Shown: one piece after another, positions 1 through 64,000 of the stretch | How the letters are laid out: the number at the start of each line of letters is the position of its first letter | How positions within the stretch are numbered: the stretch's first letter is position 1 | From: Minisyncoccota bacterium | GTDB taxonomy: Bacteria > Patescibacteriota > Minisyncoccia > Phycocordibacterales > PALSA-1337 | Reading direction: 5' to 3' | Assembly: GCA_041663145.1 (NCBI GenBank) | Contig: JBAZRG010000002.1 | Location: 22,384 to 86,383, forward strand | DNA: 64,000 bases | The notes under the pieces: model-generated | The model's input: only the letters and a program-made list of their open reading frames with translations | The model's database searches: none | What the model was told of the DNA's origin: nothing | Program-made: the position numbers and the translations under genes

Positions 1-270
1 TGTTGCACTACTGAATTTATTACTTTCAAGTCAAACATATATTTAGTTGTTATTGATTTTTTATTAAGTTGTGACTATATCTATTGTATCTCATGGTCAA
101 TATATCATCTAGATATAATATATCATGCGATACCCTCTAAACTAAAATGTCCGCCGGTAGGCGAACTTCTCTAGACATGATGTAGTATACACTATTTTTT
201 GCGTTTGTAAAGTATCTAGCTATTCACCAAGCTCAATAAGTCCAATACCTTTGAATCATTACGTGGTGTG

Positions 271-300
271 TTGACAAGTAGCTATTATGTGCTGTATAAT
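271..300 (+). promoter_or_regulatory. sigma70-like promoter for the DGR target gene: TTGACA (271-276), 18-nt spacer, TATAAT (295-300)
   Basis: Perfect consensus -35 and -10 hexamers read directly in the sequence, about 135 nt upstream of the likely ATG at 437. Confidence 0.5.
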
Positions 301-436
301 TATTAAGGTAGTTCTTTGATATGCCAGTTACGTTCACCATAACAGAAAGCGTCTCAAAACTGAGGCATTTTCCGTTGTGGTGAACTGTAGTAACCACACA
401 TCAACAAAACAACGTATACGAAAGGTAATAACGATT

Positions 437-1123
437 ATGAAATCGATTACACCTGGTCAGATGGAACAGTTTGCTCGTTTTGTGACAGATGCTTCCGGTC
501 CAAGCACGAAGACGGCTCTTGAGCAGCTTCGCGACGACTGGGAATTCAGTCATGAAGGTCTTCAGCGCGCGCTCGGAAAAGGTAATCAGCTCAAATCCCG
601 CCTTATTCCGCTTCTCAAGGCCATGATCAAGGAAATGGCGACTAATATCCAAGGATGCGTGAAGCGCATCCTTGATGGAGAAGAGATCGCCATCGCCAAA
701 ACGAGCGGAAAGGAAAATCTCGCCCATGCCAAGGACGTTTTCACCGGTTGGGTTGATCCCGACTTCGTGAATTACGGCTGTGATGTGGAAGGGGAGCCTA
801 CCGCTCCGACACCTGTAGAGGTGTTCGAGATGGTGGAAAACGGCGACTTCGCGCGGATATTCGGTGGTTTCAATGTCAGCCTCGATCAGCTGCGTCTTTC
901 ACAGCACCAGATCAAGGCTTTCGCAAGGGATCACCGTGATAAGCTCCGCACGGAAGGATACGGGACCTTCTTCCTGTTCAAGGTTGGCGAAGAGTTCTTC
1001 GTTGCGTACGTGCACTTCTACGGCGGCGGGCGGCTCCGGGTCTACGTGCACCGCTTCTCGGACGTCAACGTCTGGGGCGCCGAGCGCCGTCATCGCGTCG
1101 TGCTCCCGAAACTGAACCAGTAG
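437..1123 (+). CDS. DGR target protein; the C-terminal about 40 aa are encoded by the variable repeat
   Basis: ORF 377..1123; the likely true start is the ATG at 437 (MKSITPGQ), which has an upstream AAGG. The gene is GC-richer than its surroundings. Its 3' 119 bp is an adenine-mismatch copy of the downstream template repeat. The fold is not recognisable from sequence; DGR targets are usually C-type-lectin-like. Confidence 0.7.
   Translation: MKSITPGQMEQFARFVTDASGPSTKTALEQLRDDWEFSHEGLQRALGKGNQLKSRLIPLLKAMIKEMATNIQGCVKRILDGEEIAIAKTSGKENLAHAKDVFTGWVDPDFVNYGCDVEGEPTAPTPVEVFEMVENGDFARIFGGFNVSLDQLRLSQHQIKAFARDHRDKLRTEGYGTFFLFKVGEEFFVAYVHFYGGGRLRVYVHRFSDVNVWGAERRHRVVLPKLNQ
996..1114 (+). repeat. 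DGR variable repeat (VR)
   Basis: 119 nt aligned without gaps to 1482-1600. There are 18 mismatches, every one at a position where the TR has A (VR has T, C or G). There are no mismatches at TR C, G or T positions. Confidence 0.9.
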
Positions 1124-1481
1124 GTTCACCTACTGGGTGGCACTTGCAAATTAGCCTTGAGCCTTTGGCTCTCAGTCCCTCTGATCCTTGTCAAAATTTA
1201 TTTTGGCAAATCAGGGGGATTTTTTGATTGAGCACAATCACCTACTGGGTTATACTGGAATGGCACGCATGAACGTACGGTGGCTATGGCTCCTGTGCCA
1301 CGCTTGTGAAGAAATACGTTCGGGAGTTCTGCTGGATATGTCTTGCAGAAGAGTGGATGTATTATTATCTAAACAAAAAATAATCAGTTGGTGTAGCGAA
1401 CTGGAGGACTTCAAGGTCCCGAATACTATTCAATTTGTCCTGATTGGGCGGGTGGTGTACTGGATGGTCCGCTACACATTA

Positions 1482-1600
1482 TCTTCGTTGCGAACGTGAA
1501 CTTCAACGACGACGGGCAGCTCAAGGTCAACGTGAACCGCTTCTCGAACGACAACGTCTGGAACGCCGAGAACCGTCATCGCATCGTGATCCCGAAACTG
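1482..1600 (+). repeat. DGR template repeat (TR)
   Basis: Invariant partner of the VR. Read in the VR frame it is rich in AAC codons (aac ttc aac gac gac ... aac gtg aac ... aac gac aac ... aac gcc gag aac), the classic DGR design that allows diversification without stop codons. The six-frame ORF 1496..1765 is this TR read in frame and is not a gene. Confidence 0.9.
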
Positions 1601-1615
1601 CAATTTCTCTCATCA

Positions 1616-1984
1616 TTATTTGGTGAGAGTTTTGTTGAGTGTCGATTTAGCAGACGGACTTTGAAGGCCTTTGCGCCATCCACCAAGCATCCGTCCTATT
1701 TCTTCGAGCTTTTCCGAGAGTTCTGTATATTTGTCAGTCGGCATGAGCTTGCTCTCCCATGCTAGTTGATAAAAGAATTTAAGAGTATCTACCTTCGTTA
1801 TTGTTCGACCAAGCATTACCGTTTTGGTTTCTGGTGGTAGATATATGCAAGAAAAACTAAATTCCAAAGTATCTAAGAATAAATCCTCGATCTTTTGCCC
1901 GATGCCGAGTCGTTCGACCCTCGGAAAGTTCCTATGAATAGTTAACCAAAACTGATATGCTTCTTTTTCCTTTAAAATTACCAC
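1616..1984 (-). CDS. avd: DGR accessory variability determinant (Avd), a four-helix-bundle protein
   Basis: 122 aa. The C-terminal ...LSEKLEEIGRMLGGWRKGLQ matches the Avd-type EVGRILGSWI ending, and the N-terminal EAYQFWLTIHRNFPRVERLG matches the Avd/23S-IVS-protein helix 1. It lies between the TR and the RT, but on the opposite strand. Confidence 0.7.
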   Translation of the reverse strand: MVILKEKEAYQFWLTIHRNFPRVERLGIGQKIEDLFLDTLEFSFSCIYLPPETKTVMLGRTITKVDTLKFFYQLAWESKLMPTDKYTELSEKLEEIGRMLGGWRKGLQSPSAKSTLNKTLTK

Positions 1985-2024
1985 TGGAGAATTGCGGGGG
2001 GGGGGTCGTTATAGTCATTTTATT

Positions 2025-3021
2025 TATGAAAAATAATGGGGTTTCGTACAACCATATCATATCTCTTAAAAATATCCACGAAGCGTGGCGCGAATTTGTC
2101 TCGGGCAAAAAATACAAAAAAGATGTCGCTGAATTTCTGCTCAGACTTTCGGAGAATACATATAAACTCCACACTGATCTGAAAAATAAAATATATGTTC
2201 ATGGACCGTACGAAGCGTTTGCTGTTAATGATCCAAAACCGCGCAGCATCCATAAAGCAAGCGTGCGGGACCGCTTACTCCACCACGCCCTCTATCGACA
2301 ACTCTACCCGTACTTTGATCAGAAGTTTATTCATGATTCCTATTCTTGCCGTGATTTTAAGGGAACACATCGGGCATTGGACCGTTTTATGCAATTTGCC
2401 CGCAAGGTTTCGAAGAGCAATAAACGCACCTGCTGGGTGTTGAAATGTGACATACGCAAATTCTTTGCTTCAGTTGACCATTCAGTCCTCATGGCAATAC
2501 TTAAAAAGCATGTCTCTGATTCTGATATTATCCGCCTTGTTGGTGGGGTAGTGGAGAGTTTTAAAAGTACTGGTCCAGGAAAGGGATTGCCGCTCGGTAA
2601 TCTCACGTCACAACTCCTTGTAAATGTTTATATGAATGAGTTTGACCAATATGTAAAGCATGTCCTCAAACAGGAGTTCTATATCCGTTACGCTGATGAT
2701 TTTGTGATTATGCATCACGATCGCAAGGCTTTGCTCGAGGTATTGCCGAAGATTGAAACCTTTCTTGAATCAATTCTTAAACTACAGCTTCATCCTGATA
2801 AGGTTTCTATCGAGACAGTTTCATCCGGTGTTGATTTTCTTGGTTGGGTGCATTTTCCGACTCATCGTGTACTTAGGACAAAGACAAAGAAGAGAATGTT
2901 TACAAGAATTGAAGATTCACAAGGAAAGGAAGAAGTAGTATGTTCATATCTCGGTATGTTAAAGCATGGGAATTGCAAAAAATTGAAGTGCAGGGTCATG
3001 AAATTGACAATCACAATCTAA
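2025..3021 (+). CDS. DGR reverse transcriptase
   Basis: RT motifs are present: RSIHKASVRDRLLHHAL (motifs 1-2), the DGR-specific GLPLGNLTSQLLVNVYMNEFD (motif 4 I/LGNxxSQ), and YADD in YIRYADDFVIMH (motif 5). The size of about 330 aa is typical of a DGR RT. The start is taken at ATG 2025 (MKNNGVSYNHI...); the six-frame ORF extends upstream to 1957. Confidence 0.9.
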
Positions 3022-3030
3022 TTTATCGTA

Positions 3031-3185
3031 GGAGCTTGGTGAATATTGTGTATTTGCTCCTCGCAATGCGATTTGAACCCCGAACAAATTGCCCATATTA
3101 GAGTAGCTCCGTCTACTCTAATATGGTTGCAATTTGGAGTGGGTGACCTTGCGAGGAGCAAATACACAATATTCACCAAGCTCCT
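3031..3185. repeat. Element A copy 1: a 36-bp outer inverted repeat enclosing a conserved ~85-nt core with an internal 14-bp hairpin
   Basis: The arm 3031-3066 (ggagcttggtgaatattgtgtatttgctcctcgcaa) is the reverse complement of 3150-3185. The core tgcgatttgaaccccgaacaaattgcccatattagagtagctccgtctactctaatatggttgcaatttggagtgggtgacc is nearly identical to the core at 44100-44190. Confidence 0.7.
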
Positions 3186-3237
3186 GTAGACTCTATGCAC
3201 AGTGACTCGCGCTTGAATTAGCGATACAATTGACTCA

Positions 3238-4986
3238 ATGTTCGTCGAAGATGCCCAGCTCTATAAATTCATACTCGACTCCGGATTGGTGACAAAGGAG
3301 GAGCTTGAGGATGCAAAAAAAGAGAGTGAAAAAACTAATAAAAGACTTGGCGATATTTTGGTTAGTGCCGGCAAGATAAATGCCGACAATCTACGTCGCA
3401 TGCAAGCATATGTTCTCGGTATTCCTTTTGTCGATCTGAAAAACAAAAAGATCCCTTTTGAAACTCTGTCACAAATACCGGAACCGATCGCGAGAGGGCA
3501 CAATATCGTGGCTTTCAAAAAGACCGAGGTTTCTCTCGAGGTCGCCATGCTCGACGTCAACGATCTTTCGGCTATCGATTTTATAAAGAAAAAAGTAAAT
3601 CTCAAGATATTACCTCGTCTCACAGATACTGATTCGATCAAGGAGGTTCTCGTTCAATACCAAAAAAGCTTGAAGGCCGAGTTCGGAGATATCATCCAAA
3701 AAGAAACCGCGACGATGAATATGATCTCGGAAGAAAGCGGTGAAGCTATATCCGAAGCTGATTTGAAAAAGATCGCCGAAGATCTGCCGGTAGTTCGCAT
3801 TGTCGATACCTTGATTAAACATGCAATATTGCAAAATGCTTCAGATATCCATATAGAGCCGATGGAGGAACAGGTATTGGTGAGATATCGCATAGACGGC
3901 TTGTTGCACGATGCCATGGTCCTTCCAAAACAGGCAGGTCCTTCGGTCACTGCCCGTATAAAGGTCTTGTCGAATTTGAAACTTGATGAAAAACGTTTGC
4001 CACAAGACGGTCGTTTCAAAGTAGATATAAATAATGAGAAAGTTTCTTTTCGTGTATCGATATTGCCGACTTATTACGGGGAAAAGACCGTTATGCGTCT
4101 GTTACGAGAGAGCATTTCTGGTTTTACTCTAGAATATCTGACATTTCACGGTGAGAGTCTCGAACGTATTCACAAAGCACTTACAAAATCCACAGGCATG
4201 ATCCTCACAACCGGTCCTACTGGATCCGGAAAGACGACGACTCTATATACGATGCTCGACATATTGAACACTCCTGATGTAAATATTTCGACTATTGAAG
4301 ATCCTATCGAATATCAGATGGCTAGAATAAATCAGACTCAGGTCAAACCAGAGATCGGTTTCTCTTTTGCTCAAGGCATACGCACACTCGTTCGTCAGGA
4401 TCCGGATATTATCATGGTTGGTGAGATCCGAGACAATGAAACAGCCGCTTTGGCGGTGAATGCCGCTTTGACTGGCCACTTGGTTTTGTCGACACTCCAC
4501 ACAAATTCCGCCGCCGGTGCTATACCACGACTTTTGGATATGAAAGTAGAATCATTTTTGCTCGTATCTATACTAGACATCGTGATCGGTCAGCGACTGG
4601 TGCGCAGACTGACTGAAGCCAAATCACAATACAAATTGACCAAGGATGAACTGGCTGAGCTAGGTCGTCTGGTGGATTTGGAACGAGTCCTTGAAACTTT
4701 GAAGGCTGAAAAAATAGTAAAACCTAGCGATTCGTGGGAGAAGATATCTTTTTGGAAACCTGTACCGGGTGGAGATGATGATGGGTTCAAGGGTCGCATC
4801 GGTATTCACGAAGTATTGAAGATGACTCCTTCCATGAAGGATCTCATAATGAAAGATGCTAGTTCGGACGGTCTAGAAGCACAAGCTAGAAAAGAGGGAA
4901 TGTTGACCATGTTAGAAGATGGGATATTCAAATGCGTTCAAGGTTTGACGACTATTGAGGAAGTTCTTCGAGTTATTTCGGAATAA
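3238..4986 (+). CDS. pilB: Type IV pilus assembly / type II secretion ATPase (PilB/GspE family)
   Basis: 582 aa with Walker A GPTGSGKTTTLY. The GspE-family N-terminal domain and the C-terminal Zn-finger region are consistent with this family. Confidence 0.85.
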   Translation: MFVEDAQLYKFILDSGLVTKEELEDAKKESEKTNKRLGDILVSAGKINADNLRRMQAYVLGIPFVDLKNKKIPFETLSQIPEPIARGHNIVAFKKTEVSLEVAMLDVNDLSAIDFIKKKVNLKILPRLTDTDSIKEVLVQYQKSLKAEFGDIIQKETATMNMISEESGEAISEADLKKIAEDLPVVRIVDTLIKHAILQNASDIHIEPMEEQVLVRYRIDGLLHDAMVLPKQAGPSVTARIKVLSNLKLDEKRLPQDGRFKVDINNEKVSFRVSILPTYYGEKTVMRLLRESISGFTLEYLTFHGESLERIHKALTKSTGMILTTGPTGSGKTTTLYTMLDILNTPDVNISTIEDPIEYQMARINQTQVKPEIGFSFAQGIRTLVRQDPDIIMVGEIRDNETAALAVNAALTGHLVLSTLHTNSAAGAIPRLLDMKVESFLLVSILDIVIGQRLVRRLTEAKSQYKLTKDELAELGRLVDLERVLETLKAEKIVKPSDSWEKISFWKPVPGGDDDGFKGRIGIHEVLKMTPSMKDLIMKDASSDGLEAQARKEGMLTMLEDGIFKCVQGLTTIEEVLRVISE

Positions 4987-5020
4987 TATTTTTCTTTTTA
5001 AATAATCATTACACAACGTC

Positions 5021-6241
5021 ATGCCTCATTTCACTTTCAAAGCAAAAAGACCTTCGGGCGAGATTTATAGCTCGGAAAAAGACGTGAATGATCGATACGA
5101 ACTGTATAAATTGCTTCGTGAGACCGGTGATGAAGTCGTTGAATTTAAAGAAAAGAAATCAAGAGGGGGTATAAATATGGAAATATCATTGGGACGTATT
5201 ACGGACCATGTCAAAACTATTGAAAAGATAAACTTTGCCCGCAATCTAGGCTCGATGTTGCAGGCCGGACTTTCGCTATCCCGTGCTTTGCAGGTCTTGG
5301 AGCGACAGACTCGAAACAAAAAATTCAAAAAAATCTTGGCTCAATTGATCGACGAGATCGATAAAGGTACAACATTTTCTGACGCTTTAGCTAAACATCC
5401 ACGAGTATTTCCTCAATTATTCGTCTCTATGGTCAATTCGGGAGAACAATCTGGCACATTATCCGAATCACTCAGAGTTGTCGCAACTCAAATGGACAGC
5501 AGTTATTCACTAGAGAAGCGTGTCCGTGGTGCACTCATGTATCCGGCGGTCATTGTGACGGCTATGGTTGGCATTGCGATTTTGATGTTCATATTCGTAG
5601 TACCGACTTTGATGAAGACATTTACGGATCTCAATGTTGAATTGCCGTTTGCGACACGTCTGGTGCTCGGTATATCAAATATAATTCAAAATCAAGGTTT
5701 TTTGGTTCTGATCATAATACTTATTATCACATCCGGATTGTACTGGTGGACGCGAAAATCAACAGGTCAAAAAATATTGCACCGTATTTTGTTGAAGTTA
5801 CCGGTGATAGGCGAACTTGTTCAAGAGGTTAATACTGCCAGAACCGCTCGCACCATGTCATCACTGCTAACTTCTGGTGTCGATGTTGTAGAATCGGTAA
5901 CAATAACATCGGCTGTCGTCCAAAATGTTCATTTTCGAAGAGTATTGGTTGAAGTTGCTGAATCTATAAAGAAAGGTGAATCGATGTCCAAGGTTTTTTC
6001 GGAAAATATCAATCTTTACCCCGTATTCTTCTCTGAAATGATAAATGTTGGAGAAGAGACTGGAAAAACAGGGGAGATGCTCTTGGGAGTGGCACATTAT
6101 TACGAAGATGATGTATCCCAAAGAACCAAAGACATGTCTACCATCATTGAACCGATACTGATATTAATGATCGGAGCGGCTGTAGGAGTGTTCGCTCTGT
6201 CGATGATTCAGCCAATGTATTCATTGGTAAATGTTATCTGA
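5021..6241 (+). CDS. pilC: Type IV pilus inner-membrane platform protein (PilC/GspF family)
   Basis: 406 aa polytopic membrane protein with duplicated GspF-type domains. It lies directly downstream of pilB. Confidence 0.8.
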   Translation: MPHFTFKAKRPSGEIYSSEKDVNDRYELYKLLRETGDEVVEFKEKKSRGGINMEISLGRITDHVKTIEKINFARNLGSMLQAGLSLSRALQVLERQTRNKKFKKILAQLIDEIDKGTTFSDALAKHPRVFPQLFVSMVNSGEQSGTLSESLRVVATQMDSSYSLEKRVRGALMYPAVIVTAMVGIAILMFIFVVPTLMKTFTDLNVELPFATRLVLGISNIIQNQGFLVLIIILIITSGLYWWTRKSTGQKILHRILLKLPVIGELVQEVNTARTARTMSSLLTSGVDVVESVTITSAVVQNVHFRRVLVEVAESIKKGESMSKVFSENINLYPVFFSEMINVGEETGKTGEMLLGVAHYYEDDVSQRTKDMSTIIEPILILMIGAAVGVFALSMIQPMYSLVNVI

Positions 6242-8019
6242 TGGAATCCAATACAATGCATCCAAAAAAATCCAACGGTTTTTCTCTGGTGGAAGTTCTG
6301 GTGGGAACAGCTATTTTCCTGATAGTTGCAATATCAGCATATGGGATCTTTGCCAATGTTTTTCGCTTGGCTAATGGCAATCAGGCCAGAATGTTGGCTA
6401 TACAGTTGGCAGATGAACAATTTGAGATCGTTAGAAACATGCCATATCTATCAGTTGGTTTGACCAACGGTATTCCGCTCGGAATTTTGCCACAAAATCA
6501 GACTCTAGTACGCGGTAACGTGACATTTGATGTCGGCATGACTATTCGTAATGTCAATTTCTCCACGACAAGCTATCAGGCCAGTAGTAAATTGGTTGAA
6601 ATCACCGTAACATGCTCAACATGTCAAAATTTCAATCCGGTTACTTTAACAGGGCAAATATCTCCAGCAAATCTTCAATCAGCTGGAGATGGGGGGGCGA
6701 TAGTGGTTCAGGTTTTTGATGCCAATGGTCAGCCAGTCGTCGGTGCCGAGGTGGTTATTCAAAGTGTATCTACATCCACCATTACAAATACAGATGTTAC
6801 GAATAATAACGGTATTCTAAATGTTATCGGAGTGCCACCTGGAAATAATGCTTATAGAATAACTGTAAGCAAAGCTGGTTATTCGACGGAGCGAACATAT
6901 TCGATCGGAGGTGCAGGCAATCCAAACCCGATAAAACCGGATGCGACGGTGCTCAATCAACAGGTTACGCAAGTCAGTTTTGCAATAGATAAATTGAGCA
7001 CATTACATTTTTCCAGTGTCGGACCATTATGCAACGTTATTCCAAACGTGGAGTTTAATCTGTCTGGCGCAAAGCAAATCGGTGCGGATATTCCCAAATA
7101 TTCAGAAGCTTTGTCAACTGATACAAATGGCACATTGACTTTGAATTCCATGGAATGGGATACATATACACTTTTACCGACTGAAGCATCATATGATATT
7201 TACGGTATCAATCCTATTAGTCCATTTGCTCTAAATCCTGACAATATACAGGAAGTTCAATTGGTCGGTATTCCTTCCTCAGGTAATAGTCTCATGGTTA
7301 CGGTCGTAGACAGTGCCCTTCAATTGCCTATATCTGGAGTCGAAGTAAATCTTTCAAAAACTGGATATGATGTTACAAAGATCACTGGTCAAGGTTATAT
7401 GAATCAGACTGATTGGTCAGCTGGAAGTGGGCAGATCTTATTTACTGATCCGACCAAATATTATTCTGATAATGGTCTAGTCGATACGTCAACATCGACT
7501 GGAGATATATTGTTGGATCAGGCTTTTGGTCTATATAATATAAATTCCACAGGCACACTAGAATCTTCCACTTTTGATACAGGTACGACAAGTAATTTTT
7601 ATACATTTTCTTGGAATCCTTCCAGTCAGCCATCTTTAGCTGGAGTGGAAAGCGTGAAATTCCAATTTGCTTCAAATGACACATCGACTTCTACTAGTTG
7701 GGACTATAAAGGTCCAGATGGTACATCGAGCTCATTCTTTACCGTACCGGGTTCATCTATAAATAATAATCAGAACGGTAAACAATTCGTCAGATACAAA
7801 GCTTATTTATCGACTGAGGTGGCAACAGTGACGCCAATGGTCTCTGATGTATCGTTTGCATATACTTCTGGTTGTATACCACCTGGACAGGTATTATTCC
7901 AGAATCTTTCTGGTACATATACTTTGACTGTCGAAAAAGCTGGATATATCACAGTGAGTGGCAGTATAGATATCGGTTCTGATTGGCAACAAAAAAAGGT
8001 TTTACTTGAATTACAATGA
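6241..8019 (+). CDS. Large pilin/pseudopilin-like protein with a prepilin-type N-terminal cleavage/methylation signal
   Basis: The N-terminus ...KSNGFSLVEVLVGTAIFLIV fits G|F-S-L-V-E with Glu at +5. It has a long Ser/Thr/Asn-rich extracellular region and is translationally coupled to pilC. Confidence 0.7.
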   Translation: MESNTMHPKKSNGFSLVEVLVGTAIFLIVAISAYGIFANVFRLANGNQARMLAIQLADEQFEIVRNMPYLSVGLTNGIPLGILPQNQTLVRGNVTFDVGMTIRNVNFSTTSYQASSKLVEITVTCSTCQNFNPVTLTGQISPANLQSAGDGGAIVVQVFDANGQPVVGAEVVIQSVSTSTITNTDVTNNNGILNVIGVPPGNNAYRITVSKAGYSTERTYSIGGAGNPNPIKPDATVLNQQVTQVSFAIDKLSTLHFSSVGPLCNVIPNVEFNLSGAKQIGADIPKYSEALSTDTNGTLTLNSMEWDTYTLLPTEASYDIYGINPISPFALNPDNIQEVQLVGIPSSGNSLMVTVVDSALQLPISGVEVNLSKTGYDVTKITGQGYMNQTDWSAGSGQILFTDPTKYYSDNGLVDTSTSTGDILLDQAFGLYNINSTGTLESSTFDTGTTSNFYTFSWNPSSQPSLAGVESVKFQFASNDTSTSTSWDYKGPDGTSSSFFTVPGSSINNNQNGKQFVRYKAYLSTEVATVTPMVSDVSFAYTSGCIPPGQVLFQNLSGTYTLTVEKAGYITVSGSIDIGSDWQQKKVLLELQ

Positions 8020-8627
8020 TGAATAAATCCATTTATAACAAAGGTATGACTCTAGTCGAAATATTGGTTGCCATAGCGATTTTTCTTGTTGTCCTTGGAG
8101 CTTTGATGTTATTTTTTAAGAATATTTTCTCATACAGGACAGTTATTTCTGGTTCTTATGAGACTACTCAGCAGGCCCAAGCTATCTTGAAAACAATGTT
8201 GACCGAGATAAGACAGATGTCACCTGGAGCCAATGGTGCCTATGCTCTGGCCTTATCTGGAACAAGCACTATAGCCTTTTATTCTGATTCCAACGCTGAT
8301 GGCGTAAAAGAAAAGATCACTTATGAACGTGTCGGTACAGATCTATATCGAAGGCAAATCATACCATCCGGTTCTACTTATAATCCTGCAAGTCAAACAT
8401 CAAGTATTATCGTTCGGAGCGTGCGAAATGAAAATACCTCTCCTATCTTTGAATATTTTAATGAGTATTATAATGGTACAAGTTCACCACTCGTCCAACC
8501 AGTCACTACGACTCAAGTCCGACTTGTGAAGATCAATCTCCGATTGGATATCGATCCGAACCTGTCTCCCGTGCCGGTTATGTTCACTACACAGACAAGT
8601 ATTAGAAATATCAAAACCAATTTATGA
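8016..8627 (+). CDS. Minor pilin-like protein (prepilin N-terminal motif)
   Basis: The N-terminus ...NKGMTLVEILVAIAIFLVV fits the prepilin signal. Its start overlaps the stop of the upstream gene. Confidence 0.7.
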   Translation: MMNKSIYNKGMTLVEILVAIAIFLVVLGALMLFFKNIFSYRTVISGSYETTQQAQAILKTMLTEIRQMSPGANGAYALALSGTSTIAFYSDSNADGVKEKITYERVGTDLYRRQIIPSGSTYNPASQTSSIIVRSVRNENTSPIFEYFNEYYNGTSSPLVQPVTTTQVRLVKINLRLDIDPNLSPVPVMFTTQTSIRNIKTNL

Positions 8628-10156
8628 TTAAAAGATTTTTTGAGTGGAATAAGAAGCGAAACTCAAATCAAAATAGGGGAGATATTTTGGTTACCTCGTT
8701 GGTTTTTGGTGCAATCGCCCTTATGGTCGTTGTCGGTCTGATAAATTGGGGTGTATATATAATGAAATCTATCAGGGCGACGGTTTCTCGCGAACAAGCA
8801 TTCCAAATAGCCGAAGCTGGTGCTGACTATTATCAATGGCACTTGGCGCAGTATCCGACTGATTATCAGGATGGCACATCTGGCTCTGGTCCATACAGTC
8901 ATGATTTTTTTGATAAAGATGGAAATTTACTAGGTTCATTTCATCTGACTATTACTCCACCTCAGATCGGATCTACTGTGGTCAAGATTGTTTCTGAAGG
9001 CCGAATAGCCTCATCGAGTATTGCTCGTAAGATCGAAAAGACGATGGCGATTCCATCTCTTGCTCGATATGCGGTCGTAGCAAACGACAATATGCGATTT
9101 GGTGAAGGTACAGAGGTATTTGGTCCGATCCAATCAAACGGCGGTATTCGTTTCGACGGTGTCGCACACAATCTCGTATCGAGTGCCATGAGTACCTATA
9201 GAGATCCGGATACTGGCCAGACGGAGTGGGGAGTGTATACAAATGTTGGAACGGATGACCCAACTCCGCCAACAGCACTTCCAAATCGCTCCGATATCTT
9301 TATAGCCGGTCGCCAAGTCGGAGTGCCAAGAACAGACTTTGTCGGGCTTACGGCCGGTCTCACAAATCTACAAACTTTGGCACGTGCAGGAGGTAAAGAA
9401 TGGACATCTTCTGGTAGTAAGGGATATCACATAATTTTGAGAACCGATGGAAAATACGATATATATAAAGTAAATTCTTTACAAGCTTCACCTAACAGCA
9501 CTTGTTCAGATGGTGGTGATTCACAAGTGCAATGGGGAACATGGAGTATAAAAAATAAAAATCCGAATGATAGCAATCAGCCGAATCAAACTTATATAGG
9601 TAGATATAATTTTCCGACTAACGGCGTGATATTCGTAAATGATCATGTTTGGATCGATGGACAAATCGACAGTGCTCGTTTAACTGTAGTTGCGGGTCTT
9701 ATAGGCAATACTGATCCGACCAAGAATGCCAATATCACAATAAATAGCGATCTTATATATAGTAGTTATGATGGTACAAATTCTGTTGGTTTGGTAGCAC
9801 AAGGCAATATCAACGTCGGATTGGTTTCGGAAGATGATATTCGTATCGATGCTGCATTGGTAGCTGAGAAAGGCCGTGTTGGCAGATTTTTCTATAATTC
9901 CAGTTGTTCTATAAGTGGTACTGCATATTGGCATCGTGATTCTCTGACTTTATATGGAATGATAGCAACATATGTCCGTTATGGTTTCGCCTATACAGGA
10001 AACAGTTTCAATTGCGGAGGTTCTATAGGTAGTACAGGTAGTGGATATTGCATCCGAGATATTACTTACGATGCAAACCTATTGTATGCACCACCTCCTT
10101 CATTTCCACAGGCCACAACGCAATACCAAGTGATATCGTGGCGTGAAATCAAATAG
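8624..10156 (+). CDS. Pilus-associated protein (PilX-like; hydrophobic N-terminal anchor without the canonical Glu+5)
   Basis: 510 aa. The N-terminus has a TM helix (ILVTSLVFGAIALMVVVGLINW). It is translationally coupled to the pilin genes. Confidence 0.5.
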   Translation: MIKRFFEWNKKRNSNQNRGDILVTSLVFGAIALMVVVGLINWGVYIMKSIRATVSREQAFQIAEAGADYYQWHLAQYPTDYQDGTSGSGPYSHDFFDKDGNLLGSFHLTITPPQIGSTVVKIVSEGRIASSSIARKIEKTMAIPSLARYAVVANDNMRFGEGTEVFGPIQSNGGIRFDGVAHNLVSSAMSTYRDPDTGQTEWGVYTNVGTDDPTPPTALPNRSDIFIAGRQVGVPRTDFVGLTAGLTNLQTLARAGGKEWTSSGSKGYHIILRTDGKYDIYKVNSLQASPNSTCSDGGDSQVQWGTWSIKNKNPNDSNQPNQTYIGRYNFPTNGVIFVNDHVWIDGQIDSARLTVVAGLIGNTDPTKNANITINSDLIYSSYDGTNSVGLVAQGNINVGLVSEDDIRIDAALVAEKGRVGRFFYNSSCSISGTAYWHRDSLTLYGMIATYVRYGFAYTGNSFNCGGSIGSTGSGYCIRDITYDANLLYAPPPSFPQATTQYQVISWREIK

Positions 10157-10170
10157 TCTGACCTCACATA

Positions 10171-10959
10171 ATGGGGTACAATATAAGCCATATGAAAAAT
10201 AGAAGATTAGTGGTTGGAAATTGGAAGATGAATCCGACGACGGAAGAAGAAGCAAAAGAAATTGCCAGAAAAGTCCGTCGTACAGTTTCTGGTCTCGGAT
10301 CTATCGAGACTGTTTTGTGTCCGCCGTATATTTTTGTCTCGGCGGTTCGTCCCAGTGTCAAAGTCCCTCATTTTCACGTTGGCGCACAATCGGTTTCGTT
10401 TTTGGAGGGGGGTTCTCATACAGGAGAAGTCGGTGCTCAAATGCTCAAAGATTCGGGAGTCGAATATGTTATAGTCGGTCACTCAGAAATGAGGGCAATA
10501 GGTGATACGGATGAGATTGTTTCAAAGAAGATCGCCGCTGTATTGGAGGCGGATCTGAGTCCAATAGTCTGTTTTGGAGAAAAAATCCGTGATGAGAGTG
10601 GTTCCCACTTCAATTTTCTTAAGGAACAGATGAAAAATACCCTAGTTAACATACCAAAATCAAAAAGTTCAAAGATAATTATCGCCTACGAACCGATTTG
10701 GGCTATTGGCGCCGCGGAAGCGATGAAACCGGAAGAAATATATGAGATGTCTATTTTTATTAAAAAAATATTCTCTGATATATTCAGTATAAATCTGGCC
10801 CATAAGATCGATGTGCTTTATGGTGGAGCTGTTACATACAAAAATGCTTTTGATATTGTGAAGACTGGTCAGATAGACGGTCTCTTGGTTGGCAGAGAAA
10901 GTGTAAATGTAACTGGTTTTGTGGAATTATTAAAAGTAGTCGATAGTGTTCCTGTATAA
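10171..10959 (+). CDS. tpiA: Triosephosphate isomerase
   Basis: TIM hallmarks are VVGNWKMN, GAQ..TGE..., VGHSE.R and IAYEPIWAIG. Confidence 0.9.
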   Translation: MGYNISHMKNRRLVVGNWKMNPTTEEEAKEIARKVRRTVSGLGSIETVLCPPYIFVSAVRPSVKVPHFHVGAQSVSFLEGGSHTGEVGAQMLKDSGVEYVIVGHSEMRAIGDTDEIVSKKIAAVLEADLSPIVCFGEKIRDESGSHFNFLKEQMKNTLVNIPKSKSSKIIIAYEPIWAIGAAEAMKPEEIYEMSIFIKKIFSDIFSINLAHKIDVLYGGAVTYKNAFDIVKTGQIDGLLVGRESVNVTGFVELLKVVDSVPV

Positions 10960-10998
10960 GATAGATATAGCGTTAGATTTTTTTAATAATCATTTTCA

Positions 10999-12147
10999 AT
11001 GAAAACACTTAAGACATTAAAGGATATAGAAGTATTGAGAGGAGTCAGGGTTCTTGTTACGACGGATTTCAATGTGCCAATCAAAGGTGGTTTTGTAGCT
11101 GATCCATTTCGTATCGATTCGGCTATGCCGACTATAGAATATCTACGAGAAAAGGGAGCCAAAATAATTTTGGTGAGCCATTTACAATTAGTAGATGGTG
11201 AAAATGGTAGTCTTCAACCGGTTGCGGATTATATAAATAAGTCAGGTACACCAGTAGTATTTTTGAAAGACTGGAAAAAGGCGCATGAGACGATAGAGAA
11301 TATGAAAGATGGTGAATGTATTTTGCTTGAGAATATCCGTTTTTTTGAAGGAGAAAAGAAAAATGATCCAAAATTCAGCAAAGAGCTGGCTTCACTGGCT
11401 GATATATTTGTAAACGACGCATTTTCGGTTTCGCATAGACCACACGCCTCGATCATCGGAGTTCCAGCATTACTGCCGAGTTATGCCGGTTTGCAAGTAG
11501 AAAAAGAAATAAAAAATCTCTCTTTTGCCTTCAATCCACCTCATCCATTTCTATTTATCTTGGGTGGAGCAAAGTTCGCGACGAAACTTCCGCTTCTTCG
11601 GAAATTCTTTGATACGGCCGATTCCGTCTTTATTGGAGGCGCTATGGCAAATGATCTTTATAGACAAAAAGGCTATGAAATAGGCATTTCCTTGGTTTCA
11701 AAACCTGATGGAGATGAAAAAGCACTCGATCTTTCGGAATACGCAAACAATCCAAAATTGATTTTATCCGAAGATATTGTAAATCAAAACAAGGATGTGA
11801 AATCAGTAAGGGAATTGTTGAAGACCGATAAAATATTGGACGCTGGACCAAGTGCAATAGACGCTTTAAGATCGGTAATCGCCAATGCGAAATTTATTCT
11901 CTGGAATGGCCCACTCGGTCTTTATGAAGAAGGATACAGCGATGCGACTTTGGAATTGGCAAAATTGATAGGGGAGGCAACAGAAAAAGGTGCCACCTCG
12001 ATAGTTGGTGGTGGTGATACTTTGGCGGCTATCGAAACTCTGGGGATTGAAAAAAAGTTTTCTTTCATTTCGACCGGCGGCGGAGCAATGCTGGATTTTT
12101 TGGCAGACGAGAGTTTGATAGGTTTAGAATTTTTGTTTGATAATTGA
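10999..12147 (+). CDS. pgk: Phosphoglycerate kinase
   Basis: 382 aa with the N-terminal RVLVTTDFNVP and conserved C-terminal PGK motifs (GGGDTLAAI, STGGGA). Confidence 0.9.
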   Translation: MKTLKTLKDIEVLRGVRVLVTTDFNVPIKGGFVADPFRIDSAMPTIEYLREKGAKIILVSHLQLVDGENGSLQPVADYINKSGTPVVFLKDWKKAHETIENMKDGECILLENIRFFEGEKKNDPKFSKELASLADIFVNDAFSVSHRPHASIIGVPALLPSYAGLQVEKEIKNLSFAFNPPHPFLFILGGAKFATKLPLLRKFFDTADSVFIGGAMANDLYRQKGYEIGISLVSKPDGDEKALDLSEYANNPKLILSEDIVNQNKDVKSVRELLKTDKILDAGPSAIDALRSVIANAKFILWNGPLGLYEEGYSDATLELAKLIGEATEKGATSIVGGGDTLAAIETLGIEKKFSFISTGGGAMLDFLADESLIGLEFLFDN

Positions 12148-13931
12148 TAACTTTCAGGAAGGTGCGTGGTATACTCTTTTGCGTGAAATATAAGATTCGC
12201 CGACCACTACTACTCGATGAACAAAATGCTTTTGCTGGGCATTCCAATCTGCTGTCACATCTATTATTCCATAGAGGAGTAGTATCGAGTGATATGGCGC
12301 GTGAGTTTATTCTTCCTGATTTCGCATCCGGCACTCACGATCCTTTTTTATTAAAAGATGCCCGTAAATCGGCAGAGCGTGTTGTTCAAGCAATAGAAAG
12401 TGATGAACGTATAGCCATATACTCGGACTATGATGCTGACGGTATTCCTGGCGCCGCGATATTTCATGATTTTTTCAAAAGGATTGGCTTTAAAAATTTT
12501 TCCATATACATACCTCATCGCCACGATGAAGGATTTGGGGTTAATAGCGAAGCTGTTCGACAATTGATAGATGAAGGCGTAAAACTGCTCATCACTCTGG
12601 ATTGCGGAATCACTGATGTTTTGCCTGTGAAGTTGGCAAAGGAAAATGGTATAGACGTTATCATCACGGATCACCATGAACCACCCGATGCATTGCCTCC
12701 AGCTTTTGGAATCATCGATCACAAACAAAAAGATTGTGAATATCCCGATAAGAATCTTTGCGGTTCGGGGGTTGCATACAAATTGATCCAAGCTATCCTC
12801 AAGATCAATCGTTTCGGACTCAAAGAGGGGATGGAGAAATGGTTTTTGGATCTAGTAGGTATAGCGACCTTGTCTGACATGGTCCCGCTCGTCGGTGAAA
12901 ATAGAATATTCGCAAAGTATGGTTTGGCTGTCCTCGGGAAAAGCCAGAGAAAAGGACTAGTTCAACTTTTTCGTAAATTGAAAATATCACAAAAAGATGT
13001 TACTGAGGACGATATCGTCTTTATGGTAACACCTAGGATCAATGCCGCATCGAGAATGGGAGTTCCGATGGACGCATTTCACATGCTGGTGGCAGAGGAC
13101 GAGGATGAAGCATATTCTGCTGTTGAACATCTGGATACCATCAACAATGAACGTAAAGGAGTCGTAGCTTCATTAGTCAAAGAAGTAAAAAAGATATTAC
13201 GAGAACGGCACATGGGTTCTATTCCCGGTGCCATTGTGCTCGGTAATCCTTTGTGGCGTCCAGCCCTACTAGGTCTAGTGGCAAATTCATGTGCCGAGGA
13301 ATTCAGACGACCGGTATTTCTCTGGGGGCGTGATGGAGAAAACATGATTAAAGGATCATGTCGTTCCGAAGGTACTTCGAGTGTTGTCGAGATCATGCGG
13401 ACTGCTTCTACTGGTACGTTTTCACAATTTGGTGGACATCATCATTCTGGTGGTTTTGCTGTGGCGAATGATCAGATCCATTTCCTAGAACAAAAGTTAA
13501 ATGAAGCTGTTGAAATGATAAAATCTCAAAGACAAACAGGTGGTGATACAGCGAAAGATGGAATTCAAGAAGATAAGATAGAAGATTTTATGGTTGATGC
13601 TGAATTGAAATTGGATGATATCAACATCGGTTTGTTTAATGACATCGATAAATTGGCTCCGTTTGGCATGGCAAATCCCAAGCCGATTTTCATATTCCGT
13701 AATATATTACCCATTTCTATAAAGAAGTTTGGAAAAACCAAGGATCATGTCGAACTCATTTTCAATAAAAAAGACGGCAGTAAAGTCTCGGCTATTTCAT
13801 TTTTTGGTGCGACAAAAGATTGGGCGGAAAAGATACGGGAGAATGTCAGGATAGATCTGATCGCAACTCTGGAAAGGTCACTGTTTAAAGGTAGACCGGA
13901 ATTGCGTCTCCGTGTTGTCGATATAATATGA
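12144..13931 (+). CDS. recJ: Single-stranded-DNA-specific exonuclease RecJ (DHH/DHHA1 phosphoesterase)
   Basis: The DHH motif ITDHHEP, AIYSDYDADGI and the DHHA1 region are present. The start codon is uncertain and may be a non-ATG start upstream of ...LLSHLLFHRGV. Confidence 0.8.
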   Translation: MITFRKVRGILFCVKYKIRRPLLLDEQNAFAGHSNLLSHLLFHRGVVSSDMAREFILPDFASGTHDPFLLKDARKSAERVVQAIESDERIAIYSDYDADGIPGAAIFHDFFKRIGFKNFSIYIPHRHDEGFGVNSEAVRQLIDEGVKLLITLDCGITDVLPVKLAKENGIDVIITDHHEPPDALPPAFGIIDHKQKDCEYPDKNLCGSGVAYKLIQAILKINRFGLKEGMEKWFLDLVGIATLSDMVPLVGENRIFAKYGLAVLGKSQRKGLVQLFRKLKISQKDVTEDDIVFMVTPRINAASRMGVPMDAFHMLVAEDEDEAYSAVEHLDTINNERKGVVASLVKEVKKILRERHMGSIPGAIVLGNPLWRPALLGLVANSCAEEFRRPVFLWGRDGENMIKGSCRSEGTSSVVEIMRTASTGTFSQFGGHHHSGGFAVANDQIHFLEQKLNEAVEMIKSQRQTGGDTAKDGIQEDKIEDFMVDAELKLDDINIGLFNDIDKLAPFGMANPKPIFIFRNILPISIKKFGKTKDHVELIFNKKDGSKVSAISFFGATKDWAEKIRENVRIDLIATLERSLFKGRPELRLRVVDII

Positions 13932-13944
13932 TATTGTATTCTCT

Positions 13945-14673
13945 ATGAATCCAGCTTCAAACATCACTATATTTACCGATGGATCCTCACGTGGCAATCC
14001 TGGTCCTGGGGGATGGGGTGCCATTATCGTAGATAAAAAAGAAGATCAAAATAAATCTCACATTCGAGAGATTGGAGGCTCGGAGAAAAATACGACGAAT
14101 AATAGAATGGAATTAACTGCAGTTTTACGTGCCATTGGAAGTACGGCAAATGAAACAGTCAGTACAGTTTATACAGATTCCTCGTATGTCATAAATGGAA
14201 TAACCAAGTGGATCCATGGCTGGAAAAGAAATGGTTGGCAGACAAAAGCCAAAGAAGATGTCCTGAATAAAGATCTATGGGAAGAATTGGATAGAAATAT
14301 AAATAATAAAAAAATATCTTGGAAATATGTCGGGGGACATGTCGGTATTGCTGGAAATGAACGTTGTGATCTAATAGCGACCGGTTTCGCCGATGGTATC
14401 AAAGTCGATCTGTATGACGGCCCTTTGACTGGATATAAGGATAAAAATATTCTGAATATATCACTCGATCATACTAAAGCCACAGATAAAAAATCCAAGT
14501 CCAATCGTTCCAAAGCCAAAGCTTATTCATATATAAGTAGCATAAACGGTAAGATTGAAATCCATAAAAGTTGGCCGGAATGTGAAAAGAGAGTTAAGGG
14601 TGCAAGAGGAGCTAGATATAAAAAGGCATTGAGTCCACTAGAGGAGGCTGAAATTGTTGATGAATTTAAATAA
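13945..14673 (+). CDS. rnhA: Ribonuclease HI with a C-terminal basic extension
   Basis: Motifs TDGSSRGNPGPGGWGAII, NNRMELTAV and YTDSSYVINGITKWIHGWKRNGW are present. Confidence 0.85.
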   Translation: MNPASNITIFTDGSSRGNPGPGGWGAIIVDKKEDQNKSHIREIGGSEKNTTNNRMELTAVLRAIGSTANETVSTVYTDSSYVINGITKWIHGWKRNGWQTKAKEDVLNKDLWEELDRNINNKKISWKYVGGHVGIAGNERCDLIATGFADGIKVDLYDGPLTGYKDKNILNISLDHTKATDKKSKSNRSKAKAYSYISSINGKIEIHKSWPECEKRVKGARGARYKKALSPLEEAEIVDEFK

Positions 14674-14782
14674 CCAAAGAACCTCCCAGAAATAACTTCC
14701 CTCCCGTCTCCTGCGGGCGCTAATCGCTGGCTACCCATCCTCGGAGCACGGGAGGGAAGTTATTTCTGGGAGGTTCTTTGGT
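14672..14782. repeat. Element B copy 1: a 36-bp perfect inverted repeat enclosing a conserved 39-nt loop (cctgcgggcgct...atcctcgg)
   Basis: The arm 14672-14707 (aaccaaagaacctcccagaaataacttccctcccgt) is the reverse complement of 14747-14782. It overlaps the rnhA stop codon. Confidence 0.75.
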
Positions 14783-14836
14783 TAATTTAGACTTTCTTAA
14801 TCAGGATTTTAAGTTCCGCTTCTATAATGAACTCTC

Positions 14837-16198
14837 ATGAATCGGAGAGTTTATTTATTTTGGAGCATATTGGTTGCCATTGCTTTGCTTCGTATCTGGC
14901 ATTCCTTTGACATGGATATTCCAGATATCGGTTCTTGTGTTAAAGAAAATGTATCTGGTGTTGGTATTGTTCATACTGAACCGGAACGTAAAGAGTCAGG
15001 TCAGATCATGCTAGTTCGAGTGTTGGATATGCGAGTCGCCAGTACTTCGGAATCGTGTGGAGAGGAAGTGATCCTTAGAGTAAAGACAAAATTGTATCCG
15101 CGTTTTGTATTTGGCGATAAGGTTTCATTTCAGGGAAAATTGTCTGCACCGTTCAATTTCAAAAGTGAAAACGGTAGATCGTTCGATTATATAGGTTTTC
15201 TAGCCAAAGATGAGGTGTTCTTTGAAATAAAAAGCGCGTCTGTGCGTAAATCTGATTCAGATCAGTCGATGAATAGTGGGGGAATAGTCAGTAAAATTCA
15301 ATCAGTTTTATTTCAATTGAAAAGAGGCTTTGTAGTAAATCTAGAAAATGCACTCGGTGAACCACATGGCGCTCTAGCAGCAGGTCTGGTAGTTGGTGAG
15401 AAAGCTGCTCTGGGAAAAGATTTGCTCGACGATTTTCGTCTGGTTGGACTGATTCATATTGTAGTCTTGTCTGGATATAACATCACTATCGTCGGAGATG
15501 CTATGAGACGATTGCTTTCATTTTTACCAAGAGTGTGGGGAATTGTTTGTGGTGGTATAGGAATAGTATTGTTCGGAATTTTGGTCGGGGGAGGTGCGAC
15601 TGTGGTCCGATCTTGTTTTATGGCTTCCATCGCTCTTTCTGCAGATCTTATTCGTCGAGATTACAATGTCATACGAGCTCTCATATTTTCAGCTCTACTC
15701 ATGCTCATTGAAAATCCGATGATTTTGCTTCATGATCCTTCTTTTCAATTATCATTTCTAGCTACAGCCGGTCTCATAGCATTGTCTGGACCTATAGAGA
15801 GTAAGTTGACGTTTATAACAGAAAAGTTCGGTATGCGTGGCATAATAGCTTCTACTTTAGCTACACAGGTTTTTGTCTCTCCGTTCATCCTATATATGAT
15901 GGGACAGATATCTGTGATCGGTATTGTTGTAAATATATTAGTATTACCACTCATTCCGCTCACAATGTTTGTTGTGTTTCTAACGGGAGCATTGGGTTTT
16001 ATAGAACCACACATCTCAGAGATTGCTGGATACTTTTCACATTTACTCCTATCGTACGAATTATTCATGGTTGAGAATTTTGCAAAGTTTTCTTTCGCTG
16101 CCATAAAGGTCCCGATCTTTAGTCAGTGGTGGGTAGTGGGTTTCTATGGGGCACTTATAACGGTTTGGTTCGGAGTTAGGAGATTGAAAAGAATGTAA
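14837..16198 (+). CDS. comEC: ComEC/Rec2-family DNA-uptake channel protein (DUF4131 plus competence domain; lacks the C-terminal MBL domain)
   Basis: 453 aa polytopic membrane protein with a ComEC-type competence-domain core (VGLIHIVVLSGYNITIV). Confidence 0.65.
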   Translation: MNRRVYLFWSILVAIALLRIWHSFDMDIPDIGSCVKENVSGVGIVHTEPERKESGQIMLVRVLDMRVASTSESCGEEVILRVKTKLYPRFVFGDKVSFQGKLSAPFNFKSENGRSFDYIGFLAKDEVFFEIKSASVRKSDSDQSMNSGGIVSKIQSVLFQLKRGFVVNLENALGEPHGALAAGLVVGEKAALGKDLLDDFRLVGLIHIVVLSGYNITIVGDAMRRLLSFLPRVWGIVCGGIGIVLFGILVGGGATVVRSCFMASIALSADLIRRDYNVIRALIFSALLMLIENPMILLHDPSFQLSFLATAGLIALSGPIESKLTFITEKFGMRGIIASTLATQVFVSPFILYMMGQISVIGIVVNILVLPLIPLTMFVVFLTGALGFIEPHISEIAGYFSHLLLSYELFMVENFAKFSFAAIKVPIFSQWWVVGFYGALITVWFGVRRLKRM

Positions 16199-16464
16199 CT
16201 CTGTAGATCATCTTGGACGATGTGGGCGAATAAACATCCAATACCCTTGAATTTATGTCAAAAAATGCTATATTTGAGTCACTTTTATGCAAAAATAAGC
16301 CAATGAATCAAATCATCTATATTCTATGTTTGTCGATCGTCGAGCAAGAGATAGTCACGAATCTTTTGAGATGAACCCAGAATATGTGGATAAGATTCTA
16401 GACGATATGCGAAGGTTATTAAAGATGTGGCTCAAATTGTCAGTGTCGCAACAGGTAAATAATT

Positions 16465-17589
16465 ATGGCAAACAGTAATCTCACAAACGCAAAAAGAGTA
16501 AAGAATGATGAGTTTTATACTCAGTACGGCGATATTCAAAAGGAGATTGAAGCGTATTTGGAATACGATGCAAATGTATTTCGTGGTAAGGTGGTCTATT
16601 GCAACTGCGATGATCCGTTCGAGAGCAATTTCTTTCGCTATTTTGTGCTCAATTTCAATAAGCTTGGATTGAAACAACTTATAACTACTAGCTATAAACC
16701 TTCACCTGTGGCCAACTCGCAATTGGGATTGTTTGGCGATGACAAGACTCTTACAAAAGCAAAAGGTCGTCCCAAGGTAACTGCCAATAAATTTATCATC
16801 AATGAAGTGCATGATGTGGACGGTGACGGCGAGTTCAATTTGAAGGATATTGCGGAGCAGTTAAAGGCAAACAAACATAATGAATGGACACCGCTCGAAG
16901 GTGATGGTGATTTTCGGAGCGATGAATGTGTAGAACTACTCAAACAATCAGATATTGTCGTAACAAATCCGCCGTTCAGTTTGTTTCGGGAGTATGTTAA
17001 GCAACTCTTTGAGTATGATAAAAAGTTTGTGATTATTGGTAATATGAATACGATTACTGGCAAAGAAATATTCCCGCTAATTAAAAATAATAAATTGTGG
17101 TTAGGAAATGGTTTTCATGCTGGCAACGCTTATTTCTCTACTCCTTTTGCTAAAGAGTATGGAGAGGGAGTTTATATGCCCGAAACTGGTTTAGTAAAAT
17201 TTAGGAATGTTTGTTGGTTTACCAATCTCGACCATGGGCGTCGTCATCAACCGTTGCCACTCATGACAATAGAAGAAAATTTGAAATACAGTAAGCACAA
17301 AGAAATTAAGGGTAAAAAGACGTATGAAAAGTATGACAATTATGATGCTATAGAAGTACCGTTTACTGATGCCATACCAAGTGATTATGATGGAGTGATG
17401 GGTGTACCTATCAGCTTTTTGGATAAATACTCTCCCGAGCAATTTGAAATTTTAGGCAGTGATTATAATGTTAAAGAGGGATTACTTCCAAAATTAGTTA
17501 ATCAAAAATGGAAGGGTAAGTTAGATAGGGGTTATGTAAATGACAAAAGACTTTTTACTAGAATTTTCATTAAGCATAGAGAAAAATAA
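16465..17589 (+). CDS. N6-adenine-specific DNA methyltransferase
   Basis: Catalytic motif IV NPPF (SDIVVTNPPFSLFREY) and an N-terminal NDEFYTQ region typical of adenine MTases. Confidence 0.7.
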   Translation: MANSNLTNAKRVKNDEFYTQYGDIQKEIEAYLEYDANVFRGKVVYCNCDDPFESNFFRYFVLNFNKLGLKQLITTSYKPSPVANSQLGLFGDDKTLTKAKGRPKVTANKFIINEVHDVDGDGEFNLKDIAEQLKANKHNEWTPLEGDGDFRSDECVELLKQSDIVVTNPPFSLFREYVKQLFEYDKKFVIIGNMNTITGKEIFPLIKNNKLWLGNGFHAGNAYFSTPFAKEYGEGVYMPETGLVKFRNVCWFTNLDHGRRHQPLPLMTIEENLKYSKHKEIKGKKTYEKYDNYDAIEVPFTDAIPSDYDGVMGVPISFLDKYSPEQFEILGSDYNVKEGLLPKLVNQKWKGKLDRGYVNDKRLFTRIFIKHREK

Positions 17590-17591
17590 TC

Positions 17592-18053
17592 ATGGATGTT
17601 TTGATTACAATTATATTAACTTCCATTAGTATTTTTATCGGTATTGTTGCTGTTTATTATGCAAAAAGATCTGATGAGAATTTTAGAAGTCCAAAAATTG
17701 ATCTAGAATTATCTCCCGGTCATGAATCTTTCTATATAAGGAATGTCGGAACAGATATAGCTTTGGGTTTAAAAGAAAATACAAATTATTTTAGAGATAT
17801 CCCTGATAGATTATGGAATTTCACTGGCCCAATTGATTATATGCGTACAAAGAATTATAGTGTGTCGAAATTTATAACCTTTCATGATAGTAAAATGCCA
17901 GCACCATCAAGCTCTGTTCTTGTCAATTTTGAATATCAAAATACAGATGGAATTAAATTCTATTCACATATAGAAGTGAAACGAGGAACTCCTACTCAGC
18001 AATTATATTTTACAGATTCTCGATTATTAAAATGGGGAAAATTGAAGAAATAA
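17592..18053 (+). CDS. Hypothetical membrane-anchored protein (operon partner of the MTase)
   Basis: 153 aa with an N-terminal TM helix. Its start lies 2 nt after the MTase stop. Confidence 0.45.
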   Translation: MDVLITIILTSISIFIGIVAVYYAKRSDENFRSPKIDLELSPGHESFYIRNVGTDIALGLKENTNYFRDIPDRLWNFTGPIDYMRTKNYSVSKFITFHDSKMPAPSSSVLVNFEYQNTDGIKFYSHIEVKRGTPTQQLYFTDSRLLKWGKLKK

Positions 18054-18054
18054 C

Positions 18055-18906
18055 ATGAAAAGACAACAATCACATAAAGATACCTTGCTGACTGTCTTTG
18101 AAAAAACGAGTATTCGCAAGATTTGGCATGACGAGCAATGGTACTTTTCTGTGATTGATATCATATCCGCACTTGATGTGACGGGACGCGAGCCGAGAAA
18201 GTATTGGTCAGATCTGAAGCAAAAGTTGATAACAGAAGGATATGTTGAAGTGTCCGAAAAAATCGGACAGTTGAAACTGCAAGCGGAGGACGGCAAGATA
18301 CGAGAGACAGACGTTGCTAATATGGAGACTGTTTTGCGTATTATTCAATCAGTGCCTTCGTCAAAAGCCGAGCCGCTCAAAAGATGGCTTGCAAAAGTCG
18401 GAACAGAACGAATCGTGGAAATTCAAGATCCGGCACTTGGCGTTAATCGCGCACGAGAACTTTGGAAGAAACATGGTCGAAGCGATAAATGGATTCAACA
18501 GAGAATGATGGGGCAAGAGACTAGGAATAAGCTCACCGATTATTGGAAAGAAGCAGGAGTAAAAGAGGGTGATGAATACGCTATACTTACAAATATCATC
18601 CATCAGGAATGGGCTGATATATCCGTATCAGATCACAAGTTGCTAAAAAATCTTGGCAAAACACATAATTTACGAGATCATATGAACGAGGCGGAATTGA
18701 TTCTGACTGCACTCGCTGAACTCTCCACCAGACAGATTGCCTCGAGTATGCAAGCCAAAGGATTTGTAGAGAACCAGATACCGGCTAAAAAGGGTGGAAA
18801 GATTGCCAAAGACGCTCGAAAATCACTTGAAGAGAAGACGGGAAAGCCGGTTATTACTGGGGCAAATTATTTACCAAATAAACAGTCCATAAGAAAATTA
18901 AAATAA
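18055..18906 (+). CDS. Bro-N domain protein (DinD / phage antirepressor-like)
   Basis: The Bro-N core is IRKIWHDEQWYFSVIDIISAL. The start lies 1 nt after the upstream stop. Confidence 0.55.
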   Translation: MKRQQSHKDTLLTVFEKTSIRKIWHDEQWYFSVIDIISALDVTGREPRKYWSDLKQKLITEGYVEVSEKIGQLKLQAEDGKIRETDVANMETVLRIIQSVPSSKAEPLKRWLAKVGTERIVEIQDPALGVNRARELWKKHGRSDKWIQQRMMGQETRNKLTDYWKEAGVKEGDEYAILTNIIHQEWADISVSDHKLLKNLGKTHNLRDHMNEAELILTALAELSTRQIASSMQAKGFVENQIPAKKGGKIAKDARKSLEEKTGKPVITGANYLPNKQSIRKLK

Positions 18907-18907
18907 G

Positions 18908-20074
18908 ATGAAAACAATCCTAAGAACTGAAATAACTGTTAAAGATATTTGTGAAGGGTTTGTCTATAATGAACTGGAAGGTAAAGGTTTGTTTGGCTTA
19001 TCTGGTAATCTCACTATTCAACCAGAGTATCAACGTAACTACATATATGCATCTGATGGTGGAAAAAGAGAGGTTGCTGTTATTGAGTCAATACTCAAAA
19101 GTTACCCAATAGGTTTGATTTATTTTAATAAAGTAGATGAGGAAAAATTTGAAGTCTTGGACGGGCAACAGCGTATCACTAGCGTCGGACGTTTTGTAAC
19201 TGGAAAATTTGCCATTCGAGATGAGAATGGGATGCAATATTTTGAGGCTATGGCAGGAGACAAAAAAGATAAGATTTTGGAAACTAAGCTGCTCATTTAT
19301 GAATGTGAAGGTACCGAAAGCCAAATAAAAGAGTGGTTTAAGACAATCAACATAGCCGGAGTTCCGCTGGTCCCTCAAGAATTGTTAAATGCGATTTATT
19401 CAGGACCATTTGTTACATTAGGTAAAGAAGAGTTTAGCAATAGTCAGAATGCTAATATTCAAAAATGGAGTGCGTATATAAAAGGAAGTGCAAACAGACA
19501 AGCATTTTTTGAGAGAGCTCTGGACTGGGTGAGTAGGGGAAATATCGATGATTATATGAGTATTCATCGCAACGACAAAAATATCAATGAGCTAAAAAAA
19601 TATTTCAACAGCGTGATTGATTGGATCTCTAGTGTATTTACCGACGTAGAAAGCGAGATGTGCGGTCTTGAATGGGGTAGACTATATGAGGAGTATCATA
19701 AGAAGGCTTATGACCCCAAGAGAGTGTCAGTCGAAGTTCGTAAACTTTATGGTGATTCGTACATCAGAAATCGCAAAGGTATTTTTGAGTATATTCTCGG
19801 TGGTTCAATCGATTCAAAATTACTTGAAGTCCGAATCTTTGATGAAGCAGATAAAAAAACTGTCTATTTAACACAAACTGCCAAAGCAGAGAAAAAAGGT
19901 GAATCAAATTGTCCACTTTGTGCTGTTGGACATGATGCCAACAAGGAAAAGATTTGGACTCTAGGTGATATGGATGCCGACCATGTAGCTGCTTGGAGCA
20001 AGGGTGGTAAGACAACGATAAAAAATTGTGAGATGTTGTGTAAGACGCATAATAGAGCGAAAGGTAATCGGTAA
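18908..20074 (+). CDS. GmrSD-like type IV (modification-dependent) restriction endonuclease: DUF262 ParB-like NTPase/nuclease plus a C-terminal HNH/DUF1524 nuclease
   Basis: The DUF262 motif DGQQRIT is present. The C-terminus carries CPLC...H..., DADHVAAWSKGG and CKTHNRAKGN, an HNH-like set of residues. Confidence 0.7.
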   Translation: MKTILRTEITVKDICEGFVYNELEGKGLFGLSGNLTIQPEYQRNYIYASDGGKREVAVIESILKSYPIGLIYFNKVDEEKFEVLDGQQRITSVGRFVTGKFAIRDENGMQYFEAMAGDKKDKILETKLLIYECEGTESQIKEWFKTINIAGVPLVPQELLNAIYSGPFVTLGKEEFSNSQNANIQKWSAYIKGSANRQAFFERALDWVSRGNIDDYMSIHRNDKNINELKKYFNSVIDWISSVFTDVESEMCGLEWGRLYEEYHKKAYDPKRVSVEVRKLYGDSYIRNRKGIFEYILGGSIDSKLLEVRIFDEADKKTVYLTQTAKAEKKGESNCPLCAVGHDANKEKIWTLGDMDADHVAAWSKGGKTTIKNCEMLCKTHNRAKGNR

Positions 20075-20359
20075 TAGATAAAGTCGTTGAGAAAGATTCA
20101 TGAAAGATATCTATAAAAAATCACCTCTGGAGGGGATGTTATCTATTGCTCTCAAACCTCCTAAAATATTGTTGTATGTTTTCATTTCACTAATTATTGG
20201 GTCACTAATTTTTCACTTTGATTTTGTCTATTGGTGGGTTAAGGCTTGCAATTTTCTTTATGTTGATAAAGTAGTCAAATTCATCGCTACTGTTTTGAAT
20301 AACGTTATACCCAAATAAAATAGTTTTATAAAATCTGATGGGTATATCTATACTAGTAA

Positions 20360-20533
20360 CTATCCACGCTTATGCTTAGTTTTATCAACTAAGGTCCAAA
20401 CCTGTCGTTTGCTAGTATTGTTTGGTGGAACCTTTTCTCCCTTTGTGAAGGTAGCTTCGGTTCGCGCACCAGACGGACGGTATTGTCCTGAAACAGGAAC
20501 CTTACCGCCAGTTTTAGCTGTTATCTTTTTCAT
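20360..20533 (-). CDS. Small protein (57 aa), possibly of the YjzC-like family
   Basis: Hand-translated minus-strand ORF MKKITAKTGGKVPVSGQYRPSGARTEATFTKGEKVPPNNTSKRQVWTLVDKTKHKRG*. It is below the 60-aa cut-off of the ORF track. The SD is weak. Confidence 0.3.
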   Translation of the reverse strand: MKKITAKTGGKVPVSGQYRPSGARTEATFTKGEKVPPNNTSKRQVWTLVDKTKHKRG

Positions 20534-20781
20534 AATGAAATTGATACTTATTAGTAATTAGGGACACGGTCGATCCTGCTCGCGCCCCCGCCAAAATCAC
20601 CAATAAAATTGGTAATTATGGAGGGGGAGGAGGAAAGTGACCTAGTATAACCACAAATAACTGGATCCAATTTTCTATACCCACCAGATTTCAAAAAACT
20701 ATTAATCCAATTATAGTCCAGTTGCTATTTATGTAAATACTGCAATTTTTGGAGATTAAAAACATATGTTAAAATACCCCT

Positions 20782-21165
20782 ATGTCTCCCAAAACCCTCG
20801 GAACAATATCTATCATCGCCGCTCTCCTCGTTTTATTTTCAGCAATGCTCGATCCGATAGTGTCGGTTATTGTGGCGGTTATTACTCTCATCGGACTTGG
20901 CGCATATCATTTGCTTGGAAAAGGAGCTAAGCCCATGAATGCAAATATTCCCATCAGCAATCAGACCGAAGAAAAAGAGCAGAACAAGCAAGCAATTCTT
21001 GATTTGATGGAGAGCGGTAATCAACCACTTACCAATGAACATATCAGGCAAATGTCTGGAATATCCGAGGCCACAGCTACACGTTATCTAGATGAACTAG
21101 AAAAAGAAGGTAAAGTAAAACAGGTTGGTAAGACTGGAGCACATGTGTTTTATGAGAAAATATAA
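20782..21165 (+). CDS. Membrane-anchored winged-helix (HTH) protein
   Basis: Two N-terminal TM helices and a C-terminal wHTH-like segment (ISEATATRYLDELEKEGKVKQVGKTGAHVFYE). Confidence 0.45.
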   Translation: MSPKTLGTISIIAALLVLFSAMLDPIVSVIVAVITLIGLGAYHLLGKGAKPMNANIPISNQTEEKEQNKQAILDLMESGNQPLTNEHIRQMSGISEATATRYLDELEKEGKVKQVGKTGAHVFYEKI

Positions 21166-21301
21166 GGCTTCTAACGGCTCAATGCGATGAGCCGTTGAAG
21201 ACCAGTAACTAGATTGGCATTATTGTAATCTGAGCGGAGGAAATGAAACTGAAGAATGGAAATCAATCGTTAAAGATAATTATCCTGAATATAGAAAATT
21301 A

Positions 21302-21898
21302 TTATAAGATAGACTTCTTATAATAATCCTCAATCACTGACCAGTTCATATTGGCGAAAAAATCTTCGACATACTTTTTCTTTCCAGATGACTGATAATC
21401 GGCTACATATGAATGTTCCCACATATCCATGGCAAGAATCATAGAGCAACCATTCAGTTGGCCCAGATGTTGTTCGTCTACCCAAGAATTTAGAAGTCCA
21501 TTATGTTTTGGATCATACCAGAGTACCGCCCACCCTATACCACGAGTGAGACCGATGGCTTTAAATTCTGCCAGCCAAATCTCGAAGGATCCCCATGTTT
21601 CGACGATTTTCTTTTTTAATGGACTCGAATCGGACATCTGACTAGGACCGCCTTCGAAAGTAGAGAAATAAATCTCATGATTGCGCATGCCATTGTATTC
21701 GAAACTGAAACGTCTAGTCAGTTCTCCGAGTACATAACTGTGTTTCTCGGCATCTTTCTTGTATTCTTTGATCTTTTCTAAGACGAGATTTGTATTTGTC
21801 ACATAGCCACTGTAGAGCTTCAAATGTTCCTCGATGTTTTTCGGAGATATACCGATAAGTTTTGGGATTTTGAATTGTTTTGGGGTGAATTGGGACAT
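21302..21898 (-). CDS. sodA: Fe/Mn superoxide dismutase
   Basis: Motif DMWEHSYVADY (DxWEHAYY) and the conserved His/Asp metal ligands are present. Confidence 0.9.
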   Translation of the reverse strand: MSQFTPKQFKIPKLIGISPKNIEEHLKLYSGYVTNTNLVLEKIKEYKKDAEKHSYVLGELTRRFSFEYNGMRNHEIYFSTFEGGPSQMSDSSPLKKKIVETWGSFEIWLAEFKAIGLTRGIGWAVLWYDPKHNGLLNSWVDEQHLGQLNGCSMILAMDMWEHSYVADYQSSGKKKYVEDFFANMNWSVIEDYYKKSIL

Positions 21899-21979
21899 TT
21901 TTATTAGATTAATGTTGATAATCTCTTTATTTGAATGATAACACCTTTAGACCTTTTTTATTAAGATTTTATCTGGTGT

Positions 21980-23011
21980 GTGTACGATTTACTCATGTCA
22001 CTAAAGATATCTGGAAGACCACTAATTATAGCCGCTACAACCGGTGCCTTGATGTTGGGTATGGGAGGTTATGCCTACAGGGAAGAACACAGATCGAGAA
22101 ACTTGGAGGTTTATGTATTTTCTATGAAAAGTGGCCGTTCGATGTTCATCAGAACTCCGGATGATAGGAGATTTCTGATTGATGGTGGAGCAAATTCCGA
22201 TATTGTCCGTGAACTTTCGAAAATATTACCTTTCTATTCTCACCATCTCGATGCTGTCATTGCCACCAATTCCGAAGGCAAGAACATTTCAGGGTTGATA
22301 GATGTGATAAATCGCTACAGAGTCGAGAAAGTTTACGTGCCAAAATTTACTATCCAGTCCATCGGTCTAGCTAGTTCAAGTGATCTTATATACGAAACAT
22401 TCGAGGAGACGATAAAATCATTGAACATTGCTGTAGAGGAGGTGATGGTAGGGGATTCTATTGATCTAAGAGATGCTAACAACAACATTAATTATAATAC
22501 TACTAATGATAGTAGCAGTAGATCCATCGATCTAGTCTTTGATTTTCCATTATCTCCAGATGAATTTGAATATTCAAAAGCCAGTCCGCCAGAGACTTTA
22601 TTCCATATCATATACGGTGATACTAGTATTGTATTTCTAGGTAATGCGTCGAATAAGGTTCAGAAAAGTCTGACTATATCGATGTTATCTGCCGATCGGA
22701 CCATGAATACGAAAGTTCAATCCAAAGAAAATGCTCTAATCGTGTCACATAGTGCTCTTCCAGCAAATACGTCTAGTGATTTGATGGCTGTCTTGATGCC
22801 AAAAAATCTAGTATATTCAAAATCGCTAACGACTGATACGAAATCGAATTCAAAATCTTCTTCCAAATCCATCGTCAAAAAATCTTCGTCAAAAAAGCCC
22901 ATTCCTGATCCTTTGGCTACAATTCTCAATGATCATAGATTCAATCTCAAAGAAGTAGGTACAATAAAAATCTCATCTGATAGTAAACAGTTAGAGATCA
23001 AACCATTATGA
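21980..23011 (+). CDS. Membrane-anchored metallo-beta-lactamase-fold protein resembling the C-terminal domain of ComEC
   Basis: N-terminal TM helix. The segment MFIRTPDDRRFLIDGG...HLDAVIATNSEGKNISGLIDVINRYRVEKVYVP resembles the ComEC MBL domain. Ser/Lys-rich C-terminus. Confidence 0.4.
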   Translation: MYDLLMSLKISGRPLIIAATTGALMLGMGGYAYREEHRSRNLEVYVFSMKSGRSMFIRTPDDRRFLIDGGANSDIVRELSKILPFYSHHLDAVIATNSEGKNISGLIDVINRYRVEKVYVPKFTIQSIGLASSSDLIYETFEETIKSLNIAVEEVMVGDSIDLRDANNNINYNTTNDSSSRSIDLVFDFPLSPDEFEYSKASPPETLFHIIYGDTSIVFLGNASNKVQKSLTISMLSADRTMNTKVQSKENALIVSHSALPANTSSDLMAVLMPKNLVYSKSLTTDTKSNSKSSSKSIVKKSSSKKPIPDPLATILNDHRFNLKEVGTIKISSDSKQLEIKPL

Positions 23012-23127
23012 GGTGACTATCTTCTGAAAGCAAGCGATTGATTTTAGAAGATAGTTACTTATCGGTAGCTATAATAAAGGTCGAGTTATTATTGAAAATA
23101 ATTTTCTAGAGGTGTATAGTGCCATAG

Positions 23128-24204
23128 ATGAGAGACGTACCCAAAATATTACAGGAGATTAAAAAACTCCAAAATTTAAGAAATGATGTCCCAACTTTTG
23201 TGTATTTCGGTGGCATAGGGGGTATTAATGTTGTGAGCGTTAGGAAAAGTTTACAAACTATTTCTTCCCATGGAGAAGAGATAGATGTCATTCTACAATC
23301 AGGAGGTGGGCAAGCTGACGACGCTTATAGACTGATTAGGACGTTCCGTGAAAAATATGAAACTGTAAATGTAGTAATTCCTTTTTGGGCGAAAAGTGCT
23401 GCGACAATCTTTGCCTTTGGGGCGAGTAGGATTGTTCTTAATGAATTTGGGGAACTTGGTCCGATTGATGTCCAAGTTAAGAAAGATGATGACACAGATC
23501 CTGATGGACAATGGTCATCAGCATTAAATGTCCAAGCAAGTTTGGCGGAAATCGAAGCTCGATCTAGACAAGGAATGCTAGAAACATTCAACCGTCTACG
23601 TTCTAAAGAAAAGGGTAATGGAGAAATTCTCAAAATAGGGAGGAAACCTCTTGCTGAGATGTTGTTGGACTACTCTGCAAAGTTTTATCAACCACTTCTT
23701 CAAAAAGTTGAGACAATAGAACTAGGTACAATGACACGCTCTCTGAATGTTGGTAGAATGTACACAAAACGTATATTGAAACAATATGCCGAGCTAGAGG
23801 ATGATAAAATCAGCAAACTTATTGATTTCTTGGCCTATGATTGTCCAGATCACGGCTATGTAGTGGACTATAATATCTTGAAATCATATTTACCGGATAA
23901 CGTTATTAAGTCTAGCGAAGCACCGTTCAGTGAACAATACAATAAGGATTTGGAGACGCTTTCTATTCATTTAATGATGGCTGATGACGGAAGCGACAAT
24001 ATAGTAGGCTTCCTAAACACCTTGTTACTTAAAGAAGAAAAATCAGTTATAATTAATCCAAAACATAATGAACAAACACCTCAATCAAAACCAATCTCAG
24101 ACACTAAACCCAAGGATAAAACTGGTAACGGTGGAGGACTTGACAATAAATCCATTCCGAGTACTAGCGCGAAAGATTTTACCGGTGGTAACAAGTCTTC
24201 CTAG
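23128..24204 (+). CDS. SDH-family (ClpP/SppA-fold) serine protease
   Basis: DVILQSGGGQADDAYRLIRTF...VVIPFWAKSAATIFAFGASRIVLNEFGELGPIDVQV matches the serine-dehydrogenase proteinase pattern. Confidence 0.55.
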   Translation: MRDVPKILQEIKKLQNLRNDVPTFVYFGGIGGINVVSVRKSLQTISSHGEEIDVILQSGGGQADDAYRLIRTFREKYETVNVVIPFWAKSAATIFAFGASRIVLNEFGELGPIDVQVKKDDDTDPDGQWSSALNVQASLAEIEARSRQGMLETFNRLRSKEKGNGEILKIGRKPLAEMLLDYSAKFYQPLLQKVETIELGTMTRSLNVGRMYTKRILKQYAELEDDKISKLIDFLAYDCPDHGYVVDYNILKSYLPDNVIKSSEAPFSEQYNKDLETLSIHLMMADDGSDNIVGFLNTLLLKEEKSVIINPKHNEQTPQSKPISDTKPKDKTGNGGGLDNKSIPSTSAKDFTGGNKSS

Positions 24205-24296
24205 AACAGATGAAGGTAGACTTGTTAATTCTACGGATTCAAATGTCAAAGCATCACAAGTGTGGAGATAAATGTGCCTCTTTGTGAACATTTTGT

Positions 24297-24905
24297 TTAA
24301 ATACGCACCCCTGTGATCAGATTAAATACAAATGGAATTATCGGTGCGACAACTTGCCATAAAAAGAAAATGATTATGATTACAAATATTGGTCCGAATC
24401 GTTCGAGATTCATGCGAAGCTGTCCGAATTGATGTGGTAGGAAAGCCAGAAAAAGTTTCGATCCATCCAAAGGGGGAATAGGGATAAGGTTGAAAATGGC
24501 TAAGACAATATTGATATAGATAACAATAGAGACGATTTCTGCAAACGGTGTCATGATAGCTGTGCCACTTATATAGAATCTCAAAATTAAACCAAAGATA
24601 ATCGCTATGAGTAGATTTGAAGCGGGTCCAGCGGCAGCGATTAAAAATTCACCTTGCCTTTTATTTTTGAGATTGTAAGGATTGTAGACAACCGGTTTGG
24701 CCCATCCGAAAGTAAAGCCGGCCAATGACGTCAAAAGAGGCACGGCAAATGAACCTATAGGATCGAGATGACGTATAGGATTTATCGTGAGACGGCCCTG
24801 AAGACGTGGTGTCGGATCACCCAGGTAATCAGCCATATATCCATGAGAAACTTCATGGAGGATGACAGAAAATATGAGAATAACTATTGATAAAATGATT
24901 AACAT
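24297..24905 (-). CDS. Site-2 protease family (M50-like) zinc metalloprotease
   Basis: HExxH (LHEVSHGYMA) within a TM helix; polytopic membrane protein. Confidence 0.65.
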   Translation of the reverse strand: MLIILSIVILIFSVILHEVSHGYMADYLGDPTPRLQGRLTINPIRHLDPIGSFAVPLLTSLAGFTFGWAKPVVYNPYNLKNKRQGEFLIAAAGPASNLLIAIIFGLILRFYISGTAIMTPFAEIVSIVIYINIVLAIFNLIPIPPLDGSKLFLAFLPHQFGQLRMNLERFGPIFVIIIIFFLWQVVAPIIPFVFNLITGVRI

Positions 24906-24953
24906 CTTGAATATATATACGCTCTATGTTACCATACGAACCTCATAACCAAC

Positions 24954-25196
24954 ATGGCAAAAGTTTGTGAAATAACAAAAGTTGGCTCGGTTGTCGGAGG
25001 TCGATATTCGAACCGTACTCGCGCAACGCAATTCAATCCTTGTGGTAATTTGCGACGCTACCCAAATATTCAGCGCAAGCGCATATACGTGCCAGAATTG
25101 AAGAAATCAATAATTTTGAATATCTCGACTAGAGCTATGAGAACTATCGAAAAGAACGGCGCCTTTCGAACCCTAAAGAAAGCTGGACTAATATAA
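24954..25196 (+). CDS. rpmB: 50S ribosomal protein L28
   Basis: [20 protein letters not shown]... matches the L28 pattern (MSRVCQVTGK..G...SHA). Confidence 0.75.
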
Positions 25197-25224
25197 TATC
25201 TTTTTATCATCTTTTCAATTAACC

Positions 25225-25647
25225 ATGCCTACGATCAATCAACTTACACGAAGACACAGACAGCGTTTTAAGGCTAAATCCAAGTCTATAGCATTGACCA
25301 GGACTTTCAATACGATCAAAAACCACCCTTCATTCTTTCCAGCACCTTTCAAAAGGGGAGTTTGCGTCAAGGTAACTACAAAGACACCAAAAAAGCCAAA
25401 CTCAGCTATTCGTAAGATTGCTCGCGTACGTTTGACTAACGGAGTTGAGGTGACCGCATACATTCCAGGTATGGGACACAATCTCCAAGAGCACGCTGTA
25501 GTACTTTTGCGAGGTGGTAGGGTCAAAGACGTAGGTTTGCGATATTCAGTAGTCCGTGGAGTCTTGGACTGTGCAGGAGTCGAAGCCCGAAGAAAAGGAC
25601 GCAGTCAGTACGGTAATAAGAGACCAAAGGTAGCAAAGACAGCCTAA
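25225..25647 (+). CDS. rpsL: 30S ribosomal protein S12
   Basis: [10 protein letters not shown]..., [34 protein letters not shown]. Confidence 0.95.
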
Positions 25648-25678
25648 TTTATCCTAATTTTCTATTCAATCCACTAAA

Positions 25679-26149
25679 ATGCGACGTAAACTAAACATAA
25701 AAAGAGAATTAAGAGCCGACATTAACTACAATTCTATAAAATTGGGCAAATTTACCAATTACCTTATGGAATCAGGTAAGAAAAATGTCGCTCGCAAGAT
25801 CGTGGCTGACTGCATGACTGCTATAAAAGAAAAAGCCAAAGTCGAGAATCCTCTGGAATTGTTCGAGACAGCACTAAAAAACACCACACCTCTCATGGAA
25901 GTTCGTTCTCGTCGAGTCGGTGGAGCAAATTACCAGGTTCCTCGCGAAGTTCGACCAGAAAGGAAACAAGCTCTATCTATGAAATGGTTGATCGATGCCG
26001 CCCGTTCGAAAAAAGGCGCTCCTATTCACCTAAAATTGGCCGATGAGATCATCTCTGCTTCTAAGAATGAGGGAGAAGCCGTCAAAAAGAGAGAAAACGT
26101 TCACAAAATGGCCGAAGCTAACAAGGCTTTCGCTCACTTTGCTTGGTAG
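25679..26149 (+). CDS. rpsG: 30S ribosomal protein S7
   Basis: 156 aa with S7 conserved segments. It sits in rpsL-rpsG-fusA order. Confidence 0.9.
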   Translation: MRRKLNIKRELRADINYNSIKLGKFTNYLMESGKKNVARKIVADCMTAIKEKAKVENPLELFETALKNTTPLMEVRSRRVGGANYQVPREVRPERKQALSMKWLIDAARSKKGAPIHLKLADEIISASKNEGEAVKKRENVHKMAEANKAFAHFAW

Positions 26150-26216
26150 TACACTGGATTTTGTTTGTTTTTTTTATTATTAATAAAATAGTAGGACCAA
26201 ATTTTGAATTAAAATC

Positions 26217-28361
26217 ATGAACCGCGACTATCCACTAGAGAGAATGCGCAATTTTGGAATCATTGCCCATATTGATGCCGGAAAAACTACGACTTCTGAG
26301 CGTATTTTGTACTATACAGGAATGACTCATAAGATCGGTGAAGTTCATGAAGGTGATACTGTGACTGATTGGATGGAACAAGAGAGGGAACGTGGTATTA
26401 CGATCACAGCCGCCGCCATCACCTGTTTTTGGAATCCTACCTACATGCCAAAGGGTGATGTTTCCAAGAAAGTCCGTTTTAATATTATCGATACTCCCGG
26501 ACACATCGACTTTACGGTAGAGGTAAAGAGATCTTTGCGTGTTTTGGACGGCGCAGTCGTGGTTTTTGATGGAGTTGCCGGAGTAGAGCCACAATCAGAG
26601 ACAAACTGGCGTTATGCTGATGATGGAAAAGTTCCTCGACTTTGCTTCATTAACAAGCTTGATCGTACAGGAGCTTCATTTGAAAAGTCTTTCAAGTCAA
26701 TTCAGGAACGTTTAAATAAAAATGCGATCAGATTCCAGATTCCAATCGGTTTGGAAGGGGATCATAAGGGAGTTGTGGATCTCTTGAATATGAAAGCCTA
26801 TTATTTCGAAGGAGAAATGGGCAATCAAATCATCGAAAAGGAAATTCCAGCTGAACTCCTCGATGATGCAAAGAAATACCGTTCTATTTTGGTTGAAAAG
26901 ATCGTCGAACACGATGATGCTACAATGCAGGCATATTTGGATGGAAAAGAGATATCTATAGAAGAGCTCAAGAAAATCACAAGAAAAGCAGTTATTAACA
27001 ATGAAATTTTCCCAGTCTTTACTGGTTCTGCTTTGAAAAATATCGGTGTTCAATTGGTTTTGGACGCCGTTGTTGACTATTTGCCTTCGCCGTTAGATAT
27101 TCCAGCTGTTAAAGGTATCAATCCTAATACTGGTGAAGAAGTTTTTCGCCATGCTGACGATAAAGAGCCATTTTCTGCTTTGGCTTTCAAACTTCAGAAC
27201 GATCCTTTCGTCGGAGCGTTGACATTCTTTCGAGTGTATTCTGGAACTATAGAAGCTGGATCATACATATACAATTCTTCAACTGGTAAAAAAGAGCGAC
27301 TAGGTCGCATCGTCCGTCTGCAGGCCGACAAGCGTGAAGAAGTTAAGAAAGTCTTTGCTGGTGAGATCGCAGCGGCAGTAGGTTTGAAAGAAGCCCTTAC
27401 CTCACATACTTTTTCGGATGAAACAAATCCTATTGTCCTAGAAGTCATAAAATTCATGGAGCCAGTTATTTCTCTTCGAGTAGAACCAAAGACGAAGGCT
27501 GACCAAGAAAAGATGGGTGTAGCTCTACGCAAGCTCAGCATCGAAGATCCAACTTTCAGAATTTCTTCAAACCAGGAGACAGGTGAAACTATCATCTCCG
27601 GTATGGGCGAACTTCATTTGGAGATCATGGTAGATCGTATGAAGCGTGAATTTGCTGTCGAAGCAAATGTCGGCGAACCTCAGGTAGCTTATAGAGAGAC
27701 TATCTTGAATACTGCAGAAGCTGAAAATAAATACATCAAGCAAACTGGAGGTAAAGGTCAATATGGACACGTCCGTATCACCTTGAAACCTATGGAACCA
27801 TGGCCAGAAGGTGAAAAGATCCCGAAGACAGTTCATAGGTTTGATGATTTTGAATTCATAAACTCTATCAAAGGTGGTGTTATCCCAAATGAATTTATCC
27901 CGGCTGTTGAAAAAGGTGTTCATGAAGCTATGGATCGAGGTATCGTGGCCGGTTACAAGATGGTTAACATTTCCTGTGAACTAACATTTGGTTCGTATCA
28001 CGACGTGGACTCATCAGAAATCGCTTACAAGATCGCCGCATCTCAGGCTTTTCAGGATGCCGCCAAGAGAGCTAAGCCTGTGATCCTTGAACCTATCATG
28101 CGACTGGAAGTAGTTGCGCCGGAGAAATACATGGGTGATATCAACGGTTCGATCGCTTCGAAACGAGGTACCATCGAAGGTTCTGAGCCAAAAGGTCAGG
28201 TATTGGCTATTCACGCCAAGGTTCCTCTCTCGGAAATGTTCGGGTATACAACAGAACTTCGTTCTATGACTTCTGGTCAAGGCAGCGCAATGATGGAATT
28301 TGATCACTATGAAGTCGTGCCGGCAAACGTAGCGGCAGAGATTGTGGAAAAGAGGAAGTAA
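26217..28361 (+). CDS. fusA: Elongation factor G
   Basis: 714 aa with G-domain motifs [17 protein letters not shown] and NKLD. Confidence 0.95.
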
Positions 28362-28372
28362 TAGAACCGTAA

Positions 28373-28472
28373 ACCCCACGCGACATAACAACATCCCTCC
28401 GTACACCTGCGGGCGCTTACGCTAAGCACAATCCTCGGTGTACGGAGGGATGTTGTTATGTCGCGTGGGGTT
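28373..28472. repeat. Element B copy 2: a 34-bp perfect inverted repeat enclosing a conserved loop (cctgcgggcgcttacgctaagcacaatcctcgg)
   Basis: 28373-28406 is the reverse complement of 28439-28472. The loop shares cctgcgggcgct and atcctcgg with copy 1. It lies immediately after the fusA stop. Confidence 0.75.
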
Positions 28473-28563
28473 ATCTATACATTTGAAGTTATACACAGCG
28501 TTGTTATCTTAGTGGGGGGGGTATAATAAGACTACTTAATGAAGTGGTCTTATTATTTATTTC

Positions 28564-30672
28564 ATGAAAAAAGAGTTGCAGATTTATCTTGGGAGTATAT
28601 CGAAAATATCTTTTTCTGTGGTAATTATCTCTCTTTTCTTCTTCCGAATATCCTCAGCAGCGGTCGCTACTCCGACAAATGAAAATGTCTTGTGCGTATA
28701 CAATTCACTCTCCGACATATCGACTGCCATCTGCGATTATTATCTAGAAAAAAGACCTGGAGCCCATTTACTCGGGCTCGATATAGATGATTCGAAATTT
28801 CATCCCAAAGTAGATTTTGTTGGAGTTGATGGACCAAGATTCAAAGATGATACACATCTTCGTGAAGTAATAACGTTTGAAAGTTTCCGAGACAATCTGG
28901 CTCTGCCTATACAGAGAGAGGTAAGTGCTCATCCAGAATGGAATATTACACATTTGGCTATTGCCAAGGATCTGCCCACGACAATAGATTTTGTTACACG
29001 TCGTGTATCAGCCGCATATATGCTCGGTCTCAGTTTTCCAGAAAATACTACCTATGAAGATATAGAGGCATTTAAGAAAAAGATACCTTATGATTACAAT
29101 CGCAATCAATACAATGTAACCGGAAAAGAGGAAATGAAATATGCCGCATGCGCAATGTTTCCAGTACATTTCAGGCCGCAAACATGCGTAGCATGGCAGG
29201 GGATAAAGTTTAGATTTGCCGTGTCGTATCTCACAGGATTCACAGTTGCTGATGTAAAAAAGATGATCGATAAAGCTAGAATGCCTACAGTTGCTATTTC
29301 AGAAGCTAAATGGTTAATGGATGCTAAACAAGGGTGGGGATTAAAACTTCTGGAAGATGCTTACAAGATAATGCTTGATGCGGGTATGAGTAGTGAGAGC
29401 ATAATAACCGAAAAGACTGCTACTTACCCAGTCACAATAAATGCAACGATCGTGGGATATGGAGGACAAGGTGTGCATCATGGTTATACAAAAGATTGGG
29501 CCGCAAAAGTCCCAGCAATAAATGTTGAGGTCTCAAATAGAGCCATACTCAGTGTTTACGAGAGTTGGTTTGCCGTCTCCGCTAACAAATTAAGAAGACC
29601 CACATTAGATCAAGGGTCAATATATGATGCCATATCTCCAGAAGCCTTTGGTGGTGAGAATTATTCTAAATCTTTTTCCGGTGGGATGGGTACGGTTTTT
29701 GAGCCATATATCGGTGGAGTCGTAACTTGGTATGATTTGTTCACAAATTATTGGATGGGTAAGACTTTGGGGGAGACATGGTTAGCTTCGACATATATGA
29801 ATAGGCACATAGCAATGTCAGTTGGAGATCCAATCATGAGGCTTTATGATACTCCTTCTCTCAATGTGAATAGAGCGCCAGTTGTAAATGCTGGGGAGGA
29901 TATGGACGTTGTTGTAAACTCTTTTCCAGCGAAGATAAGATTCACCAGCATGGTAGGTGACGATAATTATCCAGAAGCGAGTCTTACTTACAAATGGATA
30001 AATATGAATGAATATACGCCGATAGTGAAGTTTCTAGATAGTTTCCTGCGTGGAAATATATTTGGTTTCTTAAACTCTTCCGATATTCTCGCTGCAGGTT
30101 TATTAGCTCAAAATAAACTTATCGAATCAGATAATACGAGTGGAAACAAGAAACCTCCCGTAGAAAATGCCAGAGTTCCTATTTTCAATTTCGATTGCTC
30201 CACCTGTATCCAGACCACGGCGACTTTTCCTGAGCCAGGGAAATATACCATCAGATTTGAAGTCTCTGATGGTGAAAAGACCGGTTATGATGAAGTTACG
30301 GTAAATTTAAAAGAATCCGCAAATGCTTCTCAATGGACGAAGGGAGATGGAGAATCATCTAAGACTAAAAATAAATCAACAAATAAAGTTATAGACAATC
30401 ACGATGCGATCATAAATAACCGTAACGGAGAGGTGGTACCTGCCGGTACTGATTTTTCTTCGGTCAAGAATGATATAGATAATGCAAAGACACAGATAAA
30501 AGACATGTTGCCTCAGATACCGATACCTGATATGGAGTCCGATACACCAAATAATGTCAAAGAAACAATAAATAAAGGCGGTGAAAATGTAAAAATAATC
30601 AGCGAGAGAATTATTCGTGGAGCTAAGAAAATTAGTAATAATCTATTTCAAACTCTGATTGATATTTTCTAA
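28564..30672 (+). CDS. Large secreted protein of unknown function (signal peptide)
   Basis: 702 aa with an N-terminal hydrophobic signal (ISKISFSVVIISLFFFRISSAAVA). No recognised domain. Confidence 0.5.
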   Translation: MKKELQIYLGSISKISFSVVIISLFFFRISSAAVATPTNENVLCVYNSLSDISTAICDYYLEKRPGAHLLGLDIDDSKFHPKVDFVGVDGPRFKDDTHLREVITFESFRDNLALPIQREVSAHPEWNITHLAIAKDLPTTIDFVTRRVSAAYMLGLSFPENTTYEDIEAFKKKIPYDYNRNQYNVTGKEEMKYAACAMFPVHFRPQTCVAWQGIKFRFAVSYLTGFTVADVKKMIDKARMPTVAISEAKWLMDAKQGWGLKLLEDAYKIMLDAGMSSESIITEKTATYPVTINATIVGYGGQGVHHGYTKDWAAKVPAINVEVSNRAILSVYESWFAVSANKLRRPTLDQGSIYDAISPEAFGGENYSKSFSGGMGTVFEPYIGGVVTWYDLFTNYWMGKTLGETWLASTYMNRHIAMSVGDPIMRLYDTPSLNVNRAPVVNAGEDMDVVVNSFPAKIRFTSMVGDDNYPEASLTYKWINMNEYTPIVKFLDSFLRGNIFGFLNSSDILAAGLLAQNKLIESDNTSGNKKPPVENARVPIFNFDCSTCIQTTATFPEPGKYTIRFEVSDGEKTGYDEVTVNLKESANASQWTKGDGESSKTKNKSTNKVIDNHDAIINNRNGEVVPAGTDFSSVKNDIDNAKTQIKDMLPQIPIPDMESDTPNNVKETINKGGENVKIISERIIRGAKKISNNLFQTLIDIF

Positions 30673-30697
30673 GACCATCATATTAAAAAATAAAAAA

Positions 30698-32617
30698 ATG
30701 AACATAATAAGCAAGATAAAGGCGATGATACTGATACAATTCTTAGTGTTCTTATATGCTTCTTCTGTATTTGCGCAATCGTCAGTAGATTGTTCTAGTC
30801 CTCTAATGTTCAGGGCCGATAGGGACGTAGGAGATATTATGACTTCCGAAGAAGCTTCTTCACTCAAAAATATTTTATCCAAATACAATTTGTTAAATGA
30901 TGCCGCCAAATATAATCTTGAATACAATGATGAGTATTCTGTGGCTATAGGAAAGTATCAAGCGATGAATGATCTTTTACGCACCGGCTATATGGGACCA
31001 CTCACTAGGTTGAAGTTAAACAATATTTGTTCTGGTTCAGTCACAAAATTGACGGTTGTGGGTCCAAATGGTAACGAAGAGAAAAAAGTTGGAGAAAATA
31101 TGACAGTTTCTTGGAAAGCCCAAGGAGTAATCACCGGCAAGATAGCGATATCGGCGTATTCATATGTCACAATGGTTACTACCAATATCGCCACCGTACC
31201 CGTAGCTCAGAGTTCATATACATGGAAAATAAATGTACCTGTTGGTAAATACAAGATACAGATAAATTATGTAGATAGCCAAGGTAAATTACAAAAAAAT
31301 ATCTCTGATTTGAGTGATGAATATTTCAAAGTCATATCAGCAACCGTTAAACCTGAACCATCTATAAATATAGCATCACCTATTAATGGCGCTTTGTATG
31401 AAACTGGATCAGAATTGAAATTGATTTGGTCAACATCTAATTTCGATAATAACATATCCAATCTTTCAGCCAATCTTATTATAATAGATGAGATTCAGGA
31501 GAGGGCAATAGTATTATCTTCATCTCTTATAAACGATGGACAAGAAACATTTAAGATACCAAATACTGGCAATGGTAAATATTGGATACAGATCAAAGCA
31601 GATGTTACGGGAAAAAATGTCCCCGTGAAAGGGTATAGTGGAGTATTCAGAATATCGAATCCTGCTCCTGTAATCGCTAATGACTTGGCCATAAGTAAGA
31701 CGGAGGTTGTACCAGACTCAACTTCCGGTAAATATAAATCGTGGCTAACATTCAAGGGTGCTACGGCAGAAAGTAAGATATCTTCTTGGAAAATAAAGTT
31801 CGGTTGCATTTCGGGTATAGTAGTCAGTTCTAAAGAGGGTTCATTCTGTGAAGAAAGAATTGTGGCATCAAATATATATCAATATAACGGAGAAATGGCC
31901 AAAGAGTTTTCATTTACCAATACAACAGGATCAGCACAGACTATAACTGTGGTGGCAACTGCAGTGGGAGTGAGCGGTAGTATTTTGGGGAATACCGACG
32001 ATTCAATAACTATCCCTAGTATTCAAATAGAAGAAAGTAGTATTGAAATCAGCTCTATTTCATCGTCGAATCAAAGTCTAAACATATCTTCGACAGAAGA
32101 AACTTCTAATGTAGTCTTGGGACAATTTGTATTTAAATCCAAAAATGTAGATTCTTATCTGGAACATGTATTTGTAAGAGTGAATACAGGAAAAACTCCT
32201 GTAGCAGATATAATAAAAAATATGATTTTGGAATCTAATGGAAAGATCTATCCCATGGATATTTTGGAGAATGCAGATGCTGTATTTGTAGATATGAGAA
32301 TACCATTGCCGGCAAACGCCACTGTACCTATAGTTATAAAAGGATCAATAGCCAAAGATAATGGAAAGTTAAATGGTCAATCCATATCTTTAAGCGTGAT
32401 TGTAGCTGCTAATAATGCTATATATAATAGGGTTTATGTTCACGATTCATATGGAAGAGATATAAAAGTCCCTGAAGGTACTCACACTAGCTTTACTACA
32501 ACATTGGTCGGATCATCGGGTCTATTACAAGATGGATCTGAACAGCCCAAAGAATCTCCAGTAATAGACGTATCGGCTTCCATATTCAATATAATTGAGA
32601 AGTTGATGAAATTCTAA
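30698..32617 (+). CDS. Large secreted surface protein of unknown function (signal peptide; Ig-like/repeat-rich)
   Basis: Signal peptide MNIISKIKAMILIQFLVFLYASSVFAQS. Ser/Thr/Asn-rich beta-type repeats. The start is taken at ATG 30698. Confidence 0.5.
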   Translation: MNIISKIKAMILIQFLVFLYASSVFAQSSVDCSSPLMFRADRDVGDIMTSEEASSLKNILSKYNLLNDAAKYNLEYNDEYSVAIGKYQAMNDLLRTGYMGPLTRLKLNNICSGSVTKLTVVGPNGNEEKKVGENMTVSWKAQGVITGKIAISAYSYVTMVTTNIATVPVAQSSYTWKINVPVGKYKIQINYVDSQGKLQKNISDLSDEYFKVISATVKPEPSINIASPINGALYETGSELKLIWSTSNFDNNISNLSANLIIIDEIQERAIVLSSSLINDGQETFKIPNTGNGKYWIQIKADVTGKNVPVKGYSGVFRISNPAPVIANDLAISKTEVVPDSTSGKYKSWLTFKGATAESKISSWKIKFGCISGIVVSSKEGSFCEERIVASNIYQYNGEMAKEFSFTNTTGSAQTITVVATAVGVSGSILGNTDDSITIPSIQIEESSIEISSISSSNQSLNISSTEETSNVVLGQFVFKSKNVDSYLEHVFVRVNTGKTPVADIIKNMILESNGKIYPMDILENADAVFVDMRIPLPANATVPIVIKGSIAKDNGKLNGQSISLSVIVAANNAIYNRVYVHDSYGRDIKVPEGTHTSFTTTLVGSSGLLQDGSEQPKESPVIDVSASIFNIIEKLMKF

Positions 32618-32642
32618 ATATATATAGTATGATTATTCTGCA

Positions 32643-33716
32643 ATGAAAAATTTCCAAAAAGGGTTTGTCGTGCGGGGCATTATAGCAATCATAGCCTTAC
32701 TTTTATTAACAGGAGGAGCATATATAGCTTCCAAAGATCAACGGGGTACCGCAAGTAATCAAGACATAAGTGGTGAAAATGTTTTTAATAATTCCCAGGA
32801 ATCGAGATGTTCCAATGGTTCCACAAATTATCCTCACTGCAATGCCGATTTACCGTATATAGGAAGTATCACTTCTGGATCAACCATCTTTACACATGTT
32901 GACTCTGGTATTACTTTCAAATATCCCAAAAACTGGAAGTTTGATGCCGTAAAAAATTATTTTACAACGTCGGATTATCAGGAAGGTAAAAGCGGGGCAC
33001 GAATCGAATTTGTATATGGACTTTCATACAGTGACTGGCAAAAAACAGTTGCCGCTATGTATGGAAGTAAATCCACTAATAATCCAATTTTTATCAATGG
33101 AAGACCTGCATTGCAGACAACATATGCAAGTGAGCCATATCTTCTAGGACTATCGATACCATTTGCAAATAATACTGCGTTTATATCGTTATTCTTGAGA
33201 TACGAAGCTGCAGGAAGATTTGAGGCTTCATACAAGGAATCTTATGAGCCGATTTTGCGACAGATAGCTGAAAATATGATTTTGCCATCTTCGCAAGACA
33301 CGACTTGGCATACATATACTAACAATAAACATAATTTTAGCTTTAACCATCCGCCGCTTACAGCAGTAGTCCAAAGTAGCACATACTCGACAAATTCCGT
33401 GGCATCTTATGAAGTCTTTGTGCGTTATGGATTTCACCAGTTACTTTTTGTCTACTCTAAACCTTCCGATCATTCTATAAAGGCGTGGTATGACGGCACA
33501 TATTCTGAAATTACACCATTTAAAGGTCCTACAGAAAAAACAGTCAACGGATACTCAGCTATCGATGTTACCTTCAATGATATGGCTAATCTAACGAGAC
33601 ATATTATGCTTGCAAAAGGCAATGTTGTAATTGATTTTGTATTCAACGCTGACCCAGAGGGTCCACTGAATTTCGATCAACAAAAATTATTAGATTCATT
33701 TTTATTCATAAATTAA
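32643..33716 (+). CDS. Membrane-anchored or pilin-like-leader protein, paralogous N-terminus with the next gene
   Basis: The N-terminus MKNFQKGFVVRGIIAIIALLLLTGG is G-F plus a hydrophobic stretch, but lacks Glu at +5. Confidence 0.45.
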   Translation: MKNFQKGFVVRGIIAIIALLLLTGGAYIASKDQRGTASNQDISGENVFNNSQESRCSNGSTNYPHCNADLPYIGSITSGSTIFTHVDSGITFKYPKNWKFDAVKNYFTTSDYQEGKSGARIEFVYGLSYSDWQKTVAAMYGSKSTNNPIFINGRPALQTTYASEPYLLGLSIPFANNTAFISLFLRYEAAGRFEASYKESYEPILRQIAENMILPSSQDTTWHTYTNNKHNFSFNHPPLTAVVQSSTYSTNSVASYEVFVRYGFHQLLFVYSKPSDHSIKAWYDGTYSEITPFKGPTEKTVNGYSAIDVTFNDMANLTRHIMLAKGNVVIDFVFNADPEGPLNFDQQKLLDSFLFIN

Positions 33717-33717
33717 C

Positions 33718-34830
33718 ATGAAAAACTTACAAAAAGGATTTGTCGTGCCGGTACTTTTAACAATAATTACATTGTTGGTAGTCGGTGGTGGTGTTTATAT
33801 TTATCAAAGTAAAAAAGTAGAAACACCTTCTGTTAAAAATACTGACACGCCTCAGTTGAATCAAGTGCAACAGACAAATGCTCAAACTCCCGCCGTCACA
33901 CAACCGATAGTTACCTCTGCTGCAGTTTCCACAAAGCCTTCTATCACTGTTCTCTCTCCAAACGGCGGTGAGACATTTAAACAAAATTCTCCTATTACTG
34001 TGAAATGGTCACAGAATTTCTCTGGATCGGCATTTATTTGCCTTATGGGAGATGCTGGCTGTGTTTATAGTTCGACACCAGTCAAATTTAATTCAGGAAT
34101 TAATACTTTGACTATTCCTGTGGGTATAAATATTGCAACATGTAACACAACTATTTGTTATATCGCAGATGGTTTCAAGGTAAGAGTTACCACAGACAAT
34201 CAGCCTGGGAGTGGTCATGCGGGAGAATTCATGAATGACGAGAGTAACGGTTATTTTGTGATACTACCACAGACAGGCTTACAAGCATTTTCATTTTTAC
34301 AAGAGATGCAAAGTCAGATTGGTACTAATTACACAATTAATCCTTCAGTAGGAAGTACTATTCCAGCATTCAGAGTAGATTTACCGAGTGATAAATTTGC
34401 ACAAGCAACCAATTATCTCTCTTCTCAATTCGGTGGTCATAATAATAAATATACCAGTGAACGCGGGTATGGCTATGAAAATTGGCATTTGCTTTGCATG
34501 AGTATCGGTCTCGGTGCAGGTGCAGCTTCTTCAGATCTTCCGTATGTAACATGTAAGGACAAAGTTGGAGTTCAAACAATTGATGTTGTGGTTAAAGATA
34601 TAAAAGGCATTAATACAAATCCTCGCGATTTCCTACTGACGATAGGGAATGAGACTATGAAGGTTAGAATGCCAGCAGTGATACAAAATAACAATTACCA
34701 AAATGGTACTTATGCTGATTTCGTTAAAACCATAACCAGTAACCAATATCAGACGAGTACGTTCAAAATGACTGGTGAGATAAAGGGTGATGCTTTTGAG
34801 GTGACTACTATTCAGTGGATATTGGGTTAG
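33718..34830 (+). CDS. Membrane-anchored or pilin-like-leader protein (paralogue of 32643..33716)
   Basis: The N-terminus MKNLQKGFVVPVLLTIITLLVVGGG is nearly identical in design to the upstream gene. The start lies 2 nt after the upstream stop. Confidence 0.45.
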   Translation: MKNLQKGFVVPVLLTIITLLVVGGGVYIYQSKKVETPSVKNTDTPQLNQVQQTNAQTPAVTQPIVTSAAVSTKPSITVLSPNGGETFKQNSPITVKWSQNFSGSAFICLMGDAGCVYSSTPVKFNSGINTLTIPVGINIATCNTTICYIADGFKVRVTTDNQPGSGHAGEFMNDESNGYFVILPQTGLQAFSFLQEMQSQIGTNYTINPSVGSTIPAFRVDLPSDKFAQATNYLSSQFGGHNNKYTSERGYGYENWHLLCMSIGLGAGAASSDLPYVTCKDKVGVQTIDVVVKDIKGINTNPRDFLLTIGNETMKVRMPAVIQNNNYQNGTYADFVKTITSNQYQTSTFKMTGEIKGDAFEVTTIQWILG

Positions 34831-35016
34831 TATAACCAATACAAAGCCAAAAAATTTGCGAATTTTATTGAGTCATGTTAGTATCTTCTGTACGCGCAGA
34901 CCCTGCGTTTTTAATAGTCTTATTAACAATTTTATCCACTGCTTTTGGGATGATCGACGTGACACACTTGGATCCCGTCGAGTATTCCAAAAGTTGGGGC
35001 ACTAAAAATAAAAAAC

Positions 35017-36204
35017 ATGGCAGCAGAATTCAATCGCACAAAGCCGCACGTTAACGTCGGCACAATCGGCCACGTCGACCACGGAAAGTCGACGCTCACA
35101 GCCGCTATTCTTGTCGTTCAAGCCAAAAAAGGTTTGGCAAAGGAGAAGGCATACGCCGATATTACAAAGGGAGGTACCGTTCGAGACGCTTCAAAGACGG
35201 TTACTATCTCACTCGCTCACGTTGAGTATGAGTCAGCTACAAGACACTATGCTCATATCGATGCTCCTGGACATGCCGACTACATCAAGAACATGATCAC
35301 AGGTGCCGCCCAGATGGACGGTGCTATCTTGGTCGTATCCGCTCTAGACGGTGTGATGCCACAGACTCGTGAGCATATCCTCCTTGCCAAGCAGGTTGGT
35401 GTGCCGAAAGTTCTAGTATTTCTCAACAAATGTGATGCGGTCGAAGAGAAAGATTTGATTGACCTCGTCGAAGAAGAAGTTCGCGAACTATTGACCAAGC
35501 AAGGTTTCGATGGCAAGACAGCCCCAGTTATCCGTGGATCAGCCCTCAAAGCTCTCGAAGGTGATCCTGCATGGACTACCAAGATCGATGAACTCATGGA
35601 AGCTCTCGATACCTTTATTCCAATTCCAGTTCGTGAAGTCGACAAGCCGTTCCTGATGCCAATCGAAGACATATTCTCTATCGAAGGCCGTGGAACTGTG
35701 GTTACAGGTCGTATCGAGCGCGGAAGGATCACTTTGAACGAAGAAGTTGAGATCGTCGGATTCCGAGACACTGTAAAGACAGTTGTTACCGGTATCGAAA
35801 TGTTCAATAAACAGCTCAAAGAGGGTATCGCTGGAGATAACGCAGGTTTGCTCTTGCGTGGTACAGCCAAAGACGCCGTATCTCGCGGACAGGTACTATC
35901 GAAGACTGGTGCAGTCAAACCTCATACAGAATTTGAGTCAGAAGTTTACGTTTTGAAGAAAGAAGAAGGAGGTAGACACACACCATTCTTTACAGGATAT
36001 AAACCTCAGTTCTATATTCGAACAACAGACGTAACTGGTGAAGTAACATTGCCAGAGAAAGTAGAAATGGTAATGCCGGGAGATACAGTTACTTTCAAAG
36101 TGAAGCTCGTAGCTCCAGTCGCACTCGAAGCACAAATGCACTTTGCAGTTCGTGAAGGAGGCAAGACTGTCGGAGCCGGAGTCGTCACAAAGGTTATCGC
36201 TTAG
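35017..36204 (+). CDS. tuf: Elongation factor Tu
   Basis: [22 protein letters not shown] and the C-terminal beta-barrel motifs are present. Confidence 0.95.
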
Positions 36205-36265
36205 TGCAAAATGAAGATTAAAAATTAACACATTCCATTTTAGTTTTTAATTTTCCATTAAAATA

Positions 36266-36667
36266 ATGACAGCAAACAAAGACACAACCAAGCACGAAGC
36301 TCCTAAGGAAGCAAAAGCTTCTAAACCTGTTAGAATTCGTAAAAATAAGGCAGCAGATGCGGTACCCCATCTACGAATCAGGGTTAGAGCTTATGAACAC
36401 AAGATTTTGGACGCTTCCTTGAAACAGATTATCGATACGGCCAGCCGATACGACGCTACCATTCATGGTCCAGTGCCGTTGCCGACCGAGATCAAGAAGT
36501 ACACTGTAAATCGCTCTTCATTCATCGATAAGAACTCACGTGAACAGTTCGAAATGAGAGTTCACAAGCGTTTGATCGACATCGTCAATCCAAACCCGAA
36601 GGTTATCGAGGCGTTGACGAACTTGAGTTTGCCATCCGGAGTGAATATAGATGTAAAGATGATGTAA
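36266..36667 (+). CDS. rpsJ: 30S ribosomal protein S10 with a ~35-aa N-terminal extension
   Basis: LRIRVRAYEHKILD...HGPVPLPTEIKKYTV...HKRLIDIV. Confidence 0.9.
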   Translation: MTANKDTTKHEAPKEAKASKPVRIRKNKAADAVPHLRIRVRAYEHKILDASLKQIIDTASRYDATIHGPVPLPTEIKKYTVNRSSFIDKNSREQFEMRVHKRLIDIVNPNPKVIEALTNLSLPSGVNIDVKMM

Positions 36668-36721
36668 TGAAGTTATTCTGATCCTGTCAAAGGATGTCCG
36701 AAACGACTAAAGCAAACCAAC

Positions 36722-37342
36722 ATGAAATTTATTTTAGGAAGAAAACTGAATATGACGCAGATATATGACGCAACTGGTCGTGCCATACCGGTTACAGCTG
36801 TGGCTGTGCGTGGCAATGTCATCACTCAGGTCAGGACATCGGAAATCGATGGTTATTCAGCTTTGCAGGTAGGGGAAGGATCTCGCAATCCAAATCGCAT
36901 AAATAAAGCGCAAAAAGGTCATTTCAAAGATCTTGGATCATTTAGTTCTCTTCGAGAGTTCCGATTGGATCCGGCAAATGCAGTGACCGCCAAGGTTGGC
37001 GACAAGATCGAGCTTTCCAACTTTACAGTCGGAGAGATTGTGACTGTTTCGGCAACATCAAAAGGTAAAGGTTTCCAGGGTGTTGTGAAGCGTCACGGAT
37101 TCCATGGAGGACCACGTTCTCACGGTCAAAAACACTCAGAACGCGAACCAGGATCGATCGGTGGAGGTCTTCGTACACACGTTCCAGTCGGTATGCGAAT
37201 GGCCGGTAGGATGGGAAGTGAGCGCATAACAGTTCGCAATCTCAAAGTCACTCATATTGACCCGGAAGAGAACGTAATGTATGTTTCTGGAGCAATACCA
37301 GGCCGAAGAGGTACTCTGGTAGAGATCGTCAGTCAAAACTAA
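36722..37342 (+). CDS. rplC: 50S ribosomal protein L3
   Basis: 206 aa with L3 conserved segments; operon position. Confidence 0.9.
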   Translation: MKFILGRKLNMTQIYDATGRAIPVTAVAVRGNVITQVRTSEIDGYSALQVGEGSRNPNRINKAQKGHFKDLGSFSSLREFRLDPANAVTAKVGDKIELSNFTVGEIVTVSATSKGKGFQGVVKRHGFHGGPRSHGQKHSEREPGSIGGGLRTHVPVGMRMAGRMGSERITVRNLKVTHIDPEENVMYVSGAIPGRRGTLVEIVSQN

Positions 37343-37346
37343 TATC

Positions 37347-38015
37347 ATGGAAGCCAATATATACAATCAGACAGGAAAAGAAACCGGCAAGGTCACATTG
37401 CCAACGGGGGTATTCGATCTTCCTTGGAATGCCGACTTGGTGCATGAAGTTGTTCGATTGATGAATTCAAATTCCAGAACAAATATTGCCCATACAAAAA
37501 CTCGTGGTGAAGTACGAGGTGGAGGAAAGAAGCCGTGGAAACAGAAGGGTACTGGACGAGCACGTCACGGTTCGACCAGGTCACCGATCTGGGTAGGAGG
37601 TGGAGTAGCCCATGGTCCGAGAAATGACAAGAATTTTGATCGCAAGATCAATAAGAAAGTCAAAACAAAAGCTTTGTTTACTATTCTTTCCCGCAAATGG
37701 AAAGATGGTGAAATACTCTTCCTCGATAATATGAACATCTCAGCTCCAAAGACAAAGGACGCAAAATCAGTTATCGGATCGCTTTCGAAGATCAAAGGTT
37801 TTGATAAATTAACCACAAAAAAGGTCAATACTGCTTTATTCACAATAAATAAAAAGAGCTCAGCCATTGAAAAAAGCTTCCGTAATATCGGTAATGTCTC
37901 GATCGAAGAATTCCGAAATATCAATCCAGTCAATATCTTGAATCATACATATCTGATTGTTTCTGATCCTGTCGAATCATTTAAGTCGTTCGATTCAAAG
38001 ATTGCAAAGAAATAA
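37347..38015 (+). CDS. rplD: 50S ribosomal protein L4
   Basis: 222 aa with L4 conserved segments; operon position. Confidence 0.85.
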   Translation: MEANIYNQTGKETGKVTLPTGVFDLPWNADLVHEVVRLMNSNSRTNIAHTKTRGEVRGGGKKPWKQKGTGRARHGSTRSPIWVGGGVAHGPRNDKNFDRKINKKVKTKALFTILSRKWKDGEILFLDNMNISAPKTKDAKSVIGSLSKIKGFDKLTTKKVNTALFTINKKSSAIEKSFRNIGNVSIEEFRNINPVNILNHTYLIVSDPVESFKSFDSKIAKK

Positions 38016-38037
38016 TAATTTCCATATCACTACTACC

Positions 38038-38400
38038 ATGGCTATATTCGGACTTAAAAAAATAAAAGAGACAAAGAAGATCAAGGCAGATGCTAAGCCC
38101 GTTGTTTTTGTCGAAAAGAAAGACAACAATCACGCTTCGGTAGTTATCAGGCCTCGTATTACCGAGAAGTCAGGTATATTGAGTCAGAGCAATGTCTATA
38201 CATTCGAAGTTACTAAGAACGCAAATAAAGGTTCGATCATGAAGGCTATTTCTACTTTGTACAAAGTTGTACCGACAAAGGTAGCGATCATCAATACACC
38301 AAGACGCAATGTCTTCGTAAAAGGTCGCAAGGGTACAGTTGCAGGAATCAAAAAAGCCGTCATTACCCTCAAAAAGGGTGATAAGATCGACTTCGTTTAG
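38038..38400 (+). CDS. rplW: 50S ribosomal protein L23
   Basis: The start is taken at ATG 38038 (MAIFGLKK...). The upstream extension in the ORF track overlaps rplD. Confidence 0.8.
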   Translation: MAIFGLKKIKETKKIKADAKPVVFVEKKDNNHASVVIRPRITEKSGILSQSNVYTFEVTKNANKGSIMKAISTLYKVVPTKVAIINTPRRNVFVKGRKGTVAGIKKAVITLKKGDKIDFV

Positions 38401-38432
38401 TCTAAATATACTTTCAATTTTAATTTACCAAT

Positions 38433-39287
38433 ATGAAATCATTCCGACCAACAAGTAAATCACGCCGACACATGACGGTTTTGCCGTTCAAGCAATATCT
38501 CACTGCTTCTGAACCTCACAAGTCTCTAACACGTGGTATGAAGCGTGATATGGGTCGCAATGCATTTGGCCGAATCACAGTACGACACAAAGGTGGAGGC
38601 CATAAGAAACTATTCCGTGATATCGATTTTAAATATGACAAAAAGGACATGATAGCGACAGTCAAGACTGTTGAATACGATCCTTTCCGAACTGGATATA
38701 TCGGTATAGTCAATTATAAAGACGGCACAAAGAGATACGTTCTTTTGCCAAAGTCTATGAAAGTGGGCAATTCATTTATCGTATCCGAAAATGCTCCGAT
38801 CGAAACTGGTAATCGTTTGCCTTTGAAAAAGATTCCAGTCGGTGCTTTTATCTACAATATCGAAGTCAAACCAGGTAGCGGAGCCAAGCTCGTCCGTTCA
38901 GCTGGTTCATTTGCTCAGGTTATCGCCAACGACGCCGGATATACTCACATCAAGATGCCTTCGACTGAGATCAGAAAGATTCATGATGATGCTTGGGCTT
39001 CTATAGGTGCCGTATCAAATGAAGAAAATCGTCTCGTAAATATCGGTAAAGCAGGTCGTTCACGATGGATGGGTATTCGTCCTACGGTTCGTGGTTCTGC
39101 TCAAAACCCAGTAGATCACCCATACGGTGGAGGTGAACAGCGTTCAGGAAGAGGTCTTCGACGTCTAAAAACTCGTTGGGGCAAACCAGCTGGTAAAGGT
39201 CAAAAGACTCGCCGTTCAAAGAAATATTCCAATGTTTTTGTTGTATCACGTCGTCAGCCAGGTAAGAATATGACGGCATCGAGTTAA
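38433..39287 (+). CDS. rplB: 50S ribosomal protein L2
   Basis: 284 aa with L2 conserved segments including the C-terminal GGGEQRSGRG region. Confidence 0.95.
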   Translation: MKSFRPTSKSRRHMTVLPFKQYLTASEPHKSLTRGMKRDMGRNAFGRITVRHKGGGHKKLFRDIDFKYDKKDMIATVKTVEYDPFRTGYIGIVNYKDGTKRYVLLPKSMKVGNSFIVSENAPIETGNRLPLKKIPVGAFIYNIEVKPGSGAKLVRSAGSFAQVIANDAGYTHIKMPSTEIRKIHDDAWASIGAVSNEENRLVNIGKAGRSRWMGIRPTVRGSAQNPVDHPYGGGEQRSGRGLRRLKTRWGKPAGKGQKTRRSKKYSNVFVVSRRQPGKNMTASS

Positions 39288-39377
39288 GGTTCTTAACTTA
39301 TGCTTAATAAGATAATAAAGATTACTAAAATTGTTATGGATGCGATAGTACGAACTATTATCGGAAAATAGAGCTTT

Positions 39378-40199
39378 CTATTTGGTCGGTATCTCAATTG
39401 TGAAAGTTGTTCCTCGATTTATTCCAGGAGAACTGACTGTAATCTTTCCATGATGTTTCTTTACGATCGATCGGGCAAGGAATAGTCCAACACCGAAACC
39501 TTCTGTATCTATATTCTGGGCGTTTTTTGTGCGGTAGAATTTCGTGAATATCTTGTCTATGTCGGCGTGATCAATGCCGATACCATTGTCGACAATAACT
39601 ATTATGGCTGTATTCGATCTTTGTCCGATACTCACCTCAACATTTCTGCCTGGTGGAGTGTAATTGTGGGCATTTTCCAATATTGTTTGTAAGACAAATT
39701 CCATTCGAGGTCGATCGATTTTTGCGGTTAATTGCTGGATAGCACACTGAACTGAGAAGAACAAGTTTTTTTGATGGAATAAGTCTTTGTGCTGTTCGGC
39801 AATTGATTTTACAAAGGCACATATATCAGTAGTTTCGAAGTTATATGAAGATTTCGTTTCATTGTCGAGATTTGTCATTTCGATCAGTGTGCCGGTTAGA
39901 TTGATCAATTTTTCATTTGATTGCTTCAGATCTTTGAAATTTTCCAGACGTCGAACATCTTGTTCTTCAGCTACCATGCTTTCGATCAACCACTTGGCAG
40001 CTGTGAGTGGTGTTCGGAATTTGTGAGCGATGATCGTTATGAATTCGTATTTGAGCTTTTCGTTTTCATTGATCTTGATCCATATTCGAGAAATGATGAT
40101 ATAGAGTAGACTGACCACAATGACAGCCAACAGAGAGAGTCCGATCAAATTGCTTTCAAATATGGTCGAATCATCGATAAGTATTTTGAAATCCATCAT
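39378..40199 (-). CDS. Membrane-anchored sensor histidine kinase (HisKA + HATPase_c); no response regulator nearby
   Basis: H-box IIAHKFRTPL and G-boxes DNGIGI / GFGVGLFLARSIV. It has an N-terminal TM helix. It sits convergently after rplB. Confidence 0.8.
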   Translation of the reverse strand: MMDFKILIDDSTIFESNLIGLSLLAVIVVSLLYIIISRIWIKINENEKLKYEFITIIAHKFRTPLTAAKWLIESMVAEEQDVRRLENFKDLKQSNEKLINLTGTLIEMTNLDNETKSSYNFETTDICAFVKSIAEQHKDLFHQKNLFFSVQCAIQQLTAKIDRPRMEFVLQTILENAHNYTPPGRNVEVSIGQRSNTAIIVIVDNGIGIDHADIDKIFTKFYRTKNAQNIDTEGFGVGLFLARSIVKKHHGKITVSSPGINRGTTFTIEIPTK

Positions 40200-40268
40200 A
40201 GGTGCTTTGATTATAGCATTATGGGGATAAGGTGGTCATGCTATAATGTAGATAAATAAGTGTTCGAT

Positions 40269-41813
40269 ATGAAAAAAACTTTCAAATCTTATATAAAAAA
40301 GTGGCATATAGTAGTTCTGATCATATTTGTATTGATTGTAGTTGGATATGTATTTTTGAAAGGAGGTGATAGACCTATATTTGAGACGGCTCTGGTTACA
40401 ACGGGGGATATTATCCGAGAAGTTAGTGTAACAGGCAAGGTTTCGCCGATAGAAAGGGCACAATTATCTTTTGCCAAAGGGGGAATTGTTACGAAGATAG
40501 CCGTCAAGGTCGGTGATAAAGTAAAAAGAGGCGATATGATAGCCTCGCTAGATGATGCTGTGGACAAAGCCAATCTGGCGGCAGCTGAAGCAAAATTGGC
40601 TGATATTTCTCGCACTTTACGTCCGGAAGAATGGAAATTGGAACAATCAAAGGTTAATTCATCCAAAGTCGCTCTGGATAATTCAAAAAAAGATTCTGAG
40701 AATGCTTTTCGTGAAAGCTATAACACAGTCCAAAGCGCACTTATAAACTATACTGATCAGATTTTTGACAATCCACAAAGTATAAATCCGACAATAAAAG
40801 TTAGATTGTCTGGTACGACTCAGCAGTCGCGGATTAATGAACTTCGATTGAAGGTGACTGAGAATATGGCAAAATGGAAAGCTGATATAGATGCGATGAC
40901 AAGTGGAGTAGATCAAGACAACCTACTTTCAAAAGCTATGCAATATCTGGATGTAGATAAGATTTTTTTGAGTGAACTCTCTGCGATTGTGAATGGTTTG
41001 AACTCAGTCAATTCAGGATTGACGGAAGCTACTTTGGAAATATATATTTCGGATACAAATACAGCCATTTCATTGCAAAATCAAGCAATTACGGTAGTTA
41101 CCACGGCAGATTCGGCATTACGCAATGCTTCCTCGGCATATGTCGAAGCACAGAACAGTTCCTCGTTAAAAGTCGCCGGCTCATCTTCCGAATCCATAAA
41201 AGCTCAGGCTGCATCTGTTGCGGCCTATCGAGCAGAATTGTCTCGAAATCAGATCACAGCTTCGATAGATGGAATCATCACGCGAGTTGTGCCAAATGTG
41301 GGCGAATATGTTTCTCCTGGAATGACATTGTTCGATTTACAAAGCAGCGGAATATACAAGATCGAGGCCAATGTAGCAGAAGCGGACATAGCCAAGATTG
41401 CTATTGATGATACGGCTCAGGTGACTTTGGATGCATACGGACAAGATGTAATATTTGGAGCCAAATTGGTCCGGATAGACCCGGCTGAGACTGTCCTCGA
41501 GGGTGTTCCAACATATAAAGTCACACTATTTTTCGATGATGAAGATGAAAAGATCTTTTCGGGAATGACTGCTAATACGGATATTTTGACTGATAAGCGT
41601 AATGATGTGATGATGGTGCCTTCGCGTTCTATTCTCGAAGAGAAAGATGAGATTACAGGACAAGTTACAGGTCGATTTGTCAGAGTTATGAATCCAGACA
41701 ATCGTGATTTCACTAAAGTTCCAGTCACTGTAGGTCTCAAAGGATCATCTGGCACGACGGAGATCATTTCCGGTTTGAATATTGGTGATACGGTCGTGAC
41801 GTATGTGAAATAG
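40269..41813 (+). CDS. HlyD/MacA-family periplasmic adaptor (membrane fusion protein)
   Basis: N-terminal TM anchor, a long coiled-coil middle region and a C-terminal beta-barrel region. It is followed by ABC ATPase and FtsX-like permease genes. Confidence 0.7.
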   Translation: MKKTFKSYIKKWHIVVLIIFVLIVVGYVFLKGGDRPIFETALVTTGDIIREVSVTGKVSPIERAQLSFAKGGIVTKIAVKVGDKVKRGDMIASLDDAVDKANLAAAEAKLADISRTLRPEEWKLEQSKVNSSKVALDNSKKDSENAFRESYNTVQSALINYTDQIFDNPQSINPTIKVRLSGTTQQSRINELRLKVTENMAKWKADIDAMTSGVDQDNLLSKAMQYLDVDKIFLSELSAIVNGLNSVNSGLTEATLEIYISDTNTAISLQNQAITVVTTADSALRNASSAYVEAQNSSSLKVAGSSSESIKAQAASVAAYRAELSRNQITASIDGIITRVVPNVGEYVSPGMTLFDLQSSGIYKIEANVAEADIAKIAIDDTAQVTLDAYGQDVIFGAKLVRIDPAETVLEGVPTYKVTLFFDDEDEKIFSGMTANTDILTDKRNDVMMVPSRSILEEKDEITGQVTGRFVRVMNPDNRDFTKVPVTVGLKGSSGTTEIISGLNIGDTVVTYVK

Positions 41814-41864
41814 TTGGGTGGATGTTTCGTGTGAGGATTATACTTTCACATAATACGAGCCGAT

Positions 41865-42578
41865 ATGCAGAACATAATTGAAGTAAAAAATCTCAGTAAA
41901 TCTTATGATGATGGTACAGTCGCACTTAACGGAGTGACTTTTTCGGTTCGTAAAGGTGAATTTATGGCCATTATGGGTCCGTCAGGTAGTGGGAAATCCA
42001 CACTTTTGCATTTGCTTGGTCTCCTAGATATACCGACGAAGGGTTCATATCATCTGGATGGACACCCGATATCCTCATATTCCGATATAGATCTGGCCAG
42101 GATCAGAAATCACCATCTCGGTTTTGTCTTTCAATCATTCAATCTTCTGCCGAGGACTTCAGTTTTGGAAAATGTAAAATTACCTCTGTTTTATTCAACT
42201 GTTCCAGAAATAGAATGGGAAATGAAGGCAAAAAAAGCCGTAGAAGATGTTGGTCTCGGTCACAGAATGTTCCATGAACCGGCAGAACTTTCAGGTGGAG
42301 AAAAGCAACGTGTAGCAATAGCGCGAGCTCTGGTCAATGATCCAGATATAATATTTGCTGATGAGCCGACTGGTAATCTAGATTCGAAATCTGGCAAAAA
42401 TGTCATGGCAATCATTCAACATCTAAATGAAGAACACGGCAAAACCATTATCCTTATTACACATGAGACATCAACAGCCGAACATTCAGAAAGGATCATT
42501 CATCTCATAGATGGAGAGATAGATAGTGATCATAAAGTTAGAAATCGTCTGAAAACCACAGATCAGTATGTAAAATAA
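41865..42578 (+). CDS. ABC transporter ATP-binding protein (MacB/LolD-type)
   Basis: Walker [10 protein letters not shown], signature LSGGEKQR and Walker B IIFADEPT. Confidence 0.9.
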
Positions 42579-42583
42579 ATATC

Positions 42584-43819
42584 ATGACCTGGAAACATAT
42601 TATCAAGACTTCTCTGACCGGACTCTCGACGAATAGATCGAGATCTTTTCTGACTATACTGGGAATAGTGATAGGTATTACATCGATAATGCTGGTGGTT
42701 TCTCTAGGTGCTGGAGCTCAAAATCTGATACTCGGTCAGATCCAAGGACTCGGTTCGAATACTCTGACTGTACACGCCGGCAGGGAACCATCGGGTCCAT
42801 CGGACGTATCTTTTCTATATAGCGATTCTTTGAAGGAAAAAGATGTTATTGCCCTCAAGAATAAAACAAATGTTCCCGGTTTAAAATCCATAATGCCCTC
42901 GGTTTTCGGCGCTGTTACTGTTTCATACGGTTCAAACTCATATCAAACATCAATATTTGGTTGTACTGATTTGGTTGTGGATATCATGGATCTCAATCCT
43001 ATTGGAGAATTTTTCACCGAACAAGACGTTTCTTCGAGAAGCGATACGGTTGTTCTAGGTTCAAAAGTGGTTGAGCACATATTCGATAATGAAGATCCTA
43101 TCGGACAAAAGGTCAAGATTAAGGGTCGGAATTTCAAAGTAATTGGCACGTTGCCGGCTTCTGGTGGAGGATCGATATTTAATTTTGACGATATGGTTCT
43201 AGTACCATATACAACTGCTCAGTATTATATTCTCGGTCAGAAACATTTTAGCGAAATCATCATGCAGGCGGTTTCTGATATTGCAGTTCCATCTACAGCT
43301 GAAGATATCAAAACAACCCTACGCGAATCTCATGGTATTACAGATCCAACTAAAGATGATTTCAACGTCAGCACTCAACAAGATCTAGCAAAGAGACTAG
43401 GTACTATCACTAGTATTTTGACTTATTTCCTAGTGGCTGTGGCTTCGATCGCTCTATTTGTAGGAGGTGTAGGCATCATGAACATCATGCTTGTTGCTGT
43501 TACAGAACGCACTCGAGAGATAGGTCTTCGAAAGGCCTTGGGTGCAACGAATAAAGATATATTGTCACAATTTTTGATTGAAGCTATATGTCTCACGGTA
43601 ATGGGCGGTATCATTGGAATATTTCTAGGTTCAGTATTGGCTTTTGCTATTTCCTTTGGGCTTTCGAAAGGTTTAGGTGTTGATTGGCAATATATATTCC
43701 CCTGGAGTGGGGCAATGCTAGGTTTTGGTGTATCAGCTCTGATCGGTCTCATTTTCGGCGGATATCCAGCTAGTCAGGCATCAAAGAAGAGTCCGATAGA
43801 GGCGTTGAGGTATGAGTAG
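42584..43819 (+). CDS. ABC transporter permease, FtsX-like (MacB-type)
   Basis: 411 aa with an N-terminal TM helix, a large periplasmic domain and a C-terminal 3-TM FtsX domain. Confidence 0.85.
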   Translation: MTWKHIIKTSLTGLSTNRSRSFLTILGIVIGITSIMLVVSLGAGAQNLILGQIQGLGSNTLTVHAGREPSGPSDVSFLYSDSLKEKDVIALKNKTNVPGLKSIMPSVFGAVTVSYGSNSYQTSIFGCTDLVVDIMDLNPIGEFFTEQDVSSRSDTVVLGSKVVEHIFDNEDPIGQKVKIKGRNFKVIGTLPASGGGSIFNFDDMVLVPYTTAQYYILGQKHFSEIIMQAVSDIAVPSTAEDIKTTLRESHGITDPTKDDFNVSTQQDLAKRLGTITSILTYFLVAVASIALFVGGVGIMNIMLVAVTERTREIGLRKALGATNKDILSQFLIEAICLTVMGGIIGIFLGSVLAFAISFGLSKGLGVDWQYIFPWSGAMLGFGVSALIGLIFGGYPASQASKKSPIEALRYE

Positions 43820-43858
43820 ATTCGCTCTGATTTGAATAGATTTATAACGTAACCCCCC

Positions 43859-44007
43859 TTGCATCCTCGTTTTTCATCCTCGAACTCTACTCACAATATA
43901 CCAACATTTTCACAAAGGATGCGTTACAAGGATTCGCGCATCCTTTGGAAAATGTATTGGTATATTGTTTCGCAGATTATTCTCGGAAGAAAAACGAGGA
44001 TGCAAGG
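43859..44007. repeat. Nested palindromic structure: an 18-bp perfect outer inverted repeat enclosing a ~70-nt imperfect hairpin
   Basis: cttgcatcctcgtttttc at 43859-43876 is the reverse complement of 43990-44007. The inner acaatataccaacattttcacaaaggatgcg pairs with cgcatcctttggaaaatgtattggtatattgt. Confidence 0.6.
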
Positions 44008-44068
44008 AGTGTTACGTAAAATCTTCATATTCACGTCCATGACTACTTTTGTAAAATTTCAGCTCCTC

Positions 44069-44220
44069 GAGCTCGGTGAATATTGTTCGGAAACGACTCG
44101 CAATGCGATTTGAACCCCGAACAAATTGCCCATATCTGAGTAGTTCCATCTACTCAAATATGGATGCAATTTGGAGTGGGTGACCTTGCGTGTCGTTTCC
44201 GAACAATGTTCACCGAGCTC
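44069..44220. repeat. Element A copy 2 (outer 35-bp inverted repeat plus conserved core)
   Basis: gagctcggtgaatattgttcggaaacgactcgcaa (44069-44103) is the reverse complement of 44186-44220. The core at 44104-44185 matches the 3067-3149 core at most positions. The variable stem segment differs from copy 1 but stays self-complementary. Confidence 0.75.
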
Positions 44221-44297
44221 TTTCTTTTCTTGACTTCAAAGTGTGGCTCTGTTAACATGCAACGACTGCTCCGCGGAGCTGTTTTAGTTAATCTTAC

Positions 44298-44648
44298 ATG
44301 TCAAGATCACTCAAGAAAGGTCCATATGTCGACGAAAATCTTATCAAAAAGATTTCGGGTAAAAAGCCGGCTCAAACTGGTACTATAAAAACATGGGCAC
44401 GTCGTTCTCAAATCTCACCTGAAATGGTGGGCTTTACTTTTGGTGTTCACAATGGACGCAATCATCTAGATGTATTTGTAACCGAGGACATGGTAGGACA
44501 CCGCCTCGGTGAATTTTCGCCTACAAAGAAATTCATCCGACATGGAGGTAAGATGCAAAAGGAGATCGAACTCAAGGCTAAAGAAGCAGAGATGGCCGCA
44601 GCCAAATCCGCCAAGGAAGCCGCTACAACAGCAGCTACAAAGAAATAA
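44298..44648 (+). CDS. rpsS: 30S ribosomal protein S19 with a Lys/Ala-rich C-terminal extension
   Basis: [15 protein letters not shown]..., [12 protein letters not shown]..., HRLGEF. Confidence 0.95.
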
Positions 44649-44657
44649 TCCACTGCC

Positions 44658-45086
44658 ATGATTACCGCTTCACTCAAAAATTTCCGAATATCACCACGAA
44701 AAGTCCGTCTAGTTGCCAATATGATCCGCGGTAAAGGCGTAGCCGATGCTCAAAATATTTTAAATACAGTCATCAAGAAAGCTGGTAGTCCACTCGGCGA
44801 TTTGTTAAATTCCGCCGTGGCAAATGCTTCACATAACTATCAGATCGAAAAGAGCGCGCTTTTCGTAAAAGAGATCCGTGTCGATCAGGGATATGTTATG
44901 AAGCGTTCGATGCCTGTTTCCCGAGGTTCAGCCCATCCTATTATGAAGAGAACAAGCCATGTCAGCATCACTCTGGCACCGATCATCGCAAAGGGTGCAA
45001 AGAGTACGAAGTCTGAGAAGGCAGTAGAGGAGAAGCCAGTTATAGAAAAAGCAAAAGTAGCCAAAAAGAAAACAACCAAGAAATAA
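44658..45086 (+). CDS. rplV: 50S ribosomal protein L22
   Basis: 142 aa with an L22 core and a K-rich C-terminal tail; operon position. Confidence 0.85.
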   Translation: MITASLKNFRISPRKVRLVANMIRGKGVADAQNILNTVIKKAGSPLGDLLNSAVANASHNYQIEKSALFVKEIRVDQGYVMKRSMPVSRGSAHPIMKRTSHVSITLAPIIAKGAKSTKSEKAVEEKPVIEKAKVAKKKTTKK

Positions 45087-45092
45087 ACTAAC

Positions 45093-45761
45093 ATGTCACA
45101 TACCGTACACCCTTATTCACATAGACTTGGAATTATCCGCGATTGGAAGAGTCGCTGGTTTCTTTCTCATAAGAATTACCGATCCGCTCTGAAAGGGGAT
45201 CTTTTGATTCGTGAATTTTTGATAGAACAATTGCGGGCAAACTATCTAGGAGGCATAGATATCGAAAGAAATCAAAAGACTTTGCGCGTAGTCATCAAGA
45301 CATCTCGTCCAGGTCTACTCATCGGCAAGGCTGGTGATGGTGTCGTGAAGCTTCGCGAAAAGATCCTGAAATTGCTCCGAGTCAATAAAGTCGAGCTCAA
45401 TGGTCAGGAACTCAAAGTTGATATCGAAGAGATTCGAAATCCAGAGTCAAATGCCGCTATTGCAGCCATGATGGTTGCTGAATCACTCGAGAAACGTCTA
45501 CCATTCCGCCGAGTTCTAAAGCAGACTGTCGAAAAAGTCATGGCAAATAGAGAAGTTCAAGGTATCCGTATATATTTGGGAGGTCGTCTAGGTGGAGCTG
45601 AAATAGCCCGTTCAGAACAACTCAAAAAGGGTCGAATACCACTACAGACTTTGCGTGCCGACATTGATTTTGCTCGAGAGAAAGCCCATATGACATATGG
45701 AGATATTGGTATAAAGGTTTGGATATACAAAGGAGAGATTTTCAAAAAAGATCAGAAATAA
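45093..45761 (+). CDS. rpsC: 30S ribosomal protein S3
   Basis: 222 aa with a KH-domain region (LLIGKAGDGV...). Confidence 0.9.
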   Translation: MSHTVHPYSHRLGIIRDWKSRWFLSHKNYRSALKGDLLIREFLIEQLRANYLGGIDIERNQKTLRVVIKTSRPGLLIGKAGDGVVKLREKILKLLRVNKVELNGQELKVDIEEIRNPESNAAIAAMMVAESLEKRLPFRRVLKQTVEKVMANREVQGIRIYLGGRLGGAEIARSEQLKKGRIPLQTLRADIDFAREKAHMTYGDIGIKVWIYKGEIFKKDQK

Positions 45762-45795
45762 TACGCAATTCAATTTTTCATTTTAAATTACCAAC

Positions 45796-46221
45796 ATGTT
45801 ATTCCCAAAAAAAGTAAAACATCGCAAATGGTTCACCATGCGTACGCATCCAGACAAGGAGGCGTCTCATGCTGATACCCGAGGTGTTCATATTGCTTTT
45901 GGTTCATATGGACTCAAGGCCACCAAGTATGCCCGAATAACATCAAATCAGATAGAAGCCGCTCGAAAAGTTATGGCCCGTTATGCTACGAAGTCCGGTA
46001 AAGTTTGGATTCGTATTTTTCCAGATCATCCTTTCACACAAAAGCCTGCTGAAGTAAAAATGGGTAAAGGAAAAGGAGATCCAGTAGGATATATCGCCGA
46101 AGTAAAGCCAGGTCGTATCATGTTCGAGATCGATGGAGTAGAGCCACTCGTAGCCGCTGAAGCTTTGCGTAAGGCTGGTACAAAACTACCGGTCAAATGT
46201 AAAGTAGTCAGCCGAAACTAA
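45796..46221 (+). CDS. rplP: 50S ribosomal protein L16
   Basis: 141 aa with L16 conserved segments. Confidence 0.9.
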   Translation: MLFPKKVKHRKWFTMRTHPDKEASHADTRGVHIAFGSYGLKATKYARITSNQIEAARKVMARYATKSGKVWIRIFPDHPFTQKPAEVKMGKGKGDPVGYIAEVKPGRIMFEIDGVEPLVAAEALRKAGTKLPVKCKVVSRN

Positions 46222-46235
46222 TACACCATACCAAT

Positions 46236-46421
46236 ATGAAAATGAAGGATATAACAAATAAGACAGAAGGAGATCTAGCAAGGATGCTTGTAGAAAAGAA
46301 CGAAGCTCTCCGAGTATTTCGTTTTGGGGGTGCTGGAGCCAAGAGCAAAAATGTCAAAGAAGGCCGAATGATCAGAAAGGACATTGCTCGTATAAAAACA
46401 TTTCAAAATAGCAAATCCTAG
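46236..46421 (+). CDS. rpmC: 50S ribosomal protein L29
   Basis: 61 aa; operon position between L16 and S17. Confidence 0.75.
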   Translation: MKMKDITNKTEGDLARMLVEKNEALRVFRFGGAGAKSKNVKEGRMIRKDIARIKTFQNSKS

Positions 46422-46457
46422 ACAAAACATCACTGATAACGTAATATCACAATTCAC

Positions 46458-46715
46458 ATGAAGACCACCGAAACAACTGAAAAGAATGGAAAACGACAAG
46501 TTTTTGTCGGTGTTGTTGTCTCTGACAAAATGAAAGATACGGTTGTTGTCGAAGTCAAACGTTATGTTAAGCATGAGAAGTATCACAAGTTCCAGACAAA
46601 GAAGACCAAACTCATGGCCCACGATGCTGGCAATACAAAGAAGATAGGGGATAGTGCCACCATCGAAGCTTGCAGGCCATTATCAAAGCATAAAAATTTC
46701 AAAGTAATCGCATAG
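46458..46715 (+). CDS. rpsQ: 30S ribosomal protein S17
   Basis: GVVVSDKMKDTVVVEV.R...H.KY. Confidence 0.9.
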   Translation: MKTTETTEKNGKRQVFVGVVVSDKMKDTVVVEVKRYVKHEKYHKFQTKKTKLMAHDAGNTKKIGDSATIEACRPLSKHKNFKVIA

Positions 46716-46741
46716 TTTTCTTTTTACATTAATCCAAACCC

Positions 46742-47113
46742 ATGATTCAGCCTCGAACAATTGTGAAAATAGCCGATAACTCAGGAGCCAAAATAGGCCG
46801 TATTTTCAAAGTGCTCGGCGCAACCAGAAAGCGCTATGCTGAATTGGGCGAAGTAGTAGTTTTGTCAGTTCAGAAAGCCGAACCTAGAAAGGCAATAAAA
46901 AAGAAAGATGTTTTGCATGCGGTAGTAGTGAGACAAACAAAAGCTACCAGACGCAAAGATGGTTCGTATATTCGTTTTGATGAAAATGCAGTTGTGATTA
47001 TCGAAAAAGATAAGAAAGAGCCGATAGCCGGACGTATTTTCGGTCCTATACCTCGTGAAGTCGGTGAGGCAGGATTCAAAACCATAGCTTCGAGAGCACC
47101 TGAAATAGTCTAA
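46742..47113 (+). CDS. rplN: 50S ribosomal protein L14
   Basis: [17 protein letters not shown]... Confidence 0.95.
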
Positions 47114-47123
47114 TTTCAAATAT

Positions 47124-47348
47124 ATGAATATGCATGTAAAAAAAGGAGATACGGTAACTATACTTTCAGGTGATGATAAGGGTAAATCCGGCAAAGTCAT
47201 CAAGGCCTTTCCTAAGGAAAATAAGATCGTCGTCGAAGGTATGAATACAGTAAAGAAACACGAGCGTCCAAGGAAACAAGGACAGAAAGGTCAGACTGTT
47301 GTTCGACCAATGCCAATGAATGCTTCAAAGGTCACCAAGAAATCATAA
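47124..47348 (+). CDS. rplX: 50S ribosomal protein L24 (short form)
   Basis: [22 protein letters not shown]... (KOW motif). Confidence 0.85.
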
Positions 47349-47353
47349 ATACC

Positions 47354-47896
47354 ATGTCTTACAAATCAGTACAAGAACTCAATAATGAATCTTACAAAGT
47401 CCTAAAGGAAACTTTGGCTTTGAAGAATCCGATGCAAACTCCAAGATTGCTCAAGGTTGTCGTATCTTGTGGTTTTGGTTCTACAAAGGATAAAAAGAAG
47501 ATCGAGCTCATCGCTGATAGACTAGCTCGCATCACTGGCCAGAAACCTGCAGTTCGTGCCACAAAGAAAGCTATCGCTACCTTCAAGACTCGCGTAGGTG
47601 ACCCTATAGGTTATCAGGTCACTCTTCGTGGCAAGAGAATGTATGAATTCATGGATCGTCTCATACACGTCGCTCTGCCTCGTACCAAGGACTTCCGTGG
47701 TCTCTCTCGAACATCAGTGGATGCCATGGGCAATTACACTATGGGTATAAAGGAGCACACTATCTTTGCCGAAACTTCCGATGAAGATCTCAAAGATGTT
47801 TTCGGTTTTGCCATAACTATCGTCACAACTTCTAGTGATAAAAAAGCAACATTGGCTTTTCTAGAACATATCGGTATGCCTTTGAAGAGGGATTAG
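47354..47896 (+). CDS. rplE: 50S ribosomal protein L5
   Basis: 180 aa with L5 conserved segments. Confidence 0.9.
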   Translation: MSYKSVQELNNESYKVLKETLALKNPMQTPRLLKVVVSCGFGSTKDKKKIELIADRLARITGQKPAVRATKKAIATFKTRVGDPIGYQVTLRGKRMYEFMDRLIHVALPRTKDFRGLSRTSVDAMGNYTMGIKEHTIFAETSDEDLKDVFGFAITIVTTSSDKKATLAFLEHIGMPLKRD

Positions 47897-47944
47897 TTAG
47901 AAATCATCGTAAGTGCTAGACTTATACCAGAAGAAAAGGAGAAC

Positions 47945-48361
47945 ATGATGATAAAGTTCCTGCTCATATTAGCGGTGATACCGTTCATATTCGTAACTCC
48001 CGACAATTCATTCGCAGGGGAGACGAATACTCTAAGCAAGTCTTTTGTCGCCATAAAGGCGCCTAAGCTTAATATTGGGACAAACGACACTACGGTCACC
48101 AAGGTCAAATGGAGCATCGAAACGACAGAATCAAAAGATGTCTTCAGATTACCTTTGGAAGACAGAATGGATTTCGATTCCTATACGGAGTTCTCTGGAG
48201 CAAAGAATGGTCGGGACATCTGGAATTGGAGACTCATCAGAGTAACCAAAAGATCCGGTATCGGACCGTTTGTTTCGGCTGACTATCCAGTCACAATGAC
48301 TGGTCCCAATAGGGATACCCTTTCGACAGGAATTGCTTTTGGTGCGATAATAGGTAGATAA
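47945..48361 (+). CDS. Small secreted protein of unknown function inserted between rplE and rpsZ
   Basis: 138 aa with a signal peptide MMIKFLLILAVIPFIFVTPDNSFA. An RBS aaggagaac lies upstream. It is followed by a strong terminator. Confidence 0.5.
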   Translation: MMIKFLLILAVIPFIFVTPDNSFAGETNTLSKSFVAIKAPKLNIGTNDTTVTKVKWSIETTESKDVFRLPLEDRMDFDSYTEFSGAKNGRDIWNWRLIRVTKRSGIGPFVSADYPVTMTGPNRDTLSTGIAFGAIIGR

Positions 48362-48387
48362 GCTAGTTTCATAACTGCGTGTCTGCA

Positions 48388-48428
48388 AGGCCTCCATATT
48401 CAGTTATGGAGGCCCCTTTCGTATTTTT
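48388..48428 (+). terminator. Rho-independent terminator (ggcctccata / tatggaggcc stem plus T-run)
   Basis: A 10-bp perfect GC-rich stem with loop ttcagt, followed by cctttcgtattttt. Confidence 0.75.
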
Positions 48429-48469
48429 GAGATATGGACTTTCGGCAATAGTTTTAATGAGCTCAAAAA

Positions 48470-48498
48470 TTTGACGTCCGCTTCGCATTCTGCTAGTA
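48470..48498 (+). promoter_or_regulatory. Candidate sigma70-like promoter restarting the spc operon (TTGACG, 17 nt, TAGTAT)
   Basis: ttgacgtccgcttcgcattctgctagtat lies about 125 nt upstream of rpsZ. Confidence 0.4.
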
Positions 48499-48623
48499 TC
48501 CTAATTACCTCCAAATACCCTGTATCTTGAGGAAATATAGATTGGAAGCACGTTCCTTCGAGGAAAAGCTAACCAATCTCATTTAATTTGATAAAATAGT
48601 GCGACTTCGCTCACCATAAATAA

Positions 48624-48809
48624 ATGGCAAAAACATCAGTAATAGCTAGATCAAAGAAGACACCGAAGTTCAAATCTCGGGTTGTAAGACGTTGTTTCCG
48701 TTGCGGTAGAAAGCACGGATACATGAGAGACTTCGATCTTTGCCGTATTTGTTTCCGTGAATTCGCAAATGACGGAGCAATTCCAGGTATCAAGAAATCG
48801 TCTTGGTAA
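48624..48809 (+). CDS. rpsZ: 30S ribosomal protein S14 type Z (zinc-binding)
   Basis: 61 aa with the CxxC...CxxC motif ([25 protein letters not shown]). Confidence 0.95.
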
Positions 48810-48839
48810 TCATTCAAATCATTTTTCATATCAAACATC

Positions 48840-49232
48840 ATGACCACCGACCCAGTATCAGATTTCATAACAAGATTGCAGAATGCTAGCAATGCACGTA
48901 AGGCTTCTGTCATTGTTTCGTATTCGAAGTTTGCCGACAGCATCGCTCATGCCTTGAAGAAGGCCGGTTATGTCGAGTCTGTACAAAAGGACGGTAAGCC
49001 ATTTTCAAGAGAGTTGTCGATCGGACTCGTATACTTCACGACTGGTCCACGTATAAATGGAGTCGAGAGAGTTTCGAAGCCATCACGACGTGTATATCAG
49101 AAGTCGAGCGATATCCGAACTTTTCGAAGCGGATTTGGAAATACATTTTTGTCGACACCAAAAGGAGTCCTTATAGATCAGGATGCAAAGAAATTCAAGG
49201 TCGGTGGAGAAGTGCTCTTCAAGATCTGGTAA
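48840..49232 (+). CDS. rpsH: 30S ribosomal protein S8
   Basis: MTTDPVSDFITRLQNA... Confidence 0.9.
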   Translation: MTTDPVSDFITRLQNASNARKASVIVSYSKFADSIAHALKKAGYVESVQKDGKPFSRELSIGLVYFTTGPRINGVERVSKPSRRVYQKSSDIRTFRSGFGNTFLSTPKGVLIDQDAKKFKVGGEVLFKIW

Positions 49233-49263
49233 TACAACGATTTTCAATACTTAAACAAATACA

Positions 49264-49797
49264 ATGTCCAGAATTGCCAAAAAACCAATAACACTCCCAG
49301 CCAAGACCGAGGCAACTTTTGCAAACGGCACCATGACTATCAAGGGTCCTTTGGGCAGTCTTTCGAAGATTTTCCGATCTCATATCAATATTGTGATTGC
49401 TAATAACGAAATCACTTTGACACCAGCTTTCGAAAGTTTGGAGACTCGAGCATTGTGGGGAACATATGCTTCTCATATCAAGAACATGATTGCCGGAGTC
49501 AATAAACCATATGAAAAGAAATTGGTTGTTGAAGGTATCGGTTACAAAGCCGATGTCAAAGGCAAAGATCTCGCTATGTCACTCGGTTTTTCACATCCTG
49601 TCATCATCCCTATACCAGCTGATCTCAAAGTAACAACAGAAAAGAACACAGTTACTATTTCCGGTATCGATTGTGAGAAAGTTGGTCAATTCGCCGCTCA
49701 GGTCCGATCCAAAAAGAAACCAGAACCATATCTAGGTAAAGGTATCAGATATTCGGATGAAGTGATCAGACGTAAGCAAGGTAAGAAAGCCGCATAA
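49264..49797 (+). CDS. rplF: 50S ribosomal protein L6
   Basis: [12 protein letters not shown]...; 177 aa. Confidence 0.9.
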
Positions 49798-49814
49798 TCC
49801 ACAAAGTTAATAAT

Positions 49815-50165
49815 ATGAATACCCTCGAAAGAAAACATAAAGTATTTGCAAGACGAAAGCTCCGCATTCGTGCCAAGATACATGGCTCAGCAGACAGACC
49901 ACGTTTGTCGATCTTCAAATCTCACAAATACATTTATGCTCAGATCATCGATGATGATAAGGGTAATACTTTGGTTGCTTTCAGTTCGAAGGAAGGCAAG
50001 GGCAAGACTCCTGTCGATCGTGCAAAAGAAGTTGGACTCGAAGTGGCAAAGCTTGCCAAGACCGCCAAGATAGTGAAAGTAGTCTTTGATCGAGGTGGAT
50101 ATATTTATACAGGCAAGATCAAGATGGTCGCCGATGCCGCCCGTGAAGGAGGACTTTCATTTTAA
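49815..50165 (+). CDS. rplR: 50S ribosomal protein L18
   Basis: 116 aa; [20 protein letters not shown]. Confidence 0.9.
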
Positions 50166-50193
50166 ATAAATTATTATCATCGCAACAAATACA

Positions 50194-50985
50194 ATGACTG
50201 CCAAAGAAATCAAACAGAATAACGATAGTACTGCCGGAGGTGGGGCAGCGGCTTTGGATATCAATATTCCAGCTACTGGTGTTGATGTGGCAGCTATTTT
50301 GCCTGAGAGTGCCCATATTGCCGATGTTGCCGATATTCCTGCAACTGCTCCTACAGCAAACAAATTTACTCCTGGTCGCAAGATGCGTGGTGATCCGGCT
50401 CGCAGAGGTGGACATGGATCGGCTGGTCCTGGCGCTCAAAGCCGTGGTGGACCAAGAGGTGGTAGAGGAGAAACTCGTGAACGTGTTAAACCAGAATTTG
50501 ATTCCAAAATCATCGATATTCGCCGTGTGACTCGAGTCGCAGCCGGTGGACGAAGATATTCATTTAGCGTTGCAGTCGTTGCAGGAGACCGTAAGGGTCG
50601 CGTCGGTGTAGGTTTGGGTAAAGGTGGAGATACAGCTTTGTCAGTAGAAAAGGCCACTCGTGAAGCAAAGAAGAATCTCATCAAGATCACCCTTTCTCCT
50701 CAGATGACTATCCCTCATGCAGTAGAAGGTAAGTATGGCAGTGCACTCATAAAGATCTTTCCGGCTAGAGGAAGTGGTATTGTGGCTGGAAGCTCAGCTC
50801 GTGCTGTTATCGAACTTGCTGGTGTTAGAGATGTCTGTGCCAAATTCCTATCTGGTAGCAAAAATCGCCTCAACAATGCTCGCGCCGCTATCGAAGCTTT
50901 CCGATCACTATCAAAAACTTCCCGAGCCACACTTCGCGGTAAGACACCGAAAGTAAAAGAAGGTATAGCTCCAGTTCAGAAATAG
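50194..50985 (+). CDS. rpsE: 30S ribosomal protein S5 with a ~100-aa Gly/Ala/Arg-rich N-terminal extension
   Basis: The S5 core IIDIRRVTRVAAGGRRYSFSVAVVAGDRKGRVGVGLGKG is preceded by a low-complexity N-terminus. Confidence 0.9.
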   Translation: MTAKEIKQNNDSTAGGGAAALDINIPATGVDVAAILPESAHIADVADIPATAPTANKFTPGRKMRGDPARRGGHGSAGPGAQSRGGPRGGRGETRERVKPEFDSKIIDIRRVTRVAAGGRRYSFSVAVVAGDRKGRVGVGLGKGGDTALSVEKATREAKKNLIKITLSPQMTIPHAVEGKYGSALIKIFPARGSGIVAGSSARAVIELAGVRDVCAKFLSGSKNRLNNARAAIEAFRSLSKTSRATLRGKTPKVKEGIAPVQK

Positions 50986-51003
50986 TATAGAAATAATACA
51001 ACC

Positions 51004-51684
51004 ATGCAAACACATCAATTAAAAAGAAATCATCCAAACATGAAGCGCATGATCGTCGCTCGTGGTGGACATCGTGGAAAGACAGCCGGTCGTGGAGGCA
51101 AAGGTCAGTCAGCTCGTGCTGGTAACAAGCGCCGTCCAGAATGGAGAGATATCATCAAGCGTCTTCCAAAATTGCGTGGTCGTGGAGTAAATCAAAACAA
51201 ATCTTTTGCCATAGCAAATACAGTTATCAAACTGACGATTCTGGACAAGTCTTTTGATGCTAAGGAATCAGTTTCACCATCAATATTGATTGCAAAGGGT
51301 ATCATTCGTACAAAATCTGGAGTCATCCCAACTGTAAAAATATTGGGAGATGGCGAGATCACAAAAGCCCTCATGATTTCCGGTTGTCTTGTATCACAAT
51401 CAGCCAAGGAAAAAATAGAAAAGGTTGGTGGTATCATTACTCCAGTTCCATCCCGAGTCGTCGTTAAAGTTCCAGCAGTTAAGGTCGTCAAGGAAAAAGT
51501 TGAAAAGGCTCCAAATGCTGAGAAAACTGAAAAAATCACAAAGGTTGAAAAGACAACAAAAGTGACAGAGCCCGCAACTAAAGAGACTAAATCAAGAACT
51601 AAAACGGCTGAATCAACCGAATCAGCTGAACCAGCAAAGAAAGCCAAGAACGTAGCTAAGGTAGATAAAAAAGTTAAAAAATAA
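51004..51684 (+). CDS. rplO: 50S ribosomal protein L15 with a ~80-aa Lys/Glu/Thr-rich repetitive C-terminal extension
   Basis: The L15 core (KRMIVARGGHRGKTAGRGGKGQSARAG...) is followed by VKVVKEKVEKAPNAEKTEKITKVEKTTKV... There is no rpmD (L30) gene between rpsE and rplO. Confidence 0.9.
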   Translation: MQTHQLKRNHPNMKRMIVARGGHRGKTAGRGGKGQSARAGNKRRPEWRDIIKRLPKLRGRGVNQNKSFAIANTVIKLTILDKSFDAKESVSPSILIAKGIIRTKSGVIPTVKILGDGEITKALMISGCLVSQSAKEKIEKVGGIITPVPSRVVVKVPAVKVVKEKVEKAPNAEKTEKITKVEKTTKVTEPATKETKSRTKTAESTESAEPAKKAKNVAKVDKKVKK

Positions 51685-52973
51685 TGAAGAATTTTTGGGC
51701 AAAATTCCTAGTAGCGTTGAATGATCCTGTTTTGCGAAGGAGGGTTGGTTTTACCATCACGGCCCTCGTAATATTCCGTGTTTTTGCCACAATACCGATA
51801 CCGGGCGTTGATCCAAGTAGTTTGGCAAATATACTTTCATCCAGTCAGCTCTTGGGATTCTTGAACATATTCTCGGGCGGAGGTCTTTCTAACCTTTCTA
51901 TTGTGATGCTCGGTGTCGGTCCTTTCATTACAGCTTCGATCGTCATTCAGCTCATGACTATGATGTTCCCAAAATGGAAGGCACTCATGCACGAAGAAGG
52001 GGATGCGGGACGACAAAAGCTTTCTCAGTACTCACGACTTTTGGGTGCACCTCTGGCTATCGTCCAAGCAATTGGTTTTATAATTCTTTTGCAATCACAA
52101 AATGTTTTGCCACATTTGAATACTTTTGATTTTACTACAAATGTCATCATAATCGCCGCCGGATCGATGCTTCTCATGTGGATCGGCGAGCTCATATCGG
52201 AATTTGGCATCGGTAATGGAGTATCGCTTATCATATTTGCCGGTATCGTCTCCAGTCTGCCCGTATCAGTCATGCAGACCTATCAGAAGATCCTTACAAC
52301 CGGCGCGGCTGACTTGCCATTCTATATCATTATTTTGGTCGTAGCCGTAGCGGCTGTGGCTGGTGTAGTCTATGTAACCGAAGCCGATCGTTCCGTGCCT
52401 ATCACTTACGCAAAACAAGTTCGTGGCAATAAAGTATATGGTGGATCTTCGACATACTTGCCACTTCGACTCAATCAGTCCGGTGTTATACCGATAATCT
52501 TCGCACTTTCGATTCTATTGTTCCCTCAGATCATCGCGACTTCTTTGTCTAAGTTAGTTAGCTATCCAATTATTTCTGGAATTGCTTCTTCATTCGTCAC
52601 CATATTTAACAATCAATGGTTCTACGGCGCTTGTTACTTTATCCTAGTCGTACTTTTCACTTATTTCTACACGGCAGTCACATTCGATCCAAAGATGATT
52701 TCGGAAAATCTACAACGCTCCGGTGCATTCATACCGGGCGTCCGTCCAGGTGAACATACGCAGAATTATCTAGGTAATATCGTTACTCGTATCACATTGG
52801 TCGGTGCTTTGTTCCTAGGAGCTGTAGCTATTCTTCCACTCATAATTCAGGCATTTTCTTCATCGAATGATCGCTCGATGGCTATCGGTGGTACAGCCTT
52901 ACTCATCGTCGTTTCAGTAGTTATCGATCTCTTGAAGAAGATCGACGCTCAGGTTGCGATGAGAGAATACTAA
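51684..52973 (+). CDS. secY: Preprotein translocase subunit SecY
   Basis: 429 aa 10-TM protein; operon position after rplO. Confidence 0.95.
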   Translation: MKNFWAKFLVALNDPVLRRRVGFTITALVIFRVFATIPIPGVDPSSLANILSSSQLLGFLNIFSGGGLSNLSIVMLGVGPFITASIVIQLMTMMFPKWKALMHEEGDAGRQKLSQYSRLLGAPLAIVQAIGFIILLQSQNVLPHLNTFDFTTNVIIIAAGSMLLMWIGELISEFGIGNGVSLIIFAGIVSSLPVSVMQTYQKILTTGAADLPFYIIILVVAVAAVAGVVYVTEADRSVPITYAKQVRGNKVYGGSSTYLPLRLNQSGVIPIIFALSILLFPQIIATSLSKLVSYPIISGIASSFVTIFNNQWFYGACYFILVVLFTYFYTAVTFDPKMISENLQRSGAFIPGVRPGEHTQNYLGNIVTRITLVGALFLGAVAILPLIIQAFSSSNDRSMAIGGTALLIVVSVVIDLLKKIDAQVAMREY

Positions 52974-53012
52974 GTAAGTGCGAGTTTTTTTCTGTGCGCT
53001 ATAATAGAGCAC

Positions 53013-53603
53013 ATGACACCACGAACATTTTTATTTATCGGACGCTCTGGCTGTGGAAAGGGTACACAGGCCAAACTTCTCATGGATGCGCTAAAAGTCA
53101 ATGATCCCAAAAGCAACAGTGTGTATATTCAGACTGGCAATGAACTCAGGAATTTCATAAAGGGAGATACCTATACTCAGAAGTTAGCGAAAAACGTCTA
53201 TGATGACGGCGGTCTTATGCCCGAGTTTTTGACAGTCTACGAATGGTCGAAAGTTCTCATAGAGAGATTTTCCGGCCGAGAACATCTGATCTTTGACGGT
53301 TCACCACGCCGTCTACATGAAGCTGGTGTACTACATTCGATATTTGGTTTCTTTAAATTGAATAAACCATGCGTGATCCTGATCGATCTCGATAGAGACG
53401 TTGCCATAAAGAGATTGCTCGATAGGAAACGTCTCGATGATAATAAGGATGATATAGAAGAGAGAATGGCTTGGTTCGAGACAGATGTTATGCCAGCAAT
53501 AAACTTTTATCGCGATAACACTTTTTATGATTTTCTAGTAGTCGATGGAAATAGAAGTATCGAAGATATTCATGCTGATATAGTGAGTAAGGTTGGCTTT
53601 TAG
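53013..53603 (+). CDS. adk: Adenylate kinase
   Basis: P-loop GRSGCGKGTQA; 196 aa. Confidence 0.8.
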   Translation: MTPRTFLFIGRSGCGKGTQAKLLMDALKVNDPKSNSVYIQTGNELRNFIKGDTYTQKLAKNVYDDGGLMPEFLTVYEWSKVLIERFSGREHLIFDGSPRRLHEAGVLHSIFGFFKLNKPCVILIDLDRDVAIKRLLDRKRLDDNKDDIEERMAWFETDVMPAINFYRDNTFYDFLVVDGNRSIEDIHADIVSKVGF

Positions 53604-53604
53604 T

Positions 53605-54378
53605 ATGATCACCATAAAAACAAAGGAAGATATAGATATTTTGCGTGAAGGAGGCAAGCGTCACGCTTTTATCTTGAAAGAGTTGTCAGCTATGGTCAAA
53701 CCGGGTTTGGTTGTGCAAATCCTAGAAGATAAAGCACGAGAACTAATAGAAGAAGGAGGAGATCGTTCGGCATTTTTGAATTACACACCTGTCGGTTCGA
53801 AACGTCCGTATCCGGCTGTTTTATGTGTTTCCATCAACGATGAAATAGTCCATGGCATTCCGAATGAAAATGAAAAAGTCTTGAAAGAAGGCGATATAGT
53901 CAGTCTAGATCTGGGACTGGTTCATAAAGGATTGATAACCGATGCGGCTATCACGGTACCGGTTGGAAAGATTAGCGATGAATTGGAAACATTGTTGGAG
54001 TTAACAAAAAAAGCTATGTATGCCGGTATAAAGGAAGCCAAAGGTGGACGAAGAGTAGGTGATATAAGTAATGCTGTCGAAAGAGTGGCTATTCCAAAAG
54101 GTTACGGTGTGGTGCGAGAATTATCTGGTCATGGAGTCGGCTATCATGTCCACGAAGATCCTTATGTGCCAAATTTCGGCGAAGCCGGTAAAGGTAGTGT
54201 TTTGAAACCGGGCATGGTCATCGCTATTGAGCCGATGTTCAATCTGGGCACAGAAGAGATATATCTGGATGATGATGGTTATACATATCGAACTGCCGAT
54301 GGTAAACCGAGTGCTCATTTTGAGCATACGGTGGTGATTACCAAGAGTGGAGCGGAAATATTGACACAATACATATAA
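53605..54378 (+). CDS. map: Methionine aminopeptidase type I
   Basis: The start is taken at ATG 53605 (MITIKTKEDI...). Metal-binding residues lie in the D..D..H..E..E pattern (GHGVGYHVHE). Confidence 0.9.
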   Translation: MITIKTKEDIDILREGGKRHAFILKELSAMVKPGLVVQILEDKARELIEEGGDRSAFLNYTPVGSKRPYPAVLCVSINDEIVHGIPNENEKVLKEGDIVSLDLGLVHKGLITDAAITVPVGKISDELETLLELTKKAMYAGIKEAKGGRRVGDISNAVERVAIPKGYGVVRELSGHGVGYHVHEDPYVPNFGEAGKGSVLKPGMVIAIEPMFNLGTEEIYLDDDGYTYRTADGKPSAHFEHTVVITKSGAEILTQYI

Positions 54379-54398
54379 TGAAGTTATAATAAACAAAT

Positions 54399-55007
54399 AT
54401 GAATTCTCACCCAAAGTACGAGCGTACATTAGTAGTCATCAAACCCGACGGTATCCAGAGATCCCTGATCGGTGAAATTGTGAAGAGGTATGAAAGGGTA
54501 GGGTTGAAGTTGGTTGCGATAAAAATGATGGTACCTTCGGCGGACCTGATCGAGAAACACTATACTTTGGATCCTGAATGGCGCATAAAGACCGGATTGA
54601 AGACTATCAAGGGCTATACTGACAAGGGGCAAGTTCCTCCATATACGGATCCTCTAAAGATCACGGCTATTATCTTGAAAAATCTGATCAACTACATGAC
54701 CAAGGGTCCTGTGATCGCTATGGTCTGGCAAGGGGCGCATGCAGTGGAGCTGGTACGTAAGATCACGGGTGGAACAGAGCCTCTGACGTCACTGATGGGA
54801 ACTATTAGGGGTGATTTTGTGATCGATTCATATAGAATGTCTGATGTGGATGGCAGAGCAGTTCGCAATCTAGTGCATGCTTCGGGGTCTGTTAAGGAGG
54901 CAAATGATGAGATCGCCCACTGGTTCAAAAAGGAAGAAGTATTCAACTACAATGCAGTTGTGGAGCAGATGCTCTATGATGTGGATCTTGATGGGATTTT
55001 GGAGTAA
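54399..55007 (+). CDS. ndk: Nucleoside diphosphate kinase (long form)
   Basis: ERTLVVIKPDGIQRSLIGEIVKRYERVGLKLVAIKMM and the active-site His region are present. 202 aa. Confidence 0.85.
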   Translation: MNSHPKYERTLVVIKPDGIQRSLIGEIVKRYERVGLKLVAIKMMVPSADLIEKHYTLDPEWRIKTGLKTIKGYTDKGQVPPYTDPLKITAIILKNLINYMTKGPVIAMVWQGAHAVELVRKITGGTEPLTSLMGTIRGDFVIDSYRMSDVDGRAVRNLVHASGSVKEANDEIAHWFKKEEVFNYNAVVEQMLYDVDLDGILE

Positions 55008-55042
55008 GGCGGCACCATAGTCCTCTAAAAACGATCGTGCGT

Positions 55043-55216
55043 AATCGCTTTTGAATAACAGGCACTAACAGAATGTTCCCAGAACAATCCGAGTATGCGA
55101 TTGAGCTTCGAAAAATTACCCGTGTTTGGTGAAGCCCTGGAACCAAACACGGTTGTAATTTGAGAAGCGATTACGCAGGATTGTGGCGGGAACATTCTGT
55201 TAGTGCCTGTTATGAT
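55043..55216. repeat. Complex interleaved inverted-repeat structure downstream of ndk (pseudoknot-like or alternative stems)
   Basis: Pair A: cgtgcgtaatcgcttt (55043-55058) with gaagcgattacgcagg (55165-55180). Pair B: tgaataacaggcactaacagaatgttccc (~55060-55090) with gggaacattctgttagtgcctgttatga (~55188-55216). There is an inner hairpin cgtgtttggt...ccaaacacgg. Confidence 0.55.
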
Positions 55217-55587
55217 TTAATCACGTATTCGGATTGTTTCCGAAGTATTGTGGTACTGCCTTACCCAAATTTAATCCTAAGATTTCATTACAACTTGCAG
55301 TAATTACTGAATAATGTCGCAACTACTTTTTCCTCTTGCGCTTCGAGATGAGAGTAATACAATTAAGACAGATTGCGAGAGTAAAATCCTACAAAATTTT
55401 TATTTTTGGAATGTCGACGAACAGGTAGAGCTGTTCAATTTCTTCCGCGATCTTTATGACGTTGGAAGCTAGATAACCCACCTGGAACACCAGGTATATT
55501 ACTCTCGCGATCTATGAAGCGCATCCCGATCTATACAGATACGGGGTGCTTTTCTATATTATCCATTATCACGTATAATTGAACACA

Positions 55588-55962
55588 ATGAGATATCTTT
55601 TTGGATTCACACTGATCGCAATTGTTATGGCTTTTCAGTTTTCTGACGCACACAAGGAATTTGTATTGATTCCAGGATATGGAATTTTTCTGCATATCCT
55701 AGGAGGTATGGGAGTCGCGTTACTGGCTAGTGCCGTTTTGCGTTTTTGGCGTCTGAGTTTGTTGAAAAAGAATATTATTGTACTCATTCTGACTTTGGTG
55801 GCAGGTCTCGCCTGGGAATATTGGGAGATTTATTTTGGACTTACAGGCCGTGTACTTTGGAGCTCAGCTTATTTTATTGATACTTTAAAAGATCTGGCAG
55901 TCGATCTTATAGGTGGAATAGCGGCACTATTTTTTACCATAAAAAATGACAAATTATCCTAA
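55588..55962 (+). CDS. Small polytopic membrane protein of unknown function
   Basis: About 124 aa with 4 predicted TM helices. The start is taken at ATG 55588. Confidence 0.4.
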   Translation: MRYLFGFTLIAIVMAFQFSDAHKEFVLIPGYGIFLHILGGMGVALLASAVLRFWRLSLLKKNIIVLILTLVAGLAWEYWEIYFGLTGRVLWSSAYFIDTLKDLAVDLIGGIAALFFTIKNDKLS

Positions 55963-57334
55963 AATAAAATTTTGTGGTGGTGTCGGATCGGTAACCGGAG
56001 CAAATTTTTTGCTTGAAGTTTCGGATGAAATGAAGATCCTCGTCGATTGTGGTCTTGTTCAGGGTGATAAAGTGGCTATGAAAGAGAATAGGGAACCTTT
56101 CACATACGATCTCTCCGAGATCAAAGCTCTTTTCATTACTCATGCACATCTAGACCATGTTGGCCGTATTCCAAAGCTAGTAAAGGAGGGTTATCAGGGT
56201 CCCATTTATTCCACACCGGAGACGAAGGCATTGGCTGAAATAGTTTTGACTGATGCGGCATCCATATTGGCTATGGAGGCAAAACAAGATGGTGAAGAGC
56301 CATTATATGACATTAGCGATGTGGAGAAAGTTTTTCCGCTTTGGAATGCGATTCCATATCATCAGAATTTTGAATTGAATGATAAAGTGTCTGTTTTCTT
56401 CAAAGACGCTGGACATATTCTAGGCTCGGCAATGATAGAGTTTTCCATAAAAGACACTTCGAAAAATAACGATGTTTTGCGTGTATTATTTACAGGTGAT
56501 CTGGGCAATTCTCCTGCACCTCTCTTGAGAGATACTGAAGCAATTGGGGATGCGAATTATCTAGTTATGGAAAGCGTGTACGGAGATCGCAATCATGAAA
56601 GCAAAGAGGGAAGAATAAATAAGTTCCAAAAAATCATCAAAGATGCCTTGGATCGCGGTGGTACTCTAGTGATACCGGCTTTTTCTATAGATAGAACACA
56701 GGTACTGCTCTATGAACTCAACAATATGGTAGAAGAGGGGAAGATACCCGATGTTCCAGTCTACGTCGATTCACCTATGGCCATCAAGGCGACCGAGATA
56801 TACAAAAGTAACACCGATCTTTTCAACGATCATGTAAAAGAAAAAATTGCCAACGGAGATGATATCTTTCAATTTCCCAGATTGAAATTTACGGTCAGTT
56901 CGGCAGAATCTAGAAATATTAAAGAATATGAAGGAGCCAAAATCATTTTGGCTGGCTCGGGTATGTCAGTGGGTGGTAGAGTGATCGGTCATGAAGAATA
57001 TTTTCTTCCTGATCCAAAGAACACTATTCTTCTTGTAGGATATCAATCAGTCGGCTCACTCGGACGACATCTCGCAGATGGACAAAAGAAAGTGACTATA
57101 CACAAAAGGACGATAAAGGTGAAAGCTCATATCGAAACACTATATGGTTTTTCGGCTCATCGTGACAGTGACCATTTGGTTGAGTTTGTCTCGACTGGCA
57201 CAGATAAATTAAAAAATGTTTTTGTGGTTATGGGGGAACCTGGGGCTTCTATGCATCTGGCACAGCGTGTGAACGATGAATTGGGCGTAAAAGCCATTGT
57301 TCCGGACAGAGACAATGAATATACGCTATCGTAG
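55946..57334 (+). CDS. MBL-fold beta-CASP family RNA-metabolising hydrolase (RNase J / CPSF-like)
   Basis: HxHxDH motif ITHAHLDHVGRIP. The beta-CASP region and the C-terminal RNA-metabolising MBL domain are consistent with this family. 462 aa. Confidence 0.7.
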   Translation: MTNYPKIKFCGGVGSVTGANFLLEVSDEMKILVDCGLVQGDKVAMKENREPFTYDLSEIKALFITHAHLDHVGRIPKLVKEGYQGPIYSTPETKALAEIVLTDAASILAMEAKQDGEEPLYDISDVEKVFPLWNAIPYHQNFELNDKVSVFFKDAGHILGSAMIEFSIKDTSKNNDVLRVLFTGDLGNSPAPLLRDTEAIGDANYLVMESVYGDRNHESKEGRINKFQKIIKDALDRGGTLVIPAFSIDRTQVLLYELNNMVEEGKIPDVPVYVDSPMAIKATEIYKSNTDLFNDHVKEKIANGDDIFQFPRLKFTVSSAESRNIKEYEGAKIILAGSGMSVGGRVIGHEEYFLPDPKNTILLVGYQSVGSLGRHLADGQKKVTIHKRTIKVKAHIETLYGFSAHRDSDHLVEFVSTGTDKLKNVFVVMGEPGASMHLAQRVNDELGVKAIVPDRDNEYTLS

Positions 57335-57365
57335 AGCAACTATATCGAGAGTGATAGGGGGAGGG

Positions 57366-57710
57366 TTATTTTACCAGAGCTACAACTTTTGCAAATGTGT
57401 CCGGTTTGAATTCAGCCAAGTGAGCCAAAGATTTTCGATCGAGAGCGATACCTTTCTTTTTGGCAGCACCGATGAATTTGCTATATGAAAATCCAAGTGG
57501 ACGTAGAGCGGCATTGATCTTTACATTCCAAAGACGGCGAAAATCGCCTTTTTTATCCCTGCGATGGGCAAATGAATAAGCTCCGGCATGTGCCAAAGCA
57601 TCGGTAGCAGCTCTCTCGGTCTTTGATCGGCGAAAACGAAAACCTTTTGCGGCTTTGAGTGTCGATCGGCGATTCTTCAGTGCGTGTACTCCTTTTTTTA
57701 CTCTTGTCAT
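57366..57710 (-). CDS. rplT: 50S ribosomal protein L20
   Basis: MTRVKKGVHALKNRRSTLKAAKGFR... Confidence 0.95.
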   Translation of the reverse strand: MTRVKKGVHALKNRRSTLKAAKGFRFRRSKTERAATDALAHAGAYSFAHRRDKKGDFRRLWNVKINAALRPLGFSYSKFIGAAKKKGIALDRKSLAHLAEFKPDTFAKVVALVK

Positions 57711-57725
57711 TGTGGTGTTATTAGA

Positions 57726-57914
57726 TTATAGGTTTACTAGAAAACGGCTCTTGGATTTGTTATCCATGTGAACAGCGACCATGCCACTCTTCCTGGCGGC
57801 GACTTTGGTGCGTTCTTTGGCGTTGAAGTGATTTTGACCGGCTTTGCGAGACATAATCTTGCCATTCTTGGTCACTTTAAAACGCTTGGCGTATGATTTG
57901 TTTGTTTTAATCAT
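57726..57914 (-). CDS. rpmI: 50S ribosomal protein L35
   Basis: 62 aa; MIKTNKSYAKRFKVTKNGKIMSRKAG. Confidence 0.9.
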   Translation of the reverse strand: MIKTNKSYAKRFKVTKNGKIMSRKAGQNHFNAKERTKVAARKSGMVAVHMDNKSKSRFLVNL

Positions 57915-57935
57915 TGTATTCTAAATTATTACGTT

Positions 57936-58445
57936 CTATTTCTTTTCGATTATTACGGAAAGTCCTTTTGGTCCTTTTGTGACGGCTTGGACTATCTTGT
58001 ATTCTATCGTGATAAGTTTCAAAACACGCTCGAGTCTTTCTTTTAGGAAATTGATATCCATATACTTTGATCGGCCGACTAAGAAGAGATCAATCTTGAC
58101 TCTATTACCTTCGGTTAGCCATTCGGAAATTTTCTTGGCTTTGAGTTCTAGGTCGTGTTCACCTGTACCGATCTTGATTTGAATGATCTTTAACTCGCTC
58201 GTAATAGTCTTGGTCTTGGCACTCTTTTCTTTCTTTTTTTCATCGTACAGATACTTGCCATAGTCCATTATTTTGGCTACTGGCGGAACTGCTGTAGGTG
58301 ATATCTCGATCAGATCAAGTCCGCGCTTTTGAGCCTCAGATAGGGCTACTGTAAGAGCGATAACGCCGAGGTTTTCACCATCACCGGTGACGACTCGGAG
58401 TTCAGGTGCCTTGATTTGATGATTTATTTTGACTCGTATGACCAA
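57936..58445 (-). CDS. infC: Translation initiation factor IF-3 (non-AUG start likely)
   Basis: KINHQIKAPELRVVTGDGENLGVI and the C-terminal domain IKIGTGEHDLELKAKKISEWL are present. The ORF track extends to 58526, but homology begins near the TTG at 58445. Confidence 0.85.
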   Translation of the reverse strand: MVIRVKINHQIKAPELRVVTGDGENLGVIALTVALSEAQKRGLDLIEISPTAVPPVAKIMDYGKYLYDEKKKEKSAKTKTITSELKIIQIKIGTGEHDLELKAKKISEWLTEGNRVKIDLFLVGRSKYMDINFLKERLERVLKLITIEYKIVQAVTKGPKGLSVIIEKK

Positions 58446-58530
58446 TTGACTATGTATTACTTTACAAGGACTATTTATAGCATGTTTCGATGGGCTACGC
58501 AAGCGTTTAACGAGCTCACGACGCAATTGT

Positions 58531-59634
58531 TCACAAGAATCTTCTAACCAGCTTTATGAGTATTTCAGGTATTTTTTCCCAGAAAAATCGTGATTTCCAT
58601 TCATCTAGCGAAACTTCTTTTGATAGATTCATATCATGAACGAAATGCGAAGCCAATTCTTCGGTAAATCGAGTATTTGAAGTGATAATATTGGCTTCGA
58701 AATTGTAGAGAAGACTGGCATGGTCAAGATTTAGGGAGCCGACAGTCGACCATTTGTCATCTATGATTATTGATTTGCTATGGATCAGATTGCCGTCAAT
58801 ATTGGGATATAGAAATATTCGTGCTCCTGAAGACAGAAGTTGAGAGAAATATGATCGAGCGGCAAGATCCAAAGTAGGGTAGTGATCGGTTTTTTCTGGA
58901 ATTATGATACGAACATCGACACCACGCATGGCAGCTCGGCGTATAGAACGCAGTAGGCGATGAGTCGGCACGAAGTATGGTGAAGTCATGTATATGTACC
59001 GACGCGATTCACGAATTGATTTGACTATCTCTCGGTATATCATCTTTTGACCGGGAGCGGGAGAATTGGTGACATAAGCAAACTCTTTCTTTCTCACGCC
59101 AAGTCGTCGGTCGTAGATCTTCCGTGGAACGCGCTGACCTTGCGCTTTTTGCCACATCCGATCGAAAGCATCTTTCATATCACTTACCACGGCTCCTTCC
59201 ATTCGAACATTTGTGTCACGCCAGTTTTTCATGGCATCGGAGATACAAATACTGCCTGTATATCCTATTTTACCGTCAATAACTAGAGTACGGCGATGAT
59301 TTCGCAGATACCATGAACGTATGTCGGGGATTTTGAAATATGAAGGGATGAGAGTTTTCCAAAAGAGTAATTCTATACCCTTGCTTTTCAAGTCGTTAAT
59401 TATATCTGTTCCGAAAAAGCTGAAACTACCAGCGGCATCCCAAAGAAATCTGACTTTGACGCCTGCTTTGGCCCTTTCGACGCAGATATCGATGAGTTTT
59501 TGACCAAAGTCATCACTGACGAAGATGAATTGTTCGAGGACTATGCTCTTTTGAGCTTTGGAACAATCGGATAGTATTGCTTTCCAAGCTTCCTTGTTTA
59601 GAGCATAAAGATTCCAGGTATTTTCCATTAACAT
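58531..59634 (-). CDS. cls: Cardiolipin synthase / phospholipase D family (two HKD motifs)
   Basis: Second HKD is LIHSKSIIIDDKWSTVGSLNLD; the first HKD region is upstream. The start is taken at ATG 59634 (MLMENTWNLY). The longer ORF-track extension overlaps smpB. Confidence 0.7.
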   Translation of the reverse strand: MLMENTWNLYALNKEAWKAILSDCSKAQKSIVLEQFIFVSDDFGQKLIDICVERAKAGVKVRFLWDAAGSFSFFGTDIINDLKSKGIELLFWKTLIPSYFKIPDIRSWYLRNHRRTLVIDGKIGYTGSICISDAMKNWRDTNVRMEGAVVSDMKDAFDRMWQKAQGQRVPRKIYDRRLGVRKKEFAYVTNSPAPGQKMIYREIVKSIRESRRYIYMTSPYFVPTHRLLRSIRRAAMRGVDVRIIIPEKTDHYPTLDLAARSYFSQLLSSGARIFLYPNIDGNLIHSKSIIIDDKWSTVGSLNLDHASLLYNFEANIITSNTRFTEELASHFVHDMNLSKEVSLDEWKSRFFWEKIPEILIKLVRRFL

Positions 59635-59667
59635 ATAGACAAGTATATAATATGTTACGATATTTGT

Positions 59668-60114
59668 ATGCCAACATTGGTAGATAACAAAAAAGCCCAT
59701 TTCAATTACGAGATCATGGAAAAGATCGAAGCCGGTATCGAGCTTCTCGGTCATGAAGTGAAATCCGTAAAAAAGGGGCAAGGATCTCTAGATGGCGCTC
59801 ACATCATTATTCGTGGTGGCGAAGCTTTTGTGATCAACATGCTCATTTCGCCATATCAAGAAAAGAACACTCCTGCCGGTTACGAACCGCGTCGCAATCG
59901 AAGGTTGATAATGAATAGGAAAGAGATACAGAGACTGGCGGATATCGAAACTAACAATGGTTTGACAATCATACCGATTTCGGTTTATAATAAGGGTAAT
60001 CTCATCAAGGTTTCTGTCGCTCTGGCTCGTGGCAAAAGAAAGTACGATAAACGCGAGTCCATAAAGAAACGCGAAACTGACAGGACTGTGAGGAGGGAGT
60101 TTAGAGATCGTTGA
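59668..60114 (+). CDS. smpB: SsrA-binding protein SmpB
   Basis: KKAHFNYEIMEKIEAGIELLGHEVKSVKKGQGSLDGAHI... It lies immediately upstream of the tmRNA. Confidence 0.9.
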   Translation: MPTLVDNKKAHFNYEIMEKIEAGIELLGHEVKSVKKGQGSLDGAHIIIRGGEAFVINMLISPYQEKNTPAGYEPRRNRRLIMNRKEIQRLADIETNNGLTIIPISVYNKGNLIKVSVALARGKRKYDKRESIKKRETDRTVRREFRDR

Positions 60115-60195
60115 CATAGAAAAATTCGGTCAAAAATTTGTTTTCGTTTACACGAAAAAAATTTTCGACACGATTTTTCTTGGGAAAGAAAAATC

Positions 60196-60557
60196 GGGGA
60201 TGATCGGCATAGACAGTCTATGGTCTCCGTTCGTGCGGCGTGAGCACCGTTAACTCATAAATCTGACGGAAACTCTAAATGCTAAATCAACCGTTTCTCC
60301 GTATTTCGGAGCAAAGGACTTTAGTTTCGCTCTTGCTTAAAGAGCGCGTTCACCTCAGGGTATCCTAACCTGAGAATGGGCGTCATTATCTGGATGTAGG
60401 GCAGTGAAGTTTCTCGCTTCATTGTCTGAAATCATGAGATCGTGAATACGTGTTTTGTCTTCTTTCGAGCGTATTCATTAAACTTCAAAGAATTCTACCG
60501 CCGTAGAATCGTTCGGTTGATCTTGATTGCACCTGGGTTCGATTCCCAGCATCTCCA
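60196..60557 (+). ncRNA. ssrA: tmRNA (SsrA); the 3' CCA is not encoded
   Basis: The 5' GGGGAUGAUCGGCAUAGAC pairs with the 3' CAUCUCC plus the discriminator A. The T-arm is CUGGGUUCGAUUCCCAG (60531-60549). The internal tag reading frame is ...GCA AAG GAC TTT AGT TTC GCT CTT GCT TAA, giving ...AKDFSFALA*. It is adjacent to smpB. Confidence 0.8.
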
Positions 60558-60585
60558 CAAAAATAAGAAGCGTAGCGACTATATT

Positions 60586-60704
60586 TTTGTAGGATGCCGC
60601 CTGAAAGGCGGCACCACAAAAATCTAACCGCCGAAAGGCGGTTTTGATTTTTGTAGCCCTTCGCTGTGCTCAGGATCTTCGAGATGCCGACGCAGTGGCG
60701 TCGG
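60586..60704 (+). repeat. GC-rich cluster of hairpins downstream of ssrA (tandem ccgcc-gaaa-ggcgg stems; overlapping alternative stems)
   Basis: gccgcctgaaaggcggc (60586-60602); accgccgaaaggcggt followed by tttgattttt; gccgacgcagtggcgtcggc overlapping gtggcgtcggcgccac. The direct repeat atttttgtag (60574 and 60646) flanks the inverse ccacaaaaat. Confidence 0.5.
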
Positions 60705-60807
60705 CGCCACACTTTTATTCATCAAATTGCAGGTTTAATTGCATAGTGTTAGTCTACGGAAAGCGGTGTACGTTTTGTTCCCTCAACAATAAAAAGAAAG
60801 GTCAAAC

Positions 60808-61119
60808 ATGGAGACACTTCGTGTGAGTAAATCTGTTCTGCTACTCGTAGTCATATCATTCTTTGTGACCGTTATGTGTCTGTTCACAGGACTGATGTTT
60901 GAATTGACCCTCAATCCTTTGGTGGCTTTCCTTACAGCCACCATTATATGGGCTTCATACGGCTTGACAGCCTTCAAGTTTGCGGTGAATAATTTCAAGG
61001 CGTATCTGTGGCTTGATATGATTCTCGCGATAAGTTCACTCATATTTTTCATCTTATGCGGACCAGTCATGCTTTCGGTTATCGCAGTTATGGATGAGAA
61101 ACGAGACGGTCCGGAATGA
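60808..61119 (+). CDS. Small membrane protein of unknown function
   Basis: 103 aa with 3 TM helices. An RBS-like aaagaaagg lies upstream. Confidence 0.4.
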   Translation: METLRVSKSVLLLVVISFFVTVMCLFTGLMFELTLNPLVAFLTATIIWASYGLTAFKFAVNNFKAYLWLDMILAISSLIFFILCGPVMLSVIAVMDEKRDGPE

Positions 61120-61152
61120 ATCAACATGATTATCTCCTCAAGTTCTCAAATC

Positions 61153-61184
61153 ACCCTCCAAATGAAATACGGAGGGTTGTTTTT
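61153..61184 (+). terminator. Rho-independent terminator (ccctcc...ggaggg plus T-run)
   Basis: caccctccaaatgaaatacggagggttgtttttt. Confidence 0.7.
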
Positions 61185-61307
61185 TGACTTGTATTGGTAT
61201 TAAAAATGGGTGGGGTTATTCATCATCTTGCTTTCCTTAATATCATCTGTTAACTTTATAAAAGTTTATTGCAATAGAAACCGAAACCTTAACAATAGGA
61301 GTCTCAA

Positions 61308-61571
61308 ATGAAAAATAGAGAGGGCCGGAGACGTGACTTACAGGTACAACGAAGGTCTGCGCGGGAAACTAGGATGCTTCATCCTAAAGGTGGGAGTGAT
61401 TATGCCAGAAAGATTCGATTGAAGGGCAGAACTTTTGGCCAACCACAGGAGGTTGTGGTCGTGGGCTCTTGGGAGCAGAAGCCTTCGAGAGAAGATCTCG
61501 AAGAAGCCAGGCGCCGAGAAGATGTACGACGTTCCAACTTTCGTTTCTGTGGACTCAATCCGTGGTTGTGA
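61308..61571 (+). other. GC-rich island between two terminators: either an Arg-rich 87-aa protein with a strong SD or a structured ncRNA
   Basis: The RBS taggagtctcaaATG is strong. The local GC content is clearly higher than the genome. ORFs are open on both strands and there are many local hairpins. It is bounded by intrinsic terminators at 61153-61184 and 61594-61642. Confidence 0.3.
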
Positions 61572-61593
61572 TGTTGTAGATGTCTACATGAGA

Positions 61594-61642
61594 CCCTCAC
61601 GAGAAAGACCTTAAAAAGTCATTCTCGTGAGGGTTGTTTTTT
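61594..61642 (+). terminator. Rho-independent terminator (ccctcacgagaa...ttctcgtgaggg plus T-run)
   Basis: A 12-bp stem at 61594-61605 / 61623-61633, followed by ttgtttttt. Confidence 0.75.
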
Positions 61643-61709
61643 GATTGAGAGTTTTTTCTTATTTGCGATCATCTTACTCTCAGTCTAAAATTTGATGTAA
61701 AATAGACCC

Positions 61710-62384
61710 ATGAAAGCAGAATCAGTAAAGATAAACGATACATGGAAGATGGAATTGAAACAGGAATTCGAAAAGCCTTATTTCGATGAACTTTCCGGTT
61801 TTGTAAAAGACGAATATCTGAAACACAAAGTCTATCCGCCACCTAGAGAGATTTTCAAGGCATTCGAGATGTGTTCATTCGATGAAGTGAAAGTCGTCAT
61901 AATAGGACAAGACCCTTACCATGGCCACAGACAAGCCAATGGACTGTGTTTTGCTGTGAATGAAGATGTGGATTTACCACCTTCGCTCCGTAACATATTC
62001 AAGGAAATAAAAGATGATCTCAATGTGGAACCATGCGAAAATGGCGACCTTACTCGCTGGGCAAAGCAGGGTGTATTGTTATTGAATGCGACTCTAACAG
62101 TCAGAGCATCTTCGCCTGGTTCGCATCAGAAAAAAGGCTGGGAAGAGTTTACGGATGCTGTTATAAGAACGCTTTCGGAAAAGAGAGAAGGTCTAGTTTT
62201 TATTCTGTGGGGCAACTATGCGAAACAAAAGGGGACAGTAATAAATAGATCAAAGCATTTCATCATTGAGTCACCACATCCCTCACCATTTTCAGCGTAT
62301 AACGGATTCTTCGGTTCGAAGCCTTTTAGTAAGACAAATAAGTATCTCAAAGAGAACGGTTTGGGAGAGATAAATTGGGTGTGA
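61710..62384 (+). CDS. ung: Uracil-DNA glycosylase (family 1)
   Basis: GQDPYHG and the water-activating loop are present, with a C-terminal HPSPFS-type motif (SPHPSPFSA). Confidence 0.9.
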   Translation: MKAESVKINDTWKMELKQEFEKPYFDELSGFVKDEYLKHKVYPPPREIFKAFEMCSFDEVKVVIIGQDPYHGHRQANGLCFAVNEDVDLPPSLRNIFKEIKDDLNVEPCENGDLTRWAKQGVLLLNATLTVRASSPGSHQKKGWEEFTDAVIRTLSEKREGLVFILWGNYAKQKGTVINRSKHFIIESPHPSPFSAYNGFFGSKPFSKTNKYLKENGLGEINWV

Positions 62385-62463
62385 ATTTCGATTGACAGCA
62401 CTCTCAATATAATCTATCGTAATTGTGGAGTACTCCTTTTTAATAGAGGAGAGAAAGGAAAAG

Positions 62464-62637
62464 ATGAAAAGATCTTCTGATTTCCAAGTTCTGTTTATCG
62501 GAGTTGGAATCGTGACGTTGGTAATAGCTGTCGTCTTGGCGCTAACTGCAGTCAGGGCGAGTGGTAAGCATGCCATCGAACGAAAAGGACTGGTGTCAGT
62601 CCTTTTTTGTATATATCAATGGATTTTGAAGTTGTAA
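62464..62637 (+). CDS. Possible small single-TM protein (57 aa)
   Basis: The RBS ggagagaaaggaaaag precedes the ATG at 62464. A TM helix is present (VLFIGVGIVTLVIAVVLALTAV). The 3' end overlaps a terminator hairpin, so it may be spurious. Confidence 0.3.
   Translation: MKRSSDFQVLFIGVGIVTLVIAVVLALTAVRASGKHAIERKGLVSVLFCIYQWILKL
62583..62608. terminator. Bidirectional intrinsic terminator (A-run, aaaggactg / cagtccttt stem, T-run)
   Basis: aaaaggactggtgtcagtcctttttt lies about 55 nt downstream of the stop of the minus-strand gene 62662..63645. Confidence 0.65.
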
Positions 62638-62661
62638 TATCAAAGAGAACGCGTTTTCGTG

Positions 62662-63645
62662 TTATATGTATTTCCAACGCGTCTTTATATACTCCTCAGC
62701 TTCGCTCATGGAGAAAGGTTGTGTTGAGTTGCCAATTCGGACGAAAAATTCTTCTTTACCTTCCTGGTTGTGCAGATAGGCTGGTTTGTGACTCGGTTCA
62801 ACCATTACTATACAGGCTTCTTTTCCTTGGAAGAATTCAAATTTTGTACGAAAATAATTTGTGAACTTTATTCCGATCATCGTCTTTACGAGTAGACTCA
62901 GATGATTTTCGAGGCCGTCTCGGTTCTTTTTGGCCAGAGTATCATAATCGTTTTCTAGTCCGGTCACCACACCTTCATCATCAACTCCGATGATCAGAGT
63001 TCCACCTTCGGAATTCATAAATCCGGCGATGGTCTTCATTGCCGATCTTTCGACGTCCTTACTGACGGTTTTTTTACGGATGTCATATCGAAGTGTTTGT
63101 TTGAATTCCAAAAATAGACTCTCACCCTCCTTTATTAGCATCTGAAGACTCCTGTGTTGAAGTGCGGTTTTTGTTGTATTCGTTATCGTTTGTTTTATGA
63201 GTTCGGCATTCTCGGCAAAATTTGAAACATTTCGAATCTTTGTGACTCGACCGTTTTCGTGTTCGAGGATGATGGTCGCATGCTTCATGATACGATCAAA
63301 AGGGGATTGTTGTATCTCTACCGCGACAATTTGCCTCAATGATACGGATTTTTGTCTTCGAAATAAGAGACCAGAACGTCTGACAATCTCTCGTTCTCGT
63401 ATCTCAAAATGCTTCATATACCAGTCAAAGAATGTTGTTAGAATAAAAATAAGTTGGAATAATCCTGAAACCAAAATGAGAAAGTTATTGTACTCGATAA
63501 AATCGATAAGTCCGTACACCCTAAACAATTGTTCATAATTGGCCAGATACGATATACCTAGAAAGATCGCAGACGCTATGATCTCCATGAATAATATGTT
63601 CCTGAGAAAGACTACTGGACCTTCTTTGAGGATGATATGTTTCAT
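62662..63645 (-). CDS. Membrane protein with a bacterial PH (bPH_2/YdbT-like) domain and a C-terminal AlbA_2 (Schlafen-like) putative DNA-binding domain
   Basis: N-terminal TM helices; the bPH_2-like FEIREREIVRRSGLLFRRQKSVSLRQIVAVEIQQSPFDRIMKHATIILE; the AlbA_2 core TIAGFMNSEGGTLIIGVDDEGVVTGLEND. Confidence 0.5.
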   Translation of the reverse strand: MKHIILKEGPVVFLRNILFMEIIASAIFLGISYLANYEQLFRVYGLIDFIEYNNFLILVSGLFQLIFILTTFFDWYMKHFEIREREIVRRSGLLFRRQKSVSLRQIVAVEIQQSPFDRIMKHATIILEHENGRVTKIRNVSNFAENAELIKQTITNTTKTALQHRSLQMLIKEGESLFLEFKQTLRYDIRKKTVSKDVERSAMKTIAGFMNSEGGTLIIGVDDEGVVTGLENDYDTLAKKNRDGLENHLSLLVKTMIGIKFTNYFRTKFEFFQGKEACIVMVEPSHKPAYLHNQEGKEEFFVRIGNSTQPFSMSEAEEYIKTRWKYI

Positions 63646-63743
63646 AATTGAATGATAGCACAGGGTAATGAATCGTAAATGACTTTTTTCTTTCTTTTTG
63701 CCCGCATTTCTGTATAATCAGTTTAAACGGTTTTCCACGATAT

Positions 63744-64000
63744 ATGTCACAAGAGACCATACCAAAATCAAATAACAAGAAAAAGTCCGGAAGAAGAATG
63801 AAAGTATCACCAAAAATGGGTTTTTTGAATGTAATCGCGGTAGTTGTACTGATCTTTCTTCTCATCACTGGGGTCTATTCGCAATTTGCCACTGATAGAG
63901 CGTCGGTCGAAACAATTTCACTTTCGATATTGGCAAAGGATGTTCATGAAAATAAAGTCGCTTCTATCTCACTTTCGGGCAATAAGGCAAAGGCCACTTA
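63744..64000 (+). CDS. ftsH: Probable FtsH N-terminus (partial, runs off the window end)
   Basis: MSQETIPKSNNKKKSGRRMKVSPKMGFLNVIAVVVLIFLLITGVYSQF...ISLSILAKDVHENKVASISLSGNKAKAT resembles the FtsH N-terminal TM plus periplasmic domain. Confidence 0.35.
   Translation, partial: MSQETIPKSNNKKKSGRRMKVSPKMGFLNVIAVVVLIFLLITGVYSQFATDRASVETISLSILAKDVHENKVASISLSGNKAKAT

Follow-up and report, generated by a model that had tools for sequence, protein, structure and literature searches.

Two long, perfectly paired hairpins stand directly past rnhA and fusA in the genome of a Minisyncoccota bacterium. Whether they belong to the transcript, serve the chromosome as a signal or were inserted as DNA is the question addressed here, in a 64,000-nucleotide stretch of contig JBAZRG010000002.1 (the window, to which all positions refer unless a locus is named). 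The hairpins are treated as copies 1 and 2 of one element, Element B, with the following features.

14671 to 14784, + strand: Element B copy 1, complete hairpin, between the rnhA stop codon and comEC
14671 to 14707, + strand: copy 1, 5' arm, whose first triplet is the rnhA stop codon TAA
14708 to 14747, + strand: copy 1, apex, with a CTCC / GGAG closing helix that has a bulged C, and the apical loop TGCGGGCGCTAATCGCTGGCTACCCATCCTC
14748 to 14784, + strand: copy 1, 3' arm
28372 to 28472, + strand: Element B copy 2, complete hairpin, starting 10 nt past the fusA stop codon
28372 to 28407, + strand: copy 2, 5' arm
28408 to 28436, + strand: copy 2, apical loop, TGCGGGCGCTTACGCTAAGCACAATCCTC, a diverged form of the family core
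28437 to 28472, + strand: copy 2, 3' arm

Two perfect hairpins with a common apex

Both hairpins exist where a sequence-only reading of this DNA had placed them. On measurement, the arms of copy 1 form 37 bp of perfect pairing around a 40-nt apex, extending to 40 nt at 98% over positions 14668-14787, and those of copy 2 form 36 bp of perfect pairing around a 29-nt apex. The predicted folds reach -85.8 kcal/mol for copy 1 (z = -13.0) and -81.3 kcal/mol for copy 2 (z = -14.5) against dinucleotide shuffles, none of which folded as well (0/200 for each copy). As had also been read, copy 1 overlaps the rnhA stop codon, which at 14671-14673 supplies the first three bases of its stem, and copy 2 follows the fusA stop codon (28359-28361), the measured distance being 10 nt. 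The neighbouring genes are recJ-rnhA-comEC for copy 1 and rpsG-fusA for copy 2. In a public Logan assembly, the sequence of this organism breaks off 27 nt past the rnhA stop codon, inside the left arm of copy 1, as would be expected at a long palindrome.

Comparison of the two apexes revealed a common G+C-rich sequence, CCTGCGGGCGCT..CGCT..ATCCTCGG, and the apical loop of copy 1 has a small GGCG/CGCT hairpin inside it. Across the window, CCTGCGGGCGCT and ATCCTCGG have exactly two occurrences apiece, all of them in these apexes; such counts alone are not significant, and the apex similarity rests instead on the family alignment described below and on a covariance model (R1), which scored copy 1 at 97.9 bits and copy 2 at 64.3 bits. 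The conserved loop of the earlier reading thus survived alignment of the family and did not disappear from it. The same reading had called the stems completely different, but they are not wholly so: the inner ~10 bp are shared (TCCCTCC(C)GT / AC(G)GGAGGGA), and the arms align to a degenerate consensus. Both window copies represent a subfamily variant in which the internal loop seen in the family is itself fully paired.

Element B recurs in Patescibacteria with a conserved apex and covarying arms

A first scan of a genome collection with a 20-base loop pattern returned mostly chance matches in high-GC genomes, and at least five real copies were present among the 116 loci listed (L042, L055, L065, L078 and L112, from Saccharibacteria and Paceibacterota MAGs). 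A tighter pattern applied to metagenome contigs yielded a further 22 or so loci, on contigs whose GC was 0.39-0.48 throughout. The search for further loop copies that had been proposed from the two hairpins thus gave about 25 distinct copies, about 94-120 bp in length, in low-GC Patescibacteria contigs; no two non-orthologous copies among them were near-identical. Because the copies were gathered by exact matching of the core, part of the invariance that it seems to show comes from the way they were ascertained, and in two extra copies found free of this bias (L055 3372-3457 and L173 3175-3216) the cores were diverged or interrupted.

From the base inward, the hairpin consists of an outer stem of about 19-31 bp, variable in sequence between copies and nearly perfectly paired; a conserved 3x3 internal loop with TCC opposite TNC; two pairs followed by a bulged C on the 3' side; a covarying inner helix of 4-6 bp that terminates in CC/GG; and a conserved 31-nt apical loop, TGCGGGCGCT-(1-3 nt)-CGCTGGCTACCCATCCTC, with a small GGCG/CGCT hairpin. 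The arms follow a degenerate consensus (..CCCTGCACAAYACA..TCTCTCCG), with similarity falling off outward, and since the arms of different copies align to this consensus, the copies descend from a common hairpin and were not built from local sequence. For the named structure on the alignment, 170 pair cells were doubly changed compared with 76 +/- 7 in shuffles (0/500 as high), and 79% of cells were paired compared with 38-52% when partners were slid by 1-3 columns. Compensatory changes were seen in all 19 of the 19 outer-stem pairs and in four of the six inner-helix pairs. The stems of the orthologous loci L161 and L163 are set apart by four double substitutions that preserve pairing and by a single change that is uncompensated. 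The family alignment thus bears out the early suggestion of a structured motif that recurs with its apex conserved, and shows that the stems covary.

We also looked for Element B in viral contigs, in Rfam and at the protein level. Neither the strict pattern nor the core of Element A, a related hairpin of the window, had a match in viral contigs (0 matches each), and the 18-mer GCGCTRATCGCTGGCTAC gave only chance matches there, in high-GC coding DNA. A composite peptide query of the four possible translations, aimed at further coding hosts, returned nothing at E <= 10. No family of Rfam 15 matched Element B at the gathering threshold, with tmRNA (60196-60560) the only one to pass in the window; at relaxed E-values the hairpin gave only spurious matches to plant and animal miRNA precursors far below threshold. 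No description of such elements in Patescibacteria was found in the literature, and Element B appears to be an undescribed family of ~100-bp palindromic elements in these CPR bacteria. An assembly artefact was ruled out by the copies in independent assemblies and those in frame in conserved genes.

Syntenic relatives carry empty sites

The gene order recJ-rnhA-comEC...rpsL-rpsG-fusA is common to the window and to its relatives L176 and L177 (EF-G 92% identical) and L180/L181 (90%); a further pair, L178/L179 (91%), is syntenic on the fusA side only. The window EF-G is 100% identical to a protein annotated from a Candidatus Paceibacterota MAG, on a 187-kb contig, and its nearest relatives are Paceibacterota and Taylorbacteria. 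After fusA, the window reads TAATAG-AACCGTA-hairpin-GTTATCTATACAT, and the empty site in L176 and L177 runs from TAATAC directly into GTTATCCCCATAAG. The rnhA-comEC spacers of L176, L177 and L180 are likewise without the element. Because the relatives lack the whole hairpin after both fusA and rnhA, stem and apex make up one inserted unit; the same polymorphisms could also be deletions in the relatives and not insertions in the window. The L176 rnhA-comEC spacer holds an unrelated palindrome.

The presence of the element is patchy, with two copies in the 64-kb window, no further ones identified there by R1, and none in the ~100 kb of syntenic relative sequence. No target-site duplication was found: direct repeats do not flank the copies, and comparison with the empty site after fusA revealed no clean duplication. 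Conserved termini were absent among the 24 copies compared, as was a flanking target motif. An origin of the stems by copying of flanking target DNA, or by being made anew at each insertion, was rejected on the grounds that the empty sites lack both arms and that the arms share a consensus.

Copies also lie in frame inside essential genes

Copies within ORFs were found on contigs of GC 0.45-0.51, with the host genes identified by Pfam.

L042, L119 (= L137) and L170 (= L133): dnaE (DNA polymerase III alpha), Element B in frame, at the same site in all three
L126 (= L151): UvrA, Element B in frame
L134 (= L141) and L055: TsaD, Element B in frame, two lineages
L065: SMC, Element B in frame

These copies show that placement at gene 3' ends, as the sequence-only reading had seen it for the two hairpins, does not define the element. 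Most DnaE homologues are uninterrupted at the site, where they read F-G-D-R-(F/L)-(F/Y)-(I/L)-E; those of L042, L119 and L170 have 35-36 extra residues, and one example of the insert peptide is SSRGWVASDQRPQ. The core is read in different frames in L119 and L170 (SRGWVASDQRPQ versus AEDGSQRSAPAG; RGWVASDQRPQ versus EDGSQRSAPAG), so its conservation does not reflect a protein-level constraint. Between the same two genes, three compensating 1-nt indels put the downstream dnaE frame back. This restoration of frame implies that Element B is translated and not removed, as the in-gene copies in general appear to be.

Identity among the dnaE orthologues was 94-97% in the core, 48-61% in the arms and 80-90% in the coding flanks. 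Over the whole gene, only 8.6% of four-fold sites differ between L119 and L170, and L042 is saturated at 58%. Around the element, the local divergence between L119 and L170 is much higher (62% identity in the 32 nt downstream), which indicates a mosaic segment. Hypermutation of the arms in the dnaE orthologues, considered because arm identity is 59% despite the 8.6% at four-fold sites, was rejected, the locally divergent segment being sufficient to explain it. Each of the three dnaE copies still keeps its hairpin. Retention of both pairing and core across saturated synonymous divergence is more than a decaying, purely selfish relic predicts, and leaves room for an in-situ host function at the DNA or RNA level.

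Orientation and pairing point to upkeep in DNA

Among the intergenic copies, the CCTGCGGG strand relative to the upstream gene is sense in both window copies and in L173, and antisense, which is the commoner arrangement, in L122, L128, L149, L172 and L167. Inside genes, the orientation is antisense for the copies in dnaE, uvrA, smc and the L134 tsaD, and sense for that in the L055 tsaD, giving an overall tally of roughly 10 antisense to 4-5 sense. An RNase or 3'-end processing site, one of the functions first suggested for the hairpins, is argued against by the intergenic copies, which stand in both orientations to the upstream gene. In tsaD, L134 and L055 have the element at one and the same site, and the two apexes face opposite ways. 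This flip could have arisen by in-situ inversion through arm-arm recombination, in which, the arms being palindromic, only the apex would visibly flip, or could reflect independent insertions at a permissive loop.

RNA helices tolerate G-U pairs and avoid A-C. In the Element B stems we counted 760 Watson-Crick pairs, 8 G-T and about 15-19 A-C (on the CCTGCGGG strand), and G-T was no commoner than A-C on either strand or on the mRNA strand as given by host-gene orientation. The use of wobble statistics as evidence for an RNA strand was rejected, since there was no significant asymmetry with the internal-loop positions removed and the pairs re-sorted by mRNA strand. The Watson-Crick-only pattern and the independence from orientation argue that complementarity is maintained in DNA, and thus point to a palindrome that is kept at the DNA level.

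A palindromic insertion element as the favoured explanation

We favour, with a probability of about 0.6, the reading of Element B as a palindromic insertion element like the Rickettsia palindromic elements (RPE), with the hairpin as its unit, the arms co-evolving in DNA and the apex as the likely handle for a trans-acting factor. The inserted unit would be the whole hairpin, arms plus apex, and would be non-coding. Its landing sites would be short intergenic spacers just past stop codons and, within large housekeeping proteins, surface loops that tolerate it; there it would stay in frame and be translated. The arms may be kept complementary through gene conversion or templated correction of one arm from the other, or because a DNA hairpin or cruciform is selected for, and probably not via selection on an RNA fold. 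Upkeep of this type would let the arm sequences drift freely while paired and may occasionally flip the apex.

The apex, with its 31-nt loop, GGCG/CGCT hairpin, 3x3 pyrimidine internal loop and bulged C, is a candidate recognition module for a trans-acting protein. Such a protein would mobilise or maintain Element B, and the ends of the element would carry no sequence signal. A protein-recognised motif had been proposed from the two window hairpins, and given the conserved apex a trans-acting factor that reads the structure is probably the most natural interpretation. The absence of near-identical paralogous copies weighs against a purely selfish account.

Alternative explanations

Unpaired regions that are conserved, together with helices that covary, are the hallmark of a structured RNA, and many intergenic copies begin no more than about 15 nt from a stop codon. 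The nucleotide sequence of the core is conserved across different reading frames, and the 3x3 internal loop has the complementary-strand form GNA/GGA, which presumably could make tandem sheared purine pairs. These features would suit a host-functional structured RNA that is transcribed and whose apex a host protein or RNase would bind (as an element for RNase III-type processing or mRNA stability where operons end, or as a small RNA on its own), but this explanation is made unlikely by the mixed orientation of the copies, by the mutually flipped tsaD copies and by the lack of G-U enrichment over A-C on either strand or on the mRNA strand. Copies inside essential ORFs would moreover be cleaved or stall translation, and there is no Rfam match.

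A host DNA signal, in which the extruded hairpin or cruciform is the site of a chromosomal protein (nucleoid, replication or repair, or DNA uptake with ComEC), would fit the Watson-Crick-only pairing, the orientation independence and the fact that the core is conserved in situ whatever frame it is read in. It is nevertheless decidedly improbable, as the element is sparse, patchy to the point of absence from the ~100 kb of syntenic relatives, and present or absent at given sites. Essential ORFs would also be an odd choice for a dedicated host site, and no candidate binding protein is known.

The window holds a complete DGR at 377-3021, and the Element A hairpin starts 9 nt past the RT stop codon. 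DGR targets use a downstream hairpin with a free stem sequence (PMC3240598; PMC5758913). We consider it very improbable that Element B is a component or by-product of this DGR, either RT-recognised or as a remote target-recognition hairpin. The DGR has its own canonical hairpin at 1117-1136 (8-bp stem, 4-nt loop) directly after VR, the window contains one TR/VR pair only (1482-1600 / 996-1114), and no VR-like sequence lies ahead of either Element B copy; identity with a DGR target-recognition hairpin, a short G+C-rich inverted repeat directly behind a VR/IMH that matches a TR, was rejected on this basis. No RT was found in any other contig bearing the element, and with six hairpins among about 60 spacers there is a ~10% chance that one of them adjoins the RT.

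Intrinsic terminators have a short G+C-rich stem, a 3-8-nt loop and a U/T tract directly after it, and they stand only at gene ends, in the orientation of the gene. That the hairpins, both of which follow a stop codon in sense orientation, are unusual intrinsic terminators of rnhA and fusA is the least probable explanation and can be dismissed: the stems are 36-37 bp and the apexes 29-40 nt, neither hairpin is followed by a T-run (as the sequence-only reading had correctly observed), a terminator scan flags not these long stems but separate, conventional T-tailed terminator-like hairpins downstream at 14826-14855 and 28523-28556, and family members lie antisense to genes and inside essential ORFs, with relatives lacking them at the same gene ends.

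Implications

A bolder reading, in which Element B and its relatives A and C in the window genome are a class of DNA hairpins, mobile or maintained, that are recognised by their structure alone, we regard as rather unlikely. In an extruded, single-stranded hairpin, a protein would then read the bulge and both loops, apical and 3x3 internal, and would act at the hairpin base whatever its sequence, with the arms free to drift, homogenise and flip the apex. If true, this logic would be unlike TIR-based, REP/RAYT or attC systems, would operate in genome-reduced CPR bacteria and would be able to colonise essential genes.

With Element B taken as a palindromic insertion element, Patescibacteria, whose tiny streamlined genomes are usually deemed poor in mobile DNA, do carry hairpin insertions, including in dnaE, uvrA, smc and tsaD. 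Essential proteins gain about 35 residues from these insertions, which also break assemblies built on de Bruijn graphs. Their unusual feature is a reversed conservation, in which the apex is kept and the ends are free, yet always paired and by Watson-Crick pairs only. Element B is thus a natural system for how long DNA palindromes stay perfect and for hairpin recognition without terminal signals. In annotation, the hairpins should not be called terminators or small RNAs, and they are to be expected in CPR genes as in-frame inserts or as frame-breaking assembly problems.

Comparison with known systems

Although apparently undescribed, the Element B family falls within a kind of genomic feature that is already known. 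A scan of 24 window ORFs revealed no Y1/HUH transposase (RAYT), no other transposase, and no integrase, tnpA or tnpB. The TnpB/IS200-type hairpin offered by the sequence-only reading accordingly finds no partner gene among these ORFs. The ends of an IS200/IS605-TnpB element, where subterminal hairpins flank tnpA/tnpB or a conserved LE/RE pair exists, were rejected as an identity for Element B, which is a single hairpin with only a 29-40-nt apex between its arms.

Integron attC sites resemble Element B in that structure counts over sequence, in their place at gene 3' ends, in acting as a folded single DNA strand and in the importance of extrahelical bases and internal loops. Their conservation runs the opposite way, with a conserved base (R and L boxes, GTTRRRY; R''/R' core sites, RYYYAAC...GTTRRRY) and a variable apex. 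The bases of the two window hairpins, TAACCAAAG...CTTTGGTTA and AACCCCACG...CGTGGGGTT, contain no GTTRRRY box, and no integrase or cassette array lies by the window copies; Element B is not an attC site.

Bacterial MITEs (Correia/NEMIS, ERIC and the Coxiella QMITEs) are ~100-150 bp long and hairpin-capable, and some lie in ORFs or are co-transcribed (PMC5896051, PMC10969869). Like Element B they are non-autonomous insertions of similar size that are able to fold as hairpins, but what defines a MITE is a set of terminal inverted repeats conserved between copies, together with a target-site duplication, and Element B has neither. As target-site duplication, conserved terminus and flanking target motif are all lacking, Element B is not a MITE of the TIR type.

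REP/BIME elements and REPINs are small repeated palindromes, usually just past genes, whose structure is recognised by a trans-acting HUH enzyme, and the REPIN is a long hairpin of a size similar to Element B. REPs have 20-40 nt stems that are conserved in sequence, a GTAG or CGTC tag at the base and variable loops (PMC3733652). In Element B the conservation is the reverse, the length is 94-120 nt, some copies are intragenic and the copy number appears low, at two in the 64-kb window, unlike the extragenic REPs, which number tens to hundreds in genomes that have a RAYT gene. No conserved tetranucleotide is present at the hairpin base, and the outer stems are unrelated between copies. The early comparison with REP/BIME therefore holds only broadly, in that the repeat is small and palindromic, and fails on length, on the lack of conserved stems or of a GTAG tag at the base, and on the intragenic copies.

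Mitochondrial G+C-rich hairpins (sponge RHEs, fungal GC clusters and nematomorph coding palindromes) are near-perfect palindromes (PMC2800124, PMC6649704). They share with Element B the form of G+C-rich hairpin insertions in A+T-rich compact genomes, in both intergenic and coding positions, but are organellar, differ in architecture and are not homologous.

The closest likeness, one of behaviour, is to the RPE, reportedly described by Ogata et al. in 2000; a relationship by sequence would not be expected. RPE are hairpin repeats of ~100-150 bp in small A+T-rich genomes, found in intergenic DNA and also in frame, where they add ~30-50 residues. To our knowledge they encode no transposase, and we know of no mechanism for their mobilisation. 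Element B is likewise a ~100-bp hairpin that occurs both between genes and in frame within ORFs and leaves the gene undisrupted. It differs from the RPE in phylum and in its pattern of conservation: copies of an RPE family are similar over their whole length, whereas in Element B the apex is conserved and the arms have drifted to near-unrelated sequences that are still almost perfectly paired.

Element A and Element B hairpins

Three hairpins larger than the palindromic Element B, designated Element A, were identified in the window:

3030-3185, Element A, 37-nt arms
44069-44220, Element A, 35-nt arms
55055-55213, Element A, 36-nt arms

The apexes of these copies comprised 82-87 nt and contained a nested second hairpin, the stem of which, too, differed from copy to copy. 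A gene ended just 5' of every copy (3/3 in the window). Comparison with Element B revealed a resemblance in the reverse complement of Element A (ATCCTGCG-TAATCGCT ... ACTCGGAT), and the covariance model built on Element B copies matched an Element A copy at 55062-55207 on the minus strand (28.8 bits, E = 6.5e-4). Based on this resemblance and the covariance model match, Elements A and B probably belong to one superfamily.

One conventional terminator-like hairpin with a T-rich tail was located downstream of each Element B copy in the window. The first (14826-14855) overlapped the comEC start, and the second (28523-28556) contained a 15-bp stem. An independent Logan assembly of the same organism (SRR18595301) yielded a contig, L001, that ended at a position corresponding to approximately 14700 in the window, within the left arm of Element B copy 1. 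Long perfect palindromes of this kind fragment short-read assemblies.

Further hairpin types

A third hairpin family, C, was characterized by variable outer arms and an apex common to its copies (..ATATACCAACATTTTCACAAA..), which were located at 43847-44017 in the window and at 2910-3078 in L078, an unrelated MAG contig that also carries an Element B copy. The window copy and one copy of Element A formed a tandem pair 3' of a MacB/FtsX-like gene (42584-43819). A further mini-hairpin type, with perfect arms of 18-23 bp and an 18-nt loop, was observed in the syntenic relative L176 (1288-1341; 54 nt, within the recJ ORF) and in contig L138 (2457-2520); the loop sequence AGCGGTGAGGGCCACCGG of one copy resembled the reverse complement of CCGCTGGCCAACAGCGCT in the other.

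Insertions in dnaE

The dnaE site F-G|D-R-F hosts Element B in contigs L042, L119 and L170. At the same site, DnaE homologues from other Patescibacteria carried different, unrelated inserts of 13-36 residues (P0125, at 1620-1778 of contig L187; P0126, P0128, P0139 and P0157). The L187 insert displayed a multi-hairpin fold. In L187 and L188, dnaE was called as two ORFs split approximately 300 residues into the protein, which could reflect a frameshift or an assembly error.

Other genes of the window

A small defence/R-M islet (16465-20074) was identified between comEC and sodA. It comprised genes for an adenine methyltransferase of the EcoRI type, a protein with a Bro-N domain and a nuclease combining GmrSD_N and HNH, with an uncharacterized ORF between the methyltransferase and Bro-N genes; this islet was absent in the syntenic relatives L176, L177 and L180. 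An Rfam scan of the window revealed a tmRNA gene (60196-60560) as the only family above its gathering threshold. The window also contained a complete diversity-generating retroelement (DGR; 377-3021):

377-1123, target gene
996-1114, variable repeat (VR), inside the target gene
1117-1136, hairpin, 8-bp stem and 4-nt loop
1482-1600, template repeat (TR)
1616-1984, minus strand, avd
1957-3021, reverse transcriptase

All TR/VR mismatches (18/18) fell at TR adenines. The reverse transcriptase stop codon was followed, after 9 nt, by the first Element A copy, and the target gene stop codon was overlapped, directly 3' of the VR, by the canonical DGR hairpin.

Follow-up and report, generated by a model that had tools for sequence, protein, structure and literature searches.

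A methylase-nuclease gene pair with a variable gene slot at its junction in a four-gene operon of a Minisyncoccota bacterium

Four genes follow one another on the plus strand of a 64,000-nucleotide stretch of DNA from a Minisyncoccota bacterium (GCA_041663145.1 JBAZRG010000002.1:22384-86383; hereafter the window), and the locus raises the question of whether they make up one anti-phage machine or a smaller system that carries other genes. They encode a methylase, M (16465-17589, 374 aa), a membrane protein, cargo 1 (17592-18053, 153 aa), a Bro-N protein, cargo 2 (18055-18906, 283 aa), and a nuclease, R (18908-20074, 388 aa). The first-pass annotation had described four plus-strand ORFs with gaps of 1-2 nt at all three junctions, and this was borne out: the gaps were 2 nt between M and cargo 1 (TAA-tc-ATG, 17587-17594), 1 nt between cargo 1 and cargo 2 (TAA-c-ATG, 18051-18057) and 1 nt between cargo 2 and R (TAA-g-ATG, 18904-18910), all on the plus strand. 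The spacing supports an operon, but such gaps are ordinary in this genome (14 of the 38 co-oriented junctions between large ORFs within the window measure 5 nt or less), and spacing is not a signal in itself. The domain calls made earlier, for an N6-adenine methylase, a Bro-N domain and a DUF262 plus HNH nuclease, were all recovered with Pfam profiles. The reading that we consider likely makes the operon a mobile, Type II-like restriction-modification (R-M) system of two genes, M followed by R, with two independently acquired passengers in the slot between them.

A Type II R-M system calls for a DNA methyltransferase with catalytic motifs, and M provides one. It matched Pfam PF13651 (EcoRI_methylase) over its full length (3.5e-126, positions 1-344 of 345 aligned) and the PADLOC MTase_II model at 9e-103, and it carries the catalytic motif NPPF at aa 168-171 (nt 16966-16977). 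Across 97% of its length, M shares 43.6% identity with the M.EcoRI-family methylase that adjoins R.EcoRI on E. coli Col plasmids. By homology, M is an EcoRI-family (gamma-class) N6-adenine DNA methyltransferase and a true M.EcoRI homolog. In the reading that we prefer, M would mark host DNA with m6A at its own target sequence, R would cut or nick incoming DNA that is without this mark, and the methylation would protect the host against R. GAATTC was depleted (observed/expected 0.73, z -4.9), but so were most palindromes, and the scan was made without a non-carrier control.

The nuclease is made up of an N-terminal GmrSD_N/DUF262 domain (Pfam, 4e-20) and a C-terminal HNH domain with CxxC (PF01844, 6.7e-7), an architecture of ParB-like DUF262 NTPase and Zn-HNH for which sequence profiles are the sole basis because the predicted structure was poor (pLDDT 39). 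Its plus-strand motifs YQRN (19028-19039), DGQQR (19160-19174, aa 85-89), CPLC (19910-19921) and the HNH core DADH...N...HNR (19973-20056) were invariant in alignments across homologs 37-93% identical to R. The PADLOC model REase_II PDLC03418 matched R at 5.6e-84, with aa 6-387 aligned to 5-371 of 372, and by this full-length match R falls in a family that PADLOC labels Type II REase. The search yielded at least 8000 homologs, species-representative genomes accounted for over 512 relatives, and CPR and Bacteroidota copies were 76-83% identical. Pairwise dN/dS for R was about 0.05, with synonymous sites saturated; dN was 0.10 for R and 0.23 for M, a comparison biased by the picking of loci for similarity to R. 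Such constraint is unusual for a restriction enzyme and hints at a possibly multi-step, nucleotide-dependent mechanism. The searchable papers held no biochemical evidence for the DUF262-HNH nuclease family.

Linkage of M and R was followed through 80 genome loci with R at least 80% identical. An EcoRI-family M was found upstream of R on the same strand in 72 of them, which is 72 of the 74 that extend far enough upstream; the other six comprise five loci ending at a contig end near the upstream side of R, and L075, which ends upstream of a Fic cargo. In the two exceptions, L006 and L046, R is intact, and neither an EcoRI-family M nor an ORF with an N6/N4 methylase motif was present within 4-7 kb on either side, so R may be tolerable without M in cis. 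M also lay directly upstream of R, with nothing between, in all 19 informative IMG/VR viral contigs. The pair recurred in a Flavobacterium phage and on plasmids of Enterococcus, Moraxella, Ligilactobacillus, Rhodococcus and others, and the four plasmid or phage copies examined had nothing between M and R. The conserved unit is thus a two-gene one, with M directly upstream of the 388-aa R, and a separate nuclease gene that is adjacent and evolutionarily linked to its methylase is what a Type II system presents. A protective methylase predicts such linkage, which would account for the near-obligate order of M before R and for the overlapping or 1-nt junctions. With M first in the operon, methylation would precede restriction.

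This linkage bears on the class of R, which had been described as a GmrSD-like type IV enzyme. Published work mostly views DUF262 as a modified-DNA sensor (PMC12065111), the role it has in GmrSD, BrxU and SspE, and dependence of a DUF262 nuclease on a linked modification module has a precedent in SspE (PMC9646914). R might then be modification-dependent, like GmrSD and BrxU, or modification-sensing, like SspE and activated by host m6A, and M would not be simply protective; the N-terminal DUF262 with DGQQR fits this, as do the intact R genes that stand without M in L006 and L046. We nevertheless regard it as unlikely. The C-terminal DUF1524 with (D/E)HxxP, the long linker and the length of at least about 550 aa that mark GmrSD are missing: no DUF1524 match was obtained in R by profile search at E up to 0.1, and R is half the length of GmrSD, BrxU or SspE. 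The PADLOC models for BrxU, HEC-05/06 and Orf5-type proteins covered only residues ~20-107 of R, at about 1e-5, against the full-length Type II REase match. Type IV restriction enzymes are typically solitary, standing alone with no cognate methylase, whereas R nearly always follows one. The DUF262 and HNH domains of the earlier call therefore stand, and its type IV assignment is not supported; a DUF262 protein is not automatically type IV, and here a widespread R family goes together with an m6A methylase that looks protective.

What lies between M and R varies from locus to locus. M abuts R in 39 of the 72 loci (gap -4 to +7 nt), and the slot holds 71-3484 nt of cargo in the other 33, with every cargo ORF of at least 60 aa co-oriented with M and R. 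RhuM/PDC-S05 accounts for 16 cargo ORFs, T5orf172/PDC-S57 for 7 and Bro-N/PDC-S13 for 4; the slot also receives SoFic, PD-Lambda-5 A+B, an OLD-type ATPase-TOPRIM, AntA/PDC-M59A, a PDC-M36A-like protein, DUF2130, an AbiU2-like protein and about 10 unknowns. These come to some 20 unrelated families, and most of the cargo is of defence identity, about two-thirds of the ORFs matching PADLOC models. Four different cargos occur among loci whose R genes are 92-95% identical, and the nearest relative of the window, L001 (R 92% identical), has an empty slot; cargo turnover outpaces the divergence of R. Genes embedded in defence systems have been described for Hma, BREX, DISARM and Type I R-M (bioRxiv 10.1101/2024.01.29.577857), and the pattern of an embedding hotspot, empty in some loci and filled in others with different co-oriented genes, many of known defence function, is present here. 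The 'guilt-by-embedding' argument thus extends to a minimal two-gene Type II-like R-M pair with a single, precisely defined junction. The slot offers a very clean comparative handle for finding further candidate defence genes in CPR/Patescibacteria, a group whose defence biology is little understood, and about 10 of the cargo families are without any annotation.

The insertion point is a precise one. M ends in related loci with ...CATAAGAAAAAATAA, then T ATGAAA. A start codon lies 1 nt past the stop of M in 17 of 34 cargo loci, the usual spacing of R in empty loci, and in 21 of the 34 a stop codon stands exactly 1 nt ahead of the R ATG, within an A-rich ...AAATAAT ATGAAAACA context that is identical to that of the empty M/R junction. 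In L018 a 47-nt copy of the R 5' end follows the M stop, and in L026 a 21-nt ACATAAGAAAAAATAATATGA repeat flanks the cargo on both sides; to judge from their sequence, both duplications are insertion scars. The M/R junction would be a recurrent point of insertion and exchange, elsewhere empty or filled with other single- or two-gene defence cassettes, and the stop-N-ATG junctions would permit translational coupling. A bolder reading can be held tentatively, and with some doubt: that the M/R pair is an uncharacterised class of nucleotide-gated restriction enzyme with m6A as its self mark, and that its stop/start junction is a site dedicated to the exchange of cassettes. Defence genes without promoters of their own would here be swapped in and out by recombination at the conserved A-rich ...CATAAGAAAAAATAA-T-ATGAAAACA junction, and the 21-nt and 47-nt duplications would be scars of the swapping. 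If so, the pair would carry defence cargo on phages and plasmids throughout the bacteria, with especial activity in CPR, and its uncharacterised cargo, the membrane protein of the window included, would be a source of new defence genes.

The first of the two cargo genes in the window encodes a protein with one N-terminal hydrophobic helix (transmembrane, aa 2-31, nt 17595-17684). A 7-strand beta-sandwich comes next, and the Lys/Arg residues after the helix suggest that this sandwich faces the cytoplasm. The protein had no family match in profile searches and belongs to a very rare family, with 19 cluster representatives in 1.84 billion; its homologs in other genomes trail Type IIG R-M enzymes. 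The gene was absent from all 80 related loci. GC3 was 0.18 for this gene and 0.39 for the Bro-N gene, as compared with 0.35 for M and 0.32 for R, and by this measure the cargo genes are compositionally foreign relative to M and R.

The Bro-N domain reported earlier in cargo 2 is present (2.2e-8, 35 bits against a Pfam cut-off of 25.6 bits) and spans aa 20-114 (nt 18112-18396, plus strand). The likeness to DinD that had also been proposed is faint and restricted to the C-terminal half, where the domain at aa 132-282 gave a match to NCBIfam DinD (PRK11525) over residues 143-260 only (E 0.0098, 15.3 bits against a cut-off of 242). DinD equivalog identity was rejected, the partial alignment falling far below cut-off. 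The protein corresponds to PADLOC PDC-S13 (PDLC04920, 1.5e-110, aa 9-279 aligned to 4-273 of 286); it shows both the full-length model match and the embedding inside multi-gene defence systems that characterise this family. PDC families are predictions, or candidates, in their source preprint (bioRxiv 10.1101/2024.01.29.577857), and a literature search found no paper on PDC-S13. Homologs were found in a type I-B CRISPR-Cas operon of Arcobacter pACLO, flanked by cas4 and cas1b, as neighbours of a HEPN/MNT pair, and on plasmids by themselves. A Bro-N gene also lies between M and R in four other loci, namely L016, L066, L077 and Phocaeicola OY725995, a record filed in a plasmid collection. The M-BroN-R arrangement is seen in both CPR and a Bacteroidota record, and there may be a specific partnership in that sub-lineage.

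Could the four genes nonetheless work as one integrated machine, with the Bro-N and membrane proteins as regulators, sensors or effectors of M and R? The single tightly coupled operon and the recurrence of M-BroN-R in L016, L066, L077 and Phocaeicola OY725995 speak for it, yet we hold it to be highly improbable. The membrane gene accompanies R in none of the 80 loci, and so in none of the 72 with both M and R; Bro-N lies between M and R in three of those 72, and the slot is empty in the 39 loci, 19 viral contigs and four plasmid or phage copies described above. The four genes also differ in composition, Bro-N homologs turn up in unrelated contexts, and those of the membrane protein come after R-M enzymes of another class. 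As a conserved unit the foursome thus failed in relatives, and M-BroN-R alone recurred. The suggestion that Bro-N regulates or senses for the nuclease is unlikely, given that its homologs sit in CRISPR-Cas, HEPN/MNT and lone plasmid contexts and that the slot holds about 20 families. No BREX component (PglZ, PglX and BrxC among the signature genes) and no DISARM component (DrmA, DrmB and DrmC) matched any of the four proteins in PADLOC. The earlier statement that the layout is not a canonical one therefore holds for BREX and DISARM and not for R-M, the layout being a canonical M-R order with inserted cargo; and of the composite anti-phage module that had been envisaged, the defence locus stands, with Bro-N as a recognised candidate defence gene (PDC-S13), and the new composite architecture does not.

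If the middle genes are passengers, they might have no part in host defence at all, being for example phage-derived antirepressor-type genes, anti-defence genes or junk carried along by an R-M pair that acts as a selfish addiction cassette. Prophages often contain genes of the Bro-N, AntA and RhuM types, the Bro-N protein matched phrog_15286 over its full length (2e-82), phages and plasmids carry the M-R pair as well, and the PDC families are candidates only. Against this, the cargo pool includes the experimentally established defence families SoFic, PD-Lambda-5 and OLD-type nucleases, the reading frames of the cargo are intact, run the same way and are coupled in translation, and viral M-R copies are free of cargo whereas cellular CPR copies bear it. 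We consider this alternative very unlikely. On the reading that we prefer, cargo 1 and the Bro-N protein would be self-contained accessory defence candidates, each acting against phage outside the R-M machine, and the operon would serve their expression and transfer.

The operon lies on an inserted island, as had been proposed, and empty comEC/sod sites in relatives bear this out. comEC ends at 16198, and the comEC-sod gap is 5.1 kb here as against 14-52 bp or an overlap in relatives; the 5.1-kb island (16199-21301) was inserted between these two genes. Its upstream border (16199-16464, GC 0.353) is the likely promoter region, in which the best plus-strand candidate by consensus scan is a putative promoter, TTGAAT-16-TATATT with an upstream TG (16247-16274). 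A single promoter upstream of M would transcribe all four genes. Downstream of R come a hydrophobic plus-strand ORF (orf72, 20100-20318), a 28-nt inverted repeat (20319-20346 / 20676-20703) that brackets a minus-strand basic ORF of 57 aa (20360-20533), and a plus-strand ORF (orf127, 20782-21165) with an N-terminal TM segment and a winged-helix HTH (HTH_IclR 5e-7, HTH_24 3e-6). Neither orf72 nor the 57-aa ORF had a profile match, and this remainder of the island (20075-21301) had no counterpart between comEC and sod in relatives. The AT-rich borders noted earlier are weak, the GC content of the flanks being 35-37% where the window averages 41%. Nor is the operon next to the diversity-generating element (DGR), which ends 13.4 kb upstream. 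About 10 ORFs separate the two, and pgk, recJ, rnhA and comEC come last among them. The DGR itself is real, with VR at 996-1114, TR at 1482-1600, all 18 mismatches falling on adenines of TR, and its reverse transcriptase (RVT_1) at 1957-3021.

Set beside known systems, the pair resembles Type II R-M (HNH, EcoRI-family methylase branch) in having separate M and R genes in one operon and in being plasmid- and phage-borne. Unlike in EcoRI, R is not a PD-(D/E)XK nuclease but a ParB-like DUF262 NTPase joined to a Zn-HNH, a fusion which suggests that cutting is nucleotide-regulated; by analogy with other DUF262 enzymes, NTP binding or hydrolysis would probably gate the nuclease. R shares with GmrSD, BrxU, SspE and HEC-06 the N-terminal DUF262, the nucleotide-hydrolysis motif DGQQR, a C-terminal nuclease of His-Me-finger type and a defence role, and it differs from them in its classical PF01844 HNH with CxxC zinc ligands and no DUF1524, in its 388 aa as against ~550-700 aa with no long linker, and in being nearly always accompanied by an m6A methylase. 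The Bro-N protein has the N-terminal Bro-N DNA-binding domain of E. coli DinD and phage Bro-N antirepressors, with faint DinD similarity at its C-terminus, but it is found in a defence operon rather than in the SOS regulon or a prophage immunity region. As with 'guilt-by-embedding' genes and with PrrC in Type I R-M, co-oriented foreign genes are nested within a defence system, and they come from the same families as in the preprint of Payne et al. 2024 (PDC-S05, S13, S57, M36 and M59, plus known systems). In contrast to the Hma, BREX, DISARM and Type I R-M hosts, however, the host here is a two-gene Type II-like system, and insertion is at one stop/start junction. The A-rich TAA-N-ATGAAA context of that junction persists around the cargo and in some cases has been duplicated there.

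The four ORFs of the locus were borne out on the plus strand at the positions of the first-pass annotation, namely gene 1 (16465-17589, 374 aa; hereafter M), gene 2, encoding a membrane protein (17592-18053, 153 aa), gene 3, encoding a Bro-N protein (18055-18906, 283 aa), and gene 4 (18908-20074, 388 aa; hereafter R). Their stop/start junctions read TAA-tc-ATG, TAA-c-ATG and TAA-g-ATG, a spacing which had been taken as a sign of co-translation and is compatible with an operon, but which is unremarkable in itself, as this genome is compact and often has closely spaced genes: where neighbouring large ORFs of the window share an orientation, 14 of the 38 junctions have gaps of 5 nt or less. Base composition was unlike among the four genes, with GC3 values of 0.35 for M, 0.18 for the membrane gene, 0.39 for Bro-N and 0.32 for R.

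M was confirmed as an N6-adenine methyltransferase of the EcoRI family, with full-length matches to PF13651 (3.5e-126) and to the PADLOC model MTase_II (9e-103) and an NPPF motif at aa 168-171. Over 97% of its length it shared 43.6% identity with the M.EcoRI-family methylase that E. coli Col plasmids encode next to R.EcoRI. Gene 3 carries an N-terminal Bro-N domain (2.2e-8) and matched the PADLOC candidate defence family PDC-S13 (1.5e-110) and phrog_15286 along its full length; its similarity to DinD lay far under threshold and that assignment was rejected. R combines a DUF262/GmrSD_N domain (4e-20) bearing DGQQR with a classical PF01844 HNH domain bearing CxxC zinc ligands. The earlier description of R as GmrSD-like thus holds for DUF262 and HNH, but DUF1524 was not found in R by profile search, the top PADLOC match by a wide margin was a full-length Type II restriction enzyme model (PDLC03418, 5.6e-84), and the GmrSD-like models of the BrxU/HEC type aligned to only the first ~100 residues (~1e-5). 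PADLOC analysis led to rejection of a BREX or DISARM identity for the four-gene locus. PDB sequence searches with M, Bro-N and R gave no matches, and an AF2 model of R reached a pLDDT of 39 from an alignment of 30 homologs (76-93% identical), which was too shallow to give a usable structure.

The family of R is very large and highly conserved. A word-indexed search recovered at least 8000 homologs, the best 120 of which were 85-93% identical to R and came from many CPR lineages and other phyla, and a profile search found proteins 76-83% identical in Bacteroidota, Cloacimonadota and Spirochaetota. Species-representative genomes contained more than 512 relatives, and the 80 best of these loci were surveyed for linkage by tblastn with the proteins of the window. 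M lay upstream of R on the same strand in 72 of the 80; in five others the contig ends close upstream of R, and in L075 it runs out upstream of a Fic gene carried as cargo. The M-to-R pair was also present on plasmids of Enterococcus faecium, Moraxella, Ligilactobacillus, Pediococcus, Rhodococcus and others, in Flavobacterium phage laban6-1, and on 20 viral contigs of IMG/VR, with M immediately preceding R on each of the 19 that were informative. The membrane gene, by comparison, occurred in none of the 80 loci, and Bro-N lay between M and R in only three (L016, L066 and L077) and in L075 followed R; one further M-BroN-R arrangement was seen in a Phocaeicola massiliensis record of the plasmid collection (OY725995). 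The conserved unit is therefore the M-R pair, and the proposal that the four genes form a conserved unit was not upheld.

The locus comprises an intact m6A methylase and an intact DUF262-HNH nuclease in which every motif is conserved, joined by a near-obligate M-to-R linkage in a single operon. M would mark self DNA and R would cut DNA that is unmarked; as in BrxU, SspE and HEC-06, taken as analogues, activity of the HNH nuclease would be gated by the DGQQR NTPase domain. The two passenger genes lying between M and R would be expressed through read-through and translational coupling, and may contribute independent layers of defence. The main alternative, a modification-dependent R or one that recognises m6A in the way SspE recognises phosphorothioate, draws on the usual description of DUF262 as a sensor of modified DNA and on two loci with an intact R, one with RhuM cargo (L006, 3378-5620) and one with an AAA_21 ATPase and a 196-aa protein as cargo (L046, 4855-8167), in which neither an EcoRI-family methylase nor an ORF with an N6/N4 methylase motif was found within the 4-7 kb examined on each side of R. 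Set beside the 72 loci in which M precedes R, we consider this alternative improbable and favour cleavage of unmarked DNA. Palindrome counts over 936 kb of carrier DNA revealed no site standing out from a general depletion of palindromes, GAATTC being only suggestive.

Pairwise codon analysis of 43 loci gave, for R, a pS of ~0.72, a dN of 0.10 and a dN/dS of ~0.05, and for M a pS of ~0.73, a dN of 0.23 and a dN/dS of ~0.11, synonymous sites being saturated in both genes. R is thus about twice as constrained as M by dN, a comparison biased by the choice of loci on R similarity; such constraint is unusual for a restriction enzyme. Identity between R of CPR and of Bacteroidota remains at 76-83% despite the saturated synonymous sites, which rule out a recent sweep, so that purifying selection over the long term, together with wide horizontal spread, accounts for how similar the R proteins are.

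The junction between M and R acts as a slot of variable content. It was empty in 39 of the 72 loci, the stop of M and the start of R overlapping or lying no more than 7 nt apart, and filled in the other 33 by 71-3484 nt in which all cargo ORFs of at least 60 aa were on the operon strand. Clustering and profile searches assigned the cargo to RhuM/PDC-S05 (16 ORFs), T5orf172/PDC-S57 (7), Bro-N/PDC-S13 (4, the window included), SoFic (2), PD-Lambda-5 A+B (2 loci), DUF2130 (2), AbiU2-like HEPN (2, a weak match), one each of an OLD-type ATPase-TOPRIM, an AntA-domain protein/PDC-M59A and a PDC-M36A-like protein, and about ten unannotated families; approximately two thirds of the cargo ORFs matched PADLOC models. 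Four loci with R 92-95% identical (L043, L046, L055 and L072) held four different cargos, and the slot was empty in L001, the closest relative of the window (R 92%). Cargo turnover is thus much faster than divergence of R. The boundaries of the slot are conserved, M ending in ...CATAAGAAAAAATAA, followed by T and then by the start of R, ATGAAAACA. A start codon was placed 1 nt past the stop of M in 17 of 34 cargo-bearing loci, which is the usual spacing of R in empty loci, and the final cargo stop fell exactly 1 nt before the ATG of R in 21 of 34, in the same A-rich context. Scars were seen at two loci: in L018 (1251-1300) a 47-nt copy of the 5' end of R follows the stop of M, ahead of a RhuM gene and an intact R, and in L026 a 21-nt repeat, ACATAAGAAAAAATAATATGA, flanks the SoFic cargo (2314-3574) on both sides.

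Both passengers of the window have relatives in other settings. Homologs of Bro-N/PDC-S13 were found between cas4 and cas1b in a type I-B CRISPR-Cas operon of Arcobacter cloacae pACLO (L131, 4992-5888), adjoining a HEPN/MNT pair in Parabacteroides, and alone on other plasmids. These unrelated settings do not fit the suggested role of Bro-N as a dedicated regulator or sensor of R; they agree with a self-contained module, one commonly nested within operons of defence genes. The membrane-protein family is tiny: a word search gave 7 homologs, and at E <=1e-3 there were 19 cluster representatives among 1.84 billion. Among homologs with available context, those on three independent metagenome contigs begin 4 nt past the stop codon of a gene for a Type IIG/ISP restriction-modification enzyme (L088, 3116-3568; L089, 1079-1531; L090, 1404-1865), and those in L084-L087 lie between a gene for an unknown protein of 790 aa and a Fic/PDC-S04 gene. 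The membrane protein has thus been attached repeatedly to restriction enzymes of differing kinds, and we would guess that it is a membrane-anchored accessory or an effector of the abortive-infection type.

The operon sits on an island inserted at 16199-21301 between comEC and sod. Relatives with ComEC 57-67% identical keep the order pgk-recJ-rnhA-comEC-sod(-)-mbl-M50, and five of these relatives have 14-52 bp between the stop codons of comEC and sod, which overlap in one more (L093, L095, L096, L103, L110 and L126), compared with a separation of 5.1 kb in the window. Besides the operon, the island holds a small hydrophobic ORF, an inverted repeat with a 57-aa ORF, and a protein (orf127, 20782-21165) with an N-terminal hydrophobic segment and an IclR/MarR-like winged-helix HTH that is absent at this position in the relatives. 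The inverted repeat (20319-20703) has 28-nt arms, 89% complementary and 329 nt apart, bracketing the basic 57-aa ORF on the minus strand and a GC-rich stretch, and may represent a small element that is mobile or invertible. No direct repeats or att-like sites were found at the island flanks, nor was there an integrase or a nearby tRNA. Further downstream, a gene for a ClpP-like SDH-type serine protease (23128-24204, 358 aa) lies between the MBL-fold and M50 protease genes; no syntenic relative has a counterpart there, which gives it the look of another, small insertion. The complete diversity-generating retroelement (DGR, 377-3021) comprises a target gene (377-1123) containing the variable repeat (VR, 996-1114), a template repeat (TR, 1482-1600) and an RVT_1 reverse transcriptase (1957-3021), and is genuine, all 18 VR/TR mismatches falling at TR adenines; it is not next to the operon as had been stated, the two being separated by 13.4 kb that hold pgk, recJ, rnhA, comEC and some six other ORFs. 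Just downstream of its reverse transcriptase is the first copy (3060-3153) of a 94-nt direct repeat, 94% identical to the second at 44097-44190; it folds as an extended hairpin (-39 kcal/mol, z -6.2) and matches no Rfam family. The window also carries a tmRNA gene (60196-60560; RF00023, 108 bits) with the tag peptide AKSTVSPYFGAKDFSFALA.

In the literature we found neither a characterised pair of an EcoRI-family M with a DUF262-HNH enzyme nor a characterised DUF262-HNH Type II enzyme, and nothing on PDC-S13 or on the specificities of PF13651 enzymes; a paper on HNH restriction-modification in Paracoccus deals with an unrelated 16-kDa enzyme. Defence genes embedded within Hma, BREX, DISARM and Type I restriction-modification systems have been described in the preprint that created the PDC families (bioRxiv 10.1101/2024.01.29.577857); we found no earlier description of embedding in a two-gene, Type II-like pair. 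The four-gene arrangement of the window is one instance of a restriction-modification carrier with variable cargo and not, as first proposed, a new composite system.

Follow-up and report, generated by a model that had tools for sequence, protein, structure and literature searches.

Envelope-protein genes between fusA and tuf in a Paceibacteria genome and the widely shared N-terminal tag of two of their products

Introduction

Patescibacteria live attached to cells of other organisms. Most of the proteins on their surface, which are thought to decide host contact, are unannotated. Conserved N-terminal signals for export or localisation are known from monoderm bacteria in the form of the YSIRK-G/S and KxYKxGKxW signal peptides. 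Another well-described N-terminal signal is that of type IV pilins, in which a short basic leader ending in Lys-Gly precedes Phe and a run of hydrophobic residues. In bacteria, position +5 of a pilin is nearly always Glu or Asp, and Gly, Ala or Ser at -1 is a general processing requirement (PMC4371748). The Sulfolobus bindosome is composed of large proteins that bind substrates and carry processing sites of the pilin type; these non-pilin extracytoplasmic proteins have a K/R-G-hydrophobic leader in which an acidic residue at +5 is not obligatory (PMC4371748).

Here we describe a locus where the canonical str operon, rpsL-rpsG-fusA-tuf, is split between fusA and tuf by four genes, P1 to P4. The products of P3 and P4 begin with a common tag that invites comparison with all of the above signals. 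Like YSIRK-G/S and KxYKxGKxW, the tag is a conserved N-terminal motif that one lineage uses on many surface proteins with nothing else in common, but the motif is different, conservation extends over the entire hydrophobic span and the tag probably stays in place as an anchor. The locus lies in a 64-kb stretch of DNA that was analysed as a whole and is called the window below.

Results

Gene order at the fusA-tuf junction

According to the ORF map and tblastn, rpsL (25225-25647), rpsG (25679-26149) and fusA (26217-28361, + strand, a 714-aa ORF encoding EF-G) follow one another, then come a hairpin and four ORFs of the same strand (P1 to P4), and then tuf (35017-36204, + strand, a 395-aa ORF encoding EF-Tu) and rpsJ (36266-36667). 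The gene order and strand of the canonical str operon are retained, with the S10 operon next. What differs is the spacing between fusA and tuf, the upstream and downstream borders of the insertion, which amounts to 6.65 kb, and the presence of possible terminators flanking the insert on both sides. The split by a four-gene block was claimed in the preliminary description of this DNA and is borne out by the present analysis. We identified fusA, tuf and their ribosomal neighbours by tblastn matches of 55-87% in the same order in 80 genomes. The fusA product is 55-83% identical to EF-G at these loci, where rpsL and rpsG are found next to it, and the tuf product is 62-84% identical to that of related loci. 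The source genome is a Paceibacteria (Patescibacteria/CPR) MAG; its EF-G relatives belong to Patescibacteria MAGs, and NCBI lists P4 under 'Candidatus Paceibacterota'.

The region after fusA contains a long perfect hairpin (28372-28472, + strand), which was detected by inverted-repeat search and RNA folding. Its arms (28372-28407 and 28437-28472) are 36 nt long, 100% complementary and separated by a 29-nt loop. Folding of the fusA-P1 intergenic RNA gives z = -12.3, and the hairpin has no T-run after it. It was described earlier as an 'Element B' hairpin ending fusA. The hairpin is indeed present, but its membership in a repeated family is not borne out: blastn-short found no second copy of its arms, either elsewhere in the window or at related loci. 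The same search with the two intergenic regions and other long hairpins gave zero copies across all fetched loci, and the intergenic hairpins matched no Rfam family. The idea that the post-fusA hairpin is a mobile-element marker or a member of a repeat family was dropped because of this lack of copies. An AT-rich 15-bp hairpin with a T-rich tail (28523-28556, + strand) ends 7 nt upstream of the P1 ATG; it may be terminator-like or may form a stem occluding the RBS. In the P4-tuf interval a GC hairpin followed by TTTTT (34894-34908, + strand) resembles a terminator and may serve as one.

Split fusA-tuf pairs in Patescibacteria

The separation of fusA from tuf had been presented as a departure from the norm, with an implied rarity that does not hold in this phylum. 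In 38 Patescibacteria loci the median fusA-tuf gap is 880 bp; it is longer than 500 bp in 27 of them and longer than 1 kb in 17, and in 13 further loci tuf is absent within 3.5-10 kb of fusA. Comparative synteny, proposed as a check, therefore agrees with the split itself, which occurs in most of the Patescibacteria loci covered, and not with its rarity. The gap genes of related loci include no homologue of P1-P4. They encode Kre9_KNH proteins, PG_binding_1 proteins (also with TIG or cupredoxin domains) and, in loci L062 and L057, true N_methyl pilin-like proteins, and the gap content varies even between relatives with 82% identical EF-G. As to the genes of the block, the nearest relatives of P4 (81%) and P3 (68%) sit in unrelated contexts, a P3-like/P4-like pair adjoins cell-wall enzyme genes in one locus (L082), and relatives of P1 occur singly, in one case on an archaeal contig. 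In another locus (L146) a tag-bearing gene is located between rplC and rplD. No conserved P1-P4 operon was found among the loci of relatives, and the block is not such an operon because its genes have other contexts there. Splitting of fusA-tuf by envelope genes is a widespread habit in the phylum and the present locus is one instance of it. We found no published description of this split in CPR.

Predicted secreted proteins P1 and P2

Each of the four products looks like an envelope protein that is exported or anchored in the membrane, as was suggested previously: signal peptides are recognizable in P1 and P2 and a hydrophobic N-terminal helix in P3 and P4. P1 (28564-30672, + strand, 702 aa) is a predicted secreted protein composed of a signal peptide (residues ~1-33), a gingipain-fold domain (~38-430, ~390 residues), a weak PKD-like segment (~545-585) and a C-terminal part with a disordered Lys/Asn-rich tail and then an amphipathic helix. 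By inspection, the signal peptide has the n-h-c layout with small residues at -3 and -1 (...SLFFFRISSA/AV, the slash marking the cleavage site). Contrary to the earlier description, P1 is not built from Ig-like repeats; it has the gingipain-fold domain and the single weak PKD-like match. The structure model, confident for most of residues 38-430 only, has a caspase-like two-subdomain alpha/beta fold.

The catalytic His-Cys dyad of clan CD is absent from the P1 family, and Ser is found at the inferred nucleophile position. Strand 319-331 is followed by Glu333-Ser334 (Ser in 10/10 relatives) and strand 290-301 by His306 (kept in 8/10), and C44 and C57 are the only invariant Cys residues of the family. 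Ser334 and His306 were mapped to the catalytic positions by strand order, without residue-level structural alignment. In contrast to the gingipains RgpB and Kgp (C25, clan CD), P1 has an invariant Ser instead of Cys and no match to Peptidase_C25 in Pfam at E <= 1, and neither P1 nor its family profile matches any PDB sequence, gingipains included. A match to TIGR03790 (34.4 bits, E 1.7e-8) is under the curated cut-off of 67 bits and covers profile positions 274-310 of 316 only (P1 residues 373-409); it overlaps the conserved motifs of the family, NYSxSFSGGxGxxxEP and GDPxM. Having lost the Cys nucleophile or never possessed it, the modelled domain probably functions either in binding or as a hydrolase that does not use cysteine. 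P1 relatives are found on CPR bacterial and archaeal contigs. An 817-aa protein encoded upstream of a P4 relative (L084) was considered as a P1-related C25-type peptidase and rejected, both Pfam and hhalign being unsupportive.

P2 (30698-32617, + strand) has 639 aa counted from ATG, with alternative starts at TTG 30659 and ATG 30725. The predicted secreted protein consists of a signal peptide, a weak peptidoglycan-binding-like segment (PG_binding_1, E 0.022, below cut-off), Ig-like (Kre9_KNH) repeats and a C-terminal amphipathic motif. The signal peptide, identified by inspection, shows the same n-h-c layout as that of P1 and reads MNIISKIKAMILIQFLVFLYASSVFA/QSS with predicted cleavage at VFA/QSS. 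The Ig-like repeats noticed earlier are confirmed in this protein by a match to Kre9_KNH (PF10342) of 26.0 bits, which passes the gathering cut-off of 24.6, and a P2 segment is 29% identical to the Ig domain of P4.

Architecture of P3 and P4

P3 (32643-33716, + strand, 357 aa) and P4 (33718-34830, + strand, 370 aa) are predicted bitopic proteins starting with MKNFQKGFVV and MKNLQKGFVV, respectively. They are identical in 17 of the first 28 residues and have no significant similarity beyond residue 28. P3 carries a variant of the N-terminal module (residues 1-28, 32643-32726; 58 bits with the module HMM), a polar linker of ~50 aa and two PsbP-like W-x-Y-x-N...YP...W segments. Its match to PsbP_2 (PF18933) has 20.1 bits and E 7e-4, below the gathering score of 27, and PF18933 is carried by 3/5 P3 relatives. 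In P4 the module (residues 1-29, 33718-33804; 73 bits) leads into a disordered Thr/Gln/Pro stalk that ends near residue 74, and an Ig sandwich (76-183) and an alpha/beta domain (189-366) come next, as seen in a model with pLDDT 74.5. The N-terminus of this model is a short helix of ~14 residues broken at G23, followed by ~50 aa of the disordered stalk. A similarity search with the model returned Ig/CBM/FN3 matches only. P4 has no direct Pfam match to PF10342, a domain carried by many of its relatives, and nothing useful was found for P2, P3 and P4 among PDB sequences. The relatives of P3, without exception, and those nearest to P4 are from Patescibacteria or from metagenome contigs that carry no label.

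Spread and conservation of the tag

The consensus of the tag, MKNxQKGFVVP…GGGVYxY, begins at residue 1 of the protein. A 36-position profile finds at least 1,670 clusters at E <= 1e-3, including 475 at E <= 1e-10; the best 150 matches listed all start no further in than residue 13, and nearly all of them at residue 1. Residue conservation was counted in the 125 listed matches with Gly at position 7, which sets the counting register. In these, F8, P11, G23, Y27 and Y29 are 98-99% conserved (Phe8 in 124/125) and G25 is invariant. The passengers of 123 tag-bearing proteins include PsbP_2 as the commonest (32), Kre9_KNH (17), TIG (5) and PKD (5), and no pilin domain occurs among them. P4 and its ortholog share 27/29 residues of the tag and just 14 identical codons, and in P3 and P4 there are 18 shared residues and 8 identical codons. 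Because the synonymous codons differ, the tag is maintained by purifying selection.

The linker between the tag and the first Ig motif has a median length of 52 aa (IQR 46-60, n=48). This figure is given for tag-bearing proteins alone, since a comparison with classical signal-peptide paralogs failed because of contamination of the control set by tag variants and extra domains. No Pfam or NCBIfam model covers the tag; NCBIfam gives only weak matches to TM regions of TagU, MapZ and FtsN and to the LPxTATN C-terminal sorting-signal model. Among the neighbours of 63 tag-bearing loci (25 families listed) there is no consistent partner or candidate processing enzyme. We found no description of the leader in the published literature and know of no dedicated pathway for it.

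Comparison of the tag with pilin leaders

The N-termini of P3 and P4 were previously regarded as pilin-like. In both the basic leader ends in Gly at -1, with Phe at +1 (MKNFQKG/F and MKNLQKG/F), and pilB, pilC and pilin genes are present in the genome, 22 kb upstream of the block in the window. The lack of Glu at +5, already noticed, is correct: P4 has Val and P3 has Gly there, with Leu, Val or Ile in the consensus, whereas the pilins of the window read FSLVE and MTLVE. P3, P4 and the tag gene of the related metagenomic locus L107 have no match to TIGR02532 even at E <= 10. Control pilins (those of the window and a pilin of a related locus) scored 24.3, 26.4 and 34.8 bits in the same run at a cut-off of 16.3. 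P3 and P4 also have no match to PF07963, which the real pilins of the window do match. Of the window genes in the region 6241-10156, where pilins were placed earlier, those at 6241 and 8016 encode true prepilin-type proteins, and the gene at 8624 has a sub-threshold PilX_N match only. The P4 model contains neither a pilin fold nor a long alpha1 helix continuing into an alpha-beta head. In contrast to type IV pilins, the tag also has Pro at +4 and a Gly-Gly-Gly break after 15 hydrophobic residues, and it is carried by hundreds of unrelated ectodomains. The shared N-terminus of P3 and P4 is not a pilin module.

Pilus genes are found in 3/63 tag loci, with ~2 loci expected by chance according to our own rough estimate; in 2 of these 3 the tag gene is beside pilM or one gene away. 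The L107 cluster, in which pilM and pilN flank a tag-bearing gene, also has pilO, pilB, pilT, pilC, a pilin gene and PilD (A24_N_bact E 2e-27, Peptidase_A24 E 2e-11), and in L143 another one is separated from pilM by one gene. The pilM-side position of these two genes hints at a link to type IV pili, against the reading of the tag as a plain anchor. No prepilin peptidase (PilD) gene was found in the 64-kb window.

Discussion

The block is probably a lineage-specific four-gene envelope insertion, and the N-terminus of P3 and P4 a lineage-wide signal-anchor tag. If the genes are expressed, P1 and P2 would be exported via Sec with cleavable signal peptides, as their n-h-c layout suggests, and P2 would consist of Ig-like domains in a chain. 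P3 and P4 would be bitopic and uncleaved: a short tip rich in Lys would lie in the cytoplasm, and a single transmembrane helix from F8 to Y29 would end in Gly-Gly-Gly-x-Tyr-x-Tyr at the outer face. Their stalk of ~50 unstructured Thr/Gln/Asn/Pro-rich residues may be long enough to span the wall and present the ectodomains, PsbP-like in P3 and Ig plus alpha/beta in P4. The tag would then be a strongly conserved signal-anchor reused on >1,600 protein clusters, and its conservation suggests that it may also be read by some partner.

It is also conceivable that the tag is a class III (prepilin-type) signal peptide cut by PilD after Gly7, a bacterial counterpart of the bindosome. After the cut, the hydrophobic helix would keep the proteins in the membrane, or the type IV pilus machinery would display them. 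The basic leader of 7 residues with Lys at -2 and Gly at -1 and the 99% conserved Phe8 at +1 fit this, as do the published processing requirement at -1 and the bindosome processing sites (PMC4371748), the tag genes in the PilD-containing cluster of L107 and near pilM in L143, the pilus genes upstream in the window and the pilin-like genes filling the fusA-tuf gap of L062 and L057. We nevertheless consider it unlikely. The pilin models that all three control pilins pass fail to match at E <= 10, the consensus at +5 is never acidic and is preceded by Pro, and the modelled helix of ~14 residues leads into a disordered stalk and not into an alpha1-C helix with a pilin head. PilM accounts for 2/143 neighbouring ORFs, no other pilus family is among the 25 listed, and pilus genes occur in only 3/63 loci, with ~2 as the rough chance figure. 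Compared with archaeal class III peptides, the lineage here is bacterial and pilus-gene linkage is seen in only 2-3/63 loci. An ordinary Sec signal peptide with MKNxQKG as n-region, a 15-residue h-region and GGG as c-region would be cut by signal peptidase I after the glycines, with P3 and P4 released as soluble wall or surface proteins. The n-h-c layout, the break of the modelled helix at G23 and the -3/-1 rule, which permits Gly at both positions, are in line with this. It is weakened by Tyr-x-Tyr and Lys-Lys after GGG, which resemble a membrane-interface belt and a stop-transfer flank more than a mature N-terminus, and by the 22 residues from F8 to Y29, a full transmembrane span. The conserved stalk of ~50 aa better suits a tethered than a released protein and the weak NCBIfam likenesses are mostly to uncleaved membrane anchors, so that release of this kind seems quite improbable.

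Instead of accumulating in place, the block could have been acquired recently as an island of mobile or phage origin with the hairpin at its edge. Its G+C content (0.35-0.38 in 30-35 kb) is lower than that of fusA (0.41-0.42) and tuf (0.48), the long hairpin stands at its left border, and gap content differs among close relatives. However, a G+C step is expected here because highly expressed conserved genes are usually higher in G+C than lineage-specific ones. The block contains no integrase, transposase, tRNA or significant flanking direct repeats, and the P3 and closest P4 relatives are all from Patescibacteria or unlabelled contigs, with P1 also on archaeal ones. A recent acquisition of this sort is very improbable.

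In Patescibacteria, junctions within the str/ribosomal superoperon regularly take up envelope genes that turn over fast, so that a split fusA-tuf is not special there. A second lead is the P1 family, a gingipain fold with Ser replacing Cys in CPR bacteria and on archaeal contigs. A large share of the surface proteins in one Paceibacteria lineage bears one near-identical N-terminal tag, and with the 36-position profile the anchored surface proteins of the tag-bearing organisms can easily be listed. Near-invariant Gly7-Phe8, Pro11 and GGG-x-Y-x-Y are more than a signal-anchor of the generic Sec kind requires, which points to a more specific role; should a particular enzyme read the tag, it would offer a handle on a new sorting route. 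Tentatively, and with rather low probability, the tag may be a dedicated Paceibacteria sorting signal read by a specific machine, either a pilus platform with prepilin peptidase or an intramembrane protease. The former would be a bacterial 'bindosome' displaying PsbP-like and Ig-domain proteins, and the latter would release the ectodomains at the Gly-Gly-Gly hinge. If true, either version would be a new protein-sorting system for much of the surface proteome of these episymbionts.

Organization of the fusA–tuf interval

In the window, rpsL (25225–25647), rpsG (25679–26149) and fusA (26217–28361) are followed by four envelope-protein genes, P1 (28564–30672, 702 aa), P2 (30698–32617, 639 aa from the first ATG giving a basic n-region), P3 (32643–33716, 357 aa) and P4 (33718–34830, 370 aa), then by tuf (35017–36204) and, 3' of it, by rpsJ, rplC and rplD in that order, all on the plus strand. 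The ORF map thus bears out the order fusA–four genes–tuf of the preliminary description. The spacing of P1–P4 is tight, with gaps of 25, 25 and 1 bp.

A perfect inverted repeat (28372–28407/28437–28472, 29-nt loop) lies directly 3' of the fusA stop codon, and the 202-nt fusA–P1 spacer folds far more strongly than shuffled sequence (z = −12.3). The 3' end of a second, AT-rich hairpin (28523–28556) is located 7 nt upstream of the P1 start, and a GC hairpin with TTTTT (34894–34908) is found downstream of P4. Neither the window nor any of the fetched loci contains a second copy of the arms of the long post-fusA hairpin, so that the earlier assignment of this hairpin to the family called Element B is unconfirmed for this copy.

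Further long intergenic hairpins with 35–40-nt arms are located at 3030–3185, 14668–14787, 44069–44220 and 55055–55213. Those at 3030 and 44069 form a true family (~94% identity over 94 nt, comprising the loop and the inner arm ends), their outer arms having diverged yet being still paired; the former lies directly 3' of a reverse-transcriptase gene (1957–3021, RVT_1, E = 2e-26). The region 16465–20074, which encodes an EcoRI-type adenine methyltransferase, a Bro-N protein and a GmrSD_N + HNH endonuclease, is likely a defence island.

P1–P4 do not form a conserved operon. The closest relative of P4 (81%) sits 3' of an HTH gene on its own contig, that of P3 (68%) sits 3' of an EPSP-synthase-family gene, and the relatives of P1 are solitary, without block partners. 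The adjacency of P3-like and P4-like genes recurs only once, at the related locus L082, beside amidase_3 and YkuD/PBP genes. No integrase, tRNA or flanking direct repeats mark the block, and its G+C content (0.35–0.38), below that of fusA and tuf, is as expected beside these two genes.

Interruption of ribosomal operons in Patescibacteria

An EF-G protein scan with one genome per species gave 80 loci, on which rpsL, rpsG, fusA, tuf, rpsJ and rplC were mapped. The closest loci (82–83% identity) and most of the others belong to Patescibacteria MAGs; NCBI lists P4 itself as a protein of a 'Candidatus Paceibacterota' MAG (187-kb contig). In the 38 Patescibacteria loci with both genes the fusA–tuf gap ranges from 86 to 6,655 bp (median 880 bp), exceeding 500 bp in 27 and 1 kb in 17 of them, and in 13 further Patescibacteria loci tuf is absent within 3.5–10 kb downstream of fusA. 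The median gap is 233 bp in the nine loci whose record titles place them outside Patescibacteria; the two among them with a gap above 1 kb, L057 and L062, are probably Patescibacteria under a wrong label.

No homologs of P1–P4 were found in the gaps of the relatives (tblastn at 1e-5). The contents of these gaps are nevertheless of the same kind, though non-homologous: signal-peptide or membrane proteins with Kre9_KNH (L002), PG_binding_1 + TIG (L003), PG_binding_1 + cupredoxin (L008) or PG_binding_1 (L014 and L034). The gaps of L062 (two genes) and L057 encode genuine prepilin-type proteins that match N_methyl. These prepilin-type proteins (L062 2726–5519, L057 12204–13343; 379–467 aa, FTLVELL/FTLIELL) carry InlB-B-repeat, He_PIG or Fib_succ_major domains.

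Other junctions are broken as well. In the window the rplB–rpsS junction of the S10 operon (39378–43819) contains a minus-strand histidine kinase gene and an HlyD-like/ABC ATPase/MacB-FtsX permease trio, while L146 (7492–13097) has the order tuf–rpsJ–rplC–[gene]–rplD–rplW–rplB, the inserted gene encoding a 289-aa protein (He_PIG + Kre9_KNH) with the same N-terminus as P3 and P4. L146 thus represents a second kind of ribosomal-operon junction with such a gene. Accordingly, a split fusA–tuf is ordinary in Patescibacteria, indeed the norm, and this gap acts as a hotspot of envelope genes that are not orthologous to one another.

P1 and P2

By inspection, P1 starts with an n-h-c signal peptide. 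Its conserved domain of ~390 residues is common to ten relatives and contains the invariant NYSxSFSGGxGxxxEP and GDPxM motifs; the TIGR03790 model touches only the C-terminal part of this domain (34 bits versus a cut-off of 67). In clan CD enzymes the catalytic His and then Cys follow two consecutive hydrophobic strands. With these positions mapped onto P1 from the order of strands, the His position is occupied by His306 in 8 of 10 members, whereas at the Cys position the family has an invariant Ser334, preceded by Glu333, and no conserved Cys. P1 therefore has a gingipain fold without belonging to C25, the mapping of the catalytic positions being deduced from strand order; the domain may serve for binding or act as a hydrolase that uses another nucleophile. 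The family is common to CPR bacteria and archaea: the contig of the P1 relative P0083 carries RNA polymerase genes of archaeal type (Rpb5, split Rpb2), and another relative, P0087, is labelled Nanoarchaeota.

The domain of P1 is followed by a weak PKD-like segment, a tail that is disordered and rich in Lys and Asn, and a C-terminal amphipathic helix. The signal peptide of P2 ends with VFA|QSS; in this protein a PG_binding_1 segment scores below threshold and the Ig-like Kre9_KNH repeats above it (26.0 bits versus a cut-off of 24.6). A short amphipathic helix closes P1 (…NNLFQTLIDIF, 30637–30669), P2 (…ASIFNIIEKLMKF, 32576–32614), an 817-aa secreted protein of L084 (…GGIEKIFNNF, about 8640–8680) and several P1 relatives, and may be a shared anchoring or sorting motif.

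N-terminal tag of P3 and P4

P3 and P4 are alike only at their N-termini, where 17 of residues 1–28 are identical. Most of the 72 proteins retrieved with P4 share nothing but this N-terminus, sometimes also an Ig domain. A 36-position profile of the tag, searched against 1.84 billion cluster representatives, matched 1,670 clusters at E ≤ 1e-3, of which 475 reach E ≤ 1e-10. The best 150 matches all start no later than residue 13 of the protein, and almost all of them at residue 1. The consensus sequence reads M-K-N-x-Q-K-G-F-[IV]-V-P-[LV]-L-[IL]-A-I-I-A-[LV]-L-V-I-G-G-G-V-Y-[VI]-Y-x-N-K-K; among the 125 listed matches with Gly at position 7, Phe8, Pro11, Gly23, Tyr27 and Tyr29 are 98–99% conserved and Gly25 is invariant. 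A linker rich in Thr, Asn, Gln, Ser and Pro follows the tag (median of 52 residues to the first Ig motif). The passengers of 123 tag-bearing proteins are led by PsbP_2 (32) and Kre9_KNH (17), the two commonest types, of which P3 and P4 are examples; TIG, PKD, Big_7, DKNYY, PG_binding_1 and others also occur.

The tag of P4 shares 27 of 29 residues with that of its L082 ortholog but only 14 identical codons, and 18 residues but 8 identical codons are shared by P3 and P4. This codon divergence rules out recent copying as the source of the conservation; purifying selection thus acts on the amino-acid sequence of the tag.

Comparison with type IV pilins

The N-termini of P3 and P4 had been described as pilin-like, a reading that does not hold: these proteins are not pilins. 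Neither they nor the tag-bearing protein of L107 match TIGR02532 even at E ≤ 10, while in the same run the major pilin of L107 and the pilins at 6241 and 8016 in the window reach 24–35 bits (cut-off 16.3). The tag matches only weakly the transmembrane regions of membrane-anchored TagU, MapZ and FtsN and a C-terminal sorting-signal model, and none of the 123 tag-bearing proteins has a pilin domain or an N_methyl match. In bacterial pilins, Glu or Asp is almost universal at +5, the fifth mature residue, the general processing requirement being G/A/S at −1 (PMC4371748); in contrast, +5 is not acidic in P3 and P4.

Processing of the tag by prepilin peptidase has a low probability. Searches found no PilD gene within the 64-kb window. 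Two loci hint at such processing: L107 contains a full type IV pilus cluster (8809–19985) in the order pilM, tag gene (with Kre9_KNH), pilN, pilO, pilB, response regulator, pilT, pilC, major pilin, PilD and two minor pilins, and in L143 a PsbP-like tag gene is one gene away from pilM. This linkage may equally well come from the general tendency of envelope genes to be inserted into operons of any kind. Pilus genes occur in 3 of 63 metagenomic tag loci versus ~2 expected by chance (our rough estimate), and among the 143 neighbours of the tag genes no family is found more than three times, PilM being found twice. Tandem pairs of tag-leader genes occur in ~10 of these 63 loci.

The third 'pilin' gene of the window pilus cluster (8624–10156, 510 aa) also encodes a protein without an acidic +5 (NRG|DILVT); it has a below-cut-off PilX_N hit (E = 3e-4) and no NCBIfam match.

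Possible role of the tag

We interpret the tag as a signal-anchor that depends on Sec. In this model, Lys2 and Lys6 would remain on the cytoplasmic side, Phe8 to Tyr29 would span the membrane, and the Gly3 hinge with the Tyr-x-Tyr belt would be positioned at the outer interface, with Lys-Lys flanking the span; the stalk of ~50 residues would take the ectodomain through the wall. This model explains the architecture, the types of passengers and the failed pilin tests but leaves the extreme conservation of the tag unexplained, which suggests an additional reader, for example a peptidase, a localisation system or a docking partner. An alternative of rather low probability is that signal peptidase I cuts after GGG. 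At the GGG hinge, an intramembrane protease is one conceivable reader; just upstream of the str operon (24297–24905, minus strand) there is a small gene of the Peptidase_M50 (site-2 protease) family. It is this unannotated, lineage-wide N-terminal tag that is worth a second look and, to a lesser extent, the Cys-less gingipain-fold family of P1.
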